Under the pieces are notes generated by a model that searched no databases, was not told where the DNA came from, and saw only the letters and a list, made by a program, of their open reading frames with translations. Below are positions 1-64,000 of a stretch of 64,000 bases of DNA, in pieces. The DNA lies in NCBI GenBank assembly GCA_934393265.1, contig CAKRQL010000013.1, forward strand, positions 25,082 to 89,081, in the 5' to 3' direction. The stretch comes from an uncultured Eubacteriales bacterium (lineage in GTDB: Bacteria > Bacillota > Clostridia > Oscillospirales > CAG-272). Positions within the stretch are counted from its first letter, which is position 1. The number at the start of each line of letters is the position of its first letter. The position numbers and the translations under genes are program-made.

Positions 1-2445
1 ATCAATATAGGCGCAGGTAACAGATTCTTGGCAACATCGAGAGTAAAAGGCTCTCTTACCGTTGATGGCGTGAGTATTATTGCGGCGGACAGTGATATTA
101 TGAATATAACAACTGTCGAGGGTCAGACCGTTGAATTCAGAAACTGCACACTCAGGAGCCCGAAAACGGTAATTACCGCAACAATGAACGTCGGAAACGG
201 CATTGCTTTCAGAAATTGCATAATAGAATCCGACGCACGCGCTGTAATCGTTTCATCCGACAATACGACCGTTCCGCTTGAAATTGAGAATACCACGGTC
301 ACGACAACCGCAGATGACGCATTTGTTTTTACTAACGGTTGGCTGAATGTGACGGGGTCATCAAGGCTGTCGTCCAAGCAGCAGTTTGTCTGGTCGAACA
401 AAGGAACGATGAAGCTTACTCTTGCTGACGGTGCGCGCTTTTCTCACAAGTCCGTGACAGCGGGTCAACTCACATCCGACTCCACGTCCACATACAGTGA
501 CTACATATACGAGGAGCCGTCCGACGCGACGTTCCCGTACGTAATGAGCCATGAAAAGGCAAACCTCGTGTTCAATTACAGCGACAAGAGCGCGGGCTGC
601 ACCGACACGTGGAAGCTTGAAAAAGCCTCTGGCGCAATGGCGATAGTCCGTTACGCCGCATACCTTGACAGTAAGGCAATTACCGGCTGGTCGAGAACGG
701 AGGGCGGAGCCGCGGAGGAAGTATCCGTCTCTTACGCCGACCTCGGCAAGACCGTTAACTATTACGCTGTGACTGCCGACTTCGCCGCAGAGGGCATAAA
801 GTACGTAATGCTCTCCGGCGAGACCGTAACAAGGTACGGTACCGAGGACAGCTTCTACGGTATAAACGGCGCGGGAGACTTCGGCGCCATCGCCGCAAAT
901 TCCGATACAACCGTTGTGTTTGTCGACGATATGACCGTTTACGGCGCGGCGGAGACAAATAATCTTGGCGCGGTAAAAAAGCTCACAATTGACCTTAACG
1001 GACATACCCTTACCGCCGACACGACCGACTGGAAAACACCGGGTGGTTACAATTATATCTTCCGTATTCAGGGCGCGGATACGGAAACTCATATCTATTC
1101 TTCAAAGCCCGGCGCGGTGATAAACGCAGGATCTTTCGCCGTTGCGATGCTGAACTGGACAGGAGACCTCTATATAGGCGGCTCCTCCTATGCCGGCAAT
1201 CTCACGCTTGTGTCCGATAGCGCAGTCGTAAGGCACAATGCCTCCGGAAATGTGACAGTCACCGGCACAACGATTAATGCGGCAAACGGCTTTGAGTTTG
1301 CTCTCCGCAGAGTGGATACGACGTTCACTTTCGCAGACAGTGATGCGAATATAAAATCCGCTTTTATTTTCTATACCCGTGATACCGATCAAAAATGTGC
1401 GCTTACCGCGGATATAAAGAACAGCAGTCTCTTCATAAACGAAAACCTCGCTGTGGATAACGACGCAATGAACATCGTAAAGACCGATATAACCGTCACC
1501 GGCTCGACCCTTTACGTCAGTAATGCCACCCTCCCCGGGAAAGTGACCGGCAGCGTTACCATTACCGGCGGAAAGACCTATGTCAATGCCGCGGACGGAA
1601 TAGTTCTTGACACCGGAAAGGCGCTTCGCCCGACCGTCGTGAATAAGAACGGCGTGACGTTTACAAAGACGGTAGCAGGCGAGAGCGAGATAGCAGGCGT
1701 AAAGTTCAACCTTACCCTCTACTCAAGCTTCAACCTTAACCTCTACGTCCTCTCCGAATACGGGCTTGGCGGCGATACGGTTGAGATCGACGGTCACACG
1801 TATACAAGGCACGAGTATTCGTATGCCGCACACGAGATTGCTGAGGCACAGAACATAAAGCTCGGCAGCTATGACGCAATAAGCGTGTCCGTGCTTGATT
1901 ATGCAAAGGTGCTCTTCGCTCTTGATGACAGCGCGCTCATGTCGAATGAAAAGACCCTTATGGCAGACGCGCTCGTGTATGCGAACGCCGCGGCGAAGTT
2001 CATAGATAAGGCAGAGAACGCAGAGATAACCGCTCTCCTTACCGCGAACAAAGACTATAAGTCGACCCTCAAGACCTTCAACGGTAAGACAAAGGATATG
2101 ACCTCCGTCTCCGACGGATTTGTTTCCGCGTCCCTTGACCTCACCTCACAGCCGAGGTTCATCTTTACGATAAAGAGCGGAGCTAAGGTAAGCGTAAGCT
2201 ACACTAACTTCTGGAACGTAACGGTAACAAAGACCGAGGCTGACGCAGTCGACGGAAAAATAGTTATAGACGACATGCGTATCTTCGACTTTGCAAATGA
2301 GTTCACCCTTACGGTAGGCGAGAAGAGCGCAACCTACTCTCTTGCAGACTACGCGGCGAACACGGATGTACAGGAGCTCTGTAACGCTCTCTATACCTAC
2401 ATAGAGACCGCAAAGGCGTTCAAGGCTAAAAACCCCAAGGTGTAA
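1..2445 (+). CDS. Large secreted/surface repeat protein, probably 5'-truncated by the window edge
   Basis: Frame 1 is open from base 1. The tracked TTG at 28 has no RBS and no signal peptide follows it. The 805+ aa are Thr/Val/Asn/Gly-rich with short repeated strand motifs (..TVTG..L, ..NVTGSS..) typical of parallel beta-helix adhesin-like proteins. ITGWSRTEGG...VNYYAV resembles a Listeria-Bacteroides-type repeat. Confidence 0.6.
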   Translation: MNIGAGNRFLATSRVKGSLTVDGVSIIAADSDIMNITTVEGQTVEFRNCTLRSPKTVITATMNVGNGIAFRNCIIESDARAVIVSSDNTTVPLEIENTTVTTTADDAFVFTNGWLNVTGSSRLSSKQQFVWSNKGTMKLTLADGARFSHKSVTAGQLTSDSTSTYSDYIYEEPSDATFPYVMSHEKANLVFNYSDKSAGCTDTWKLEKASGAMAIVRYAAYLDSKAITGWSRTEGGAAEEVSVSYADLGKTVNYYAVTADFAAEGIKYVMLSGETVTRYGTEDSFYGINGAGDFGAIAANSDTTVVFVDDMTVYGAAETNNLGAVKKLTIDLNGHTLTADTTDWKTPGGYNYIFRIQGADTETHIYSSKPGAVINAGSFAVAMLNWTGDLYIGGSSYAGNLTLVSDSAVVRHNASGNVTVTGTTINAANGFEFALRRVDTTFTFADSDANIKSAFIFYTRDTDQKCALTADIKNSSLFINENLAVDNDAMNIVKTDITVTGSTLYVSNATLPGKVTGSVTITGGKTYVNAADGIVLDTGKALRPTVVNKNGVTFTKTVAGESEIAGVKFNLTLYSSFNLNLYVLSEYGLGGDTVEIDGHTYTRHEYSYAAHEIAEAQNIKLGSYDAISVSVLDYAKVLFALDDSALMSNEKTLMADALVYANAAAKFIDKAENAEITALLTANKDYKSTLKTFNGKTKDMTSVSDGFVSASLDLTSQPRFIFTIKSGAKVSVSYTNFWNVTVTKTEADAVDGKIVIDDMRIFDFANEFTLTVGEKSATYSLADYAANTDVQELCNALYTYIETAKAFKAKNPKV

Positions 2446-2659
2446 AAAGCATACAGGGATTAACATGATTCCGAGGGGAGCTACCGCACGGCAAAGCATG
2501 AGACCGTCAGGGATTGCGACGGCTCCCCGATATATAAAAACGCCATGGGCGTGTATAAAAAGCTGCATGGCGTAAATAAAAGAGGCAGGGAACAGCAGAG
2601 AGAAAACACGGTAAAACCTACCACGCAAAGCCTTCTTTGCCCCCTGTCCGAAAGAAAAC

Positions 2660-2692
2660 AATAAAAAAAGGAGCCGCGGTGTCCCGCGCTCC
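2660..2692 (-). terminator. Rho-independent terminator distal to atpC
   Basis: On the minus strand, GGAGCGCGG-GACA-CCGCGGCTCC is followed by TTTTTTTTATTG. Confidence 0.55.
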
Positions 2693-2734
2693 GAAAACTT
2701 AAATAACTCGTGAGAAGCATAAATTGATTGGACA

Positions 2735-2765
2735 AAGAGCCGGGATTTTCCCGGCTCTTTTGTAT
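2735..2765. terminator. Hairpin terminator between the surface-protein gene and atpC (usable in both directions)
   Basis: AAGAGCCGGGA-TTT-TCCCGGCTCTT with a T-run on the plus strand and an A-run upstream. Confidence 0.5.
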
Positions 2766-2800
2766 TACAAAAAACTGCCGACAGGCAATACCACTCTCGT

Positions 2801-2894
2801 GTAACGCGAACATCACTGCGAAGCAATATCACTTGCGCGTAACGCGAACATCACTGCGAAGCAATATCGCTCGCCGTCACGCGAATATAACTGA
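2801..2894. repeat. 38-bp tandem repeat, about 2.5 copies
   Basis: GTAACGCGAACATCACTGCGAAGCAATATC is exact at 2801-2830 and 2839-2868. A degenerate third copy, GTCACGCGAATATAACTG, lies at 2877-2894. Confidence 0.85.
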
Positions 2895-2913
2895 GCGGCG
2901 CATCTGCGCGCGG

Positions 2914-3312
2914 TTACATTTCCACTGTATTTATTCTTGTCATTGCGCGGGCTATACGCGCCTTTGCGAGATCTATCTCACGCCCGTCCTTCGCCTCGCG
3001 GAGCTTATCCTGCGCCCGCTCGAGCGCACGCTTCGCGCGGGCGAGGTCGATTTCATCCGCGTATTCAAAGGTTGTCGATACGAGGCTGACCACACCCGCC
3101 TTGACGGTGAGAAATCCGCCGTTTGCCGCCGCCCTGCGGGTCTCGCCACCCGCTGTGACCTTTGCCGTCCCGGCTCCGAGCGCGGCGAGATAGTCAGTAT
3201 GCCCGGCGAGGATCTGCACGTCGCCCGTAGTGGTACGGACGGTGAGTGCCTCTGCTTCGCCGTCGAATTTGACGCCGTCCGGCGTCGCTATCGTAAGATG
3301 AAAAGTTTTCAT
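2914..3312 (-). CDS. atpC: F1Fo ATP synthase subunit epsilon
   Basis: 132 aa. N-terminal beta-sandwich (LTIATPDG..F.GE) plus C-terminal helical hairpin. Last gene of the atp operon. Confidence 0.93.
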   Translation of the reverse strand: MKTFHLTIATPDGVKFDGEAEALTVRTTTGDVQILAGHTDYLAALGAGTAKVTAGGETRRAAANGGFLTVKAGVVSLVSTTFEYADEIDLARAKRALERAQDKLREAKDGREIDLAKARIARAMTRINTVEM

Positions 3313-3442
3313 GAAAGCTCCTTATCGGGATAGGTTATCCCAAAAGACGTCGCACACCGTGCCGGGGCGTTTTTTATACACGCCCCGTGGTTTTTGCCGG
3401 GAAATATCTCCCGGCGCGCCTGCACGGAGGATGCGCCCTTTA

Positions 3443-4861
<1,419 letters not shown>

Positions 4862-4916
4862 TCATACATGGGGGCGTGTACCGTTTTCCCATGAATTTTT
4901 TCTTTCCCGTATGGGG

Positions 4917-5762
4917 TCAGAGTGCCTCCGCGCCGGAGACTATCTCGGTTATTTCCTGCGTTATGACGCTCTGGCGCGCGCGGTTGTAGCGGAGCGTCAG
5001 GTCATCTATCATTTCCTGCGCGTTCTTGTTTGCCGAGTTCATCGCCGTGCGCCGCGCGCCGGACTCCGAGGCGAGTGCCTCGCAGAGCCCCGCATGGACA
5101 TATCCGGCAATGTACCCGGGGATTATCGCGTCGAGTATTGCCGTGGGGTCGTCGTCGGTCATGGGCTCCCGCATATTTTCCGTGCCGTCCGCACCCTCGC
5201 TCCGCGTGAGCGGGAGGAGCGTCCCGACCGTCGGTATCTGCGTGAGCATGGATATAAAGCGCGTGTAGACGAGAGCCACCCGGCTTATTTTGCCGGAAAG
5301 ATACCTTCCGCATACCGTATCCGCGAGCTTTATGCAGTCGCCGAAGGAAATCTCCGCTGCTGAGGCATAGTCGCCCGTCATTATATCCGCGCCGATGTGC
5401 ATATAGTGCTCGAGTGCCTTTTTGCCTATCGGGAGAATAACGTCGCCGTCCTTCGCCTTTTCGCGTACGGCTCTGAAAATATTGGAGTTGTACCCGCCGG
5501 CGAGCCCGCGGTCGCCCGCTATGACTATCCAGAGCGTCTTTCCGTCCCGAGACGAAAAGTAGGGGGATTCACCGGTACCGAGCCGCGCGGTGTCGCGTAT
5601 CGCCTCCGCGAGCAGCTCGCGATAGGGGCGGGAGGTCTGCGCCCGCTCCTTCTGCCGCCGGAGCTTTGACGTGGCGACGAGCTCCATGGCTTTGGTTATC
5701 TGCATGGTACCGCTGACGCTTCTGATACGGGATTTTATCCCGTTCATAGATGTACCTGCCAC
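4917..5762 (-). CDS. atpG: F1Fo ATP synthase subunit gamma
   Basis: 281 aa. Conserved ends (IKSRIRSV..T.QITKAMELVA ... LTLRYNRARQ..ITQEI.EIVSGA). Confidence 0.96.
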   Translation of the reverse strand: MAGTSMNGIKSRIRSVSGTMQITKAMELVATSKLRRQKERAQTSRPYRELLAEAIRDTARLGTGESPYFSSRDGKTLWIVIAGDRGLAGGYNSNIFRAVREKAKDGDVILPIGKKALEHYMHIGADIMTGDYASAAEISFGDCIKLADTVCGRYLSGKISRVALVYTRFISMLTQIPTVGTLLPLTRSEGADGTENMREPMTDDDPTAILDAIIPGYIAGYVHAGLCEALASESGARRTAMNSANKNAQEMIDDLTLRYNRARQSVITQEITEIVSGAEAL

Positions 5763-5765
5763 GGA

Positions 5766-7286
5766 TTACGCCTCCTTTTTCTCGGTGAATTTTTCCTTTT
5801 CGTGCATTATCGCGTCGCGCAGTGCCGCCTCGGTCTCACCCTCGAGCTTTCCGGTCTCGCGTATCGTTTTGAGGAGCGCGTCGCAGGACGCCGTGAGATA
5901 CTCGTAGAGCCCGGTTTCAAACTCATGAATGTCCTCGACGGCAATATCGGAAAGAAGATTGTTTACGACGGCGTAGATTATAGCAACCTGAAGCTCAACC
6001 GCAACCGGAGAGTTGCGCCCCTGCTTCAGCACCTCGACTATGCGCTTGCCCTGCTCGAGCCGCGCCTTGGTGTCCGCGTCGAGGTCGGAGCCGAACTGCG
6101 CGAAGCCCTGCAGCTCTATATACTGCGAATAGAGGAGCTTCAGCTGTCCTGCGACCTTCTTCATCGCCTTTATCTGCGCGTTACCGCCGACACGGGAGAC
6201 GGAGATACCGGGGTTTACAGCCGGGCGCACTCCGGAGTGGAAGAGCTCGGTTTCAAGGAATATCTGTCCGTCGGTTATTGATATTACGTTCGTGGGAATG
6301 TACGCCGAGACGTCTCCCGCCTGCGTCTCTATTATCGGGAGCGCGGTGAGCGAGCCGCCGCCGCATTCGTCGGACAGCCTTGCCGCGCGCTCAAGAAGTC
6401 TTGAGTGCAGGTAGAATACGTCACCGGGGTACGCCTCTCTGCCCGGCGGTCTCCGGATAAGGAGAGACAGGGCACGGTACGCCACCGCGTGCTTTGAGAG
6501 GTCGTCGTAGATTATCAGCGCGTCGCGCCCCTTGTCCATGAAGTATTCACCCATGGCACAGCCGGCGTACGGCGCTATATACTGGAGGGGTGCGGAGTCG
6601 GACGCCGTCGCCGCGACGACAATCGTATAGTCCATCGCGCCGTTTTTGTAGAGCGTGTCGACGACATTCGCGACGGTGGACTGCTTCTGTCCTATCGCAA
6701 CATATATGCATATAATGCCTTTTCCGCGCTGGTTTATTATGGTGTCCGTCGCGATAACGGTTTTACCGGTCTGTCGGTCGCCTATAATCAGCTCGCGCTG
6801 ACCTCTTCCGATAGGTATCATCGAGTCTATCGCCTTTATTCCCGTCTGCAGGGGGACGGACACCGACTTTCTCTCAATGATGCCGTAGGCGCGCCGCTCT
6901 ATCGGGCGGGTCTCCTTTGCCGCTATCGGTCCCTTTGAGTCTATCGGCTGACCGAGCGCGTTGACAACCCTGCCGACGAGCTCCTCGCCGACCGGGACGG
7001 AGACGACGTTGCCGGTCCGCTTTACAAGGCTCCCCTCGGATATTCCGACGTCGGTTCCGAGGAGCACTGCGTTGACAGAGTCCTCTTCGAGATTCAGTGC
7101 CATGCCGTAGGTTCCGTTGGAAAATTCGAGCAGCTCGTTCGACTTGCACTTGTCAAGCCCGTAAACTCGGGAAATACCGTCGCCGACCGAGATTACATAT
7201 CCGACCTCGTCCTGCTCGGTCTTTGCCGAGTAGTTCTTTATCTGCTCTTTTATTAATTTTGTTATCTCGTCTGTTTTTGACTGCAT
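5766..7286 (-). CDS. atpA: F1Fo ATP synthase subunit alpha
   Basis: 506 aa. Walker A GDRQTGKT and typical alpha-subunit sequence throughout. Confidence 0.98.
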
Positions 7287-7315
7287 TTTATCACCAACTT
7301 CTGTTTGTTATCGGG

Positions 7316-7849
7316 TCACACGATGATTTGGGAGAGCTGTTTTTCAAGCTTATCCAGTCGCGTCTTTACCGACCCGTCAAGCTGGACGCCGGAGTACCGG
7401 AGCTTCATTCCGCCGAGTATCCCGGGGTCAACGGTGTTCTTTATTATAACTGTCTTTCCGGTGAGGGCTGCGAGCCTACTTCTGAGTGCGTCGCATTGCC
7501 CGTCGCTCATCGGTACAGCCGTCACCGCCTCGACCCTCTCAATGCCGAGCCGCTCGTCGCGCAGGGCAGAGAATTCCGCCATGGCGGCGGGGAGGAATGA
7601 GACGGCGCGCCGCTCCGAGAGATATTTTATGAAGTCGCGCACCTCCGGCAGCACCGGGGACAGCGTCCTGTCGACGAGCGACAGCCGCTCACAGCGTGCG
7701 AGCGCAGGATTGTCGAGAAGCCGGGTATACTCCGGCTCGCGCTCAAGTGCAGCGCACACCGAAGAGAGATCGGAGAACACCTCCTCGACCTTCCCACACT
7801 CCTCGGCGAGCATGAACATTGCGCGCCCGTAATTTTCCGCGCCTCTCAT
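7316..7849 (-). CDS. atpH: F1Fo ATP synthase subunit delta (OSCP)
   Basis: 177 aa. C-terminal GG..L..G....DGS....L..L pattern. Positioned between atpF and atpA. Confidence 0.9.
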   Translation of the reverse strand: MRGAENYGRAMFMLAEECGKVEEVFSDLSSVCAALEREPEYTRLLDNPALARCERLSLVDRTLSPVLPEVRDFIKYLSERRAVSFLPAAMAEFSALRDERLGIERVEAVTAVPMSDGQCDALRSRLAALTGKTVIIKNTVDPGILGGMKLRYSGVQLDGSVKTRLDKLEKQLSQIIV

Positions 7850-7850
7850 A

Positions 7851-8357
7851 TCAACCGTCCTTACCGACGCTGTTTATGAACTCGTCGATCATTTCCGCGT
7901 GCTCGTCCGGCTTCACGTCTCTGCCTATGACGGCGGAGGCTATCTCGACGGCGAGCGTCGAGACCTCGTCCTTAACATCGTTCATGGCGCGCACCCGCTC
8001 GAGCTCTATCTGCTCTTCCGCGCGCTCAAGGGTACGCTGCGCCTTGCTGTCCGCCTCACGCAGGATTTCCTCCTCGCGCAGCTGGGCTTTCCTGACCGCG
8101 CCGCGCAGCAGCCTTTCGCACTCCGCGTCCGCGTCGCCTATCTTCTTTTCATACTCGCTCTTCATTTCCTCCGCGCTGCGTTTGTTTTTCTCCGCGTCGG
8201 AGTACATGTCGTCGATTTCCTTTTGTCTTGAATCTATCATGTTCTTAACGGGTTTGAAGAGCAGCTTGCGCAGGAAAAGAAAGAGTATGAGAAGGTTTAT
8301 CCACGCGAATATCATCGTCCAGAAATTCACGCCGACAAATGATTCAAAGCCTTCCAT
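7851..8357 (-). CDS. atpF: F1Fo ATP synthase subunit b
   Basis: 168 aa. One N-terminal TM helix followed by a long charged coiled coil. Operon position supports the call. Confidence 0.9.
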   Translation of the reverse strand: MEGFESFVGVNFWTMIFAWINLLILFLFLRKLLFKPVKNMIDSRQKEIDDMYSDAEKNKRSAEEMKSEYEKKIGDADAECERLLRGAVRKAQLREEEILREADSKAQRTLERAEEQIELERVRAMNDVKDEVSTLAVEIASAVIGRDVKPDEHAEMIDEFINSVGKDG

Positions 8358-8393
8358 TCTTTTCTCCTTTTAGTAGTATAGACTTTTACGCTC

Positions 8394-8732
<339 letters not shown>

Positions 8733-8783
8733 TCATTCGCCCTGTATTTTTATTTTCCGCCTTTTTCCGCGCATTTTTACGGA

Positions 8784-9563
8784 TTATTTGTCTGCCTTTT
8801 CTCCCTCCGCCGGGACGGTAGCCTTCGGCGGGTTCGCCTCTCCTATATAGACCATTGTCAGCAGCGAAAAGACGAGAGCCTGTACAAATCCGGAGAAGAG
8901 GTCAAAGTATATCGAGAAAAACGCCGGGAGACCGACCTGAAACACGGGCGGGAGTGCCGCGGACACCGCCGCGGGGAGCCACGAAAATACAAAGGACGAC
9001 AGAGCCGCGAGCGCGCTGTAAACCAGCGCCGTGATGACCGACCCGCCCGCCACGTTTCCGAAGTGACGGAACGCGAGCGAAATAGGGCTCGCTATCTCCG
9101 AGACTATGTTCATGGGGGTCATCACCACGATAGGCTCGGTAAATCCTTTAAGGAAGCCCAAAAAGCCGTTGTTCTTTATCTTCTCATACCAGACAATTCC
9201 CGTCGTGACGAGTGCCCATGCCGCCGTAACCGAGAGGTCCGCAGTGGTGGAGCGGAATATCTGCGTCATTCCGATGAGAGAGCCGCAGACAGAGGAGAGA
9301 AACAGCGTCCCGATATAGGGCGCGAATTTTCGGTTGTGCGTACCCATCGTGCTGTCGACGAGGTTGTATATCATGGACACGCCCTTCTCGGTTATGACCT
9401 GCATTCTGCCCGGTCGCTTTGTCAGGTGCCGGGTCAGAAAGTACGCCGTAACAATAAGGAGTATCGTGACGGCGAGAAGCGAGACGGTCGTCTGCGTTAC
9501 GTTTATCCCGCCGAATATCGGGATTGTGAAGTAAATCTTCGGACCGTTGATAGTTACATCCAT
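8784..9563 (-). CDS. atpB: F1Fo ATP synthase subunit a
   Basis: 259 aa polytopic membrane protein. It has the conserved LAFRHFGNV.GG (essential Arg) segment. Confidence 0.95.
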   Translation of the reverse strand: MDVTINGPKIYFTIPIFGGINVTQTTVSLLAVTILLIVTAYFLTRHLTKRPGRMQVITEKGVSMIYNLVDSTMGTHNRKFAPYIGTLFLSSVCGSLIGMTQIFRSTTADLSVTAAWALVTTGIVWYEKIKNNGFLGFLKGFTEPIVVMTPMNIVSEIASPISLAFRHFGNVAGGSVITALVYSALAALSSFVFSWLPAAVSAALPPVFQVGLPAFFSIYFDLFSGFVQALVFSLLTMVYIGEANPPKATVPAEGEKADK

Positions 9564-10036
9564 TAGTCCTTTGCCTCCGTTTTTTCTTTTGCCTCGCGCC
9601 GTCCTCTGATATATCCCTCTGCAATGAGTATCGGGCGCATCATGACGAGGGGAACGAGCGTGGCTATGACCTCAAACTGCCCGGAAACGAAAGCGAGCAC
9701 AAGACAGCCGAGAAGGCTCAGAGCACGGACGATGAATGACATCTGTATCCGGAGCTGCACCGCCTTTTTGTTCTCCTCCGTAAAGGCGTGCGCCTCCTCT
9801 TCGGTCATTTCCGCCTTCCCGCGCTTTTCTTCAAACTGCCGCACCGCGCGGTCGACAGACAGCGTGAGGATAAGATAATTTGCTATTGTTACCGCCGCGC
9901 CGAGTGCCGCGCCGGTTATCACCTTGTAGGAGAACGCGCCGACTATGGCATATACCGCGGCGGTTATCGCCGAGACGGCAAGCTCTCCGAGAATCATGAA
10001 AATGCATTGCCGCATGAGTGCCGTGTTTTTTTTCAT
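9563..10036 (-). CDS. atpI: ATP synthase protein I (AtpI-like membrane protein)
   Basis: 157 aa with four hydrophobic segments. It lies immediately upstream of atpB, and its stop overlaps the atpB start. Confidence 0.7.
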   Translation of the reverse strand: MKKNTALMRQCIFMILGELAVSAITAAVYAIVGAFSYKVITGAALGAAVTIANYLILTLSVDRAVRQFEEKRGKAEMTEEEAHAFTEENKKAVQLRIQMSFIVRALSLLGCLVLAFVSGQFEVIATLVPLVMMRPILIAEGYIRGRREAKEKTEAKD

Positions 10037-10338
10037 TCTTTACCTCCGTGAGAGGGCTTTTCCGCGTCGCCGTCCGCTTTCTCCCTCGCCGCCGCCTGCC
10101 TCTCCTTTGCGAGTGCTTCGGCGGCTCTCGTCGCCGATATGACGTACTTTACCATAGAGAAGAGACCTGACGCCGTACCGAGGAGCACCGCCGGGACATA
10201 TACCCAGTCCGGGAGCCCCCGCTTTTCGACAAGATACCACGCGAGCGCGGTGAGCAGCGCAACGGGGCAGAGCAGCGACAGTACGGACTGAATTACTATG
10301 TTCGTATAGTATACGAAGCCGACGAATTTTCCGTACAT
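10033..10338 (-). CDS. AtpZ/AtpI-family small membrane protein (first gene of the atp operon)
   Basis: 101 aa with two TM helices and a charged tail. It overlaps the atpI start by 4 nt. Confidence 0.65.
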   Translation of the reverse strand: MYGKFVGFVYYTNIVIQSVLSLLCPVALLTALAWYLVEKRGLPDWVYVPAVLLGTASGLFSMVKYVISATRAAEALAKERQAAAREKADGDAEKPSHGGKE

Positions 10339-10383
10339 ATCTCCCTCCCGTGCGCGCGGTCGTATGCGAATTTACACGATTAT

Positions 10384-10412
10384 TATTTTAGCATATCTTT
10401 CCCACAAAAGCA
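10384..10412 (-). promoter_or_regulatory. Sigma-A-type promoter of the atp operon
   Basis: Minus strand reads TTGCTT-17 nt-TAAAAT, about 45 nt upstream of the atpZ-like start. Confidence 0.55.
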
Positions 10413-10543
10413 ATAATAATTTGTAAACTTGGTCAGATTGATTTGTTATGTAAACTCAAAATAAGAGGGGAGCGACATTCCGTCGCAGACCACGTTATAA
10501 CCGCTCTCCCGAGAAAAAGAAATATGCATCTTTCAGCGCAGTG

Positions 10544-10576
10544 ACAAAAAACAGGCAACCGCCGTGCGATTGCCTG
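10544..10576 (-). terminator. Rho-independent terminator ending the nucleoside operon transcript
   Basis: Minus strand reads CAGGCAA-TCGCACGGCGG-TTGCCTG followed by TTTTTTG. It lies about 245 nt after the udk stop. Confidence 0.7.
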
Positions 10577-10699
10577 AAATTCCGCGCCGTCAGCGCGTAC
10601 TCTGTATACTCTTTATTATGTCTCTCTATTATGTCGTCCGCGAGACCGGAGCACACCTCGATGAGCCGCCGTAGCCGCCGTATCCGCCGCCCGCCGCTC

Positions 10700-10735
10700 C
10701 TCGGTAAGGCGGGAGAGCTCGGTAAGGCGGGAGAG
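10700..10735. repeat. Perfect 18-nt tandem duplication
   Basis: CTCGGTAAGGCGGGAGAG occurs twice in direct succession. Confidence 0.9.
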
Positions 10736-10821
10736 CAGTGTGCCGATACATTCGCCGGGCGAGTCGACCGTCGGATACCTCGCTATCAGCTCCTCCGTGT
10801 CCTCCCTGACTATCCCGCCAT

Positions 10822-11457
10822 TCAGTCCTCCGTCTTTTCCGAAGATTTGAGGTGCTTTTCTATCTTGTCGATTATCATTCCGTAGGCGACGGGGTTCTTT
10901 CCGCCCTCTGGGATTATTATGTCGGCGTACTTCTTTGACGGCTCGACAAACGCCTCGTGCATCGGCTTTACCGTCGTTAAGTACTGCTCGACGATAGAGT
11001 CGAGCGTTCTCGCCCGCTTTTTGACGTCGCGCACAATCCGTCGGACGATTCGCACGTCCGCGTCCGTGTCGACGAATATCTTCATATCAAGAAGATTACG
11101 GAGCTCCTTATTTTCAAATATAAGTATCCCCTCAAGGAGGATTACCGGGGAGGCGTGTACGGTTCTCGTCTCCTTCGCACGGTTATGTACGGTGTAGTCA
11201 TAGACCGGGGACTCTATGTCCTCCCCGGACTTGAGCCGGCGTATGTGCTCGCAGAGAAGAGTGGTGTCAAAGGCGTTCGGGTGGTCGTAGTTGAGTGCCG
11301 CGCGCTCCTCGTAGGTGAGCTCGTCGTGCGCCTTATAGTAGTCGTCGTGCCGGAGGAGACTTATCCGCTCATCAAAGCAGGCGGCGATGTTTTTTGCGAG
11401 GGTGGTCTTGCCGCTTCCCGTGCCGCCCGCTATGCCGATTACCGTTATTTCTGCCAT
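10822..11457 (-). CDS. udk: Uridine kinase
   Basis: 211 aa. P-loop GIAGGTGSGKTT, then DDYY, NYDHP.AFD and VDTDADVR motifs. Confidence 0.95.
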   Translation of the reverse strand: MAEITVIGIAGGTGSGKTTLAKNIAACFDERISLLRHDDYYKAHDELTYEERAALNYDHPNAFDTTLLCEHIRRLKSGEDIESPVYDYTVHNRAKETRTVHASPVILLEGILIFENKELRNLLDMKIFVDTDADVRIVRRIVRDVKKRARTLDSIVEQYLTTVKPMHEAFVEPSKKYADIIIPEGGKNPVAYGMIIDKIEKHLKSSEKTED

Positions 11458-11506
11458 TTTTTACTGCCTTCCCGGGCGGATATCCGCCGCATATCGAAAT
11501 AGAAAA

Positions 11507-12817
11507 TTACTCCTCGGAGGTTATCATCTTGTATACGAGCGGTATGTGCCCGGGTGCTGAGTCGCCTATCGTCACGGCGGCGAGATATTCCGCCTCCGCG
11601 GCGGAGAGCCGACCTTCATCCGAGGTAAAGAGCACCGCGAGAGTGTCACCCGCAGCGACCGAATCACCGCGCTTTTTCTCTATGCTTATCCCGGCTGTGA
11701 GGTCTATTGCGTCCTCTTTCCTTGCCCGCCCTGCGCCGAGCGTCACGCCGGTGAGCCCTATGCGCTCCGTGTCCATATGCGTTATGTACCCACCGCGCGC
11801 GGCTTTAACCTCGCGCCGGTATTTTGCCACGGGAAATTTCTCCGGGTGGGTGCAGAGCGTCGCGTCGCCCCCCTGCGCCTCTATCCATTCGCAGAACTTG
11901 CGGTACGCCGCCCCGCTTGCGAGCGTCTCCTCCGCCTTATCTCTCGCTTCCTCAGCCGTGAGACCGAGTGCTAAGTGGAGCATCGCGGCGGAGAGGGACA
12001 GGCACACCTCGCATAGGTCGGGCTCGCCCTCCCCGCGGAGCGTCGCTATCGCTTCCCTGACCTCGGAAATGTTACCGACCGCCTTGCCGAGCGGGATGTC
12101 CATGTCGGTTATCAGTGCCGCGACCCTCCGTCCGCACAGCTTGCCTATCCGGACCATCGAGCGGGCGAGCCGCTCGGCGTCCTCCGGCGTTTTCATGAAT
12201 GAGCCGGAGCCGCATTTTACGTCGAGTACTATTGAATGTGTCCCCGCGGCGAGCTTTTTGCTCATTATCGAGGAGGTGATAAGGGGGACGGAGTCGACGG
12301 TAGCCGTCACGTCGCGCAGGGCATATATCTTTTTGTCTGCCGGGGCGAGGTTCCCGCTCTGACCGATTACCGAAATTCCTATCCTGCGCACCTGCGCCAT
12401 GAATTCCTCCGGTGGGAGGGAGGTGCGGTACCCGGGGAAAGACTCGAGCTTGTCGACCGTGCCGCCCGTGTGTCCGAGCCCGCGGCCGCTCATCTTCGCG
12501 ACCTTCGCGCCCGCCGCCGCGACGATAGGCGCGACAATCATTGTGGTCTTGTCTCCGACCCCGCCTGTCGAATGCTTGTCGACAGAGAGAGTGCCGAACT
12601 CAGAGAGGTCGAGCATCTCACCGGAGCGGGACATCGCGTCCGTGAGCGTTGCGGTCTCCCGGTCGCTCATGTCGCAAAGGCATATAGCCATAAGCAGGGC
12701 AGACGCCTGATAGTCGGGTATCTCCCCTCTTGTGTAGCCGTCAACGAAGAAACGGATTTCACCGTCGGTGAGCTCCTCGCCGTGCTTTTTCTTCGTTATA
12801 ATATCATACATTCTCAT
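11507..12817 (-). CDS. pdp: Pyrimidine-nucleoside (thymidine) phosphorylase
   Basis: 436 aa. Motifs DKHSTGGVGDKT and SGRGLGHTGGT.DKLE. Confidence 0.95.
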   Translation of the reverse strand: MRMYDIITKKKHGEELTDGEIRFFVDGYTRGEIPDYQASALLMAICLCDMSDRETATLTDAMSRSGEMLDLSEFGTLSVDKHSTGGVGDKTTMIVAPIVAAAGAKVAKMSGRGLGHTGGTVDKLESFPGYRTSLPPEEFMAQVRRIGISVIGQSGNLAPADKKIYALRDVTATVDSVPLITSSIMSKKLAAGTHSIVLDVKCGSGSFMKTPEDAERLARSMVRIGKLCGRRVAALITDMDIPLGKAVGNISEVREAIATLRGEGEPDLCEVCLSLSAAMLHLALGLTAEEARDKAEETLASGAAYRKFCEWIEAQGGDATLCTHPEKFPVAKYRREVKAARGGYITHMDTERIGLTGVTLGAGRARKEDAIDLTAGISIEKKRGDSVAAGDTLAVLFTSDEGRLSAAEAEYLAAVTIGDSAPGHIPLVYKMITSEE

Positions 12818-13238
12818 TTTTGCCGTCCATGAATTCCTTTCCGAAATTTGCGGGGAGCAGGTCCCCGAGGGTGTAGACCTGCGTCTTTCCCTCTGCCGCC
12901 ATTACGATTTTGAAGTCCTCATCACAGAATTCCGCCATGACCTGACGGCAGACGCCGCAGGGAGGGAAGAAGTCCTTCGGTGCGCCGCTCTCCGCGCCGC
13001 CCGCGACGGCAACGGCGGCAAAGTCGCGCTCCCCGTCGTTTACCGCCTTGAAAAAGGCGACCCGCTCCGCGCACACCGTGGGGGTGTACGCCGCGTTTTC
13101 AATATTGGCACCCGTGTAGATTCTGCCGTCGCGGCAGAGGAGCGCCGCCCCGACGCGAAAGCCGGAGTAGGGCGAGTAGGATTTTTCCCGCGCCGAGATC
13201 GCTAGATCGGCGAGCGCGCGGATGTCGCTGTCCTGCAT
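12804..13238 (-). CDS. cdd: Cytidine deaminase
   Basis: 144 aa. Zinc motifs CAER and PCGVCRQ. Confidence 0.95.
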   Translation of the reverse strand: MQDSDIRALADLAISAREKSYSPYSGFRVGAALLCRDGRIYTGANIENAAYTPTVCAERVAFFKAVNDGERDFAAVAVAGGAESGAPKDFFPPCGVCRQVMAEFCDEDFKIVMAAEGKTQVYTLGDLLPANFGKEFMDGKNENV

Positions 13239-13319
13239 ATCAGCTCTCCTTTCGGAAAATATTTCTCTTGCCGACAGATAAGACTACGTAAAGCCTGTCT
13301 TACCTAAAAGAGGTTTGGT

Positions 13320-14489
13320 TTATTTGAGTATCAGCCGTGCGAACGAACAGCCGGGCACGGGCAGATACGGTACGCCGAGCAGCTCGCACACCGTCGCCCC
13401 GATGTCGGAAAATCCGGTGCGCGTGCCTATGTTCACAGCCCTTATCCGCTCGCCCATTGCTATCATCGGGATGTACTCGCGCGTGTGGTCGGTAGAGTCG
13501 TCCCCAGGGTCACAGCCGTGGTCGGCGCAGATTATCAGCGCGTCGTCCGGGCGCATCCCCGCGCGGAAGTACGGGAGCCAGGTGTCAAAGCGGGTGAGCG
13601 CCGCGGCATATCCGTCGACGTCCTGCCTGTGACCGTAGAGCATGTCGAAATCGACAAGGTTCGTGAACGCGAGCCCGTGAAAGTCCTCGTCGAGGAGCGA
13701 GAGGGTGACCTCCATTCCCTCGGCGTTCGAGTGAGTGAATATCGAGCGGGTAATTCCTTTACCGGCATATATGTCGGTTATCTTTCCGACGGCAATCACG
13801 TCGCCGCCCGCCGCCTTGACAGAGTCGAGCATGGTTACCCCCGTCGGCTCAAGAGAGAAGTCGTGGCGGTTTGCCGTCCTTGTAAAATTGCCGGGCGTCC
13901 CGATGAACGGGCGGGCAATAACTCTGCCGACGGCGTTCTCCCCGGTGAGGAGACGGCGCGCTATGCGGCAGTAATTGTACAGCTCCTCCGGCGGCACGAG
14001 CTCCTCGTGCGCCGCTATCTGAAAGACGCTGTCCGCAGAGGTGTAGACTATCAGCTTTCCGGTCCTCATGTGCTCCTCGCCGTAGTCGCGTATGACGTCG
14101 GTGCCGGAGTAGGGCAGATTGCAGAGCACCCCGCGCCCGCATTCGCGTGAGAATTCCTCAAGAAGAGACTGCGGGAAGCCGTGCGGATAGGTGGGGAACG
14201 GACGCTCCGAAACAATGCCCGCTATCTCCCAGTGACCGACCGTCGTGTCCTTCCCGCGCGACATCTCGCGCAGTCTGCCGACGGCGGCATACCCGCCGTC
14301 ATCCGGCGTTTGCAGATAGTCCACGCCGTCCATTCTTCCGATACCCGCGGATATGAGGTTCGGTATGTCGAATTTGTCTGAGCCGCTTATTCTCTTCAAG
14401 GTATTGGCACCCACGTCGCCGAAGTCCCCGGCGTCCGGCTCGTATCCGACGCCGAGCGAGTCAAGTACTATAAGAAATACCCTTTTCAT
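13320..14489 (-). CDS. deoB: Phosphopentomutase
   Basis: 389 aa. Starts MKRVFLIVLDS.G.G, with GKD...GHWE and DHG.DP motifs. Confidence 0.95.
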   Translation of the reverse strand: MKRVFLIVLDSLGVGYEPDAGDFGDVGANTLKRISGSDKFDIPNLISAGIGRMDGVDYLQTPDDGGYAAVGRLREMSRGKDTTVGHWEIAGIVSERPFPTYPHGFPQSLLEEFSRECGRGVLCNLPYSGTDVIRDYGEEHMRTGKLIVYTSADSVFQIAAHEELVPPEELYNYCRIARRLLTGENAVGRVIARPFIGTPGNFTRTANRHDFSLEPTGVTMLDSVKAAGGDVIAVGKITDIYAGKGITRSIFTHSNAEGMEVTLSLLDEDFHGLAFTNLVDFDMLYGHRQDVDGYAAALTRFDTWLPYFRAGMRPDDALIICADHGCDPGDDSTDHTREYIPMIAMGERIRAVNIGTRTGFSDIGATVCELLGVPYLPVPGCSFARLILK

Positions 14490-14581
14490 GTATCAAAGCC
14501 TCTGCTTTCCGCCTTGCGGCAGGTTTCGGTTTTCCCGTCTTTCCCGCCACATGACAACATATGTTTGCATTTTGCGCCGTA

Positions 14582-15310
14582 TCAGAGCTTTTCCGCTCTT
14601 ACGGCTACCTCGAGCGCAACCTTCATCATATCGGTAAAGGAGTTCTGCCGCGCGTCGGAGTCCAGCGCCTCTCCCGTCAGAATATGGTCTGAGATCGTGC
14701 ATATCGCGAGTGCGCGGCCGCCGAGGTATGCCGCGTTCATGTAGAGTGCCGCCGCCTCCATCTCGACCGCGAGTGTGCCGAGCTTTATCCACTTGTTGTT
14801 GAACTCCGGGTCCGCGTTGTAGAATACGTCCGAGGAGAGGAGATTTCCGACCTCGTAATGGACGCCGAGCCTTCCTGCCTCCTCCGCCGCCGCGGAGAGG
14901 AGCGACCAGTCGGCAATGGGGGCAAAGCTGCCGTCCACGCCGTACTGCGACTGGAAGTTAGAGTTCGTGCATGCTCCCATGCCGAGCACGAGGTCGCGCA
15001 CCTTTATCTTCATTGAGAGTGCCCCGGCAGAGCCGACGCGGATGATGTTCTTCACCCCGAAGAATTTGTAGAGCTCGTATGAGTAGATGCCTATCGACGG
15101 CATACCCATTCCGCTCGCCATGACCGAGACGCGCACGCCCTTGTAGTCTCCGGTATAGCCCTGAACGCCGCGGACGTTGTTCACGAGCACGGGGTTTTCG
15201 AGGAAATTCTCCGCTATGAATTTTGAGCGGAGCGGGTCCCCGGGCATGAGCACCGTTTTGCCGAAGTCTCCGGGGGCTGCCTTTATGTGAGGGGTATACG
15301 TGTTTGCCAT
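14582..15310 (-). CDS. deoD: Purine nucleoside phosphorylase (DeoD type)
   Basis: The PNP-like sequence starts at MANTYTPHIKA.. (ATG 15310, RBS AAGGAGA). The first 117 codons of the tracked ORF overlap deoC in another frame and are not PNP-like. Confidence 0.92.
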   Translation of the reverse strand: MANTYTPHIKAAPGDFGKTVLMPGDPLRSKFIAENFLENPVLVNNVRGVQGYTGDYKGVRVSVMASGMGMPSIGIYSYELYKFFGVKNIIRVGSAGALSMKIKVRDLVLGMGACTNSNFQSQYGVDGSFAPIADWSLLSAAAEEAGRLGVHYEVGNLLSSDVFYNADPEFNNKWIKLGTLAVEMEAAALYMNAAYLGGRALAICTISDHILTGEALDSDARQNSFTDMMKVALEVAVRAEKL

Positions 15311-15342
15311 TTTCTTTTTCTCCTTGTCACAGTCGTTTTTTA

Positions 15343-16011
15343 TTAGTATCCGGTTATGTCTTTCATGCCCTTGACGAGCTTCACTATCCTGCTGGTTCCG
15401 AGCCGCGCGGCGCCGAGCTTGATAAAATTCTCCGCGTCGGATATGGTGGCTATTCCGCCCGCCGCCTTTATCTTCACCCGCGGGTCGACATTCTCGGCGA
15501 AGAGCCCGATGTCGTGTGCCGTCGCCCCCCCGGTGGAAAATCCGGTCGAGGTCTTTATAAAGTCTGCGGAGGACTCGGATATGATTTCGCACATCCTTAT
15601 CTTCTCCTCGTCGGTAAGCAGGCAGGTCTCGATTATTACCTTGAGTATCCTCCCGGAGCACGCGCCCTTGACGCGGTTTATCTCGTCGAGTATCTCGTCG
15701 TATTTTCCGTCCTTGAGGTCGCCGAGGTTTATTACCATGTCGATTTCGTCTGCTCCCCGGGCTACGGCGTCCGCCGCCTCGAACACCTTTGTCGCCGTGG
15801 TGGAATACCCGTTCGGAAAGCCTATGACGGTGCAGATTTTCACCCGTCCCGCCGCATATTCCGCCGCCCTCCCGACGTATGAGGGGGGTATGCAGACAGA
15901 CGCCGTGCGGTACTTGATTCCGTCATCGATGATTCTCCGTATGTCCTCCCATGTCGCTGTGGGTGAGAGGAGGGTGTGGTCGCATTTTGAGAGTATCTCG
16001 CGTATGTCCAT
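15343..16011 (-). CDS. deoC: Deoxyribose-phosphate aldolase
   Basis: 222 aa. DHTLL, the active-site region FIKTSTGF, and KAAGGI. Confidence 0.95.
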
Positions 16012-16619
16012 TATTTTTTCCGCCTTTCGTATTTCTTGTTTTCGCGCTCTGCGCGTATTCTTTCAATCCAGCATTTATGGCACATCGCTATGTACCTGTC
16101 ATTACCGCCGAGGCAGACCTGATCTCCCGAGGTGAGGATCCGTCCCGTCCCGTCGATACGGGCGTTTACCGTCGCCTTAGCCCCGCATTCGCATATCGTT
16201 TTTATCTCGGAGACCGAGTCCGCGACCTCAAAGAGTCTCCGGCTCCCGGGGAAGAGATGGGTCAGAAAGTCGGTGCGTAGCCCGAAGAGCAGCACCGGGC
16301 GGTCAAAGTCGTTGACAATCATGCGGAAGCCGTCGATCTGCTCCGGAGTGAAAAACTGACATTCGTCCCCGATAATAACGTCGGCGTCACCGTGCTCCCG
16401 TCTGAAAAGCCCGTATATGTCACATTCCGGCGGTATCACCGTGCATACGGCGGAGAGACCTATGCGGGATTTTATTGTGTCGATGCCGTCGCGCGTGTCG
16501 GTCTCGGGCTTGACGAGCCAGACGCGCATCCCCCGCTCCTCGTAGTTGAACCTTGTTATGAGCGCCTGCGCCGTCTTTGACGAGCCCATGGCGCCGTACT
16601 TGAAATACAGCTTAGCCAT
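16011..16619 (-). CDS. tdk: Thymidine kinase
   Basis: 202 aa. P-loop GAMGSSKT and the C-terminal zinc-site Cys pairs (CECG ... CHKC). Confidence 0.95.
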
Positions 16620-16838
16620 ATAAACCTCATTTTCACATGTTCTTACAATAGTATACCACGCGCGGAAAGAAAAAGAAAGAGAAGATTAAAAATTTGTCGT
16701 ACCTGTCACTTGATTTGTACAATATGCCCAAAATTTTCTTTTCCGGTGGAATTTTCGGAAAATCTGTGTTACAATTATTTTCGGATTGTAAGTGGAGAAC
16801 CGCGCCCGGTGCAGCCGGGAGGAAACGGAGGGGTGAAA

Positions 16839-19088
16839 ATGAAGCTCATAATAGCCGAGAAGCCGAGCCTCGCGAGGAATATCGTCGCCGGCATCGGGAA
16901 AATGGAAAAAAAGAACGGTTATTTCATAAACGACGAGTATATAGTCAGCTGGGCGTTCGGTCACCTCTTTTCGCTCGCGGATATAGAGTATTACGCCCCG
17001 CCGAAGAACGGGCGGGCGCGCTGGACGCTCGAGAATCTGCCGTGCTTTCCGGAGAGGTTCCACTTTGAGTTGAAAAAGGACGCGGCGAGCCATGAGACGG
17101 ACCCGGGGGTAAAGCGGCAGTTTGACCTGCTCACCTCCCTCTGCAAAAGAAAGGACGTCGACACGGTGGTAAACGCGGGGGACGCTGACCGCGAGGGAGA
17201 AATTATAGTCCGCCTCTGCGTAAGCAACGCCCTCGGAGAGGAGAAGAAGAAATTCCTCCGTCTCTGGCTCCCGGACCAGACGCCGGAGACCGTGCGCTCC
17301 GCCCTCTCGGAGATGAGGGGCGAGGAGGAGTACGAGAACTTAGCGTCCGAGGGCTTTGCGAGAACCTATATAGACTGGCTCTACGGCGTGAACCTTACAA
17401 GATACGCAACGATAAGAACCGGAAAGCTTCTGCGCGTCGGGCGCGTCATAGTCCCGATAGTCAGGGCGATATACGAGCGCGACCTTGAAATACGCAATTT
17501 CGTGCCCGATACCTACTTTGTTATTCAGTCGGCTGAAAAGACGAACGGCGAGCTTGTCGAGCTCGTCAGCAAGAATAAATTCGCAAAGGACGAGCGGGAT
17601 AAGGCGCAGGCTATGGCTGACCTCTATAACCGCACCGGCGCCGTCGTCACCGATGTGAAGAGCAAGACGGATATAATCCGCCCGGGGAAGCTTTACTCGC
17701 TTTCCACTCTTCAGAATGTCCTCGGAAAAAAATACAAAATGTCAATGAAGGAGTCGCTTGAGATAATACAGCGGCTCTATGAGAACGGGTATCTCACCTA
17801 TCCGAGAACGAACTCGGAGTATCTTGCGACCGCCGAAAAGGATAAGGTCCGCGCCATACTCTCGGGTGTTTCAAAGCTCGGGTATCCCGTCCGCTTCCGT
17901 GACTCGAAATACATCTTCGACGACTCGAAAATAGAGTCACATTCCGCGCTCACACCGACCTATAAAATACCCGGTAAGGATAAGCTCACCGAGCGGGAAA
18001 ATCAGGTATATTCAACCGTGTTCCGCCGATTTGTCGCGGTTTTCTGCTCGGAGGAGTGTGTAGCCGAGCGGAGCGAGATAAACATCGCCGTCGGCGACCT
18101 TGAGACCTTTACCCTTAAGGGCACCGTGATACAGCAGCCCGGATGGACGAAGTACGACGACTACGGTCAGAAGGATAAAATACTTCCGAAGCTCGCAGTA
18201 GGCGAGGTTGTGAATATAAGCTTTGCCCCGGCGGAAAAGCAGACCGTCCCGCCGAAGCACTATACGATAGAGACCCTCAACAATTACCTGAAAAATCCCT
18301 TCAAGGAGGATAAGGCAAAGGCAAAGGAGCTTGAGGAGTCCGGTGAGGTCGACGACGCCGAGGATTATAAGGCGGTGTTCGAGGGGCTCGAGCTCGGGAC
18401 GGAGGCGACGAGGACGGGAATAATCGACAACGCGAAGAAGAGCGGCTATATAGACCTCAAAAAGGACGTCTATACCATAATGAGCGGCGGCGAATTCCTG
18501 ATAAATTCGCTGACGGAGCTCGGCATCACAATGGATAAATACAAGACCGCAGAGCTCGGAAAGGCACTTAAAAAGGTTTATCACGGAGAGATGAGCATAG
18601 ACGACTCGGTGAAGCTTGCCGAGAGCGAAATCTCCGATATATTCAAGGCGGGAGAGGGAGTTACGAGCCTTATTCTTCAGGCTGACCCGGAGCCCACCGG
18701 GGGAGTATACGGAGAAAATGTCGGAAAATGCCCACTCTGCGGCTCGCCCGTCGTCCGCGGTAAAAAATCCTACGGCTGCATGGGCTATAAGGACGGCTGT
18801 ACCTTCAAGAGCGGGATAGTCATCTGCAAGAGGGAGATAACCTCCGACGAAATGCGCACACTCCTTGAGCGCGGGACAACGAGGACGCTCTACGGCTTCA
18901 TATCGCAAAAGGGAAAGAAATTTTCGGCAAAGCTCGTGCTCCGGGACGGGAATGTGGTCTTTGACTTCGCGGCAAAGCCGGCGGAGAAGCCCGGGGAAAA
19001 GCCGGCTGAAAAATCCGCCGCAAAAGCGACGGCAAAGGCAAAGACGCCGGTAAAGCGGGGCACAAGGGCGGCAAAGCCCGAAGAATAA
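16839..19088 (+). CDS. topB: DNA topoisomerase III (type IA) with C-terminal zinc ribbon and Lys/Ala/Pro-rich tail
   Basis: The Toprim start MKLIIAEKPS.A is at ATG 16839, after a GGAAACGGAGGGG RBS. It has DADREGE, the active-site LYENGYLTYPRT segment and CPLCGS...GC..YKDGC. Confidence 0.93.
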   Translation: MKLIIAEKPSLARNIVAGIGKMEKKNGYFINDEYIVSWAFGHLFSLADIEYYAPPKNGRARWTLENLPCFPERFHFELKKDAASHETDPGVKRQFDLLTSLCKRKDVDTVVNAGDADREGEIIVRLCVSNALGEEKKKFLRLWLPDQTPETVRSALSEMRGEEEYENLASEGFARTYIDWLYGVNLTRYATIRTGKLLRVGRVIVPIVRAIYERDLEIRNFVPDTYFVIQSAEKTNGELVELVSKNKFAKDERDKAQAMADLYNRTGAVVTDVKSKTDIIRPGKLYSLSTLQNVLGKKYKMSMKESLEIIQRLYENGYLTYPRTNSEYLATAEKDKVRAILSGVSKLGYPVRFRDSKYIFDDSKIESHSALTPTYKIPGKDKLTERENQVYSTVFRRFVAVFCSEECVAERSEINIAVGDLETFTLKGTVIQQPGWTKYDDYGQKDKILPKLAVGEVVNISFAPAEKQTVPPKHYTIETLNNYLKNPFKEDKAKAKELEESGEVDDAEDYKAVFEGLELGTEATRTGIIDNAKKSGYIDLKKDVYTIMSGGEFLINSLTELGITMDKYKTAELGKALKKVYHGEMSIDDSVKLAESEISDIFKAGEGVTSLILQADPEPTGGVYGENVGKCPLCGSPVVRGKKSYGCMGYKDGCTFKSGIVICKREITSDEMRTLLERGTTRTLYGFISQKGKKFSAKLVLRDGNVVFDFAAKPAEKPGEKPAEKSAAKATAKAKTPVKRGTRAAKPEE

Positions 19089-19182
19089 CGGGCGAAGGAC
19101 TATATGCAGAACACAATCCGGTAAAGACGCATAGTATGTAAATGGGTGCGGAAAGCACCCGAAAAACTCCCGGAGGAAACAT

Positions 19183-19278
19183 ATGAATAACTGTCTCTGC
19201 CGTATATTCGACGATAACTCCACGTGGCTCATCGTGGTTGCGTGCATCCTTGTGTTCTGTTGCTGCTGCAATAACTGA
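19183..19278 (+). CDS. Small Cys-rich hydrophobic peptide (31 aa), not in the ORF track
   Basis: ATG 6 nt after GGAGGA. Translation is MNNCLCRIFDDNSTWLIVVACILVFCCCCNN. It is followed by the terminator at 19308-19340. Confidence 0.55.
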   Translation: MNNCLCRIFDDNSTWLIVVACILVFCCCCNN

Positions 19279-19307
19279 CACTGACCTCAGCTGACATCCT
19301 TTTTCTT

Positions 19308-19340
19308 GGGGCGGGGCGCGCTTGCGTCCCGCCCCGTTTT
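19308..19340 (+). terminator. Rho-independent terminator
   Basis: GGGGCGGGG...CCCCGCCCC stem followed by GTTTTCCC. Confidence 0.6.
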
Positions 19341-19436
19341 CCCGTCGGACGGGAAAATCCCCGAGAATTTTCCGCATATTGCCACCGGAACATGAATAGA
19401 TTTTGGTAGGACAATTATATGCCGGAGGGTTTTATC

Positions 19437-19928
19437 ATGTTCATTTGTTCCGTCAGGGCGTCGACCGTAAGATTTTTTGCCGTAATAGCGCTGACCGTCG
19501 CCGTCACCGTCGCCCTTCTGATAGCCTGGGGCGAGAGATCGGTTTTCACCTCTGTGAGCGTCGGCGGGCGCACGGAGTTCCGGGGCGGGAGCGAGGAGGA
19601 GCGGCAGAAATTCCTTTCCTCTTTCGGTATTCTTACCGACGGTGCGCCGAGTGAGAGCGTTACATTCACCGTCCCGGAGGACTTTGACCTTGTGCTGAAC
19701 GGCTATAACGAGATACAGAAGGCGCAGGGGCTTGACATCGGGAAGTACAAAAAGAAAAAGGTCACGAGGTATACATACCTTGTGAAAAATGCAAAGGACG
19801 AGGCAGGGGAGACATACGCGGATATAATAGTCTGGCGCGGGTATATAATCGCGGCAGATATAACCCCCGCAGATCCCGCGGGAGAGGTTCTCCCGATGAC
19901 GGAGTTTGCCGCCAGACTCGCAAAATAA
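19437..19928 (+). CDS. DUF4830-like membrane-anchored protein
   Basis: N-terminal TM helix, then FL..FGI........V.VP..FD.V...YN..Q...G.D, a pattern I recognise as DUF4830. The second ATG (19437) has a GGAGGG RBS. Confidence 0.7.
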   Translation: MFICSVRASTVRFFAVIALTVAVTVALLIAWGERSVFTSVSVGGRTEFRGGSEEERQKFLSSFGILTDGAPSESVTFTVPEDFDLVLNGYNEIQKAQGLDIGKYKKKKVTRYTYLVKNAKDEAGETYADIIVWRGYIIAADITPADPAGEVLPMTEFAARLAK

Positions 19929-20016
19929 ACAGACCGATAAACAGATGAAAATAATACACGGGGTGCCTCTGTCAGGCACCCCGTGTACGGTTTATACAGA
20001 GAAAATTCAAGAAAAG

Positions 20017-21471
20017 CTATGCGTTTTTCTTTGCCTCTGCGGCTCCCCCGTCCGTGTAGACGTTGATTTTTCTGAAGCCGACGACCTTGTAATATATGAG
20101 CGTCAGCGCACAGCAGGTCATCCACCCTACGGGGTAGCCAAAGGCTATCGGGAAGAAGTCGTTTGATATGAAGCTCGACATCACGAAGAGGTATATCTGC
20201 CGCACGACGACAAAAGAGGTGAGCATTATCACCATCGGCGCCCGCGTGTTTCCCGCGCCGCGGAGCGCGGCGGCGAACACCTGGTTTACCGAGGAGCAGA
20301 GATAGAACGGAGTTATGAAGTGGAGGAGCATTGTCGCGTGCTCCACGACGTCGGGGTCGGAGTTGAATATCGCGGCTATCCCGGGGGCAAATATCATTAT
20401 CGGCGCCATAATCATGAGAGAGCCGACGGTGGACATCAGATAGGCTACGTACGTCCCCCTCTTCGCCCGCTTTATATCCCCCTTGCCGAGATTCTGACCG
20501 ACGAAGGTCGTTGCTGCGAGGGCTATCGACTGTATTGGCAGGAATATGAACTGGTCTATCTTTGAATAGGTTGTCCAGCCGGCGAGCGCGGCGGTCTTGT
20601 CGGAGCTTACGTTGCTGATGTAGGACTGGACGAATACGTTTGAAAACGCCGTTATCGCGAGCTGTATTGCCGCCGGAATACCGAGCCTTATAATGCTTCC
20701 GAGCATCCCGCGGTTTATACGCAGCCGCTTTATCTCTATCCGTATCGCCCCGCGTGAGCGGAGGAGGGAAATGACCGTCAGAACGGCAGAGGCTGCCTGC
20801 GCTATAATAGTTGCGTATGCTACGCCTGCGACACCCATATTGAACTTGAAAACGAAGAGCAGGTCAAGGAGCGTGTTTGTGACAGCCGAGACGACGAGAT
20901 AGTAGAACGGGCGCGCCGAGTCGCCGACAGCGCGCATTATCCCCGCGCCCATGTTGTATATCATGAGCCCGGATATTCCGGCAAAGTAGATCATAAGATA
21001 GGTGTATGCGTGCGGATAAACTCCGTCGCCGCCCCCGTCGGCATGGAGCATGAGCCGGAGCATCAGGGGCGTTGTAAGGAGCCCGAGGGCGGTAAAGACG
21101 ACGCAGAGAATAAGCGTCATTGTCATCGCCGTGTGCGCCGCGCACCTGACCTCCTCCTCCCGTCCCGCGCCGTAGTTCTGCGAGATTATTACTCCCGCCC
21201 CGCTCGCAAGACCGGAGAAAAAGCCTATCAATACATTTATTATCGGGGCAACGCTGCCGACGGCGGCGTATGCCTCCGTGTTCCCCGTCTGCCCGATGAC
21301 CCATGTGTCGACCATGTTGTAGAGCTGCTGGAAAAGGTTTCCGAGCAGGAGCGGCAGGGCAAAGATTATTATGCTTTTTACTATGCTCCCCTCGGTCATG
21401 TCGACGTTTGCGCGCCCGAGGGAAAAACGCTTTTCTTTTGTTCCGGTAATCATTCCTGAAAAACACTCCAT
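20017..21471 (-). CDS. MATE family efflux transporter
   Basis: About 12 TM segments. N-terminal DMTEGSI.K....FALPLLLGNLFQQLYN..D signature. Confidence 0.9.
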   Translation of the reverse strand: MECFSGMITGTKEKRFSLGRANVDMTEGSIVKSIIIFALPLLLGNLFQQLYNMVDTWVIGQTGNTEAYAAVGSVAPIINVLIGFFSGLASGAGVIISQNYGAGREEEVRCAAHTAMTMTLILCVVFTALGLLTTPLMLRLMLHADGGGDGVYPHAYTYLMIYFAGISGLMIYNMGAGIMRAVGDSARPFYYLVVSAVTNTLLDLLFVFKFNMGVAGVAYATIIAQAASAVLTVISLLRSRGAIRIEIKRLRINRGMLGSIIRLGIPAAIQLAITAFSNVFVQSYISNVSSDKTAALAGWTTYSKIDQFIFLPIQSIALAATTFVGQNLGKGDIKRAKRGTYVAYLMSTVGSLMIMAPIMIFAPGIAAIFNSDPDVVEHATMLLHFITPFYLCSSVNQVFAAALRGAGNTRAPMVIMLTSFVVVRQIYLFVMSSFISNDFFPIAFGYPVGWMTCCALTLIYYKVVGFRKINVYTDGGAAEAKKNA

Positions 21472-21606
21472 TCACCACTATTGTAACACAAAAGTGCGCC
21501 TCTAACAATACCGAAAACAAAAAAAATGTTGCTTTTATCTTTGATATAGTGTATCATAAAGTCAACAACCAATTATAAACCCCACGAAAAATGAAAGGAG
21601 AAGAGC

Positions 21607-22350
21607 ATGGATAACGAAAATCCCGCCGTAGCCTCCGATATATCTCAGGATGCGGATTTTGTACTTACCGTCTCCTCGCTTGTCAAAAAGTACGGAGCCT
21701 TCACCGCTATTGACGGCATAAGCTTCAATCTGCCCGCCGGGCGCATTATAGGTCTGCTCGGACCGAACGGCTCTGGCAAGACCACCTTTATAAAGTCGGT
21801 CGCCGGGCTCCTCACCCCGACCTCCGGGGAGATAACCGTAGCGGGACACCCGATAGGGGTAGAGAGCCGCGCCGCGGTCTCCTACCTTCCGGAGCGCAAC
21901 AGCATACCTGAGTATTTCACGGTTAAGCAGACTGTGACGTATTTTGAGGACTTCTTTTCGGATTTTGACCGGGGGAGAGCGGAGGATATGCTTTCCCGCC
22001 TCGGCGTCCCCGGCGACGCAAAAATAAAGAACCTCTCAAAGGGAACAAAGGAAAAGGTTCAGCTTGTCATGGTCATGTCCCGCCGCGCGCGGCTGTACCT
22101 GCTTGACGAGCCGATAAGCGGCGTCGACCCCGCCGCCCGCGATTACATCATATCGACAATTCTCTCCTGCTATTCAAAGGACTCCTCGGTCATAATTTCG
22201 ACGCACCTTATTGCGGATATCGAGAATGTCATGGACGGCTTCATATTTATAAAGCAGGGGAAGATTGCCTGTATAGGTACGCCGGACGGACTTATGAAGA
22301 GCACGGGAAAGACGGTTGACGAGTATTTCCGGGAGGTGTTCAGATGCTGA
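21607..22350 (+). CDS. ABC transporter ATP-binding protein
   Basis: Walker A GPNGSGKTT, signature LSKGTKEKV, Walker B LYLLDEP. RBS is AAAGGAGA. Confidence 0.93.
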   Translation: MDNENPAVASDISQDADFVLTVSSLVKKYGAFTAIDGISFNLPAGRIIGLLGPNGSGKTTFIKSVAGLLTPTSGEITVAGHPIGVESRAAVSYLPERNSIPEYFTVKQTVTYFEDFFSDFDRGRAEDMLSRLGVPGDAKIKNLSKGTKEKVQLVMVMSRRARLYLLDEPISGVDPAARDYIISTILSCYSKDSSVIISTHLIADIENVMDGFIFIKQGKIACIGTPDGLMKSTGKTVDEYFREVFRC

Positions 22351-23156
22351 AAAAGGTATTCAAATATGATTTTCTTGCGATAGCGCGGGTCGCCGTGCCG
22401 CTCCTTTCCGTCGTCCTCGGTCTCGGAGTGCTGAACTGCGGGCTTGACGCCATACTGTGTGCAAAGCCGGATATACCGGACAGATTTCTCTGGGTAACAT
22501 GGATTGCGACGTCGCTCTTTGTGACCTCCTATATCGCAATTGCCGTACTTGACGTAATTGTTGCGATACAGATATATTCGCGCTACTACAAGTCGGTGTT
22601 TACCGACGAGGGGTATCTGACGCTTGTCCTCCCCGTCTCGACGCACCGCCTCCTCCTCGGCAAGTTCCTTGCCTCCTCTCTCTGGATTGTCATCTCCGCC
22701 GCGGCGACGGTCATGTCGATAGTCGTCTCGCTTATTCCCATCATGGTTTCAATGGGCCCCGAGAATACCGCAACCGTCGTCGCCTCGATACTCAGAATGT
22801 TTACGGAAAGTATTGAGGAGCTCGGGGTGCTGAATTTCGTCATTCAGATTATCCTCTCCGTCACCGTTCTTATCGAAAATATTCTGATAGTATTCGCCGG
22901 AATAACCGCCGGGGCAACCGTAATGAGAAAGCACAGGGTGATAGGCGCCGTTATATTTGTTTATATCGCAAATACCGTTCAGTCGGTGATGCACAGCATA
23001 ATACAGGGCGTCCTGACTCCGCTGATTCTGAATGGAGACGTAATGATGTTCTATACCGTCTCAAATATTGTGCAGTTCGTGATAGCCGCGGTAATCGCGG
23101 TTGTAAGCTATTTTGTGACGTATAAGATTGTTCACAGAGGCGTGAACCTTGAGTAA
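22344..23156 (+). CDS. ABC-2-type membrane (permease) protein
   Basis: 270 aa polytopic membrane protein. It overlaps the ATPase stop by 7 nt. Confidence 0.7.
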   Translation: MLKKVFKYDFLAIARVAVPLLSVVLGLGVLNCGLDAILCAKPDIPDRFLWVTWIATSLFVTSYIAIAVLDVIVAIQIYSRYYKSVFTDEGYLTLVLPVSTHRLLLGKFLASSLWIVISAAATVMSIVVSLIPIMVSMGPENTATVVASILRMFTESIEELGVLNFVIQIILSVTVLIENILIVFAGITAGATVMRKHRVIGAVIFVYIANTVQSVMHSIIQGVLTPLILNGDVMMFYTVSNIVQFVIAAVIAVVSYFVTYKIVHRGVNLE

Positions 23157-23209
23157 AAACCGCCACGGGCAGTGCAGACCGGGAAACGCCGGGAAATAAT
23201 AAAATAAAA

Positions 23210-23252
23210 GCCGCCACCCGGTATAAATGATACACGGGTGGCGGTATTTTTT
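23210..23252. terminator. Bidirectional hairpin terminator
   Basis: GCCGCCACCCG...CGGGTGGCGG with an A-run upstream and TATTTTTTG downstream. It sits between convergent genes. Confidence 0.7.
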
Positions 23253-23257
23253 GCGCC

Positions 23258-23722
23258 TTACTTAAGGAAGCCGAGAAATCCGACGAATCCGTAGCAGGCG
23301 AGCGTCATTATCACCCCGCAGGCGATAACGCCGAGGAACACCGTGAAAAATGAGCGCCACCTCGGGAGCGAAAACAGCGACGAAACGAGCGAGCCGGTCC
23401 ATGCCCCCGTCCCGGGGACGGGCAGGGCAACGAAGAGGAAGAGCCCGATAAACGAGGTCGTGACTATCTTCTCGGAGTTCTTTTCCGCCCTCCGACGGAG
23501 CCAACCGACAATCGGCTTGAACGGCTTGAATTTTTCGAGCCAGTCGAGTATCTTCGGTATGAACATCAGAATAAACGGAATGGGCACCATGTTCCCGATG
23601 ATGCATACCGGGAGATTTATATACCACGGGAGCCCGAGCGCGGTGCCGAGGATTACCCCGCCGCGCAGCTCCACGAGCGGGAGCATGGACATAAAAAATA
23701 CGTAGAGAATATGCGGAATCAT
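23258..23722 (-). CDS. Small multidrug-export-like membrane protein (COG2426 type)
   Basis: 154 aa. LP..ELRGG...G and PG(T)GAWTG motifs. Confidence 0.7.
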   Translation of the reverse strand: MIPHILYVFFMSMLPLVELRGGVILGTALGLPWYINLPVCIIGNMVPIPFILMFIPKILDWLEKFKPFKPIVGWLRRRAEKNSEKIVTTSFIGLFLFVALPVPGTGAWTGSLVSSLFSLPRWRSFFTVFLGVIACGVIMTLACYGFVGFLGFLK

Positions 23723-24219
23723 TCGTGTGTACCCTCGTTTTTGTCACATGAGTTGCCTGAGCGCGCTATCTTTATATCGAGCACCAGCGCGGTTATACTG
23801 ACCGCGAGCGCGGGGACGAAGATTGCAAGGTTTGCGGGGGAGGGGTTGTCGCCGAAGAGGGTAACGAAGCCGATAACCGAAAGTACAGCCCAGAAGATTA
23901 CCGAGAGCACGTCGAATACCGCACACGCGCGCGATGGCGCGACCGTTCGCCTCGCCGTCTGTATTATCTTGACCGTCAGAACCGCACATATAAATATCAT
24001 TATAACGGCGACGATGATTTCAAAAACTATAAACATCGCGATTACAATCGCGAGCCCTATTCCCGCGCCGATAGCCCCCATTCCGGCGTCGGAGAAATCG
24101 GTGTTCTGAAGCTCACGGATGGCGATATTCAGCTGTACGAATATCACGACGCAGAGCGCGAGCAGAATCGCATAGCAGACGATTACGGCAATGTTACGTT
24201 TAAGATTTTTCTTTTCCAT
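23719..24219 (-). CDS. Hypothetical polytopic membrane protein
   Basis: 166 aa with about 4 TM helices. A 4-nt overlap couples it to the downstream gene. Confidence 0.6.
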   Translation of the reverse strand: MEKKNLKRNIAVIVCYAILLALCVVIFVQLNIAIRELQNTDFSDAGMGAIGAGIGLAIVIAMFIVFEIIVAVIMIFICAVLTVKIIQTARRTVAPSRACAVFDVLSVIFWAVLSVIGFVTLFGDNPSPANLAIFVPALAVSITALVLDIKIARSGNSCDKNEGTHE

Positions 24220-24260
24220 AGCGTCACCTCACATAAATTTCTGTTGTTGCGTTGTTTTCG

Positions 24261-25640
24261 TCATTTTGTAGACCTCGTCAGCCGGACGACAGCCTCACAG
24301 TGTCCCGTCCCGGGGAAGAGGTCAAACGGGGTCACGTCTCCGGGTGTGTAGCCGTATTCGGCGAGTCGGGCGACATCCCGCGCGAGCGTCGCGGTGTTGC
24401 AGGATATGTAGATTATTCTTTCCGGGGAGAGTGTGCCTAAAAAGTCTACGAGTCCCTCGTCACACCCCGCGCGCGGAGGGTCAATGACGCAGATGCCGGG
24501 GCGTATCGGCTCGCCCCGCTCCGCCTCCGCCGCGGAGAGCAGGCGCGCGGTGTCCGCCGCGTCCCCGAGGTAAAATGCGGCATTGGCTATACCGTTATCG
24601 CGGGCGTTCTTTTTCGCACATTCGACAGCCTCCGGCACTATCTCTATACCGGTGACCCGCCGTACCGCGTGCGCCATCGAGAGACCGATTGAGCCCGCGC
24701 CGCAGAAGAGGTCGAGCAGCTCCTCGTCACCTTTCGGCTCCGCGAGCGCGAGAGCCTTTTCATAGAGCAGCTCCGCCATTGCGTGGTTGACCTGGTAGAA
24801 TGCCGCGGGCGAGAGCGTGAGCCGCACCCCGGCGAGCGTGTCGGTGATATAGTCCCTGCCGTATACGGTTATGTATTTTTTGCCGAGCACGACGTTTGTA
24901 TTCTCGCGGTTCTCGTTGAGGAGAAAGCCGACTATCTCGGGGAATCCGCGGCGCAGCTCCTCTGCGAGATTATCTGCATAGGGGAGCGACACACCGTTTA
25001 TAACGAGCGTCAGCAGCACCTCGCGGCTCACCTCTCCCCGCCGCAGATATATGTGGCGGAGCAGTCCGTGCCCGCTCTCCTCGTCGTATACGCTTATCCG
25101 CTTCCGTTTGAAAAAGTCGCGGAGCAGGGAATTGATACGCCCGAATATTTCCGGCGCGGCGGGACAGTCCGCTGCCTCCGTGACACGGTGGCTCTTCGGC
25201 GCGTAAAACCCTATTACATAGTCGCCGTCTTTTGTCAGCCCGATGGGATACTGTGCCTTGTTGCGGTAGCCGCATGTGCGCCCGTTCGTGACTACGGGCA
25301 GGACCGAAACCTCCGGGAGCCCGGCTTTGCGGAAATTCTCCCGCACCGTCCGCTCCTTTATCCTGAGCTCCTCATAGTAGTCAATGTCCCGGTAGGCACA
25401 CCCGCGACAGTGTGCGGTGTGACACCGCCCGTCGGTACGGTGGGGAGACGGCACAAGGATTTTTTCGCACCTCGCGACGGCGTAGGTGGAGTTGACCTTT
25501 ATTATCCGACATTCGACTGTGTCGCCGCCGACGCCCCCGGAGACAAAGACCGTGACGCCGTCAGAGTGCCCGACGCCAAAGCCTAAATTGTTCGTGTCCG
25601 TGAGCGTGAGCCGCAGGAGGTCGTTCTTCTTGAAATTCAT
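24261..25640 (-). CDS. rlmD: 23S rRNA (uracil-C5)-methyltransferase, RumA/RlmD family
   Basis: 459 aa. N-terminal TRAM-like domain, Cys cluster (C..HC.GC), SAM motif DLFCGAG and catalytic DPPR.G ... SCN. Confidence 0.88.
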   Translation of the reverse strand: MNFKKNDLLRLTLTDTNNLGFGVGHSDGVTVFVSGGVGGDTVECRIIKVNSTYAVARCEKILVPSPHRTDGRCHTAHCRGCAYRDIDYYEELRIKERTVRENFRKAGLPEVSVLPVVTNGRTCGYRNKAQYPIGLTKDGDYVIGFYAPKSHRVTEAADCPAAPEIFGRINSLLRDFFKRKRISVYDEESGHGLLRHIYLRRGEVSREVLLTLVINGVSLPYADNLAEELRRGFPEIVGFLLNENRENTNVVLGKKYITVYGRDYITDTLAGVRLTLSPAAFYQVNHAMAELLYEKALALAEPKGDEELLDLFCGAGSIGLSMAHAVRRVTGIEIVPEAVECAKKNARDNGIANAAFYLGDAADTARLLSAAEAERGEPIRPGICVIDPPRAGCDEGLVDFLGTLSPERIIYISCNTATLARDVARLAEYGYTPGDVTPFDLFPGTGHCEAVVRLTRSTK

Positions 25641-25672
25641 GAAAATCCTCTGTAATTGTAAGCTTATATTTA

Positions 25673-26515
25673 CTAAATGAACTCCTCACGCGCCTTATCG
25701 CGAAACGCCTTCGGCGTCGCCCCGTACACGGATTTGAAGGCTTTTGTGAAGTATGACGGGTCGGAAAAGCCGCAGAGCTCGGATATTTCGTTTATCGTCT
25801 TTTCCGTTTCACACAGCATATTTGCGGCGAGGCGCAGACGGTAGGAAACTATGTACTGGTGGAGGGTGACGCCCTTTCTGTCCTTTAACATCCGGCTGAC
25901 ATAGAACGGGTGATAGCCGAACATCGCGCCGATCTCGGTATTGGATATATCCTCAGCGCAGTTGTCGCGTATATAGGAGTCGAGCGCACGGACCATCCGC
26001 GCCGGGAGCGCGTGCTCGTCGGCGGTCTCCGCCGCGGCAAGGAGTACGAGCTTTAACATCGCGGAGATCTCCGCGCGGTATGAGCCCTCGCCGCTTGTGA
26101 ATATGTGGTACATCTCGGTGAAAGTGTCGCGCCTGTCCGCCATATCCCCGACAAAGAGCGGGCGGTCAAACGGCAGTAGGTCGCAGGTGTGACACTCCTC
26201 CGCGGAAAAATCCGCGGCGCGCACAGCCGGTATCGCGGCGTCCGTCGGCTCGGGTCTGCCGTCCGTCAGGTCGCATTGTATTACAACTGCGCGAAAGCGG
26301 TTGCTCCGCAGTGTGAACGGTGTTCCCGCAGGGACGAAAAGGAAATTTCCCGGCGCGAGGCGCATTTTTTTCCCGCCCTCGGGCGTAAGCTGCAATTCGC
26401 CCGAGAACATGTATATGATACGGCAGTCATAAGCCGTCACAGGCTCTGTATATTTTATTCCGCGGTCATAGAGCGCGACGCTCCGTATAACCGGGTTCAG
26501 TCGTGTGTAATCCAT
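25673..26515 (-). CDS. AraC family transcriptional regulator (cupin + HTH)
   Basis: C-terminal AraC HTH (GF.D.SYF.K.FK...G.TP..FR). The start was chosen at ATG 26515, behind a GGAGGT RBS. Confidence 0.88.
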   Translation of the reverse strand: MDYTRLNPVIRSVALYDRGIKYTEPVTAYDCRIIYMFSGELQLTPEGGKKMRLAPGNFLFVPAGTPFTLRSNRFRAVVIQCDLTDGRPEPTDAAIPAVRAADFSAEECHTCDLLPFDRPLFVGDMADRRDTFTEMYHIFTSGEGSYRAEISAMLKLVLLAAAETADEHALPARMVRALDSYIRDNCAEDISNTEIGAMFGYHPFYVSRMLKDRKGVTLHQYIVSYRLRLAANMLCETEKTINEISELCGFSDPSYFTKAFKSVYGATPKAFRDKAREEFI

Positions 26516-26558
26516 CTTACCTCCGGGTTGCTGTCTATCGGATAGCTCTTCCGGTTTC

Positions 26559-26587
26559 ATTTTAACATATGCGCGCAAAAAAAGCAA
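26559..26587 (-). promoter_or_regulatory. Sigma-A-type promoter of the AraC-family gene
   Basis: Minus strand reads TTGCTT-17 nt-TAAAAT. Confidence 0.5.
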
Positions 26588-26675
26588 GAATAATTGAAAT
26601 TTTACGGCGCGGCTTGCTCCCGCCGAGCGCTGTCAAGACTGCCCGTTTATTAAAATTGATAGTCGAAGGCGCGGG

Positions 26676-26701
26676 TAAAAAGGCTCCCTCGGGAGGGAGC
26701 T
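26676..26701 (-). terminator. Rho-independent terminator (minus strand), no annotated gene upstream
   Basis: Minus strand reads GCTCCC-TCCCGA-GGGAGC followed by CTTTTTAC. Confidence 0.55.
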
Positions 26702-26783
26702 GGCGCCGTAGGCGACTGAAGGAGCCTGTCGTGTTCAAAACTAACTGTTCAAATAGATTGAGAAAGCACAAAGAAAAGATAGA

Positions 26784-26798
26784 GACTCGTGGGAGAAT
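26784..26798 (-). repeat. Displaced copy of the tRNA-Glu 3' end (att-like direct repeat)
   Basis: GACTCGTGGGAGAAT is identical to 26993-27007 inside tRNA-Glu, in the same orientation, 209 bp away. Confidence 0.8.
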
Positions 26799-26949
26799 TT
26801 GCCGTCGCTTTAATTGTCTCCGGAGGAGACGCGCCGGCAATATTTCGCCCTCCCAACCGCGAGCTGCGGTTTCTTCTTTACTTTACCGCGAACACAGCGA
26901 GGTCTTGCAGTTACTCGGGCGCGGTGGAGTTCGATTCGGAACGAGGTAG

Positions 26950-26984
26950 CAAAAAGGAACGGCACCCCTATGGGATGCCGTTCC
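26950..26984 (-). terminator. Hairpin terminator directly after tRNA-Glu
   Basis: GGAACGGCA...TGCCGTTCC stem flanked by A5/T5 runs. Confidence 0.7.
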
Positions 26985-26988
26985 TTTT

Positions 26989-27063
26989 TGGTGACTCGTG
27001 GGAGAATCGAACTCCCGTTTCAGCCTTGAGAGGGCCGTGTCTTAGCCGCTTGACCAACGAGCC
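26989..27063 (-). tRNA. tRNA-Glu (anticodon CUC), CCA encoded
   Basis: Hand-folded from GGCTCGT-TG-GTCAAGCGGCTAAGAC-A-CGGCC-CTCTCAA-GGCTG-AAAC-GGGAG-TTCGATT-CTCCC-ACGAGTC-A-CCA. The acceptor stem, anticodon stem and T arm all pair. Confidence 0.9.
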
Positions 27064-27133
27064 GTCTTGCGATTGCCCGTTTATTCTATCATAAACTTTT
27101 CCCGTTGTCAAGTGGTATTGTGAATATTTTTAT

Positions 27134-28522
27134 TTAACTCTGAAAATCCTTTGCGCCGCCGTTTATCTGCTTCTCCGTCGCGCGGAGCGTCGGGAAATAG
27201 AGAACAAGGTAGATGAGAATTGTAACCGCCCATGAAATCGGATATATCGCATATATCGCCGATATGTCCGTCCAGAGGAAACGGAACACCGTCCCGAGCC
27301 ATATTATACGGAGAATACAGCTGCCGGACAGGGAGACCACCATTGCCGTCGTCGATTTCCCCATTCCGCGCATAGCGCTTGACAGCGTATCCATAATTCC
27401 GCAGAGGAAGTAGAAGGTCGCGAGAATGTAGAGTCTCTCTTCCGCGTAGGCTATCGTCTCCGGGTTGTCGGTCATTATCCGGACGAGCGGCTCGCGCAAG
27501 AGAATTACCCCTCCGCCGACAACGAACCATACCGCCATGACGGCGACAATCGACATCCGCACAGACCGGCGCATACGCCGTATGTTCCCGGCACCGAGAT
27601 TCTGACTGACGAATGCAAGTGCCGCGAGCGACACGCCGTACATCGCATTGTAAATGAATGAATCAAACTGCGAGCCTATCGTATTTCCCGCCATCGCGTT
27701 TTTTCCGAACGAGTTGATTGATGACTGTATAAGCACGTTCGAGAGCGAGAAAACGCAGCCCTGGAGCCCGGCGGGGAGCCCCATTTTCGTTAGCGGTACG
27801 AGCTCACGCACCGAGAGCTTTATATACTTTTTCTCAATGTGTGCATAGCCGTCGTTCTTCGCCATTGCGATAAGCGAGAGAACAGAGGATATGAGCTGAG
27901 AGACAACCGTGGCAATCGCAACGCCCTCGACGTCAAGGTGCACGACAGCGACGAAGAAAACATTCAGAATGACGTTCACAATTCCGCTTATAACAAGATA
28001 GATGAGCGGGCGGACCGTGTCGCCGACCGCGCGGAGTATCGACGCGCAGAAATTGTAGAGCATTATTATCGGCATACCTATGAAGTATATCCGCATGTAA
28101 GTGCACGCCATGTCGAGCACCTCGGGGTCACAGTCCATGAGTATAAGGATAGGGCGCGAGAGTGCAACGCCGATTACCGCGAGTATCGCACCGAAGAATA
28201 CGGAGATGAAGACGGAAGTGCCGATAACCCGGTGCGCCCCGTCGCGGTCCCCCTCTCCGACACGGCGCGCAACAATGACATTCGCGCCTATCGACAGACC
28301 GACGAAAAGACCTATTATAAGATTTGTGACCGCTCCCGTAGCGCCGACCGCAGCGACAGCCGCGTCGCCCGCGTCCCCGAGAAAGATACCGAGCACCGCG
28401 ACATCCGCCGCGTTGAAGAGTATCTGGAGGATATTTGTGGCAATAAGCGGGAGAGCATACAAAAGCAGCTTCGGGAGTATAGCTCCCTCGCACAGATTCA
28501 TCTCGTGATTTTTCAGCTTCAT
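27134..28522 (-). CDS. MATE family efflux transporter
   Basis: 462 aa with about 12 TM segments. N-terminal G.I..KLLLYALPLI..N.LQ.LFN..D signature. Confidence 0.9.
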   Translation of the reverse strand: MKLKNHEMNLCEGAILPKLLLYALPLIATNILQILFNAADVAVLGIFLGDAGDAAVAAVGATGAVTNLIIGLFVGLSIGANVIVARRVGEGDRDGAHRVIGTSVFISVFFGAILAVIGVALSRPILILMDCDPEVLDMACTYMRIYFIGMPIIMLYNFCASILRAVGDTVRPLIYLVISGIVNVILNVFFVAVVHLDVEGVAIATVVSQLISSVLSLIAMAKNDGYAHIEKKYIKLSVRELVPLTKMGLPAGLQGCVFSLSNVLIQSSINSFGKNAMAGNTIGSQFDSFIYNAMYGVSLAALAFVSQNLGAGNIRRMRRSVRMSIVAVMAVWFVVGGGVILLREPLVRIMTDNPETIAYAEERLYILATFYFLCGIMDTLSSAMRGMGKSTTAMVVSLSGSCILRIIWLGTVFRFLWTDISAIYAIYPISWAVTILIYLVLYFPTLRATEKQINGGAKDFQS

Positions 28523-28630
28523 AACCGACCTCCGATCACAGTCGCCGTATACGTCGGCGGGCGAATGAGATTATACCACCGTCCCGACGGGAAGTCAATA
28601 CCCCGGATAATTAATTTATCTTCAATATAC

Positions 28631-28659
28631 TTGATTTGAATGACTGTATGGTGTATACT
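28631..28659 (+). promoter_or_regulatory. Sigma-A-type promoter of pyrR-fhs
   Basis: TTGATT-17 nt-TATACT, about 45 nt upstream of the pyrR ATG. Confidence 0.55.
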
Positions 28660-28701
28660 GTATTATACTACCGCAGCACCGTATGTCAGGAGGACAGCCC
28701 T

Positions 28702-29247
28702 ATGACCGAGAAGGCACAGATAATGGACGGCGCGACGCTTAACCGCACAGTCGCGCGTATATCTCACGAGATAACCGAGCGCAATCACGGAGTCGCCGAC
28801 CTTTGTATTCTGGGGGTGAAGCGGCGCGGGGTTCCCCTCGCGCGCAGAATATGCGATTACCTCAATGCCTTTGAGGGAGAGCGCGTCCCGCTCGGAGAGC
28901 TCGATATAACCTATCAGCGCGACGACCTCGACGACGAGGGAAAGCGCGCCGCGGCAACAGGCTCCGAGATCCCCTGTGATCTGACGGATAAGACCGTCAT
29001 AATAGTCGACGACGTGCTCTATACCGGCAGGACGGCGAGGGCATCGATAGATACCGTTTTCAGATACGGCAGACCCCGCTCGGTACAGCTCGTCACCCTT
29101 GTCGATCGCGGGCACCGCGAGCTGCCGATACGCCCGGATTACGTCGGAAAGAACGTCCCGACCTCGAAGAGCGAGACGGTCTCGGTCCGCTTTGAGGAGC
29201 TTGACGGCGAGACCGGAGTTTATATATGCGAAGGAGACGGAAAATGA
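28702..29247 (+). CDS. pyrR: Bifunctional pyrimidine regulatory protein / uracil phosphoribosyltransferase PyrR
   Basis: 181 aa starting at ATG 28702 (RBS AGGAGGA). Motifs L.R...RI.HEI.ER, G...RG and the PRPP motif [15 protein letters not shown]. Confidence 0.93.
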
Positions 29248-30911
29248 AGAGCGATATAGAAATAGCCCAGAGCGCGCAGCTCTCCGATATAGGCGAGATA
29301 GCCGCGCGGCTGGGGGTGAGCGAGGAGCAGATAGAGAGATACGGCAGATATAAGGCGAAGCTCGACCTCTCGCTTGCTGCCCCCCGCGATAAGCATGCAA
29401 AGCTGATACTTGTGACTGCCATGACCCCGACCCCCGCGGGAGAGGGAAAGACTACAACCACCGTCGGGCTTGCCGACGGGCTCCGCAGAATAGGGAAGCG
29501 CGCCGTAGTCGCACTCCGTGAGCCGTCGCTCGGTCCCGTATTCGGCGTGAAGGGCGGCGCCGCGGGCGGCGGATATGCGCAGGTCGTGCCCATGGAGGAC
29601 ATAAACCTCCATTTTACGGGCGATTTTCACGCAATAGGCGCGGCAAACAACCTCCTCGCCGCCATGCTTGATAACCATATTCAGCAGGGAAATGCCCTTG
29701 GTATAGATACAAAGCGCATAGTCCTGCGCCGCTGTGTAGATATGAATGACAGACAGCTCCGGTATATCGTCGACGGTCTCGGCGGCAGGGCAAACGGCGT
29801 CCCGCGTGAGGACGGCTTTGATATAACCGTCGCCTCCGAGGTTATGGCGGTGCTCTGCCTCGCAACGTCGATAAGCGACCTGCGCGCCCGCCTCGGGCGT
29901 ATTGTCGTCGCCTATGATACGAGCGGCAGACCCGTGACGGCAGAGGATCTGCACGCCGCGGGAGCCATGACGGCTCTTCTTCGTGACGCCATCCGCCCGA
30001 ACCTTGTCCAGACCCTTGAGGGTACACCTGCAATAGTCCACGGCGGACCGTTCGCGAATATTGCCCACGGCTGTAACTCCGTTCTCGCGACGAGGTGCGC
30101 AATGAATCTCTCGGATTACGCGGTTACGGAGGCGGGCTTCGGCGCCGACCTCGGAGCCGAGAAGTTCCTTGATATAAAGTGCAGAATGGCAGACATCTCG
30201 CCGGACGCTGTCGTCGTTGTCGCGACCGTCCGCGCGCTGAAGCTGCACGGCGGGGTCCCGCTTTCCGAGCTCGGGCGGGAGAATGTTGCCGCCCTCCGCT
30301 CGGGTATGCCGAACCTTCTTCGCCATGTGAAGAATATGACCGAAGTCTACGGGCTGCCCTGCGTCGTCGCGGTTAACCGCTTCCCGAGCGATACGGACGC
30401 GGAGATTGCCACCGTCGCGGGAGAGTGCCGCGCGCTCGGCGTTCGCGCCGTGGTATCGACGGTATTCTCCGACGGAGGAGCCGGAGGAGAGGAGCTCGCG
30501 CGCGAGGTCGTGCGCCTCTGCAGCTCCGAAAAGAAAAATTTCACCTTCGCATACGACGATGAAATGTCTGCGGAGGAGAAAATGTGCGCGATAGCCCGCC
30601 GTGTCTACGGTGCCGACGGCGTCGATTTTGCCCCCGCGGCGCTCCGTGCGCTTGAGGATATACGCGCCACAGGCTACGGAGCTCTCCCGGTCTGCGTCGC
30701 GAAAACACAGTACTCATTCTCGGACGATAAGTCCCTCCTCGGCGCGCCGGAGGGCTTCCGTATCACCGTGAGGTCGGTAAAGCTCTCTGCCGGAGCCGGG
30801 TTTATAGTAATGCTGACGGGCGACATAATGACAATGCCGGGACTTCCGAAATCCCCCGCCGCCGAAAGAATAGATGTGACCCCGGACGGCAGAATAACCG
30901 GGCTGTTCTGA
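29244..30911 (+). CDS. fhs: Formate--tetrahydrofolate ligase
   Basis: 555 aa starting MKSDIEIAQ. It has TPTP.GEGKTTT and GGYAQV.PMED.NLHFTGD. The start overlaps the pyrR stop (ATGA). Confidence 0.96.
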
Positions 30912-30926
30912 GGAAAAAGCCTCTCC

Positions 30927-30959
30927 GAAAAACAAAAAAAGGTACACTGAGAGTGTACC
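30927..30959 (-). terminator. Minus-strand rho-independent terminator with no adjacent minus-strand gene
   Basis: Minus strand reads GGTACACT-CTC-AGTGTACC followed by TTTTTTTGTTTTT. Confidence 0.6.
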
Positions 30960-30986
30960 CATTAAAGATCATAAAAAATCGTAATA

Positions 30987-31016
30987 AAAGTCGGTAAACA
31001 ACCGACTTTTATTGTT
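30987..31016. terminator. AT-rich bidirectional hairpin terminator
   Basis: AAAGTCGGT-AAACA-ACCGACTTTT followed by ATTGTT. Confidence 0.55.
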
Positions 31017-31092
31017 AAATTTTCTGTCAAAATGTGTTTTATATACCTGCTGTTTTTTGATGCTATAGTCAATGTAAATATAAGGGGATTGT

Positions 31093-31965
31093 ATGAAAAT
31101 ATCAATCAGGTTTTTTAACGATAAAGAAGTGCGTGCCGCTTGGAATGAGGAAAACAACAAGTGGTATTTCAGCGTTCTTGATATTATCGGAGCAATAAGA
31201 AAAGAAGATAATTACGAAAAATGCCGTAACTATTGGAAATACCTTAAAGCCAAACTGAAAAAAGAAAACAGCGAGTTGGTTAGTGCCACTACCCAACTGA
31301 AATTAACTGCCGCCGACGGAAAAAGGTATATGACGGACGCATTGGATTCCGACGGAGTTATTAAGCTTGCCGCAGAACTTCCGGGCAAGCTCGGCGCAGA
31401 GTTTATCGGTTGGTTTACGCGGTCGGACGATACGATTGACGGCAAAAGCAAGCAAAAGGCATACGCTTTGTTTGATAGTTCTTTTATAGACGCTATCGAA
31501 GTCGGAACTGCCAAAGGCTTACAACAGATTCACGCTTATTTATTCGGCGGATTATATGATTTTGCCGGGCAAATCCGAACGCTTAATATCGCAAAAGGCG
31601 GCTTTGCGTTTGCGCCCGCCATGTTTTTGCAGGATAATTTGCACTTGATTGAAAAAATGCCCGAGGATACGCTTGAAAACATAGTAAAAAAGTACGTTGA
31701 GATGAACGTTGCTCATCCGTTTATGGAAGGAAACGGTCGAAGTACTCGTATCTGGCTCGATTTGATTTTGAAAAAGAATCTTAAAAAATGTACCGATTGG
31801 AGCAAAATCGATAAAAAAGAATACCTTAATGCAATGCAAGAAAGTCCTGTCGATTCCTCGCATATTTACGAGCTTATAAAAAGCGCACTGACTGACGATA
31901 TAAACGATCGGGAAATCTTCATGAAAGGAATCGACTACTCTTATTATTACGAGCAGGTTGACTGA
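31093..31965 (+). CDS. fic: Fic-family AMPylase-type protein with N-terminal Bro-N/DinD-like DNA-binding domain
   Basis: Fic motif [12 protein letters not shown]. The N-terminal F.DKEVR..W.....WYFSV.DI.GA pattern is Bro-N-like. The gene is visibly AT-richer than its flanks. RBS is AAGGGGA. Confidence 0.9.
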
Positions 31966-31992
31966 TTTGCTTAGGGCAACGGGGTAACCCGC

Positions 31993-32706
31993 TTATCCTA
32001 TATCCGAGAGGGTAATCTCCGCCTCGGAGTTTATGAGCCCGTCGGGGCGCACGGTGCGGAAGAAGTATTCGCCATCCGCCTCCCCGCGCTCGACTGCGAG
32101 ATTTGTGCCGAGGGGTGCCTCGTGCAGATAGGATACAGATATTTGGGAGATGTACCTTCCGTCGAGCGGCAGAAAGTCCGAATATATGTCCGGGTATCTC
32201 GTGTTATTCATGTGCCGGTTCTGGTCGACTCCCCCGTAGCAGACACGGTAGTCACCGACACGGACCATAGAGGAGGGTAGGGAAATTCTGCGCATAGTCA
32301 GGTCGAGCGGCGCGAGCTTCGGAAACGGGAGGTCAAAGTCGGACACGCGGACAAGCTGTCGCGTCTCCGTGTCGATAAGAGCCCAGACGGAAACCGCCCG
32401 CGCGACAATGTGCCCCCGGCAGGAGAGAGTATAGCACCTCGGGAAGCTGAAGCCCCGGCTCTCGCACGGGTAGGTTGTCGCGGTAATATGCTCGTATGCG
32501 CGCACCGGCTCGCTTATCTCCATTCTTATTTTCGAGAGAAGAAAGGCGCGCTTTTTTGCTATCAGATTCTCGTATGACATCCCACCGCTTGTCAGCTGGT
32601 CCTGTGCCGTCGACTGAATGTATTTCATAAGAGAGGAGGTCCGGCAGACACCGTTGTAGTCCGCGTCATGTATATCCGTAATTATTTCTTTTTCGTAGCC
32701 CTGCAA
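31993..32706 (-). CDS. Acyl-ACP thioesterase
   Basis: A tandem hot-dog thioesterase pattern (YEKE....D.D..G........Y.Q....Q; VD.N.HMNN..Y). The likely start is TTG 32706, 7 nt after AGAGGTGA. The tracked ATG at 32787 adds 27 non-conserved residues. Confidence 0.8.
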   Translation of the reverse strand: MQGYEKEIITDIHDADYNGVCRTSSLMKYIQSTAQDQLTSGGMSYENLIAKKRAFLLSKIRMEISEPVRAYEHITATTYPCESRGFSFPRCYTLSCRGHIVARAVSVWALIDTETRQLVRVSDFDLPFPKLAPLDLTMRRISLPSSMVRVGDYRVCYGGVDQNRHMNNTRYPDIYSDFLPLDGRYISQISVSYLHEAPLGTNLAVERGEADGEYFFRTVRPDGLINSEAEITLSDIG

Positions 32707-32914
32707 TTGAAAATCACCTCTGAAATGCTTATAGCGACCGCCGCCGTCGGGGTCCGACCGTCGCCTTTTTATTAATGATACACCCAAAGCCTGTGATTTT
32801 CAAGGAGCACATACCGGAAAGTTGTAAATTTTTATCGGTTTTTTGCCGGGGGGCTTGACCGCCGTGGTATACTAAAGAAAAGAATAAGCGATAATAACGC
32901 AGGAGGAAAAACGA

Positions 32915-33226
32915 ATGAAGGATGTAAATACGGAGAATTTTCAGGCAGAGGTCGAGGGTGCGCACGGGCTCGTCGTCATAGACCTATTCGCCACGTGGTG
33001 TCAGCCCTGTCGCATGCTCGCCCCGGTTATAGAGGAGCTCGAGGGAGAGTATCCGGAGGTTAATTTCTGCCGCGTGGATGTCGATGCGTCGCCGGATATA
33101 GCCGCGCAGTTCGGCGTCCGGAGCATACCGACCGTCGCGTTTGTAAAGGACGGCACTTTCCTTGATTTCACCGTAGGCGTCGTCCCGCGAGAAAAGCTCG
33201 CCGCGATGATAGAGCAGTACAGATAA
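32915..33226 (+). CDS. trxA: Thioredoxin (atypical WCQPC active site)
   Basis: 103 aa. F.AE......V.DLFA.WC.PC..LAP..EEL, then VD.D....A..F.V.SIPT..F.K.G. Confidence 0.92.
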   Translation: MKDVNTENFQAEVEGAHGLVVIDLFATWCQPCRMLAPVIEELEGEYPEVNFCRVDVDASPDIAAQFGVRSIPTVAFVKDGTFLDFTVGVVPREKLAAMIEQYR

Positions 33227-33252
33227 CGACAGGCAAAAAACGAATATCGGAG

Positions 33253-33290
33253 AACCCCGGGGTAAAATGTTGCCCCGGGGTTGTTTTTGT
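33253..33290 (+). terminator. Rho-independent terminator after trxA
   Basis: AACCCCGGGG-TAAAATGTTG-CCCCGGGGTT followed by GTTTTTGT. Confidence 0.75.
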
Positions 33291-33390
33291 ATATCCGCGC
33301 GAAAAGTAGACGCCCGCAACGCCTTGAACGAGGTGGAAATAAATGGTATAATCCGGAATATACCGACAAAGCAAAAAAAGGACGCTTAAA

Positions 33391-36300
33391 ATGAAAACGA
33401 CAAAGACCTTTCTCTTATTTTTATGGGTGCTCGCGCTGACGCTCCTGCTCGCCCTCCCGACGGAGAGTGCCGGGGACACCGGGCGGGCATCCGGCGTGAC
33501 GTATGCGGAAAGTGCCGCCACAGACACCTCCACGGCAGTGAGTGCCGCGCGCTCTGCCGTCCCGCCGCGCCACAGACAAACATCGGACGGGGAAGAATAC
33601 TCCTCCACTCTGACGCCCGCCGCCCCGATCGGTGGCACCTCCGGACAGAGTGAGAACACCGCCTACGGCTATACGCTCACGCTTGACGGTGGGGTTTATA
33701 CCCTCACGACAGACAGCGGCGCGCGGGCATACTCCGGGAGTCTCGACGGCGTCTCGGACTTTCTCGCGACCCGTCCGTCCGTCTCTCTCTTTCTTGATAT
33801 GAAGGAAGCCGCGGGCACGCTCCGTATAGCTACCGATGTGAATATCCGCGGCACCTGCTCGTTTTCCGACGGCGGAATAGTAGTTTCCGGCGGGCGTCTT
33901 GTCAGCTCGGCGGAAATAACCTTTTCCTCCGGCGGGCTCCGCATAAAAGAGGGCACCCTCACCGTCACGGGCGGGAGCCTCGTGTCCGCCTCCTCCGTCA
34001 TAGTCTCGGATTATTCCTCATCTGTTTCCGTATCGGTAACCGGGGGCGAGATAGTCTCACAGGGCAGGGAGCCGGCGATTAAAATCTCGCTCGGCACCCT
34101 CTCGCTCTCGGGCGGCAGCGTGAAGTGCGCCTACGGCTTCGCCGTCGACAACCGCGGGAGCCTCTCGCTATCCGGCTCTCCGGTAATCCGCGGGACAGTC
34201 TCCGATATATCGACCTCCGGCGCGGTCACACTCTTTGGCGCAGAGGGGAGCTTTTCCGGCACTGTGCGCGTTATATGCACTATGGATTTCCCGCTCGGGA
34301 GCCTTACCCCGGTGTTTTATTCGGCAGACGGGGAGCAGACGAAAAGCATAACCCTGACCGACAGCCGGGGCACGAGCCTTCCGCTCACATATTTCTCCTC
34401 CTCCCGCTATACGGATGAGCGGGATTTTCTCGCCGTATATCGTCCGCATACGGTTACATTCTATGCGCAAAACGGAGAAAAATACAGAACCGAGGAGCTG
34501 CTATCGGGAGAGTCTCCGACACTGCCGGAGCCGCCGGAGAGAGTCGGGTATTCTTTCTTCGGGTGGTGTGCCGATACGGCTGGGGATACCCCATATACAC
34601 CCGAGGGCGTGTATGAAAATATATCGCTTTACGCCGTATACAGGCTCTCCGCACCGACCTTCCTTTCGCAGAATATCACATTCACCTTTGACGGCGAATG
34701 GCACACGATAAACCCGGTTGTATTTTCCCACCCGCTTGACGGCGAGGGGCACTATGAGTATCTGTGGTACCGCGACGGCGCGGCTACCGATATTACCACT
34801 CCGACGCTTCGTATACGCGGTGTCCGCGACAGCGGGGAATACTCGCTTTCCGCTACCTTTTTCTGCGGTAACGAGCGCGTGACGGTGAGCGTTCCCGCGG
34901 TTACGGTGTCGGTCTCTCCGCTTTCGGTAGACCCGCCGGAGATACCCTCTGTGACCTATACCGGGCTCCCGCTTTTGCCCGCGGTTCCGTCTTGTGTCTG
35001 GTACGGATATTCCTTTGACCCGGTTATACATGCCGGGGAATATCCCGTTATACTTGAGCTCAAGGATCCCGGGAATACCGTCTGGCGGGGCGGCGACTTT
35101 GCGGCTCTGCCCCTGACCTTCCGCGTTCTGACGGCGGACAACCTGTGGACTATCTCCCCCGAAATATCCGATGTCTATGGGGGAGAGACCGCCGCCGTGT
35201 GCGCAGCCGCCCGCTTCGGTGTGCCGGAGTGGAGGTATTCCGTGTCCCCGGACGGCGGATATTCTCCGGATTTTCCGACCGCACCCGGCACATACTATGC
35301 AGTGTGTACCGTCCCGGGCACATCCGACGTGCGCGAAATCACGACTGCACCGATGCGCTTTACCGTAATGCGTGACGGCGTACTCTCGCTCCGAATAGCG
35401 GCACTGCCCGACAGAACCGAGTATTCCGCGTATGATTTCTTTGATCCTGCCGGGCTTTCCGTAATCGCCCTCCGCGAGAGCGGACGGAGCGGAGAGATTC
35501 CGCTCTCGGAGCTTGTATTTTCATACACGGGTGGCGCTGAATACTTTCTTTTCGGCGACAAAACGGTGAATGTCACGTATTCCGGGCGCACCTGCTCCGT
35601 CCCCGTCACAGTCCGCCTCGCCGAGTATGATATGTCCGGATTTCTCTTTTCGGATACGACGATTATATACGACGGCGGGTGGCATACAATATCCCCATCA
35701 AATCTTCCTGCGGGGCTCCTTTACAGCACAGATGTCAGCGCGCGTGACGCCGGGGAGTATACGGTAACCCTCACCTTTACATCAACCGACAGAAACCGAC
35801 GCGCCCCCGCCCCCGTGAGCGCGACCCTGACGATAAACCCCCTCCCGCTCACGGTAATATGGGGGGAATGTGAATTTGTATACGACGGCGCGCCGAAGCT
35901 CCCGGGCGCGTATGCGATAATGCCGGACGGCTATCGCCGGACACTCGCCGTAACAGGCGCAAGGACAAACGCGGGTGAGGGGTATGTCGCCGCGGCACAG
36001 GCACCGGACGGGAACCATACATTGATAAACCCGACCGCGGCATTTTTCATAGCCCGCGCAAGCTACGATATGTCGGGCGTACATTGGAGCGCGTCGGATT
36101 TTGTCTATGACGGGCAGGAGCACGGCGTGACACTTGCAGCTCTCCCTGCCGGGATTTCGGTTATAGGCTACTCTGGCTCCGTCGCTACTGCGGCGGGGGA
36201 GTATACCGCCACGGCAACCCTCGGCTACGACAGCGAGAATTACTATCCGCCAAAGGTAGCTCCGCTCGTCTGGCACATTCTCCGCGCGGATTACGACCTC

Positions 36301-38601
36301 GGTGAGCTCTCCTTTGTCGGCGGCGAGTTTGTTTACGACGGACTTGCCCACCTGCCGACCGTAACGGGCGAGATTCCCGCGGGATATGACGGCAGCGTGC
36401 CCGAATATACCATGACCGCCGGAGCCACCCATGTCTCGGAGGGCGAGGTAGCCGTATATCTCCGCTTTATTGTGACAAGTAAAAACTATAACACTCCAAA
36501 AGATTTGACGGCTTACGTGCGGATAGTCCCGTGCCGCGTCGGTGTCGTGTGGGAAAAGCTGACGTTTGTCTACGACGGCAGGGAGCACCTGCCGTCGTCA
36601 TCGGCTGTCTGCCCCCTCCGCGTTACCGGAGGAGCGACGGACGCCGGAAGCTATATAGCGATGGCTACCCCGCTGACGAGCGACTACGTTCTTACAAATC
36701 CGACCGTCGCCTTTACGGTAGAGCGCCGCGCTAATATGTGGACGGAGCAGCCGCGCATACCGGATATATTCGACGGAGATACCCCTCTGTGGTCTGCGGT
36801 GGCGGAGTACGGCGAGGCTGCCGTTACGTTCTTTCTTGACGAGGACTGCACCGCCCCGGCGGAAGGCTTCACCCCCGGGACGTATTACGCGGTGTTCACC
36901 GTGCCCGAGAGCCGGAACTATAAAGCACTTGTCTCCTCCCCAGTCCGTTTCCTTGTTGTAAAGATAGCTCCGGTGGGGATTTCTGCGGAGTGCGAGGGGG
37001 AGATAGTAGCGTTTTCCCCCGTCTCCGCTCTGCGAGCCGTCGTGCGCGTCCTGTATAATAACGGAGACGTCCGCACGGCGTCGCCGGACGAGTACATCGT
37101 CTCCTACCCCTCGGGGCATCTGCCGCATACGTCGGATACCACCGTCATATTCACCCTCGGCGAATTCTCCGTAACGAAAAATATAACCGTCGGGCGGGCT
37201 GTGCTTGACCTCTCCACCGTTCGGTACACCGGGCTCACCGTGACGTACGACGGGGAGGAGCACACCCCTGGTATAGCCTCACTGCCGGAGGGGGTCACCG
37301 TCCTGCGTATCGACGGCGGCGCGCGGGTCGCCGCGGGGGTCTACTCCGTCTCCGTGACCCTCGGCTACGACAGCGAGAACTATCTTGACCCCGGTGTCCT
37401 GCATCTCACAATGACAATAGAGAAAAAGACGGTAGTTCTTCCAACGCCGCCGGAATTTTCATACACGGGTAGGGCTTATATCCCCAAATTCCCGGAGTCC
37501 GGGCTCTATGACATCACAGCACCGGAGGTTCTGCACGCCGGGACATATCGCGCACGGGCAGCCCTCCGTGACAGGGATAACTACCGCTTCGCGGGGGCTG
37601 ACGGCGGGGAGTGTGAATTCACGTTCACCGTCTCCCCGGCGTATATCCGCGTCATCGTCGGGAACGTCACAAAATATATAGACGGAATAAAGGAAGGGCT
37701 CACCTACGTGAGTGCCGCTCCCATACCCGACGAGGCGGGGCTCCGGTTGTATACGGACGGCGGGCTCGTCCTCGCAGCCTTCGATAACCCGGACTATTAC
37801 GCCGACTGCGTCCCCGGGCGGATAAACCCGGTCGCCCGCCTCTCACCCTCCCTTATGACCTCTTTTGTGATACTTGCGGTAATTCTTATATTCCTCCTGA
37901 TACTCGCCGTGGCTCTCCCGCGCCTTATCCCGGTGATAAAGGAGAGAATACGGATAGCCTCCGTCGCCGCGAATATCAGAAGAAATACCGTATGCCCCTG
38001 CGCCCCGATAACCGTTCCGCGCCTCGCCCCGCCGGATAACCGCGGGGGCGGGGAAGAGGGACCCGCTCCCGACACCTTGCCCGGCGGCACGCCTGAAAGC
38101 GGTGACGACGACGTCCCCGCCGTAAAGCCGGACGCCGAAACCCCGGCTGTAAACGGACGCCCCGCCACCGAAACAGGTAGCCGTACCGCCGTCCGGCGCC
38201 TCCTCGCCACAAGACCCGTAACCCCCGCATACGCGGACGCCATGATAACCGACAGCGACGCAAAGGAGATGACCGAGCATGCGGAGGAGGTCATATATAC
38301 GAGCGGGCACCGCAGGAGAATTATAAATGTCGGCACGCTCTCGCGCGCCTTTCCCGACGGTGCCCGGGTCGATGTGAATATCCTGAAGGAGAGGTCGCTT
38401 GTTCCGTATGATACGGGCTATCTTAAAGTGCTCGCCGACGGGGTTATAGATAAGGAGCTCTCGGTGTATGCCGATGCTTTCAGCCTCGCGGCTGTCAAAA
38501 TGATAGCCCTCACAGGGGGCAGGGCGATAAAGGCGCACACAGAGCAGAGACAGGAGCCGCATCCGGACGAAAAAAACGCTGCCGGAGCGGAGAAAGAATA
38601 A
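33391..38601 (+). CDS. Giant (1,736 aa) cell-surface repeat protein with C-terminal TM anchor and cytoplasmic uL15-like domain
   Basis: Signal peptide MKTTKTFLLFLWVLALTLLLALP. It has a beta-helix-like Gly/Ser/Val region and a List-Bact-type repeat (VGYSFFGWCADTAGDTPY...ISLYAVY). There are at least 7 'F/VxYDGxxH' MBG-like modules and Big_3-like Ig domains. One TM helix lies near residue 1490, followed by a uL15-like C-terminus. Confidence 0.85.
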   Translation: MKTTKTFLLFLWVLALTLLLALPTESAGDTGRASGVTYAESAATDTSTAVSAARSAVPPRHRQTSDGEEYSSTLTPAAPIGGTSGQSENTAYGYTLTLDGGVYTLTTDSGARAYSGSLDGVSDFLATRPSVSLFLDMKEAAGTLRIATDVNIRGTCSFSDGGIVVSGGRLVSSAEITFSSGGLRIKEGTLTVTGGSLVSASSVIVSDYSSSVSVSVTGGEIVSQGREPAIKISLGTLSLSGGSVKCAYGFAVDNRGSLSLSGSPVIRGTVSDISTSGAVTLFGAEGSFSGTVRVICTMDFPLGSLTPVFYSADGEQTKSITLTDSRGTSLPLTYFSSSRYTDERDFLAVYRPHTVTFYAQNGEKYRTEELLSGESPTLPEPPERVGYSFFGWCADTAGDTPYTPEGVYENISLYAVYRLSAPTFLSQNITFTFDGEWHTINPVVFSHPLDGEGHYEYLWYRDGAATDITTPTLRIRGVRDSGEYSLSATFFCGNERVTVSVPAVTVSVSPLSVDPPEIPSVTYTGLPLLPAVPSCVWYGYSFDPVIHAGEYPVILELKDPGNTVWRGGDFAALPLTFRVLTADNLWTISPEISDVYGGETAAVCAAARFGVPEWRYSVSPDGGYSPDFPTAPGTYYAVCTVPGTSDVREITTAPMRFTVMRDGVLSLRIAALPDRTEYSAYDFFDPAGLSVIALRESGRSGEIPLSELVFSYTGGAEYFLFGDKTVNVTYSGRTCSVPVTVRLAEYDMSGFLFSDTTIIYDGGWHTISPSNLPAGLLYSTDVSARDAGEYTVTLTFTSTDRNRRAPAPVSATLTINPLPLTVIWGECEFVYDGAPKLPGAYAIMPDGYRRTLAVTGARTNAGEGYVAAAQAPDGNHTLINPTAAFFIARASYDMSGVHWSASDFVYDGQEHGVTLAALPAGISVIGYSGSVATAAGEYTATATLGYDSENYYPPKVAPLVWHILRADYDLGELSFVGGEFVYDGLAHLPTVTGEIPAGYDGSVPEYTMTAGATHVSEGEVAVYLRFIVTSKNYNTPKDLTAYVRIVPCRVGVVWEKLTFVYDGREHLPSSSAVCPLRVTGGATDAGSYIAMATPLTSDYVLTNPTVAFTVERRANMWTEQPRIPDIFDGDTPLWSAVAEYGEAAVTFFLDEDCTAPAEGFTPGTYYAVFTVPESRNYKALVSSPVRFLVVKIAPVGISAECEGEIVAFSPVSALRAVVRVLYNNGDVRTASPDEYIVSYPSGHLPHTSDTTVIFTLGEFSVTKNITVGRAVLDLSTVRYTGLTVTYDGEEHTPGIASLPEGVTVLRIDGGARVAAGVYSVSVTLGYDSENYLDPGVLHLTMTIEKKTVVLPTPPEFSYTGRAYIPKFPESGLYDITAPEVLHAGTYRARAALRDRDNYRFAGADGGECEFTFTVSPAYIRVIVGNVTKYIDGIKEGLTYVSAAPIPDEAGLRLYTDGGLVLAAFDNPDYYADCVPGRINPVARLSPSLMTSFVILAVILIFLLILAVALPRLIPVIKERIRIASVAANIRRNTVCPCAPITVPRLAPPDNRGGGEEGPAPDTLPGGTPESGDDDVPAVKPDAETPAVNGRPATETGSRTAVRRLLATRPVTPAYADAMITDSDAKEMTEHAEEVIYTSGHRRRIINVGTLSRAFPDGARVDVNILKERSLVPYDTGYLKVLADGVIDKELSVYADAFSLAAVKMIALTGGRAIKAHTEQRQEPHPDEKNAAGAEKE

Positions 38602-38607
38602 ATTCGC

Positions 38608-38636
38608 TTGCTTTTTTCCGGGGTTTGTGCTACAAT
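38608..38636 (+). promoter_or_regulatory. Sigma-A-type promoter of the ECF S-component gene
   Basis: TTGCTT-17 nt-TACAAT, 48 nt before the ATG. Confidence 0.55.
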
Positions 38637-38683
38637 ACTAACGACCCGCGTGCGCGGGCAAAATAAAATGACGGAGTTTTGTA

Positions 38684-39364
38684 ATGAATAACCTCAGAAA
38701 GCATGACATTCTGAAGCTGACTCTGACTGCAATGTTCGTGGCTCTGATAGTAATAATGGCTTTTACGCCGATAGGATACCTTCATATAGGTCCGGTGTCC
38801 ATAACGTTTATGGTGGTTCCGGTCGTGCTCGGCGCCTGCCTGTGCGGCACGGTGAGCGGCGCGGTGCTCGGTCTCGCATTCGGGCTGACGAGCTTTTTCC
38901 AGTGCTTCGGCATGGACCCGCTCGGCGTCTACCTCCTCGGGCAGAACGCCTTTCTGACCTTCCTGATGTGCGTGCTTCCGCGCGTGCTCATCGGGGTTTT
39001 CGCGTCCCTTGTCTATAAGCTGATAAGCCGCGGCATAAGACCGTCCGGCGAGGATGTCGGGGACGAGTGCGCGGATAACGCCCGCCCCGGCTCCACCCGC
39101 GAGATCATATCCTACACCGTATCGGGGATAGTCGGGTCGATAACGAATACCGTATTCTTTGTCGGTATGCTTGTCCTCTGCTTCTATACGACGGGTGCCC
39201 TCGCCGGCTATGCCGACGGCGCTCTTAACGTAGGTCTCGGAGAGCTTCTTATTATGCTCATTACCTCGAACAGCCTGATTGAACTGTGTGCCGATGCGGT
39301 TCTCGTCACCCTTATCTGCACTGCGCTCCGTCCCCTTCTTCGGAGGATAGAGGCAAATTTCTGA
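38684..39364 (+). CDS. ECF transporter S component (substrate unknown)
   Basis: 226 aa with 6 TM helices. The N-terminal L...AMFVAL.......PIG pattern is typical of ECF S components. Confidence 0.75.
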   Translation: MNNLRKHDILKLTLTAMFVALIVIMAFTPIGYLHIGPVSITFMVVPVVLGACLCGTVSGAVLGLAFGLTSFFQCFGMDPLGVYLLGQNAFLTFLMCVLPRVLIGVFASLVYKLISRGIRPSGEDVGDECADNARPGSTREIISYTVSGIVGSITNTVFFVGMLVLCFYTTGALAGYADGALNVGLGELLIMLITSNSLIELCADAVLVTLICTALRPLLRRIEANF

Positions 39365-39453
39365 AACCTCGGGGCTGTCGCTCCGGCGCCATACCGTAAT
39401 CCGGGACTGCGCACACTGCGACAGCCCCGAAAAAATACCCGTGGAGGCAAAAT

Positions 39454-40143
39454 ATGTCGGAAAAAAGCATAAAGGCTCTCTTTTTTGACAGAGACCTTAT
39501 AGCGATAGTAAAGCCCGCAGGTATACCGGCACAGCCGGACGCCACGGGGGATACAGACGCCCTTACCGCCGCGGCAGACTTTCTGTGCAGCTCCGGCGGC
39601 ACGGCGGACGTCTACCCGGTTCACAGGCTTGACCGCGTTGTCGGCGGGGTAATGGTCATTGCGAGAAATGCGAGGTCTGCGGCAGCTCTCTCCGCCGTAT
39701 TCGCGGGTCACGATATAAAGAAACGGTATGTTGCCGTCCTCGACGGTGCCGCCGCCGGGGGCGTGTATGAAAATTACATATATAAAGACGCCCGGGCAGG
39801 CAAGGCGTATGTCGTGAAAAATGCCCGCCGCGGTGCACGTCCCGCCTCGCTTGAGCTGTCCGCCGTATCCTCCGCTAAGGGCAGGCGCGGCGAAATACTG
39901 ACCCTCGCCGACATACTCCTGCACACCGGACGCTACCACCAGATAAGGGTGCAGTGCGCGTCGCGCGGGACCCCGGTTCTCGGCGACGGAAAGTACGGGA
40001 GCCATGAGAACGCCTGCGTCCCCGCGCTCTTTTCCCGGAGCCTTGAATTTACGCTTTCCGGCAAAAAATATTCTTTCTCCGCGGTGCCGGATTGTACCGT
40101 CTACCCGTGGAGTCTGTTTTCAAAGGAGATATCCGTGCTATGA
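39454..40143 (+). CDS. RluA-family pseudouridine synthase
   Basis: 229 aa. Catalytic HRLDR..(S/G)G.(L/M)V.A motif and HQIR near the C-terminus. Confidence 0.88.
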   Translation: MSEKSIKALFFDRDLIAIVKPAGIPAQPDATGDTDALTAAADFLCSSGGTADVYPVHRLDRVVGGVMVIARNARSAAALSAVFAGHDIKKRYVAVLDGAAAGGVYENYIYKDARAGKAYVVKNARRGARPASLELSAVSSAKGRRGEILTLADILLHTGRYHQIRVQCASRGTPVLGDGKYGSHENACVPALFSRSLEFTLSGKKYSFSAVPDCTVYPWSLFSKEISVL

Positions 40144-41366
40144 GAAATTATCCGGTCGTAACCGTAAGTGAAAAGGCGGAAAAATCCCTCCGCGGCGGGC
40201 ACCCGTGGGTGTATTCCGACGAGGTGCGGGAGGTGTGTGGCGCCTATGCCCCCGGCGATATAGTCGACGTGAAGTCCGGAAAGGGAAAATATCTCGGATC
40301 AGGATATATAAACGACAGCTCGAAGATACGGGTCAGGATAATATCGAAAAATCCGAACGACCGCTTTGACAGGGCATTTTACGAGCGGCGCGTCCGCTAT
40401 GCCATAGATTACCGCAGGACCGTAATGGGCGATGATTTCTCTGCCTGCCGGCTGATATTCGGTGAGGCGGATATGCTCCCGGGGCTCACCGTCGACAGAT
40501 TTTCAAATGTCCTCGTCACCGAGACTCTCTGCCTCGGCACCGAGAGGGTAAAGGATATTATTTTCTCATCTCTTGTAAGCACCCTCCGTCAGATGGGAGA
40601 GAGAATAGACGCGATATATGAGCGCAACAGCTCGCCGATCCGCGCCCTTGAGGGTATGGAGAGCTATGACGGATATTATTTTGCTCCGGGGCTTGACCTT
40701 TCGGAGATCCCGGGCGGCTCGGTATTCATTACCGAGAACGGGATAAAATACCGTGTCGATTTTGTGAACGGACAAAAGACAGGATTTTTCCTTGACCAGA
40801 AATATAACAGACAGGCTGTCGCAAAAATATCGCGCGGTCGCCGTGTCCTCGATTGCTTTACGCACACCGGCTCCTTCGGGCTGAATGTCGCGGCGGGCGG
40901 GGCAGCATCGGTTCTGAGCGTCGATATATCCGACGCGGCGCTTGATGTCGCGCGGGAAAACTGCGCGCTGAACGGCTTCTCCGACAGAATAGAATACCGC
41001 GCGGCTGATGTCTTTGACCTGCTCTCGGAGTACGAGAGGGAGGGAAAACGCGACTTTGACCTGATAATTCTTGACCCTCCGGCATTCACAAAGAGCCGTG
41101 CGACCCTCAAAAATGCGATAAAGGGCTACCGAGAGATAAATTACAGGGCAATGAAGCTCCTGCCCCGCGGCGGCTACCTTGCCACCTGCTCCTGCTCGCA
41201 CTTCATGACCGATACCTACTTCAAGCAGATGCTCCATAACGCGGCAGAGGACGCCGGAGTATCCCTCCGTCAGATAGAGGCAAGGACACAGTCTCCCGAC
41301 CACCCGATACTCTGGAACGTCCCGGAGACCGACTATCTGAAATTCTATATCTTCCAGATAGTCTGA
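40140..41366 (+). CDS. rlmI: rRNA large-subunit (cytosine-C5) methyltransferase RlmI-type (PUA + class I SAM MTase)
   Basis: Starts MRNYPVVTV...L..GHPWVY. It has GQKTGFFLDQ, LDCF..TG.F and IILDPPAF.K. The ATG at 40140 overlaps the upstream stop (ATGA). Confidence 0.88.
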   Translation: MRNYPVVTVSEKAEKSLRGGHPWVYSDEVREVCGAYAPGDIVDVKSGKGKYLGSGYINDSSKIRVRIISKNPNDRFDRAFYERRVRYAIDYRRTVMGDDFSACRLIFGEADMLPGLTVDRFSNVLVTETLCLGTERVKDIIFSSLVSTLRQMGERIDAIYERNSSPIRALEGMESYDGYYFAPGLDLSEIPGGSVFITENGIKYRVDFVNGQKTGFFLDQKYNRQAVAKISRGRRVLDCFTHTGSFGLNVAAGGAASVLSVDISDAALDVARENCALNGFSDRIEYRAADVFDLLSEYEREGKRDFDLIILDPPAFTKSRATLKNAIKGYREINYRAMKLLPRGGYLATCSCSHFMTDTYFKQMLHNAAEDAGVSLRQIEARTQSPDHPILWNVPETDYLKFYIFQIV

Positions 41367-41447
41367 AAAAGCACGAAATCAATACACGCCCCACGCCCCT
41401 TTCCGCTCTAAGCTGACGGAAAGCCCGGTACAGACGAGGTTTTATAT

Positions 41448-42614
41448 ATGTGTGAAAAGCTCTTTTACAAGGACGCTTATATAAGTGAATTTACATCCGT
41501 CGTCACCTCCTGCGGGAGCGCGGACGGCGGCTATGCGATAACCCTCCGGGAGACTGCCTTTTTCCCAGAGGCGGGCGGGCAGGGGTGCGACGGCGGGTGG
41601 ATAGACGACCTCCGGGTCACGTCGGTTTACGAGTCGGGTGGCGGGATTTTTCATATTGTCCCGTCGTCGCTCCCGGTCGGGACGAAGGTTTTCTGCCGTC
41701 TCGATTTTTCCCCGAGGTACGAGCGTATGCAGTGCCATACGGCGGAGCACATGTTCTCCGGCACGCTCCATCGTCTCTTCGGCGCGGAGAATGTCGGCTT
41801 TCACCTCTCGGAGCGGGAGATGACCCTTGATACCGATATTCCGCTGACGCGGGAACAGCTTGCCGCGGCGGAATATGAGGCGAACCTCGCGGTCTACCGC
41901 AATATTCCCGTCGTCGCATACTACCCGACGTCAGAGGAGGCGGCGAATATATCCTACCGCTCAAAGGGCGAGTACGCCGCGGGAGAATTGCGTCTTGTCA
42001 GAATAGACGGCGTCGATGTCTGCGCCTGCTGCGCGCCGCACGTCCGCTCGACCGGGGAGGTCGGGATAATAAAGGTGCTTTATTCCGAAAAGCATAAGGG
42101 CGGCACCCGGGTGTATCTCACCGCCGGTGTGAGAGCCTACCGTATACTTTCGGAGGAGCATGAAACGCTGAGAAAAATTTCCGTCTGCCTCTCCGCCCCG
42201 GCTTCGGAGTGCGCAGAGGCTGTCGCAAAAACGGTTTCGGATATGCGGGACACGGCGGCAGAGTACCGCGTATACCGCACCTCGGTTGCGACACGGCTCG
42301 GTGCCACACTCCCGTATACCGACGGTAACCGGATATGCGTCCTTAATGATACGGAGCCGGAGACGCTCCGTGCCTTTGCCGACGCCGCAAAGGAGAGAGC
42401 CGGAGGGCTCACTCTCGCCCTCTCCGGTGAGGAGGGAAATTACAGATACGTGCTCGCCTGCCGCGGGGAAAGCATCGCACCGCATGTGACGGCGCTTAAC
42501 CTCGCGCTCTCGGGTCGCGGCGGCGGCAGGGGAGAGATGGCACAGGGGACGGCTTCGTCCGCACTCAAAAAAGCCGAGGAGCACCTCGGCGTCAAAGCCT
42601 CGGTGCTCCTCTGA
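41448..42614 (+). CDS. Alanyl-tRNA editing protein (AlaX-L-like, with DHHA1-like C-terminus)
   Basis: Zinc/editing motifs HTAEHMFSG and CCAPHV. C-terminal GGGRGEMAQG. Confidence 0.8.
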   Translation: MCEKLFYKDAYISEFTSVVTSCGSADGGYAITLRETAFFPEAGGQGCDGGWIDDLRVTSVYESGGGIFHIVPSSLPVGTKVFCRLDFSPRYERMQCHTAEHMFSGTLHRLFGAENVGFHLSEREMTLDTDIPLTREQLAAAEYEANLAVYRNIPVVAYYPTSEEAANISYRSKGEYAAGELRLVRIDGVDVCACCAPHVRSTGEVGIIKVLYSEKHKGGTRVYLTAGVRAYRILSEEHETLRKISVCLSAPASECAEAVAKTVSDMRDTAAEYRVYRTSVATRLGATLPYTDGNRICVLNDTEPETLRAFADAAKERAGGLTLALSGEEGNYRYVLACRGESIAPHVTALNLALSGRGGGRGEMAQGTASSALKKAEEHLGVKASVLL

Positions 42615-42634
42615 ATATTCTTTTTCCGGGAATA

Positions 42635-43132
42635 TCATTCTTCAACCTCAAAATTCAGGACTATTTCGGATCTTGTGGGCTTGAATTTCGTCAGCTTTAT
42701 TCCCGCCGCCGTCATCATCCTGCGTGACGCCTCGGTAGACTCGGTTCCTTTGTACTTGTCGGAAAGATAGATAACCTCGCGTACCCCTGCCTGTATTATT
42801 GCTTTCGCACATTCGTTGCAGGGAAACAGCGCGACGTAGAGAATGGAGTCCGCGAGGGATTTTCCCCGCGTGTTGAGTATCGCATTGAGCTCCGCGTGTA
42901 CGACGAAGTTGTACTTCGTCTCGCCGAGGGATGCGTCACGGTTCCACGGGAACTCGTCGTCAGAGCACCCCTGCGGGAAGCCGTTGTAGCCTGTTGAGAG
43001 TATTCTGCGCTGTCTGTCGACAATACATGCGCCGACGCGGGTGTTCGGGTCCTTCGACCTCTCCGCGGCGAGGAGCGCGACCCCCATGAAATATTCGTCC
43101 CAGCTTATGTATCCGTTTCTCTTCTCGGTCAT
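42635..43132 (-). CDS. Deoxycytidylate (dCMP) deaminase
   Basis: 165 aa. W.EYFM..A.L.A.RS.DP, HAELNAI and PCNECAK.I. Confidence 0.93.
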   Translation of the reverse strand: MTEKRNGYISWDEYFMGVALLAAERSKDPNTRVGACIVDRQRRILSTGYNGFPQGCSDDEFPWNRDASLGETKYNFVVHAELNAILNTRGKSLADSILYVALFPCNECAKAIIQAGVREVIYLSDKYKGTESTEASRRMMTAAGIKLTKFKPTRSEIVLNFEVEE

Positions 43133-43236
43133 ATTACCTCCGGGGGAGCCGCGGGTTGCGCGGGCATCCTTTTAACTGATTTTTATTGAAGTATAGCATA
43201 AATTATCCGCACTGTCAAGTGCCGCGGGGGTCCATT

Positions 43237-44178
43237 ATGAACGCTGCCGTAAAAGAAAAATATGAATACGGGCGACAGCTCACATATTCGCCCTGCACCC
43301 TCTGCGCAAGAATGTGCCGCGCCGCGAGAGACTCCGGCGGGCGCGGTGCCTGCCGCATGGGGTGCGCCCCCGTTGTCGCGCGTGCCGCTCTACACATGTG
43401 GGAGGAGCCGCCAATATCCGGAACCCGCGGTGCGGGCGCGGTCTTTTTTTCCGGCTGCTCGCTCGGATGTATTTATTGCCAGAACCGGGAGATCTCCCGG
43501 GGGGAGAGCGGCATTGAGACAGACACCGGCCGTCTCTCGGAGATATTCTTTGAGCTCCGCGCCGCCGGAGCGCATAATATCGACCTCGTCACCCCGACGC
43601 ATTTTGCGCCGTCGGTTATCGCGGCGATAGACATGGCGCGGAGCCGCTGCTTTGACCTCCCGTTTATATGGAACACATCGTCCTACGATACGAGGGAGAC
43701 AATACGTGCTCTCGCGGGCAGGGTGGATATTTTTCTACCCGACCTTAAATACTCCGGCGGGGCACTCGCGGAAAAATACTCCGCCGCCCCGGATTACCCG
43801 GCAGTGGCGCGCGCCGCGATAGAGGAAATGATGCGCATATCCCCAACACCCGTGTATGATAATGAGGGAATAATGAGGCGGGGCGTCATCGCTCGCATAC
43901 TGCTCTTGCCCGGCAGGGTTGCGGAGGCAAAGCGGTCGGTCGCATACCTCTATCATACCTACGGCGACAATATCGTAATAAGCCTTATGAGCCAGTATAC
44001 ACCTCTCCCGAATCTCCCGCGTGAGCTCTCCCGTCCCGTCAGTCGCGAGGAGTACCGTGATCTTTGTGATTACGCTATGCGCATAGGCGTAACGAACGCC
44101 TTTATACAGGAGGGCGGTGCCGCCGCGGAGAGCTTCATTCCGCCTTTTGATAATACGGGCGTCCTCCCGCGGGAGTAG
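43237..44178 (+). CDS. Radical SAM protein, PflX-like (pyruvate formate-lyase activase homolog)
   Basis: CX3CX2C cluster CSLGCIYCQN preceded by H.WEEPPISG..G.G..FFSGC. The start was chosen at ATG 43237 (GGGGGT RBS) rather than the tracked TTG 43186. Confidence 0.82.
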   Translation: MNAAVKEKYEYGRQLTYSPCTLCARMCRAARDSGGRGACRMGCAPVVARAALHMWEEPPISGTRGAGAVFFSGCSLGCIYCQNREISRGESGIETDTGRLSEIFFELRAAGAHNIDLVTPTHFAPSVIAAIDMARSRCFDLPFIWNTSSYDTRETIRALAGRVDIFLPDLKYSGGALAEKYSAAPDYPAVARAAIEEMMRISPTPVYDNEGIMRRGVIARILLLPGRVAEAKRSVAYLYHTYGDNIVISLMSQYTPLPNLPRELSRPVSREEYRDLCDYAMRIGVTNAFIQEGGAAAESFIPPFDNTGVLPRE

Positions 44179-44238
44179 GGCGGGGGCAGGGCAAATCCTC
44201 CGCCTTTTCCTGTCGCCCGGCGGTTGCGCAACCTGACG

Positions 44239-44940
44239 TTATTCTCTTATAAGGTCATCCATTCCGTACAACCCCGGCGCGCGCCCGGAGAGAAAATTCA
44301 GCGCGCGTATCGCCCCGGCGGAGAAGACCTCCCGCCCCTCCGCCCGGTGAATTATCATAAGCGTTTCATACCCGGTTGTGATGGTGAAAATATGCTCCCC
44401 GGGCAGATTGCCGAGGCGGAGGGAGTATACGGGAATATCGCCCCTGCCCGCGCCGCGCAACCGCTCGCATAGGGCGCGGGCGCTCCCGCTCGGGGCGTCT
44501 GCCTTGCCCTTTCTGTGCGCCTCGGTCACCGCTATGTCCCCCTCGGGGAAGAGGCGCGCCGCGTCAGATGCGTATTTTGTGAGCGCGGCCATTCCGGGTG
44601 AGAGATTAGGAGAGAGAAACACCGGGATTCTCCCCGCCGCGCGCCGTATGTCGGATAGCTCTTCTTCCGTCTGCCCGGTCGTCCCGATAAGCAGCGGGAG
44701 CCGGCGCGAGAGGCAGAATGAGAGGACATCCTTTGTACATTCCCGGGAGGAAAAATCTGCGACCGCGTCACATTCCGGGAGCCCCGAGAGCCTCTCTGAC
44801 CATGCGAAATCGATACACGGGGGGCGGTGTCGGCTCACCCCGCCTGAGAGCGTATTACCCCCGGAGCTTTCCTCATTCATGAGTGCGCGACAGAGGAGCG
44901 TGCCTATGCGCCCGGTACAGCCGTTTACGGCAATTCTCAT
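44239..44940 (-). CDS. dapB: 4-hydroxy-tetrahydrodipicolinate reductase-like protein
   Basis: 233 aa. N-terminal NAD fold (MRIAVNGCTGRIG), GTTG, then EAHR.GKADAPSG.A and H.A..R..FA.GA. It is somewhat short for DapB. Confidence 0.8.
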   Translation of the reverse strand: MRIAVNGCTGRIGTLLCRALMNEESSGGNTLSGGVSRHRPPCIDFAWSERLSGLPECDAVADFSSRECTKDVLSFCLSRRLPLLIGTTGQTEEELSDIRRAAGRIPVFLSPNLSPGMAALTKYASDAARLFPEGDIAVTEAHRKGKADAPSGSARALCERLRGAGRGDIPVYSLRLGNLPGEHIFTITTGYETLMIIHRAEGREVFSAGAIRALNFLSGRAPGLYGMDDLIRE

Positions 44941-45085
44941 TTTTCTTCCTCCGTTCCGATTTGTAATGTAAATAAAAGTTATGCTTTTGAATATACCGAT
45001 ACTTGTTTTACAGAGATTTTACATAAAAAGTACAGCCGCCTTTACCTTTCCGGTATAGAATTTATATAAAAAGGAGAGAAAAAAC

Positions 45086-45754
45086 ATGATATATCTTGTT
45101 GAGGACGATGTAAGCATACGGGATCTTATGATATATGCGCTCGGTGCCTCGGGTCTCCCGGCGAAGGGATTCTCTTCGTCGCCCGAGCTCTGGGAGGCGC
45201 TCTCGTGCGAAATGCCCAAGCTTATAATACTCGATATAATGCTCCCCGGCGAGGACGGGATAAGCATACTGAAAAAGCTCCGTGCAAATCCCGCGACGTC
45301 GGCTGTCCCGGTGATTATGGCGACGGCAAGGGCGACCGAGTACGATAAGGTAACGGGGCTCGACCTCGGGGCGGATGACTATCTTGCAAAGCCGTTCGGA
45401 ATGATGGAGATGGTATCGCGCGTTCGCGCCGTGCTCCGCCGCGCATCGCCGGAGGCGACAAAGTCACTCTCGGCAGGCGCGGTTTCAATGAACCTTGCGG
45501 AGCATACCGTCACCGCCTGTGGCGAGAGGGTGACGCTTACTCTTAAAGAGTATGAGCTCCTCCGCCTGTTTCTTGAAAATCCCGGTATGGTATTCACGCG
45601 CGAGCACCTTATGAACAGCGTCTGGGGCAACGACTTCTTCGGCGAGACCCGGACGGTAGATGTCCATATAGGCACGCTGCGTACAAAGCTCGGCGCCTGC
45701 GGCGATTATATTCAGACCGTGCGCGGCGTCGGATACAGAATGGAGGCAAAATAA
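45086..45754 (+). CDS. OmpR/PhoB-family response regulator
   Basis: Receiver domain (DD..., LDIMLPG.DG, A.D..KP) plus a winged-helix domain (LT.KE..LL..L......V..R..L, RGVGY). Confidence 0.93.
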   Translation: MIYLVEDDVSIRDLMIYALGASGLPAKGFSSSPELWEALSCEMPKLIILDIMLPGEDGISILKKLRANPATSAVPVIMATARATEYDKVTGLDLGADDYLAKPFGMMEMVSRVRAVLRRASPEATKSLSAGAVSMNLAEHTVTACGERVTLTLKEYELLRLFLENPGMVFTREHLMNSVWGNDFFGETRTVDVHIGTLRTKLGACGDYIQTVRGVGYRMEAK

Positions 45755-45756
45755 GA

Positions 45757-47412
45757 ATGACAGGCAGAATATTCCGCTCGATATGCCTTGCGGCAATGGG
45801 TGTGTTCATAATTCTTCTGAGCGTGATAATGAGCGTCCTGTACGGCTATTTTTCATCAACTCAGGCGGGCTCGCTCCGCGATGAGACGGAGATTGCCGCC
45901 CGCGGTACAGAGCTCTCGGGTAAGGAATATCTTGAAACCCTTGAGGCTGAAAAATACCGGGTGAGCTGGATATCCGCGGACGGCAGCGTCATATTCGACA
46001 GTGCAAAGGACTCCTCCTCTATGGAAAATCACCTTGAGCGCGAGGAGATAAAGGAGGCGCTTGAGACCGGCGTCGGCGAGTCCGCGAGGTTTTCGGACAC
46101 GATAATGGAGAAACAGCTATACTGCGCCATGCGTCTCTCGGACGGCTCTGTCCTCCGCCTCTCGGTAAAGCAACTGACTTGGTGGTCGATAATTCTCGTA
46201 ATGCTCCAGCCGATAGCCGTGAGTGCCGTGATATGTGCCGCCCTGTCGCTGCTTCTCGCTTACAGGCTCTCGCATGTCATAGTGAAGCCGTTAAATAACA
46301 TAGACGCCGACTCCACGGATACAGCCGTCTATCCGGAGCTTGCCCCGGTCGTCTCCCGCCTGCGCGTGCAGAAAAAACAGCTTGAAGAGCAGGAGGAGCG
46401 TCTCGTGCGTCAGCGCCGCGAGTTCGAGACCGCGACGGGCGGAATGTCGGAGGGAATAGTTCTTCTCTCCGAGGACGGCGGACTCCTGAGCGCGAACCCC
46501 GCCTCGCGCAGAATACTTTCGCTTGACGGAGAGTTAACCGGAAGATTTCCGGAGCTTGACGAAACGGTAGCGGAGGCGCGGGACGGCGGCGTACATCGCG
46601 AGATGATGAAGGAAATATCCGGCAGGGAGTATCACTTCCTTGTCAGCCCGGTAATGAGTGACGGGCACGTATGCGGCACGGCTATAATCATAATGGATAT
46701 AACCGAGCGCGAGACGGCAGAGAAAATGCGCCGCGAGTTCACGGCGAATGTGTCGCACGAGCTGAAAACCCCGCTCCAGAGCATATCCGGATATGCGGAG
46801 CTCCTTTCCTCCGGCATGGTGCGCGAGGAGGACAGAGGGGAGTTCTATTCCCGTATATATTCCGAAGCGCGCAGAATGATAACCCTTGTCGGCGATATTA
46901 TCCGTCTCTCCCGTCTTGATGAGGGGGCGGGAGACATGAAGCGCGAGGACGCCGAGCTCTCCGCCATAGCCTCCGCCGCGGTGGAGGAGCTGCGCGATGT
47001 GGCGAAGAGCGCGGGCATAACCATAGAATACGACGGCGAGAGCGCAATGCTGAAAAATGCAATACCCGGGCTCCTGTCGCTCACGGTCTATAACCTCTGC
47101 GACAACGCGATAAAATATAATAAAGACGGCGGCAAGGTTACGGTAGAGGTCAAAAAGACCGACGGCGGCGCCCGCCTTACCGTCTCGGATACCGGTATAG
47201 GAATACCGGAGGACTCGCTCGAGCGGGTGTTCGAGAGATTTTACCGCGTGGATAAGAGCCGCTCAAAGGAGGTCGGCGGCACGGGTCTCGGTCTTTCGAT
47301 AGTAAAGCATGCCGCGCTTCTCCATAATGCAAGGCCGGAGATACACAGCACGGTAGGGCAGGGTACGACGATAAGTATTCTCTATCCCGAGGATTGCTCC
47401 GTCGCGGAGTAA
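45757..47412 (+). CDS. Sensor histidine kinase (PhoR-like)
   Basis: Two TM helices and a PAS-like region. H-box FTANVSHELKTPL, N-box DNAIKY, G-boxes DTGIGI and GGTGLGLSIVK. Confidence 0.92.
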   Translation: MTGRIFRSICLAAMGVFIILLSVIMSVLYGYFSSTQAGSLRDETEIAARGTELSGKEYLETLEAEKYRVSWISADGSVIFDSAKDSSSMENHLEREEIKEALETGVGESARFSDTIMEKQLYCAMRLSDGSVLRLSVKQLTWWSIILVMLQPIAVSAVICAALSLLLAYRLSHVIVKPLNNIDADSTDTAVYPELAPVVSRLRVQKKQLEEQEERLVRQRREFETATGGMSEGIVLLSEDGGLLSANPASRRILSLDGELTGRFPELDETVAEARDGGVHREMMKEISGREYHFLVSPVMSDGHVCGTAIIIMDITERETAEKMRREFTANVSHELKTPLQSISGYAELLSSGMVREEDRGEFYSRIYSEARRMITLVGDIIRLSRLDEGAGDMKREDAELSAIASAAVEELRDVAKSAGITIEYDGESAMLKNAIPGLLSLTVYNLCDNAIKYNKDGGKVTVEVKKTDGGARLTVSDTGIGIPEDSLERVFERFYRVDKSRSKEVGGTGLGLSIVKHAALLHNARPEIHSTVGQGTTISILYPEDCSVAE

Positions 47413-47505
47413 TGCCTGCGCAGTGCCGAAAATAAACTGCCCGTAATTTCAGGCGCGGTAGCTGCACCCACAAAGCGGTGCCGCGCCGGAACAATATTTT
47501 TCGAC

Positions 47506-47564
47506 GAAAAAAGCGTGAAAGCACCGGAATATGCGGAGCTTTCACGCCTTATTCTTTATTTTTT
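47506..47564. terminator. Bidirectional hairpin terminator between convergent genes
   Basis: GCGTGAAAGC...GCTTTCACGC with an A6 run upstream and CTTATTCTTTATTTTTT downstream. Confidence 0.7.
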
Positions 47565-48136
47565 CATATTTTCCGGCTCCCGTCGCCGTCCGCCTTGCTC
47601 TTTCTCTTCTCGCGGTTCGGTAGGTGCTTTATATAGGCAAAGGTTTTCTTTTCGCCCTCGTCTCTGAGCATTATGAGCCATTTCTCGAGCGTCGCCGCCG
47701 TCCTCTCATGCATAAGATTTTTCGCGTTGCTGTTTATGAAGTAGTTATAAGGATAGGAATTGTCATAGTCGTTCTTATGATATATCTTGCTCGCGGCGAC
47801 CCTGTCGCAGAACATCTCTTTAAGATACCGGACTGGCATCTCGACAGGGACGTATATTTTTTTCTGCGGGTCGATGTCGTACCAGTATTCGTAGTGGTGG
47901 CGGTTTCTCCCCTTGTGGTGGAGCCATGCGGCAGAGTAACCGTATTCGGCGCGCTCGCCCTCGTTGGGGCTCCGCTTTCCCGTGTAGTATCTCGCCCCGG
48001 GGATAAATTCGGTGGGCGAGTATTTCGAGAGATCGTGGAATAGCCCCTGAAGCCCTATTCCGCAGCGGAACGTGTGAGCTATAACCTTGTGCCTGTGCTT
48101 TGTTATCGTAATGAAATGCTTTATCGGATGTATCAT
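47564..48136 (-). CDS. DUF5662-like protein
   Basis: 190 aa from ATG 48136 (RBS GGGTGAGGG). H.H...H......HD.SK..P.EF and WLHHKG.N.HH.EYW motifs. The upstream 124 codons of the tracked ORF are low-complexity and overlap the divergent promoter region. Confidence 0.7.
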   Translation of the reverse strand: MIHPIKHFITITKHRHKVIAHTFRCGIGLQGLFHDLSKYSPTEFIPGARYYTGKRSPNEGERAEYGYSAAWLHHKGRNRHHYEYWYDIDPQKKIYVPVEMPVRYLKEMFCDRVAASKIYHKNDYDNSYPYNYFINSNAKNLMHERTAATLEKWLIMLRDEGEKKTFAYIKHLPNREKRKSKADGDGSRKI

Positions 48137-48347
48137 TTTTCCCTCACCCCGGGCTTTGCCCGCAGTATCGTTTTTTACGGAATATATTCTATCACACAGA
48201 TCGCCGGATTGCAATATCATACGAAAAAAGTCAATTTCCGAAGAGCGCAGGGCAATATCGGACTGGACAAAACGGAAAAAGGCTGATATAATATCCGGTG
48301 AAAGATTATTCGACCCGCGCACACCGCGCGGAGAACGGAGCCGAAGA

Positions 48348-49478
48348 ATGGCAGAGACACGAAAAATCCGCGTAGGTATCATAGGTACCGGAGGCATAGC
48401 CGAAAAGCATATAGCCTCATACAAAAAACAGCCGGACGTAGAGATAGTCGCCGCCTGTGACCCCGTACCGGGTAAGGCGGAGGAATTTATGCGCAGAAAC
48501 GGCGTCACCGGGGTGAGCTTTTATCCGTCTGAGCGAGAGATGATAGCCGATAATGCCGCCCTCCGGCTCGACTGCGTCTCGGTATGCACATATAACCGTC
48601 AGCATGCGCCGTGTGCCATCCGCGCGCTTGACGCCGGGATAAACGTTCTGCTGGAGAAGCCCTTTACCGTCACGACGGATGAGGCGGTGGAGGTCATGAG
48701 GGCGGAGCGCAGGTCGGGAAAGGTCCTGTCAATAGGATTTCAGCCGCGCTTTGACGACAATATGAAGAAAATATGCGACATCGTCTCCTCGGGAGAGCTC
48801 GGGCGGGTCTACTACGTCCAGACCGGGGGCGGTCGCCGCCGCGGAATACCTGTCAGGCGGGGCACAACGTTTATAGAGGAGGAGACCGCCGGGCTCGGTG
48901 CCCTCGCCGATATAGGCTGCTATTCGATTGATATGGTAATGCACGCCCTCGGGTATCCGAAGCCTCTGACCGTCACCGGCTACCGCTCGTCATTTTTCGG
49001 GCGCGACCCCTGGTATTCGGGGTACAGGGATGCCGGGCACCCGGAGTATGCGGGACTCTTTTCGGTAGACGATTTTGCCGCCGGCTTTGTACGGCTTGAG
49101 GGAGATATAATTCTCGACTTCAGAATAGCCTGGGCTATGAATATAGATAGCCCGTGCGATACGGTTATCCTCGGGACAGAGGGCGGTCTCCGCATCCCGT
49201 CGACCGAGTGCTGGAACGGCTCGACAGGCGGGGATATGATACTTTATCACGAGGTAGACGGGCGGCAGGTTGAGACCCGCATACCCGAGATAATTCCACA
49301 GGAGGGCTCGCCTACGAATTTTGATAAGAAGATACGCTCGTTTCTTGACGCCGTGCGGGACGGCGGCGCCTCTCCCATTCCCTCCCGCGAGATACTCTAT
49401 AATCAGATAATTCTTGACTATATTGCGCGCTCGGCGGAGTGCGGACATGAGCTTGCGGTTGAGATACCGGAGGTCTGA
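48348..49478 (+). CDS. Gfo/Idh/MocA family oxidoreductase
   Basis: Starts MAETRKIRVGIIGTGGIAEKH (Rossmann fold) and has the EKP motif LLEKPF. The RBS GGAGAACGGAG and a TGGACA-17-TATAAT promoter (48264-48292) lie upstream. Confidence 0.9.
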   Translation: MAETRKIRVGIIGTGGIAEKHIASYKKQPDVEIVAACDPVPGKAEEFMRRNGVTGVSFYPSEREMIADNAALRLDCVSVCTYNRQHAPCAIRALDAGINVLLEKPFTVTTDEAVEVMRAERRSGKVLSIGFQPRFDDNMKKICDIVSSGELGRVYYVQTGGGRRRGIPVRRGTTFIEEETAGLGALADIGCYSIDMVMHALGYPKPLTVTGYRSSFFGRDPWYSGYRDAGHPEYAGLFSVDDFAAGFVRLEGDIILDFRIAWAMNIDSPCDTVILGTEGGLRIPSTECWNGSTGGDMILYHEVDGRQVETRIPEIIPQEGSPTNFDKKIRSFLDAVRDGGASPIPSREILYNQIILDYIARSAECGHELAVEIPEV

Positions 49479-49675
49479 CCCCGGAAAACAATACACGGGT
49501 ATGGGGTATTTTTTTCGTATTATGCCGTCGTCCGGCATTTGCCCGTGAGCTTTGCCGTCCCCCCGCCGCCCGGGGCGGACGGCGGAATAAATTTTAGAAA
49601 AAAGACTTGCAAAAGAGTGCGTGATGTTATATACTTATATTGCAATAAAGAACAATACATAAAGGTGGATTTTTT

Positions 49676-50227
49676 ATGTTTTACAGACTGAAGGTAGCCG
49701 GGCTTGAGCGGGAGTTGCCCCTCTGCCCGATAGGAGATAACCTGAATATCGGTGCGTTTGTCCTCTTCGGAGACGTCGAGCTTACCGAGACCTGCGCCCG
49801 CGAGCTCTGCAAGCGCGCGCCGGAGCATGACGTGATGATAACCGCAGAGTCAAAGGGTATACCGCTTATTCACGCGATGTGCCGTATAGCCGGGGAGAAC
49901 AGATATGTTCTTGCGAGAAAATCGGTGAAGCTCTATATGCGCGACGTCGTAAAGTGCGAGGTACAGTCGATAACCACCTCCGCGCGCCAGACCCTCTATA
50001 TCGACGGTGCAGACGCCGGGTATATGAGAGGTAAGAGGGTTCTTATCGTCGACGACGTAATAAGCACCGGAGGCTCGCTCCACGCTCTTGAGGAGCTGGT
50101 ACGTCAGTCCGGCGGTATAATAGCCGGAAAGATGGCTATCCTTGCCGAGGGTGACGCAATCGACAGAAAAGATATTATCGTCCTCGGTAAGCTCCCGCTC
50201 TTCGACGGGCAGGGAAAAGAGCTTTAA
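49676..50227 (+). CDS. Phosphoribosyltransferase family protein (Apt/Xpt-like)
   Basis: 183 aa. PRPP-binding motif VLIVDDVISTGGS. A TTGCAA-17-TATACT promoter lies at 49607-49635. Confidence 0.8.
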   Translation: MFYRLKVAGLERELPLCPIGDNLNIGAFVLFGDVELTETCARELCKRAPEHDVMITAESKGIPLIHAMCRIAGENRYVLARKSVKLYMRDVVKCEVQSITTSARQTLYIDGADAGYMRGKRVLIVDDVISTGGSLHALEELVRQSGGIIAGKMAILAEGDAIDRKDIIVLGKLPLFDGQGKEL

Positions 50228-50253
50228 TAAAAGCATATACCCGTGTATTAAAA

Positions 50254-50291
50254 AAGCGAGCCTGTGAGCATTTTCCGGGCTTGCTTTTTTG
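50254..50291 (+). terminator. Rho-independent terminator after the PRTase gene
   Basis: AAGCGAGCC...GGGCTTGCTT followed by TTTTGC. Confidence 0.65.
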
Positions 50292-50329
50292 CATTTTTCC
50301 GCGCCGTATATTCCGCGCTTCTTCGCATG

Positions 50330-50358
50330 TTGACATATTGAGCAAGGTTTGATATAAT
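50330..50358 (+). promoter_or_regulatory. Perfect-consensus sigma-A promoter (lipoprotein paralog 1)
   Basis: TTGACA-17 nt-TATAAT. Confidence 0.7.
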
Positions 50359-50397
50359 ATTTACAGCGCCAAAACGAAAACGAAAGGAGCAGAGAAA

Positions 50398-51279
50398 ATG
50401 AAAAAAACGATACTTGCTCTTCTGATTATCACCCTTGCCTTTACCGCCTTTTCAGCCTGTGCGGACGATGACGCAGACAAGGACGACAAGAACTCGCCGC
50501 TGCCGGAGGAGACCCTCGTTTCCGAGCTTGACCCCGGTAGCAGAAGCCTTATAAAGTCGCTTACCGATTATCTGAAGCAACTGAATGTCAACTTTGATCG
50601 TGATATGACTGAGCTAAACCTTAAGTCGCGCATAGACAAAATAAACGCGGGAGCAATGCCGCTCTTTGCTTCCTTTGATACGAAAAGTAATTATTTTGTC
50701 TGCGCCTATTATAATGCCGACCATGAGTACGACGAGACATCATACTGCTGCGCTGATAATTACACATGGGTAAAGGCTCAGAGAGCCGACTGTATTCCGG
50801 AGACCTACGGCGGCGCGCCCCATGTCGTCAGCTTTCAGATAAATACCGCTCCCACCGTCGCGGACCTAACCGGCAGGGCAGAGAGTGTCCCGTCGCTCGG
50901 TCATTTTCAGATGTACTCGCCGGAGTTTATCGGCGGCGTCAATAAAAAGGCGGCTCTTGATTACGATACCCCGATAATATACTTAAACGGTAGCAATGAT
51001 ACCGCCGTCTATGTCTCATCATATTCCTATAATTTCGATTACAACACCCTCCCGTATGTCACACTTGACGGCAGAGTATATATAACGGCGCTCCGGTATA
51101 CCGTGGCAAGGGACGGCACCAGAAGAGAAAATGACCTCAGATACGACCTCGGCAGGTATTATGACGCTCTCACCGGCATAATGCAAAGTGAAAATCACAG
51201 CGTCGAAGCCTCCGGCATCACATCGGTATACGCCCTCTTCGAGCTCGGCGAATTTATAGATACGGTTACGGCAAAGTAA
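50398..51279 (+). CDS. Lipoprotein of unknown function, paralog 1
   Basis: Signal peptide with a lipobox (..AFTAFSAC). 293 aa, homologous end to end with 51577-52416. RBS is AAAGGAG. Confidence 0.8.
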   Translation: MKKTILALLIITLAFTAFSACADDDADKDDKNSPLPEETLVSELDPGSRSLIKSLTDYLKQLNVNFDRDMTELNLKSRIDKINAGAMPLFASFDTKSNYFVCAYYNADHEYDETSYCCADNYTWVKAQRADCIPETYGGAPHVVSFQINTAPTVADLTGRAESVPSLGHFQMYSPEFIGGVNKKAALDYDTPIIYLNGSNDTAVYVSSYSYNFDYNTLPYVTLDGRVYITALRYTVARDGTRRENDLRYDLGRYYDALTGIMQSENHSVEASGITSVYALFELGEFIDTVTAK

Positions 51280-51341
51280 GCTGATTTCTATGGGCGCGGC
51301 TTAGCACAATTTATCTTTTTTCAAATTATCGCAATTTCTTG

Positions 51342-51370
51342 TTGACACATTAGTCAAAATTTGTTATAAT
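51342..51370 (+). promoter_or_regulatory. Perfect-consensus sigma-A promoter with extended -10 (lipoprotein paralog 2)
   Basis: TTGACA-17 nt-(TGT)TATAAT. It is homologous to the promoter at 50330-50358. Confidence 0.7.
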
Positions 51371-51500
51371 ATTATTGTAAGCAAAGACGGTGGAGGGCAT
51401 GGTATGTTTTCATATGTGTGTAGGCAATACTACCCAACAGAAGATATATCTATGCATTTTTACCGATATAGGGGCGGGCAATTGAAAATTCTGATGTTTT

Positions 51501-51545
51501 GCGCATGAACGGGCTCACTATGTTAGCCTGTCCATGCGCTTTTTA
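51501..51545 (+). terminator. Intrinsic-terminator-like hairpin inside the 5' leader of lipoprotein paralog 2
   Basis: GCGCATG..(GGGCT...AGCCT)..CATGCGC followed by TTTTTAC, 30 nt before the RBS. Confidence 0.5.
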
Positions 51546-51576
51546 CATGAAGAGTTATTTGGAGGGAGTGATTGAA

Positions 51577-52416
51577 ATGAAAAAAATTATAATCTTAATT
51601 CTTGCTTTTACGGTTGTTTTTGCGGTATTCCCGGGGTGTGCAAAAAACGACAGCACACTTGAAGAGATTTCACCTCGGGACAACGGGTTGATAGAAAAAC
51701 TTGTCGATTATCTCGGAGAGACCAACGCAAATTACGATATGCCGGAACTGACTCTGAAGAGCAGAATTAATCAGATAAACAATGGGAAACAAGCGCTGCT
51801 TGCCTCATTTGATATGGCAGATAGTTATTTTGTCTGCGCTTACTATAGCGAAGGTCACGAAAACGAAAAGACGTCATATTGTTGTGCTGATAAATACACA
51901 TGGGTTAAGACCAAATATGCAGATTGTATCCCCGAGAGTTACAATGGTTCTCATCACATTGTAAGCTTTCAGTTGAACAGAGCCTCTTCGGTTGAAAATA
52001 TTATATCCGCAACGGAGAAAGCCCCTGCACTTGAACATTTTCAGATATATAAACCGGAGTTCAAGGATGGTCTGAATATTAAATCCCCGCTGTCATTTAA
52101 TACCCAGCTAATCAACATTGCGGAGACGGGCACTGACATCGTCTACATCTCCACTTTGTCAAGTGATTTTGATTATGTTACAATTCCATGTGCAAAACTT
52201 GGCAAAAAGATATATATAACGCAGATGTTGTATGTTGAGAAAAGCGACGGCACCCGTTCTGAAAATGATGTCAGCTACGATTTGGGTGAATATTATGACG
52301 CTTTGAGCGAGATTATGCTGACAGAGCGCTATGTTATTCCTACAGGGGACGGACAGTCCGTCGTGTACGGCTTGTTTGAAATCGACGACTTCGTAAAGGC
52401 AATCACTGAAAAATAG
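51577..52416 (+). CDS. Lipoprotein of unknown function, paralog 2 (AT-rich copy)
   Basis: Starts MKKIIILILAFTVVFAVFPGC (lipobox) at ATG 51577, after a GGAGGGA RBS. It shares the SYCCAD.YTWVK, CIPE.Y and H.VSFQ.N blocks with paralog 1. Confidence 0.82.
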   Translation: MKKIIILILAFTVVFAVFPGCAKNDSTLEEISPRDNGLIEKLVDYLGETNANYDMPELTLKSRINQINNGKQALLASFDMADSYFVCAYYSEGHENEKTSYCCADKYTWVKTKYADCIPESYNGSHHIVSFQLNRASSVENIISATEKAPALEHFQIYKPEFKDGLNIKSPLSFNTQLINIAETGTDIVYISTLSSDFDYVTIPCAKLGKKIYITQMLYVEKSDGTRSENDVSYDLGEYYDALSEIMLTERYVIPTGDGQSVVYGLFEIDDFVKAITEK

Positions 52417-52458
52417 TATTGTAAAACAGGATTATAAAAAACAAGGAGGAGATAAAAC

Positions 52459-53958
52459 ATGAAATCAAAAAAGAGATTAACAGCTGTTGCACTCGCTTTA
52501 ATAATAGTACTTAATTGCTTTATACTCGGCGCTATTCAAAGTTTCGCTCACAGCAAAATGCTTGATGTGGGTTATGACGACTGTGTTTTTGCTTACAGAT
52601 CTGACGGAATTGATGAAATGTGGTATACTCTTACCAAAGGTAATCTGTGCAGACATTACAGTCATGAAAGCAAGACCATAAAGTATTACTTTTCGGAAAC
52701 ATCAAAGGACGGAACATATTCGTGGACTACTGATGTATCGGAAAATGTTGCAAATGAAATAAAGAGCACATACGCCGAGAGTATGAAAAAGTGGAACAAT
52801 GTATATTTCTATGAAGAGGATTCGCAGGGGTTCGTTCTGAAACACAAGTTAATAAATATAGTTGAAGGAACCGCAACAGATTACAACATAATAATATATC
52901 CTATATCAGGCGCAGATTTTATAGCTTCTACGGGCGCTCGTGACAGCGCTGATGTTATAGAGAACGGTGATGTCAAACATCAGCATTATTCCAAATGGGA
53001 AATGAATGTAAATGTTGACTACTTCTATGTAAACGAGATGTGTAACGCAGATGAAGTCACTCTGACGAGAGAAAGAAACGGTGCTCATGAATTTGGGCAT
53101 GTGCTTGGATTGAGAGACATTGATTCAAATAATCTGTGTAATGCCGGTACTTCGCTGCAACATCACCATGAAGTTTTGATGGGCTATGGGGCGCCATTCT
53201 CGGAACGATCGTTCAATATAACATATAAAGATATAGCGGGTGCCGCTATAACGAGGGGGCTTCACACAGATTACGATCATCAATGGCTCAGCATGGGAGA
53301 ACAGAGCAATGGTCAGTACAAACTGGTGTGCTCTGTATGTAACGGGGTGAAAAATATAGAGAGCCTTGAAGATGTCTCGTATAATGTGTACGGTGTATGT
53401 AACAATAATCATACACTCGCCGGCGGCAATATGATGCCTGTGGCGAGCTACGGCAACAAGGATTATTTCAAATGCAGATATTGCAGATATGTCGCACCGT
53501 TTTCTGACATTGTTCCTCAGAATTATACGAAAACATATTTAACTGACGGTATGCACGAGGTTACTAATAATGTTCAGGGATTAGAATACTCATTCTACGA
53601 GTCGCATGAAATTGTAAATAATGAGTGCGTCGGATGTGGAACTCACATTCATTCTTATACTGTTCGTCACCAATGGTACACTGACACAATGCATAAGTCT
53701 TACTGTTCATGCGGAGAATACACAATGAATAATCATGTTGTTGCATCCGGAAGTTTTTCTTCAGGCGGAATGGGGTTATGCATTGAATGTCGCGGTCGTG
53801 TATTCATGGGAGTCCTTGAAAGCGTTCCCGACAGTAATCGTCTTCATACAAAGAACGGAAGCTTCATCCTTACTAACGGTATAATTGTGTTGGTAGAAGA
53901 AGATATGGAGGCTTATCTGAAAGGCGAGTTAGTATTCTATAGAGGCGAAACCGAATAA
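52459..53958 (+). CDS. Secreted metzincin-type zinc metalloprotease with Cys/His-rich C-terminal region
   Basis: Signal peptide. Zinc motif HEFGHVLGLRD (HExxHxxGxxD) with a downstream LMGY Met-turn candidate. The C-terminal ~240 aa hold four CxxC pairs and a CSC. The gene is AT-rich. RBS is AAGGAGGAG. Confidence 0.8.
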   Translation: MKSKKRLTAVALALIIVLNCFILGAIQSFAHSKMLDVGYDDCVFAYRSDGIDEMWYTLTKGNLCRHYSHESKTIKYYFSETSKDGTYSWTTDVSENVANEIKSTYAESMKKWNNVYFYEEDSQGFVLKHKLINIVEGTATDYNIIIYPISGADFIASTGARDSADVIENGDVKHQHYSKWEMNVNVDYFYVNEMCNADEVTLTRERNGAHEFGHVLGLRDIDSNNLCNAGTSLQHHHEVLMGYGAPFSERSFNITYKDIAGAAITRGLHTDYDHQWLSMGEQSNGQYKLVCSVCNGVKNIESLEDVSYNVYGVCNNNHTLAGGNMMPVASYGNKDYFKCRYCRYVAPFSDIVPQNYTKTYLTDGMHEVTNNVQGLEYSFYESHEIVNNECVGCGTHIHSYTVRHQWYTDTMHKSYCSCGEYTMNNHVVASGSFSSGGMGLCIECRGRVFMGVLESVPDSNRLHTKNGSFILTNGIIVLVEEDMEAYLKGELVFYRGETE

Positions 53959-53971
53959 AAATAAGTAGCGC

Positions 53972-53997
53972 GCCGCCGCGGGTAACACCGCGGCGGC
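53972..53997. terminator. GC-rich hairpin terminator between convergent genes
   Basis: GCCGCCGCGG-GTAACA-CCGCGGCGGC. Confidence 0.6.
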
Positions 53998-54051
53998 ACG
54001 CTTTATATTCCAGCTTTGCAGATGTGGTCGACGACTTTCATTTTTTGATGT

Positions 54052-54822
54052 TTACTGCATATATTTCCGCAGTTTGTCAATAGCCGCTTTTTCGAGCCTC
54101 GAAACCTGCGCCTGGCTTATCCCTATCTCGGAGGAGATTTCCATTTGGGTCTTCCCGGAGTAGAAGCGACGGTCGATTATCCCGCGCTCCCGAGGGGTGA
54201 GCTTTGAGAGCGCGTCGCGCAGCGACATGTTCTCGACCCAGTCGTCGTCCCCGTCGCCCTCGCTCTTTATCTGGTCGATAACATAGACAGAGTCCTCGCC
54301 GTCGTTGTAGACCGAGTCATAGAGCGACACCGGCTCGACAATAGCCTCGAGCGCCCCGCCGACAGCCCCCTCAGACTCGCCGAGGGCTTTTGCTATCTCC
54401 GCCACCGTCGCGTCCCTGTGGTGCTCTGCGGAGATCTTCTCCCGCACCTGCAGCGCCCGATAGGCGAGGTCGCGCACGCTCCGGCTTATCCGCACGGAGT
54501 TGTTGTCGCGCAGATACCGCCGTATCTCGCCGATTATCATAGGGACGGCGTAGGTGGAAAAGCGAACATCAAGTGTGAGATTAAAATTGTCGATAGCCTT
54601 GATGAGCCCGATGCACCCGACCTGAAACAGGTCGTCGACAGACTCTCTCTTCGCTCCGAACCGCTGAATGACGCTTAAAACGAGCCGCAGATTTCCGATG
54701 ACGAGGCGGTCGCGCGCGCTCCTGTCACCCTCACGCACTCTGAGCAGGAGCCGCCGCTTTTCCTCCTCTGTCAGCGTCGTCAGCTCGGAGGTGTTTATCC
54801 CGCATATCTCAACCTTATTCAT
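54052..54822 (-). CDS. sigG: Sporulation sigma factor SigG
   Basis: 256 aa. It tracks B. subtilis SigG closely as I recall it (NKVEICG..TS.L, GNLRLVLSVIQRF, DDLFQVGCIGL.K.IDNF, FSTYAVPMIIGEIRRYLRDNN, GISQAQVSRLEKAAI). Confidence 0.9.
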   Translation of the reverse strand: MNKVEICGINTSELTTLTEEEKRRLLLRVREGDRSARDRLVIGNLRLVLSVIQRFGAKRESVDDLFQVGCIGLIKAIDNFNLTLDVRFSTYAVPMIIGEIRRYLRDNNSVRISRSVRDLAYRALQVREKISAEHHRDATVAEIAKALGESEGAVGGALEAIVEPVSLYDSVYNDGEDSVYVIDQIKSEGDGDDDWVENMSLRDALSKLTPRERGIIDRRFYSGKTQMEISSEIGISQAQVSRLEKAAIDKLRKYMQ

Positions 54823-54931
54823 ACATACCCCCTGACATAGGGAAGTATTGCCGTAATGCGACAGTTTTAGACCGCGCGGCGAATGGAAATATGCGGAAAT
54901 TTAGCGAAAAGAATTATTTCGCGTCTTTTTT

Positions 54932-56008
54932 CTAAGCCGCCTCCGGCTCGGCGCCCTTTGCCGCGCTCAGCATATTTTCTATAAATATCCCATATCCTAC
55001 CGTCGGGTCGCTTATCATGACATGAGTGACAGCACCAATGAGCTTTCCGTCCTGTATGATAGGTGAGCCGGACATCCCGCGGACTATTCCGCCGGTTATC
55101 GCAATAAGGTCGGGGTCGGTCACCGCAATGCGGAAGGAGCGCGTCCCGTCCGTGCTCTCCTCGAGCCCGGTTATAGATATTCCGTATTTCTCAACATTGC
55201 CGCTGCGCACGGTGCATAGAATTTCCGCCGCCCCGGTGTGGACATCTCCGCTCTTGCCGACGGGCAGGGGCGTGTACGGTTTTTCCGGGAGAATTTCGAG
55301 CTTTCCGAAAACTCCGCACTCACAGTTTTTAGTAAGATACCCTGTCTTTTTCCCGGTCAGCACCCCGCGCAGCTCCCCGGGGTCGCCCGCCTCCCCGCGC
55401 TCGACTCCGCCGAGGATGACCCCCGTTACGTCTCCGCTCTCCATGCTTATGACATTTCCGTCTCCGTCGCATATCCCGTGCCCGAGCCCGCCGAAGAGCC
55501 CCGTCTCCGGGTCAAGGAATGTGACTGTGCCTATCCCCGCCGCCCCGTCGGAGAGCAAGAGCCCGAGCTGATAGCTGTCGCCGACCTTCGTCGGTAAGAG
55601 CTCGGTCTCGTGCTCACATCCTCCGCGCAGGTATGTCACGCGTACGCTCCCGCCGCGCGACTTTGATATGAGGCGTTTTATCTCATCTCCGCTCTTTACC
55701 GTCTGCCCGGCTATCCCGGTTATCCTGTCGCCCCGCTTTATCGTGTGTATCCCGGAGGATACGTCCTCAACGTAAACGCCGACGCCGTGAATACGGACGC
55801 CGAAAACGCTCCCCCCGGGGCAGAGCCGGAGCTCCTCCTCCGTGCCGAAGAGGAGCTCGTAAATTCTCGACGATACGTTTATATCCCGCACGGCGGCGCG
55901 CCCGCCCGCATCGGTCCCGTCAGCCCCCGCGGGGACGATAATGAGCGAGAAGAGCAGGGTTATGGCTGTAAGGAGGGTTGCAGCTCTCCCGAATAATTGT
56001 TTTTTCAT
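54932..56008 (-). CDS. spoIVB: SpoIVB peptidase (S55 signalling serine protease)
   Basis: N-terminal anchor, PDZ-like region (GD.I..I.G..V) and the catalytic segment GI..GMSGSPI...GKLIGAVTHV. The start was chosen at ATG 56008. Confidence 0.92.
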   Translation of the reverse strand: MKKQLFGRAATLLTAITLLFSLIIVPAGADGTDAGGRAAVRDINVSSRIYELLFGTEEELRLCPGGSVFGVRIHGVGVYVEDVSSGIHTIKRGDRITGIAGQTVKSGDEIKRLISKSRGGSVRVTYLRGGCEHETELLPTKVGDSYQLGLLLSDGAAGIGTVTFLDPETGLFGGLGHGICDGDGNVISMESGDVTGVILGGVERGEAGDPGELRGVLTGKKTGYLTKNCECGVFGKLEILPEKPYTPLPVGKSGDVHTGAAEILCTVRSGNVEKYGISITGLEESTDGTRSFRIAVTDPDLIAITGGIVRGMSGSPIIQDGKLIGAVTHVMISDPTVGYGIFIENMLSAAKGAEPEAA

Positions 56009-56098
56009 CTCGGAAATCCTTTCGCATGGGTTTACAAATTCATTTTGCCACGGAACGGGGTGTGATATGTCTAACAAAAAATAGCATATCGGGGCTGA

Positions 56099-56123
56099 CA
56101 CATACGGCGCAGACCGAAAAAAC
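56099..56123. repeat. 25-nt repeat, copy 1
   Basis: CACATACGGCGCAGACCGAAAAAAC. Confidence 0.85.
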
Positions 56124-56316
56124 GCCGAATAATTGTATACACTATGAAATCGCTTATGTGCGATGCGTTTTTTTAAGAGGTTGAAATCCTGCGGATTTCT
56201 TCATTTTTATGTGTTTTTTCTGCCGCCGTTTTCGCTCTCTGCCGTATGTAAATACGGCGACGAGCGCGAAGAACGACGACTCTGCATCCGCCTGTGTCAG
56301 CCCGGGCGCACTTTGT

Positions 56317-56341
56317 CACATACGGCGCAGAACGAAAAAAC
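56317..56341. repeat. 25-nt repeat, copy 2
   Basis: CACATACGGCGCAGAACGAAAAAAC (1 mismatch). Confidence 0.85.
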
Positions 56342-56382
56342 ACGGGAAAAGTTTTATGTGCTCTGAAATCAAAACATAAAAA

Positions 56383-56408
56383 CACATACGGCGCAGACCG
56401 AAAAAAAC
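56383..56408. repeat. 25-nt repeat, copy 3 (overlaps the T-tract of the MATE terminator)
   Basis: CACATACGGCGCAGACCGAAAAAAAC (1 extra A). Confidence 0.85.
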
Positions 56409-56435
56409 GACCCGCGCGGGATTTTGCGCGGGTCG
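56400..56435 (-). terminator. Rho-independent terminator of the MATE gene
   Basis: Minus strand reads CGACCCGCGC...GCGCGGGTCG followed by TTTTTTT. Confidence 0.75.
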
Positions 56436-56469
56436 CCTTGTTTCTATAAAACTTTTTCTGATTTCAAAA

Positions 56470-57867
56470 TCACTGAATTTTCTGTGCCTCCTGCCCGGTG
56501 AACACAGCCCCGGCAGACGACATTTTTTTGTAGGAAATTACAAAATAAATTATTTCCGCAACCGCCGTTATAGCCCACGAAAACGGGTAGAGAAGATACA
56601 GCCCTGCGAGCGTATGGAAGTGCTGAAATACCGTATATACCCACGCGACGCGGAACACGCAGGAGCCCATTATAACAATGATTGTAGGCACAAGGCTTTT
56701 GCCGATACCGCGCGACGCCGCAATGGTACAGTCCATGAACGCGGATATGCAGTAGGTGGTACTCATTATGACGAGCCGCTCGCGCCCCGCCTCGACAACC
56801 TCCGGCACATTCGTGAATATGGAGAGGAAACCGTCGCGGAAGATCAGGAGCAGCGCGCCGAGCACTGCCGCTATTCCGAAAGAATAAACCAGCGAAATAA
56901 TGTAGCTCTGCATGACCCGTTTCCGCTTCCCGGCTCCGAGGTTCTGCCCCATGAAGCTTGAGCAGGCGGTGTAGAGTGCCGCCATTACGTTGTAGACGAG
57001 CGCGTCGGAGTTAGCCGCCGCGGCATTGCCCTCGACGTATACCGCGTCAAAGCTGTTGACGCCGCTCTGTATAAAGAGATTAGCTATCGAGAATATCGAG
57101 TTCTGTATTCCCGCGGGTACACCGAGGGAGAGAATAGCCGCAACCTTTGAGCGGTGGAACCGGAGCTTACGCACCGATAGGGCACAGCTGCTCTTCGAGC
57201 GGGCGAGGCGGATTATTATAAGGGATGCCGAGAGGTATTGCGAGATTATGCTCGCCCACGCGACGCCGTCCTCCGCCATTCCGAGGACTATTACGAAAAA
57301 GAGATTGAGTATAACGTTGAGTAGCCCCGCCGCCGTAAGATATATGAGCGGACGCTTCGTATCTCCCGCCGCACTTATAACTCCGTTGCCGAAATTGAAG
57401 AGCGCGACGCCGGGCATACCGAACGAGTATATTTTGAAGTAGAGCACAGCCCCGTCGATAAGCTCATCCTTTGTGCCGAGCAGGGTGAGGAGCGGGCGCG
57501 CAAAGAGGTAGCAGAGGACGCCGAGTATCACGCCGGCAACGAGGCTGACGAGAAAGGAGGTGTGCACCGTCTCCTCCGTGTCCCTCTCACGCCTTGCCCC
57601 GAGATATTGGGCGACGCGGACATTTATTCCGCTGCCTATACCTATAAGAAATCCGGTGAAAAGTGTGACGAGCGTCGTCGTCGAGCCGACAGCGCCGAGC
57701 GCCTCCGCGCTCGCAAACTGACCGACCGTCGCGACATCCGCCATGTTGAAGAGAACCTGCAGAACCTGAGAGAGCATCAGAGGAATACTGAAAAGAATTA
57801 TGCTTTTCCAGAGCGAGCCCTCGGTCATCAGGTTATCCGCAGCAAGTGAATTTTTGCCGTTATTCAT
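56470..57867 (-). CDS. MATE family efflux transporter
   Basis: 465 aa from ATG 57867. N-terminal EGSLWKSIILFSIPLMLSQVLQVLFN.AD signature and about 12 TM segments. Confidence 0.9.
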   Translation of the reverse strand: MNNGKNSLAADNLMTEGSLWKSIILFSIPLMLSQVLQVLFNMADVATVGQFASAEALGAVGSTTTLVTLFTGFLIGIGSGINVRVAQYLGARRERDTEETVHTSFLVSLVAGVILGVLCYLFARPLLTLLGTKDELIDGAVLYFKIYSFGMPGVALFNFGNGVISAAGDTKRPLIYLTAAGLLNVILNLFFVIVLGMAEDGVAWASIISQYLSASLIIIRLARSKSSCALSVRKLRFHRSKVAAILSLGVPAGIQNSIFSIANLFIQSGVNSFDAVYVEGNAAAANSDALVYNVMAALYTACSSFMGQNLGAGKRKRVMQSYIISLVYSFGIAAVLGALLLIFRDGFLSIFTNVPEVVEAGRERLVIMSTTYCISAFMDCTIAASRGIGKSLVPTIIVIMGSCVFRVAWVYTVFQHFHTLAGLYLLYPFSWAITAVAEIIYFVISYKKMSSAGAVFTGQEAQKIQ

Positions 57868-57877
57868 GGTGAAAATG

Positions 57878-58411
57878 CTACACGCCTCCCGGCTTTTTTC
57901 CGAAGAACATTTTATAAAATACCGCGTAAAGGTCGTCGGCAGAGTATGCATAGACTGCGAGCGTGCGCGTCGGCTTTGCGAGAATCTGGAGAATAACGCT
58001 TATATGACTTTTGTTGTCCTCGCGGAAGAGCTTGAAGCCTACAGAGCCGGCACAGTCGGCGATAAACGATGTGCGCGAGCGGTTCATGAGCTTTTGCGAC
58101 GCGCCGACGGCAATCTCGAAAACAAAGGCGTTTACCTTGTAGGAGACGGAAACCGTGTCATTCACGCCGCCCCCGGTGAGAAGGCAGGCAATAGTCTCGC
58201 GCATGAAGTAGGCGAGTGCCTCGGGAGATATGCAGACGAACCCGGGCTGCACATCACATTCGGTTATGTGAAAATAATTTCCGAAGTACCTTTCGAGAAA
58301 TACGTTCATCGCGTCGACAATGTCGCCGCCACGCATTGTGAATTTTGTGAAATCGGAGGGCAGGCTGTCGGAGAGGACTATCTCCTTGCCGTTTATCATG
58401 AGGGTCTCCAT
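57878..58411 (-). CDS. Hypothetical cytoplasmic protein
   Basis: 177 aa with no motif I can name with confidence. Its position suggests co-transcription with the upstream lipoprotein gene (1-nt overlap). Confidence 0.55.
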   Translation of the reverse strand: METLMINGKEIVLSDSLPSDFTKFTMRGGDIVDAMNVFLERYFGNYFHITECDVQPGFVCISPEALAYFMRETIACLLTGGGVNDTVSVSYKVNAFVFEIAVGASQKLMNRSRTSFIADCAGSVGFKLFREDNKSHISVILQILAKPTRTLAVYAYSADDLYAVFYKMFFGKKPGGV

Positions 58412-59490
58412 CAGCTCATCTCCACCTTCATCGGGTCATACTGTCCGAGCGCGTCGCCCGTCACAGAGGAGCGGAGCGTCGCCGCGCCCTCGTCAATGAG
58501 ATTACCGACGTAGTTGTTTATATAGCAGTCGAGCAGCTTTTCCTTTTGCGTGTCGGGGAAGCTGTCAGGCTTGTCGCTTCTGTAAAAGACATAGTAGCCC
58601 TCTGCCTCGATAACGGGGCTGACCTCCCCGTAGCCGAGGGAGAATATCGCCTCGGTTATCTCGGGATAATCGGTGCTTGCGCTGTGTCTGCCGACCACCT
58701 CGCCGTATCTTGCGTCCTCCGCCTCTGTGAGCGAGTTCTGTATAACGACGAGCGAAACCCGCTTATCGTCCCCCGCGGCGTCAAGCATAAGCTTCCGTAT
58801 ATTTTCCGCCTGCTCCGCCGCACCGCTGTGCGCGCTTATGTACGCGCGATACACACGTACACAGTCGTCGCTTTCGTAGAAGGTGCGCAGCTCCTCGTCC
58901 GTCGGCGTGAGCTTCGGCTCAGCCCCCGTGGTCTCGTCCCCGCGAAAACAGGTGTCGAGCATGGAGAGAATAACCGTCTCCTTTATAAGCAGCCTCTGGA
59001 CAGAGTAGTTGAGATTTCTTTTTTTAAGGTCGGAAAGATAGTCGTCATACGAGCCGCCGAAGCCGATAAAGCTCCCGTAGCCCGGTATGTCTCCGCCCTC
59101 GATTGACGCGGCGATGCATTTGTCGACCATCGCCTCGACCTTCTCATCATCAAGATGCTTTTTTCCGAGCGATATTGCAGAGTATATCCTTGCCGCGTCG
59201 GAGATTATCAGATTGTTGAGCCTCTCCCTGTATTCCGCACTCCCGCTACCATCCCAGACGGAGGTGTCCCCGCCGTCAACCTGTGAGCGGCGGCTCAGGA
59301 GCAGAAAGCGATACAGCTCATATTTTACATCATATTTTTCACCGTCGAGAGAGAGGGTAAAGACCGTCTTTTTCTCCTCGTCCGTGCTCTCGACCGCCGG
59401 GTACTTGTTATCCCCAGAGCAGGAGAGGAGCGAAATGGGGCACAGCGCGGCGAGCACCGCTAAAATAAAGCAAAGTATTTTTTTACGCAT
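58411..59490 (-). CDS. PrsA/SurA-like lipoprotein with degenerate parvulin-type PPIase domain
   Basis: Lipobox (..PISLLSC). The C-terminal EITEAIFSLGYGEVSPVIEAEGYYVFYR matches the parvulin F..A.F.L..GE.S.PV....GYH.. pattern. Confidence 0.65.
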   Translation of the reverse strand: MRKKILCFILAVLAALCPISLLSCSGDNKYPAVESTDEEKKTVFTLSLDGEKYDVKYELYRFLLLSRRSQVDGGDTSVWDGSGSAEYRERLNNLIISDAARIYSAISLGKKHLDDEKVEAMVDKCIAASIEGGDIPGYGSFIGFGGSYDDYLSDLKKRNLNYSVQRLLIKETVILSMLDTCFRGDETTGAEPKLTPTDEELRTFYESDDCVRVYRAYISAHSGAAEQAENIRKLMLDAAGDDKRVSLVVIQNSLTEAEDARYGEVVGRHSASTDYPEITEAIFSLGYGEVSPVIEAEGYYVFYRSDKPDSFPDTQKEKLLDCYINNYVGNLIDEGAATLRSSVTGDALGQYDPMKVEMS

Positions 59491-59615
59491 TTGAGAACCT
59501 CCGTGGCACGTCGTGCCTCACGCTCCGTTGAAATCTCTTACCGCCCTATTATATCAAAGCGCGCGCACAAAATCAATACAAATGCGTAACGCGGAGGTAA
59601 AATTTTTCTCCGACC

Positions 59616-59644
59616 TTGAAAAATCCGCGCGCCTGTGGTAAAAT
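59616..59644 (+). promoter_or_regulatory. Sigma-A-type promoter of hprK
   Basis: TTGAAA-17 nt-(TGG)TAAAAT. Confidence 0.55.
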
Positions 59645-59691
59645 GAAATAAAAAAACGCCGGGGAGAGCCCGCGGCGGGTGAGGACGGTAT

Positions 59692-60636
59692 ATGCCACAT
59701 ACCAATAACGACGAATATACGGTACAGCTCTCAAGGGTAATTGAGAGATTCGGTCTTGAAACCATATATCTTCCGGATCTTCCGGAGAACATACTTGTCT
59801 CCTGCACGAGGGTGAACCGCCCGGGGCTTCAGCTCGTCGGCTTCTACGACCATTACGAGCAGGCGAGACTGCAGATAGTAGGAAAGGTTGAAAACCTCTT
59901 TATAAATCAGCTCGACCCGGACGAGAGATCCAGAAGGCTTGAGGACTTCTTCCGCTCCCGTCCTGTCGGCGTCATTGTGACGAGCTCAATTGAGGTGACC
60001 CCGGACACCGTCGCGATAGCAGAGCGGTGCCGCGTCCCGCTCTTGAGGACGAGCCAGAGAACCTCGGAGTTCATGGCGGCGCTTATAGCATATCTGAACG
60101 TCGAGCTCGGACCGCGTATAACGCGCCACGGCGTGCTTGTCGAGGTCTACGGAGAGGGAATACTCCTCCTCGGGGACTCCGGGGTAGGTAAGTCCGAGAC
60201 AGCGATAGAGCTTGTGAAGCGCGGACACCGCCTGATAGCCGACGACGCCGTCGAGATAAAGCGCGTCTCCGCCACCGCCCTTGTCGGCAGGGCGCCGGAG
60301 CTCATCCGGCATTATGTTGAGCTGCGCGGCGTGGGTATAGTAGACGTCCGCCGCCTCTACGGTATGGGCGCGGTAAAGGACACCGAAAATATAGACCTTG
60401 TCGTAAATCTTGAGCCGTGGCAGAGCGGGAAAATGTACGATCGCTTCGGTCTTGATGAACAGACGACTGATATCCTCGGCATAAAGGTGCCGACGATAGT
60501 TATCCCCGTCTCCCCGGGGCGTAACCTCTCGGTGGTTATCGAGGTCGCCGCCATGAACAACAGGCAGAAGCGAATGGGGTATAACACCGCCGTTGAGTTC
60601 AATAAAAAGCTCATGGAGAGCATGAGCGGGGAATAA
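59692..60636 (+). CDS. hprK: HPr kinase/phosphorylase
   Basis: 314 aa. Walker A GDSGVGKSE.A.EL and the LIADD..E signature. Confidence 0.95.
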   Translation: MPHTNNDEYTVQLSRVIERFGLETIYLPDLPENILVSCTRVNRPGLQLVGFYDHYEQARLQIVGKVENLFINQLDPDERSRRLEDFFRSRPVGVIVTSSIEVTPDTVAIAERCRVPLLRTSQRTSEFMAALIAYLNVELGPRITRHGVLVEVYGEGILLLGDSGVGKSETAIELVKRGHRLIADDAVEIKRVSATALVGRAPELIRHYVELRGVGIVDVRRLYGMGAVKDTENIDLVVNLEPWQSGKMYDRFGLDEQTTDILGIKVPTIVIPVSPGRNLSVVIEVAAMNNRQKRMGYNTAVEFNKKLMESMSGE

Positions 60637-60760
60637 TTGTATTCCGTGCTTCAGAGAGCCGCCGGGTCTCCCGGCGGCTTTTTCCTTTTGCCGTAATGTC
60701 ATAATTTCCCATGCAGGCACATAAATTCATAGCGAATAGCCGAAAGGAGGAAATAAGACA

Positions 60761-62299
60761 ATGCAAGAATACAAAACCGAATGTTCAAAAGCGGATATAC
60801 TCTGCGAGTGCGGCAGTGAGTACACTCTCCCGGATTATATGGGGGATATACGGCGGGTCCTCGCCTGCACATCGCGCGCCACACCGTCCGGCAGATTTAT
60901 CGGAAACGGGGAGGTGCAGTGCGCGGGAATTGTGTCGTATGAGCTGCTGTATACCGACCCGGAGGGAAAGCTGTGGTGCGCGCCCTTTACAGCGGATTAT
61001 GAGTTCACGGCGGATATGGGAGACTGCACCTGCTCTGACGCGCAGGTGCATACCCGTGTACAGAATACGACCTGTCGCCCGATAGGTCCGCGCCGCGTGA
61101 ATGTGAAGAGCGTGCTGTCGAGCGACGTGCTGAATACCGAGTGCCGTGAGACGGCTGTGGCCGGCACAGCCTTTGACGGAGACGCGCGCCCCGAGACAGC
61201 GGAGACCACATGCCGCCCGGCATACGCCCTCTACGGGACGAGAGACGAGAGGGAGTACGCGGAGGAGGGAGATGCCTTTGAGGGCGTCCCTGCGGAGGAG
61301 CTTGAGATTGTCGGCAGCTTCGGCACCGCCACTGTGCGTGAGGCTCTCTGCGGAGATGACTTTGTGACCCTGCGCGGGGATATAGAGGTTTCCGCCCTTG
61401 TGCGCCACGCGGATGAGCCGCCGTTCCCCGCGAAAAAAATAATACGCTTTGATGAGACCGTCCCGCTCCCCGGGGCGAGGGCGGATATGTGTGCCGACGG
61501 TGCAGCCGTTATAACCTCCGCCACCTGCACGACCGGAAGCAGTGACGGCGGGGACGCAGTGCTTAAATTCGGCGCAATAGCCGAGTTTTCCGCCGCCGCG
61601 AGGGCAAACGGCGAGATAACCGTGATAACCGACGCCTACGACCGCGATGCGGGTTGCGTGTGCGAGTACGGAAGGCTTACATACCGCGAGCTCGTCGATT
61701 GCCGCTGTATGAGCATTACCGCGAGCGCGGACGCCCCGCGTGAGGATTGCTCTGCGGAGGATGTGCGGGACGTTATATTCTCCTCCCCGGACCTCAAAAA
61801 TTACGCCGTGCACTCGGCTTTGGACGGAGTGCATATAGAGGGAAATATCGTATATACCGGAATAGGGGTGACACAGGATGATAACGGGAAATTTGCATAT
61901 AAGACCCTGCGCTTTGAATATCCGATAGACGAGACCGTCCGCGTAAAGGTCCCGGCAGACAACCCGGAGATATCCGTCCGTCTGGTTCCCGCGGGGGCAG
62001 AGGCGACGCTTGACTCCGCGCGGCTCTATGTCCATACAACCCTGCAGCTTGACCTTGCCACCTATTCGGGTCGAGAGTGCGAAATTCTCCTCTCCTGCGA
62101 TAAGGCAGACGGCACCCCCGCGCGGGAGCCCGGGGTGATAACCGTATATTATCCCGACCGCACAGACACGCTCTGGAGCGTCGCGAAGAGGTATCGTATC
62201 CCCGCGGCGAGGCTCGCGGCGGACAACAACCTGTCGGCAGAGTGCGCGGCGACAGAGAGCGGCTCGCTCGCAGGCGTTAAAAAACTGATAATCAGATAA
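60761..62299 (+). CDS. DUF3794 + C-terminal LysM protein (SpoVID/SipL-like coat-assembly candidate)
   Basis: 512 aa. The C-terminal YYPDRTDTLWSVAKRYRIPAARLAADNNL fits a LysM domain. The N-terminal region resembles the DUF3794 repeat proteins of sporeformers. Confidence 0.7.
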   Translation: MQEYKTECSKADILCECGSEYTLPDYMGDIRRVLACTSRATPSGRFIGNGEVQCAGIVSYELLYTDPEGKLWCAPFTADYEFTADMGDCTCSDAQVHTRVQNTTCRPIGPRRVNVKSVLSSDVLNTECRETAVAGTAFDGDARPETAETTCRPAYALYGTRDEREYAEEGDAFEGVPAEELEIVGSFGTATVREALCGDDFVTLRGDIEVSALVRHADEPPFPAKKIIRFDETVPLPGARADMCADGAAVITSATCTTGSSDGGDAVLKFGAIAEFSAAARANGEITVITDAYDRDAGCVCEYGRLTYRELVDCRCMSITASADAPREDCSAEDVRDVIFSSPDLKNYAVHSALDGVHIEGNIVYTGIGVTQDDNGKFAYKTLRFEYPIDETVRVKVPADNPEISVRLVPAGAEATLDSARLYVHTTLQLDLATYSGRECEILLSCDKADGTPAREPGVITVYYPDRTDTLWSVAKRYRIPAARLAADNNLSAECAATESGSLAGVKKLIIR

Positions 62300-62320
62300 A
62301 ACCGGAAAAACAGTACCTGC

Positions 62321-62358
62321 GCCGGCTTGCGGAATTACCGTGAGCCGGCTTTGATTTT
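62321..62358 (+). terminator. Rho-independent terminator
   Basis: GCCGGCT...AGCCGGC followed by TTTGATTTT. Confidence 0.65.
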
Positions 62359-62441
62359 ATTACGGTTGATTTTTTCGCTGATATGTGATAGAATGAATAA
62401 AAAAGCTTGACCGGCGGATATGAGCCGGGGCGGAGGATAAT

Positions 62442-63206
62442 ATGACAAAGAGAAAGGCAACGCTGACGGTTATCATCGTCGCATTGGTGGCGAGCGCGAT
62501 ATTTATACCGTCCTGCGTCGGTATCATAGTGTCGCTCAGCGGGAGTGTCACGCCGTCAGGCGATAAACTCTACGACAAGGTTCTGCCGGTTTACGAGGGA
62601 TACGAAAAAATAGTGGAGGAGAAACTCTCCGTCATCGGCTATGACAGCACTAAAATAGAAAAAACAACGAACAGGGACGGGCGCGACAGTGTCGGGAGCG
62701 CGTATTACTGCTCACTGACGACTACGTATAAGGTCCCCGGCGCAACCTACAGAATAAATGTTGCTTTCAGTGGATTTGACAGTGACGAGCCGGTGAATGC
62801 CGGGCTGAACTTCACCGCCGATTACGGCCTCGGAAACCGGGCGGAGCTTCTGACGCTCTTCTATTCGGAGGGAATACCGATTGGCTCGGCTCTTATGAAG
62901 GCGTGCGACTCCGTCGCCGCGCGCACATACTCCGGAGATGTATCGGATACGGTGGACATCGCCGTCCGCGGCTATGACAGCGCGCGCGCCGACGGCAGGC
63001 TTAAAACAGGAGAGTCCTATACCGCGATGTGTGACGCCGCAGGAGCGAACCATACCGCGGGTATCTCGGCATGGGAGGACGGACAGTGCGAAGTCGTTGT
63101 CACCACCTATGTCAGCTATGAGCTGACAATAGACAGCGGCAAAACGGAAACCACACCCGGAGAAGGGGAGAGCACAACCCCGCCGAAGGAAACACACGAT
63201 TTCTGA
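62442..63206 (+). CDS. Hypothetical membrane-anchored protein
   Basis: 254 aa with an N-terminal TM helix and an extracytoplasmic domain with no recognisable motif. A TTGATT-17-TAGAAT promoter-like sequence lies upstream. Confidence 0.6.
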   Translation: MTKRKATLTVIIVALVASAIFIPSCVGIIVSLSGSVTPSGDKLYDKVLPVYEGYEKIVEEKLSVIGYDSTKIEKTTNRDGRDSVGSAYYCSLTTTYKVPGATYRINVAFSGFDSDEPVNAGLNFTADYGLGNRAELLTLFYSEGIPIGSALMKACDSVAARTYSGDVSDTVDIAVRGYDSARADGRLKTGESYTAMCDAAGANHTAGISAWEDGQCEVVVTTYVSYELTIDSGKTETTPGEGESTTPPKETHDF

Positions 63207-63262
63207 TACACCGCCGCTGAATGGTGCCATGAAATTCTGACTTCACTATACGAAATAAAATT

Positions 63263-63292
63263 CCCCCGCGGCGGATTTTTCCGCCGCGGGGG
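63263..63292. terminator. Bidirectional GC-rich hairpin terminator
   Basis: CCCCCGCGGCGG-ATTTTT-CCGCCGCGGGGG between convergent genes. Confidence 0.7.
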
Positions 63293-63298
63293 CTATCT

Positions 63299-64000
63299 TT
63301 ATTCGAGTGTTATCTTCGATACTCCGATGTCGGATCTGCCGAGGACTTTGATGATGTTCATAAGAAGCTCCATCTCCTCCTCGGGGAATTTCAGGAAATC
63401 GAGAACGACCGTGCTGTTGTCGGGAATTGTCGCCTTGACCCTGATGTACACATCCTCCTTGTGGAAGTACTTCATCGTCGAGGATATGAGGTCCTGTATG
63501 CGCTTTGTAACGTTCGGGTCGACGGGGTAGCGGAACATGAGCTTAACGACCTTGCGCACGTATGTATAGGTGCGCGCCTTTTCCGCCTCGGCTCTCGCCC
63601 TTGCCGCCGCCTCCGCTTTGGCTCTCGCCTCCGCCTCGGCTCTTGCGGCGATTTCCGCCTTTGCTCTCGCCTCTTCTTCGGCTTTCGCCGCCGCCTCGGC
63701 TCTTGCTCTCGCCTCCGCCTCTATCTTCGCCCGTGCTTCCGCCTCGGCGCGGAGCCTTGCGCGCTCCTCTTCCTCGGCGCGGCGGCGTTCCTCCTCGAGT
63801 CTCTGCTGCTCGGCGAGCCTTGCCTCGGCTTCCGCCCTTGCGCGCTCCTCGGCGCGCCTTTGCGCCTCGAGATGCTCTCGCTCAAGCCGCGCGCGCTCTT
63901 CCTCGAGCGACTTTCTTGCCGCCTCGGCTATGAGCTCGCGCTCGCGCTGCTCCTGCTTCGCCCTTGCCTCTATCTCGGCTTTGAGCTTTGCGGTCTCCTC
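63299..64000 (-). CDS. Protein with long Glu/Ala/Arg/Lys-rich coiled-coil region and an 86-aa C-terminal globular domain (5' end outside the window)
   Basis: My hand translation shows the minus frame of the tracked 63299-63559 ORF stays open, with no stop and no start codon, up to base 64000 (..[29 protein letters not shown]..). The gene is therefore partial. Confidence 0.7.

What the first reader, a model, noticed from the sequence alone, without database searches (positions are those of the whole stretch)
37849..38601. Giant surface protein ends in a TM helix plus a cytoplasmic ribosomal-protein-uL15-like domain
After about 1,485 predicted extracellular residues the ORF has a single hydrophobic helix (SLMTSFVILAVILIFLLILAVALPRLIPVI, about 37849-37938). 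A Pro/Gly/Asp-rich linker follows. Then comes RRRIINVGTLSRAFPDGARVDVNILKERSLVPYDTGYLKVLADGVIDKELSVYADAFSLAAVKMIALTGGRAIKAH (residues about 1641-1717, nt about 38311-38541). Column by column this follows the C-terminal half of bacterial uL15 as I remember it. The B. subtilis sequence is ..[71 protein letters not shown]. The E. coli sequence is ..[26 protein letters not shown]...KVILAGEV...V.[20 protein letters not shown]. I do not know a function for a ribosomal-protein fold tethered to the inner membrane face by a huge adhesin-like ectodomain. It could dock ribosomes or RNA at the membrane, or it could be a repurposed interaction module that couples surface events to the cytoplasm.
Basis: partly seen in the sequence, partly recalled or inferred. 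Interest (0 to 1): 0.75.

Follow-up and report, generated by a model that had tools for sequence, protein, structure and literature searches.

The report
Surface giant with uL15-like cytoplasmic tail
A 1,736-residue surface protein of an uncultured gut Clostridia bacterium really does end, on the cytoplasmic side of its membrane anchor, in a domain derived from the globular half of ribosomal protein uL15; this undescribed module recurs on or next to giant surface proteins in hundreds of gut Firmicutes lineages, and its function is unknown.

Summary
ORF 33391-38601 (+) encodes a signal peptide, a ~1,460-aa ectodomain, one TM helix, an acidic disordered linker and a C-terminal domain. That domain matches Pfam PF00828 (46 bits, cutoff 21.5; E 7e-12). 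An AlphaFold model (pLDDT 88.7) finds only uL15/eL18 ribosomal chains among its 50 best PDB matches.

It is not a ribosomal protein. Only positions 73-142 of the rplO model are matched (33 bits against a cutoff of 78), the rRNA-threading N-terminal half is absent, and the gene is not in a ribosomal operon.

The fusion is real. The exact protein occurs on 13 contigs, and about 70 orthologues from species-level genomes keep the same architecture and gene order.

The tail is the best-conserved part of the protein (64% identity against 31-40% for the ectodomain). Charge flanks place it in the cytoplasm.

More distant relatives carry the same module, always at the extreme C-terminus. It sits on giants of more than 2,700 aa, on small TM proteins encoded directly after a giant, and in a SipW/TasA-type operon. 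It usually follows a second unannotated domain.

Function is untested. My best guess is a tethered cytoplasmic docking head. Ribosome or RNA docking remains possible, at about 0.25. I found no literature on it.

The parts
33391..38601 (+). Whole gene: 1736-aa type I membrane protein (signal peptide, ectodomain, TM helix, linker, uL15-like module)
   Evidence: Single uninterrupted ORF. The identical 1736-aa protein is recorded on 13 contigs from NCBI, ENA and Logan assemblies; its 90% cluster has 39 members, 13 of the 15 listed being 1736 aa. About 70 orthologues in other species genomes have the same continuous ORF.
33391..33471 (+). Predicted N-terminal signal peptide (residues 1-27, MKTTKTFLLFLWVLALTLLLALPTESA)
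   Evidence: It has a basic n-region, a hydrophobic h-region and a small-residue c-region, read from the sequence. 70 of 71 complete orthologous ORFs have an equivalent Met plus hydrophobic segment. This is heuristic; no dedicated predictor was available.
33472..37848 (+). Ectodomain (residues 28-1486): Gly/Ser/Val-rich N-terminal region of unknown fold, one Flg_new domain, then ~10 divergent ~75-aa repeats with the motif [FV]xY[DT]G...AGxY...NY
   Evidence: Pfam finds only Flg_new above threshold; Big_3 and Fil_haemagg hits are not significant. There is no sequence match in the PDB. The region is 31-40% identical among 69 orthologues.
34447..34638 (+). Flg_new (Listeria-Bacteroides repeat) domain, residues 353-416
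   Evidence: PF09479, 41.7 bits against a cutoff of 27, E = 1.3e-10.
37849..37938 (+). Single transmembrane helix (residues 1487-1516)
   Evidence: Kyte-Doolittle 19-residue mean of 3.35. An equivalent helix lies 39-221 residues before the module in 79 family proteins. The cytoplasmic (C-terminal) flank is richer in K+R (4.47 against 2.47; C>N in 66 of 79).
37939..38202 (+). Basic juxtamembrane stretch (KERIRIASVAANIRR) followed by a Pro/Gly/Asp/Glu-rich, poorly conserved linker (residues 1517-1604)
   Evidence: About 17% identity among orthologues. Family linkers are 39-221 aa (median 73), 13.7% Glu, with net charge -7.8 per 100 residues.
38203..38310 (+). Family-specific extension of the module (residues 1605-1640): two short helices (motif AD.(L/M)I(T/S)D..A) and a beta-hairpin
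   Evidence: It is conserved in all relatives, including distant ones. It is predicted as H1612-1618, H1621-1627 and E1629-1637 with high pLDDT. It is not matched by uL15 profiles. Mean net charge is -2.2.
38311..38541 (+). uL15-C-like core (residues 1641-1717)
   Evidence: PF00828 at 46 bits. It matches TIGR01071 positions 73-142 only. PDB uL15 residues 73-143 match. Foldseek top hits are all uL15. It is 64% identical among orthologues, the most conserved segment of the protein.
38542..38601 (+). Short variable C-terminal tail (residues 1718-1736) and stop codon
   Evidence: Low pLDDT. It is Lys-rich in most relatives (22.5% K, mean net +2.5) but acidic in this protein.

Best explanation
Shown: the gene encodes a type I membrane protein. 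A signal peptide exports a ~1,460-residue repeat-rich ectodomain, one helix anchors it in the membrane, and the last ~220 residues stay in the cytoplasm. Those residues are a basic juxtamembrane stretch, a flexible acidic linker and a compact ~110-residue module. The core of the module descends from the globular C-terminal half of bacterial ribosomal protein uL15. The module has lost the rRNA-penetrating N-terminal half and gained two helices and a hairpin of its own. It defines a large non-ribosomal family that always sits at the extreme C-terminus of membrane-tethered proteins in gut Firmicutes, fused to or encoded beside giant surface proteins.

Inferred: the module does not work as a ribosomal protein. 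It most likely acts as a docking head on a flexible leash just under the membrane. Through it, giant surface proteins or fibres would engage a well-conserved intracellular partner. I think the most likely mode is protein-protein contact, either self-association (clustering) or recruitment of a cytoplasmic factor. This would anchor, position or assemble the surface structure from the inside. The identity of the partner is not shown.
For: - Domain identity and fold.
- Real, conserved fusion: the exact protein is on 13 contigs. About 70 orthologous ORFs of 690-1830 aa have the same layout in species-level genomes, out of 188 genomes with a hit. At least 271 clusters at 50% identity score E<=1e-30 and 1383 score E<=1e-10, with the domain C-terminal in all 150 listed.
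- Cytoplasmic location: signal-like N-termini in 70 of 71. K+R flanks are 2.47 (outside) against 4.47 (inside) in the window clade, and 0.66 against 4.26 (C>N in 63 of 65) in diverse relatives.
- Strong constraint on the tail: 64% identity, against 31-40% in the ectodomain and 17% in the linker.
- Fusion/fission link to giant surface proteins. In L087/L088 a 1856-2064-aa Flg_new protein ends in its own TM helix, and the next gene, 6 nt later, encodes TM, acidic linker and module. At least nine further such split pairs and about 15 fused giants of more than 2,700 aa appear in metagenomes.
- Link to secreted-fibre biogenesis: in L086 a 179-aa TM-module gene overlaps by 4 nt the end of a SipW-like signal peptidase gene, in an operon of TasA/camelysin-like proteins.
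- Function independent of the ectodomain: L071 keeps TM, linker and module (221 aa) in the same syntenic slot with no ectodomain.
- Not a ribosomal protein: TIGR01071 scores 27-33 bits against a cutoff of 77.95 and covers positions 73-142 only. The neighbours are thioredoxin, an ECF-S component and an RluA-type synthase, not rpmD/secY.
Against: - No binding partner is identified. Clustering of neighbour genes across 49 module subtypes found no recurrent partner other than the giant ORFs.
- By descent the core is an rRNA-binding domain, and three lysines shared with uL15 (K1666, K1679, K1688) are invariant or nearly so. RNA binding is therefore not excluded.
- The conservation estimate is biased upward, because the loci were found through the tail.
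- Topology rests on the positive-inside rule and signal-peptide heuristics only.
- In one subtype (L147-like) a bona fide Flg_new domain lies on the same side of the single TM helix as the module, which is unexplained.
- Giants with two hydrophobic segments have ambiguous topology.
Confidence: 0.45

Rival explanations
1. Membrane-tethered ribosome or RNA receptor. The uL15-derived head keeps an affinity for 23S rRNA, for (immature) 50S particles or for another RNA. It holds ribosomes or transcripts under the membrane where giant secreted proteins are made, for example to favour local, secretion-coupled translation of very long mRNAs.
For: - The core is homologous to an rRNA-contacting domain.
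- Lysines shared with uL15 are invariant in 83 family members. The core has a mean net charge of +3, and most members have a Lys-rich C-terminal tail.
- The very high conservation of the tail fits a very conserved partner such as the ribosome.
- The consistent association with giant exported proteins gives a rationale.
- No non-ribosomal protein with this fold appears among the 50 best PDB matches, so there is no precedent for a protein-binding use of the fold.
Against: - The N-terminal ~70 residues of uL15, which thread into the rRNA and carry most of its basic charge (established knowledge of 50S structures), are absent.
- They are replaced by an acidic linker and acidic helices.
- The uL15 site of mature ribosomes is occupied by the real protein.
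- The window protein's own C-terminal tail is acidic.
- The RluA / PUA-methyltransferase / AlaX-like neighbours are clade-specific synteny and are not found around distant relatives.
Confidence: 0.25
2. Passive cytoplasmic stopper. The folded domain merely fixes the C-terminus inside the cell and stabilises the membrane anchoring of a very large ectodomain. It has no specific partner, and any compact fold would do.
For: The module is always at the extreme C-terminus after a TM helix. There is no sortase motif before the TM helix, so the helix is the only anchor. No conserved partner gene was found.
Against: - A passive plug would not be expected to be the most conserved segment, at 64% against 31-40%.
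- It would not be expected to keep 15 invariant and 19 nearly invariant columns over 83 species.
- It would not be expected to persist as a TM-linker-module protein when the ectodomain is absent (L071), or as stand-alone soluble proteins (L083, L100).
- A long flexible linker (39-618 residues) is unnecessary for a plug.
Confidence: 0.1
3. Released signalling domain. A surface event such as shedding or strain on the ectodomain triggers intramembrane proteolysis. The freed uL15-like module then acts in the cytoplasm, for instance on translation.
For: The type I topology with a large ectodomain and a small conserved cytoplasmic domain on a flexible linker resembles regulated-intramembrane-proteolysis substrates (inference only). 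Soluble stand-alone versions of the module exist.
Against: No site-1 or site-2 protease gene recurs near the loci. The architecture is N-out/C-in, the opposite of bacterial anti-sigma factors. Nothing in the sequence points to a cleavage site.
Confidence: 0.07
4. Artefact or mis-annotation. The tail is a separate gene (a true or decayed rplO) joined to the upstream ORF by an assembly or frameshift error, or the domain match is chance.
For: Fragmentary gene calls in public data are named 'ribosomal protein L15/L18E' or 'uL15 family ribosomal protein, partial'. Two related contigs (L002, L090) do show frameshifts or N-gaps.
Against: - The identical 1736-aa ORF is on 13 contigs from independent assemblies.
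- About 70 species have the continuous ORF.
- Match statistics are far beyond chance.
- rplO-defining features are absent.
Confidence: 0.02

Closest known systems
Bacterial ribosomal protein uL15 (RplO), C-terminal globular domain; Pfam PF00828, TIGR01071
   Same: The core is homologous and has the same fold. It is 33-42% identical to Enterococcus, Listeria and mycobacterial uL15 over ~70 residues. It shares motifs (V/I)(V/I)N(L/V)..L, KVL..G, K.L.V.A..FS..A...I...GG. It scores better against bacterial uL15 than against archaeal L18e (33 against 23 bits).
   Different: It lacks residues 1-72 of uL15, the Gly/Arg/Lys-rich extension. It has its own two-helix and hairpin extension, and a more hydrophobic last helix (AVKMI.LTGG against A.EAIE.AGG). 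It is the C-terminal end of membrane proteins of 180 to more than 2,700 aa. It is not in the spc operon, and it fails the rplO equivalog cutoff.
Giant TM-anchored or wall-associated surface proteins of Firmicutes with Listeria-Bacteroides (Flg_new / InlB B-repeat) and Ig-like repeats; giant Clostridia proteins noted in gut metagenomes (bioRxiv 10.1101/2023.11.21.568195); S. aureus Ebh as a TM-anchored giant (my own knowledge)
   Same: Signal peptide, very long repeat-rich ectodomain, Flg_new domain above threshold, and a C-terminal membrane helix with a basic cytoplasmic flank.
   Different: There is no LPXTG motif. The cytoplasmic part is a conserved folded module on a long acidic tether, not a short basic tail. 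The gene is a single-copy, syntenic core gene in its clade rather than a variable adhesin. No paper found mentions such a tail.
Ribosomal-protein-type domains reused outside the ribosome (S1, S4, KOW, L7Ae/YlxQ, bL25/Ctc); my own knowledge
   Same: A domain of ribosomal ancestry appears in a non-ribosomal protein.
   Different: Those domains are widespread, soluble RNA-binding modules with documented ligands. For the uL15/eL18 fold, no non-ribosomal chain appears among the 50 best PDB matches, and here the domain is membrane-tethered. RNA binding is not shown.
Membrane-bound ribosome tethers (YidC/Oxa1 C-terminal tails, mitochondrial Mba1, ER p180/RRBP1); my own knowledge
   Same: A cytoplasm-facing element on a membrane protein that could reach ribosomes. 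This is a resemblance in geometry only.
   Different: Those tethers are basic tails or unrelated folds that bind near the exit tunnel. This module is a folded uL15 derivative on an acidic leash, and ribosome binding is untested.
SipW/TasA-type secreted-fibre operons of Firmicutes
   Same: One distant relative of the module (P0253 in L086) is encoded inside such an operon. The operon holds two SipW-like signal peptidases and three proteins with '...ALFT' type signal peptides. The module gene's start overlaps a sipW-like gene.
   Different: No uL15-like component is described for TasA/SipW systems (my own knowledge). The window locus has no SipW or TasA genes.

Membership tests
Ribosomal protein uL15 (rplO equivalog, TIGR01071) | Full-length match at or above the curated cutoff (77.95 bits) | tested here: not met
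   27.4 bits on the whole protein and 33.5 bits on the tail alone; only model positions 73-142 of 144 are matched. Relatives score 35-42 bits.
Ribosomal protein uL15 (rplO equivalog, TIGR01071) | N-terminal Gly/Arg/Lys-rich extension that penetrates the 23S rRNA | tested here: not met
   No profile or PDB alignment extends before uL15 residue ~72. The preceding sequence is an acidic linker and two acidic helices. tblastn with a generic uL15 N-terminus written from memory finds nothing in the window; that query is approximate.
Ribosomal protein uL15 (rplO equivalog, TIGR01071) | Small (~145 aa) soluble protein encoded in the spc operon between rpmD and secY | tested here: not met
   It is the C-terminus of a 1736-aa membrane protein. 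The neighbours are an acyl-ACP thioesterase, thioredoxin, an ECF-S component and an RluA-type pseudouridine synthase.
Ribosomal protein uL15 (rplO equivalog, TIGR01071) | Incorporation into the 50S subunit | not testable with these tools
   This needs ribosome purification and mass spectrometry from the organism.
Pfam PF00828 Ribosomal_L27A (uL15/eL18 domain superfamily) | HMM score at or above the gathering threshold (21.5 bits) | tested here: met
   39.5-46 bits, with model positions 1-71 of 72 covered. All relatives examined score 24-52 bits.
Pfam PF00828 Ribosomal_L27A (uL15/eL18 domain superfamily) | uL15/eL18 three-dimensional fold | tested here: met
   The AF2 model has pLDDT 88.7. Foldseek probability is 1.00 to uL15 chains, with rmsd 1.4-2.0 A over 71-78 columns, and eL18 chains also match. 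This is a predicted structure, not an experimental one.
Flg_new (Listeria-Bacteroides repeat) surface proteins of Gram-positive bacteria | At least one PF09479 domain above threshold in an exported protein | tested here: met
   41.7 bits against 27. The signal peptide is inferred from sequence features.
Sortase-anchored (LPXTG) cell-wall proteins | LPXTG motif followed by a hydrophobic segment and a short basic tail at the extreme C-terminus | tested here: not met
   No LPXTG precedes the helix (...GRINPVARLSPSLMTSFVIL...), and 220 residues follow it.
MBG/YDG-type adhesin repeats | Significant match to the corresponding Pfam models | tested here: not met
   No such family is reported even at E<=10. 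Only a motif-level resemblance ([FV]xYDG...AGxY...NY, ~10 copies) is recalled from memory.
Membrane-bound ribosome/RNA receptor (functional class) | Direct binding of ribosomes or RNA | not testable with these tools
   Only indirect sequence arguments are available.

The most novel reading that the evidence does not exclude
The uL15-derived head is a bacterial membrane-tethered receptor for ribosomal large subunits or rRNA. It is built into, or encoded beside, giant surface proteins and keeps translation of these very long secreted proteins at the membrane. This would be a ribosome-docking device made from a ribosomal protein fragment, and the first non-ribosomal use of the uL15/eL18 fold.
Probability: 0.22. 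Interest if true: 0.88.

Novelty: new variant of a known kind. Interest (0 to 1): 0.63.

Why it matters
- **The fold outside the ribosome.** If the reading holds, the uL15/eL18 fold, known so far only from ribosomes, has been recruited into a large non-ribosomal family. The family has at least ~1,400 sequence clusters at 50% identity and is present in at least 188 species-level genomes of gut Clostridia.
- **A cytoplasmic 'foot' on surface proteins.** Giant surface proteins of Gram-positive gut bacteria are usually treated as purely extracellular adhesins. Here they carry a strongly conserved intracellular module, often with a second unannotated domain. This implies inside-outside coupling that nobody has studied, such as anchoring, positioning, assembly or local translation.
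- **Annotation.** Fragments of these genes are currently labelled 'ribosomal protein L15/L18E' or 'uL15 family ribosomal protein'. That can mislead marker-gene counts in metagenome bins.
- **Testability.** The module is small, predicted with high confidence and easy to express, so the partner question can be tested directly.

Tried and rejected
- **Assembly or frameshift artefact:** rejected.
- **True or decayed rplO:** rejected.
- **Functional link to the downstream RluA-type pseudouridine synthase, PUA-methyltransferase and AlaX-like genes:** the RluA gene follows the giant gene in 80 of 82 window-clade loci. No such neighbour recurs around distant relatives, so I treat it as clade-specific synteny.
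- **Phage or mobile origin:** no PHROG hit, no relative in viral contigs, no BFVD structural match. The only plasmid hit is an annotated canonical rplO on a 747-kb Enterococcus faecalis record.
- **Companion 'Y[ND]RSF' domain:** no Pfam or NCBIfam hit. The homology search found only four unnamed small proteins.
- **Ectodomain:** no PDB sequence match, and nothing beyond Flg_new in Pfam or NCBIfam.
- **Conserved partner genes:** none found.
- **RNA elements:** Rfam finds only one tRNA in the window.
- **Literature:** five full-text searches and one paper check gave nothing on TM-anchored or non-ribosomal uL15-like domains.
- **Catalytic or ligand site:** residues D1661, N1663, D1674 and D1687 are invariant or nearly so in the window clade. 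They are not conserved in distant relatives (DRVDVN becomes DTVTL), so this idea was dropped.
- **Method caveat:** The search for homologous proteins returned only proteins of 245 aa or less for this C-terminal domain, although the exhaustive search lists many of 1,600-1,800 aa. Architecture statistics therefore rest.


Full report
**1. Observation**

- Pfam PF00828 (Ribosomal_L27A, the uL15/eL18/L27A family) matches residues 1644-1712 across the whole 72-position model.
- The score is 39.5 bits in the context of the full protein and 46 bits (E = 7e-12) for the tail alone, against a gathering cutoff of 21.5.
- phmmer against all PDB chain sequences returns uL15 chains as the top hits (6o8w_M, E = 1.4e-7), always over uL15 residues ~75-142. 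A profile of 83 family members improves this to E = 8.4e-12.
- An AlphaFold2 model of residues 1603-1736, built with a 20-sequence alignment, has mean pLDDT 88.7 and pTM 0.78.
- Its 50 best Foldseek matches in the PDB are all uL15 or eL18 chains from ribosome structures. Several have rmsd 1.4-2.0 A over 71-78 columns and 28-39% identity.

**2. It is not a ribosomal protein**

- NCBI's rplO equivalog model (TIGR01071) scores only 27-33 bits against a cutoff of 77.95, and matches only model positions 73-142 of 144.
- No alignment reaches the N-terminal half of uL15. From established knowledge of 50S structures, that half is the basic extension that threads into 23S rRNA.
- In its place the protein has an acidic, poorly conserved linker and a family-specific extension. 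The extension is two short helices with the motif AD.(L/M)I(T/S)D..A, plus a beta-hairpin. Its mean net charge is -2.2, whereas the core is +3.
- The flanking genes are an acyl-ACP thioesterase (minus strand), thioredoxin, an ECF transporter S component, an RluA-type pseudouridine synthase, a PUA/SAM methyltransferase, an AlaX-like protein and a radical-SAM protein. None is rpmD or secY.
- The 64-kb window holds no canonical rplO and no second copy of the module. Whether the genome has a normal rplO could not be checked.

**3. The fusion is real and conserved**

- The exact 1736-aa sequence is recorded on 13 contigs from NCBI, ENA and Logan assemblies. Its 90%-identity cluster has 39 members, and 13 of the 15 listed are 1736 aa.
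- A scan of one genome per GTDB species found relatives of the tail in 188 genomes. The 80 best are all uncultured gut Clostridia/Eubacteriales MAGs from humans, ruminants, deer and yak.
- In these loci the module is the C-terminal end of one continuous ORF of 690-1830 aa. The ORF has an N-terminal hydrophobic segment and one TM helix shortly before the module.
- An exhaustive HMMER search of 1.84 billion cluster representatives found 271 proteins at E<=1e-30 and 1383 at E<=1e-10. In all 150 listed, the match ends within a few residues of the C-terminus, and typical lengths are 1,600-1,800 aa.
- Gene order is conserved. The thioesterase is present in 55 loci, thioredoxin in 51, the RluA-type gene directly downstream in 80 of 82, and the AlaX-like gene in 74.

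**4. Topology**

- 70 of 71 complete orthologues begin with a Met followed by a signal-like hydrophobic segment.
- In the 15 residues flanking the TM helix, the C-terminal side carries more K+R (4.47 against 2.47; C>N in 66 of 79).
- The linker between helix and module is 39-221 residues (median 73), Glu-rich, with net charge -7.8 per 100 residues.
- These features give a type I protein with the module in the cytoplasm.
- The same rule holds more strongly in diverse relatives: 0.66 against 4.26, with C>N in 63 of 65.
- No dedicated topology predictor was available, so this is heuristic.

**5. Constraint**

Against 69 orthologues, identity to the window protein varies by segment:

| Segment | Identity |
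|---|---|
| Ectodomain | 31-40% |
| TM helix | 23% |
| Linker | 17% |
| Extension helices | 35% |
| uL15-like core | 64% |

The tail is thus the most constrained part. The caveat is that the loci were ascertained through the tail.

In 83 sequences, 15 columns are invariant and 19 nearly so.
- Many of these are fold-determining positions shared with uL15. They include three lysines, K1666, K1679 and K1688.
- Family-specific ones cluster in the last helix (AVKMI.LTGG against A.EAIE.AGG in uL15) and in the extension helices.
- I infer, but cannot show without coordinates, that the new helices pack on the formerly solvent-exposed face of the last helix.

**6. A wider family**

Relatives at about 40-60% identity carry the same module in other settings.

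(a) Giants of more than 2,700 aa have two hydrophobic segments 330-700 residues before the C-terminal module. There are about 15 such loci.

(b) Split versions exist. A giant ORF ends in its own TM helix and a short basic tail. It is followed at -55 to +29 nt by a gene for TM, acidic linker, (companion domain) and module. In L087/L088 the ribosome-binding site overlaps the giant's stop codon. At least nine more pairs appear.

(c) A 179-aa TM-linker-module protein has a start codon that overlaps a SipW-like signal peptidase gene. It lies in an operon with three TasA/camelysin-like proteins, a second SipW-like gene and a TetR regulator (L086).

(d) Stand-alone TM-module or soluble proteins also occur (L089, L083, L100).

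(e) L071 lies in the window clade's own syntenic slot and keeps only TM, linker and module (221 aa). It has no ectodomain and no thioredoxin gene.

In 66 of 86 diverse hosts the module is preceded by one or two copies of a ~130-residue domain (motif Y[ND]RSF..AKLIQ ... SW ... GR ... GKTL.LYLALDP ... KY..VP ... S.R..KYA.ELI).
- This domain has no Pfam or NCBIfam match.
- It also occurs as small stand-alone proteins, one of them near a 3,451-aa Flg_new giant.
- It is absent from all 79 window-clade proteins, so the window protein carries a minimal version of the tail.
- The recurrent fusion and fission with giant surface proteins is the strongest functional clue.
- Clustering of neighbour genes across 49 module subtypes found no other recurrent partner.

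**7. What it most likely does**

Shown: a folded uL15-derived head, held in the cytoplasm on a flexible acidic leash below the membrane. It is strongly conserved and genetically coupled to giant exported proteins.

Inferred, with confidence about 0.45: it is a docking or adaptor head through which these surface proteins engage a conserved intracellular partner or each other. It would serve anchoring, positioning or assembly from the inside, rather than acting as a ribosomal protein.

The main rival, at about 0.25, is retained RNA or ribosome binding, meaning a membrane tether for ribosomes or rRNA.
- In favour: ancestry, conserved lysines, the basic core and tail, and the rationale of making very long secreted proteins at the membrane.
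- Against: loss of the rRNA-threading half, the acidic surroundings, and the fact that the uL15 site is occupied in mature ribosomes.

Other rivals:
- A passive stopper (about 0.1) fits poorly with the conservation pattern and with ectodomain-less and soluble versions.
- A released signalling domain (about 0.07) has no specific support.
- An artefact (about 0.02) is excluded.

**8. Comparison with what is known, and novelty**

- The core is a member of the PF00828 superfamily but fails every defining feature of rplO that could be tested.
- The ectodomain belongs to the broad class of Flg_new-containing Gram-positive surface proteins. It lacks an LPXTG motif and has a structured cytoplasmic tail.
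- Public annotation pipelines have noticed the Pfam match. JGI names fragments 'ribosomal protein L15/L18E', and NCBI uses 'uL15 family ribosomal protein, partial'.
- Five literature searches and a check of a paper on giant prokaryotic genes found no description of a non-ribosomal or membrane-tethered uL15-like domain.
- No non-ribosomal chain appears among the 50 best structural matches.
- I class it as a new variant of known kinds, namely a ribosomal-protein fold reused elsewhere and a TM-anchored giant surface protein. A more novel reading stays open.

**9. Open problems**

- The partner is unknown.
- The companion domain has no usable model.
- Giants with two hydrophobic segments have ambiguous topology.
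- In L147-type proteins a bona fide Flg_new domain (32.9 bits against 27) lies between the single N-terminal TM helix and the linker, on the same side as the module. Either Flg_new is cytoplasmic there or the module is outside in that subtype.

Noticed in passing
Related loci L093-L172, L090, L091 (e.g. L119:3332-3750, L105:7450-7900): There is an unannotated ~130-residue cytoplasmic domain (motif Y[ND]RSF..AKLIQ...SW...GR...GKTL.LYLALDP...KY..VP...S.R..KYA.ELI). It precedes the uL15-like module in 66 of 86 diverse hosts, in one or two copies. It also occurs as stand-alone 176-226-aa proteins, one near a 3,451-aa Flg_new giant. It has no Pfam or NCBIfam hit, and the AF2 model was too poor to use (pLDDT 49).
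   Followed up: partly
L147, L149, L151, L152, L158, L166 (host ORFs of 495-540 aa): Topology puzzle. A single N-terminal TM helix is followed by a genuine Flg_new domain (Pfam 32.9 bits, TIGR02543 36 bits), then the acidic linker, companion domain and module. A normally extracellular domain and the module therefore lie on the same side of the membrane. Charge flanks predict that side to be cytoplasmic.
   Followed up: partly
L086:6008-12957: This is an operon with a TetR-like regulator, two SipW-like signal peptidases with long charged C-terminal tails, and three proteins with '...ALFT' SipW-type signal peptides. One of the three is a 699-aa protein with beta-helix-like repeats. A 179-aa TM-linker-uL15-like gene has a start that overlaps the first sipW-like gene by 4 nt.
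   Followed up: partly
L071:9677-10342: A natural ectodomain-less variant. In the same syntenic slot as the window gene (thioesterase upstream; ECF-S, RluA-type and AlaX-like genes downstream) there is only a 221-aa TM-linker-module protein. The thioredoxin gene is also missing.
   Followed up: partly
window 31993-44178: A gene block is conserved across the clade: acyl-ACP thioesterase (-), thioredoxin, giant gene, (ECF-S component, 13 loci), RluA-type pseudouridine synthase (80 of 82 loci), (PUA/SAM RlmI-like methyltransferase, 5 loci), AlaX-like tRNA_SAD/DHHA1 protein (74 loci), radical-SAM protein (61 loci). The translation-related neighbours are not found near distant relatives of the module.
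   Followed up: yes
window 50398-53958: A low-GC island (0.41-0.46 against ~0.55 elsewhere) holds three ORFs of 293, 305 and 499 aa with no Pfam match. It lies next to a sigma-70-family gene (54052-54822, minus strand). It may be horizontally acquired.
   Followed up: partly
window 31093-31965: A Fic/DOC-family gene (290 aa, PF02661 at 50 bits) lies just upstream of the conserved block. It has no counterpart in any of the 82 related loci.
   Followed up: partly
window 39454-40143 and 40092-41366: The listed TTG start of the PUA/SAM methyltransferase ORF overlaps the end of the RluA-type gene by 52 nt. The real start is probably the downstream ATG (MRNYPVV...).
   Followed up: no
L005 (CAVEOF010000051.1): This contig is labelled 'Coriobacteriaceae bacterium'. 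It carries a giant gene almost identical in layout and TM sequence to L006, from an Eubacteriales MAG. It is probably a mis-binned contig.
   Followed up: no
L002:504-1118 and L090:2826-4921: Two related contigs show an apparent frameshift within or just after the TM region, between the giant ORF and the tail. These are likely sequencing or assembly errors, but programmed frameshifting was not examined.
   Followed up: no
window 26992-27063 (-): A single tRNA gene is the only Rfam match in the window.
   Followed up: no
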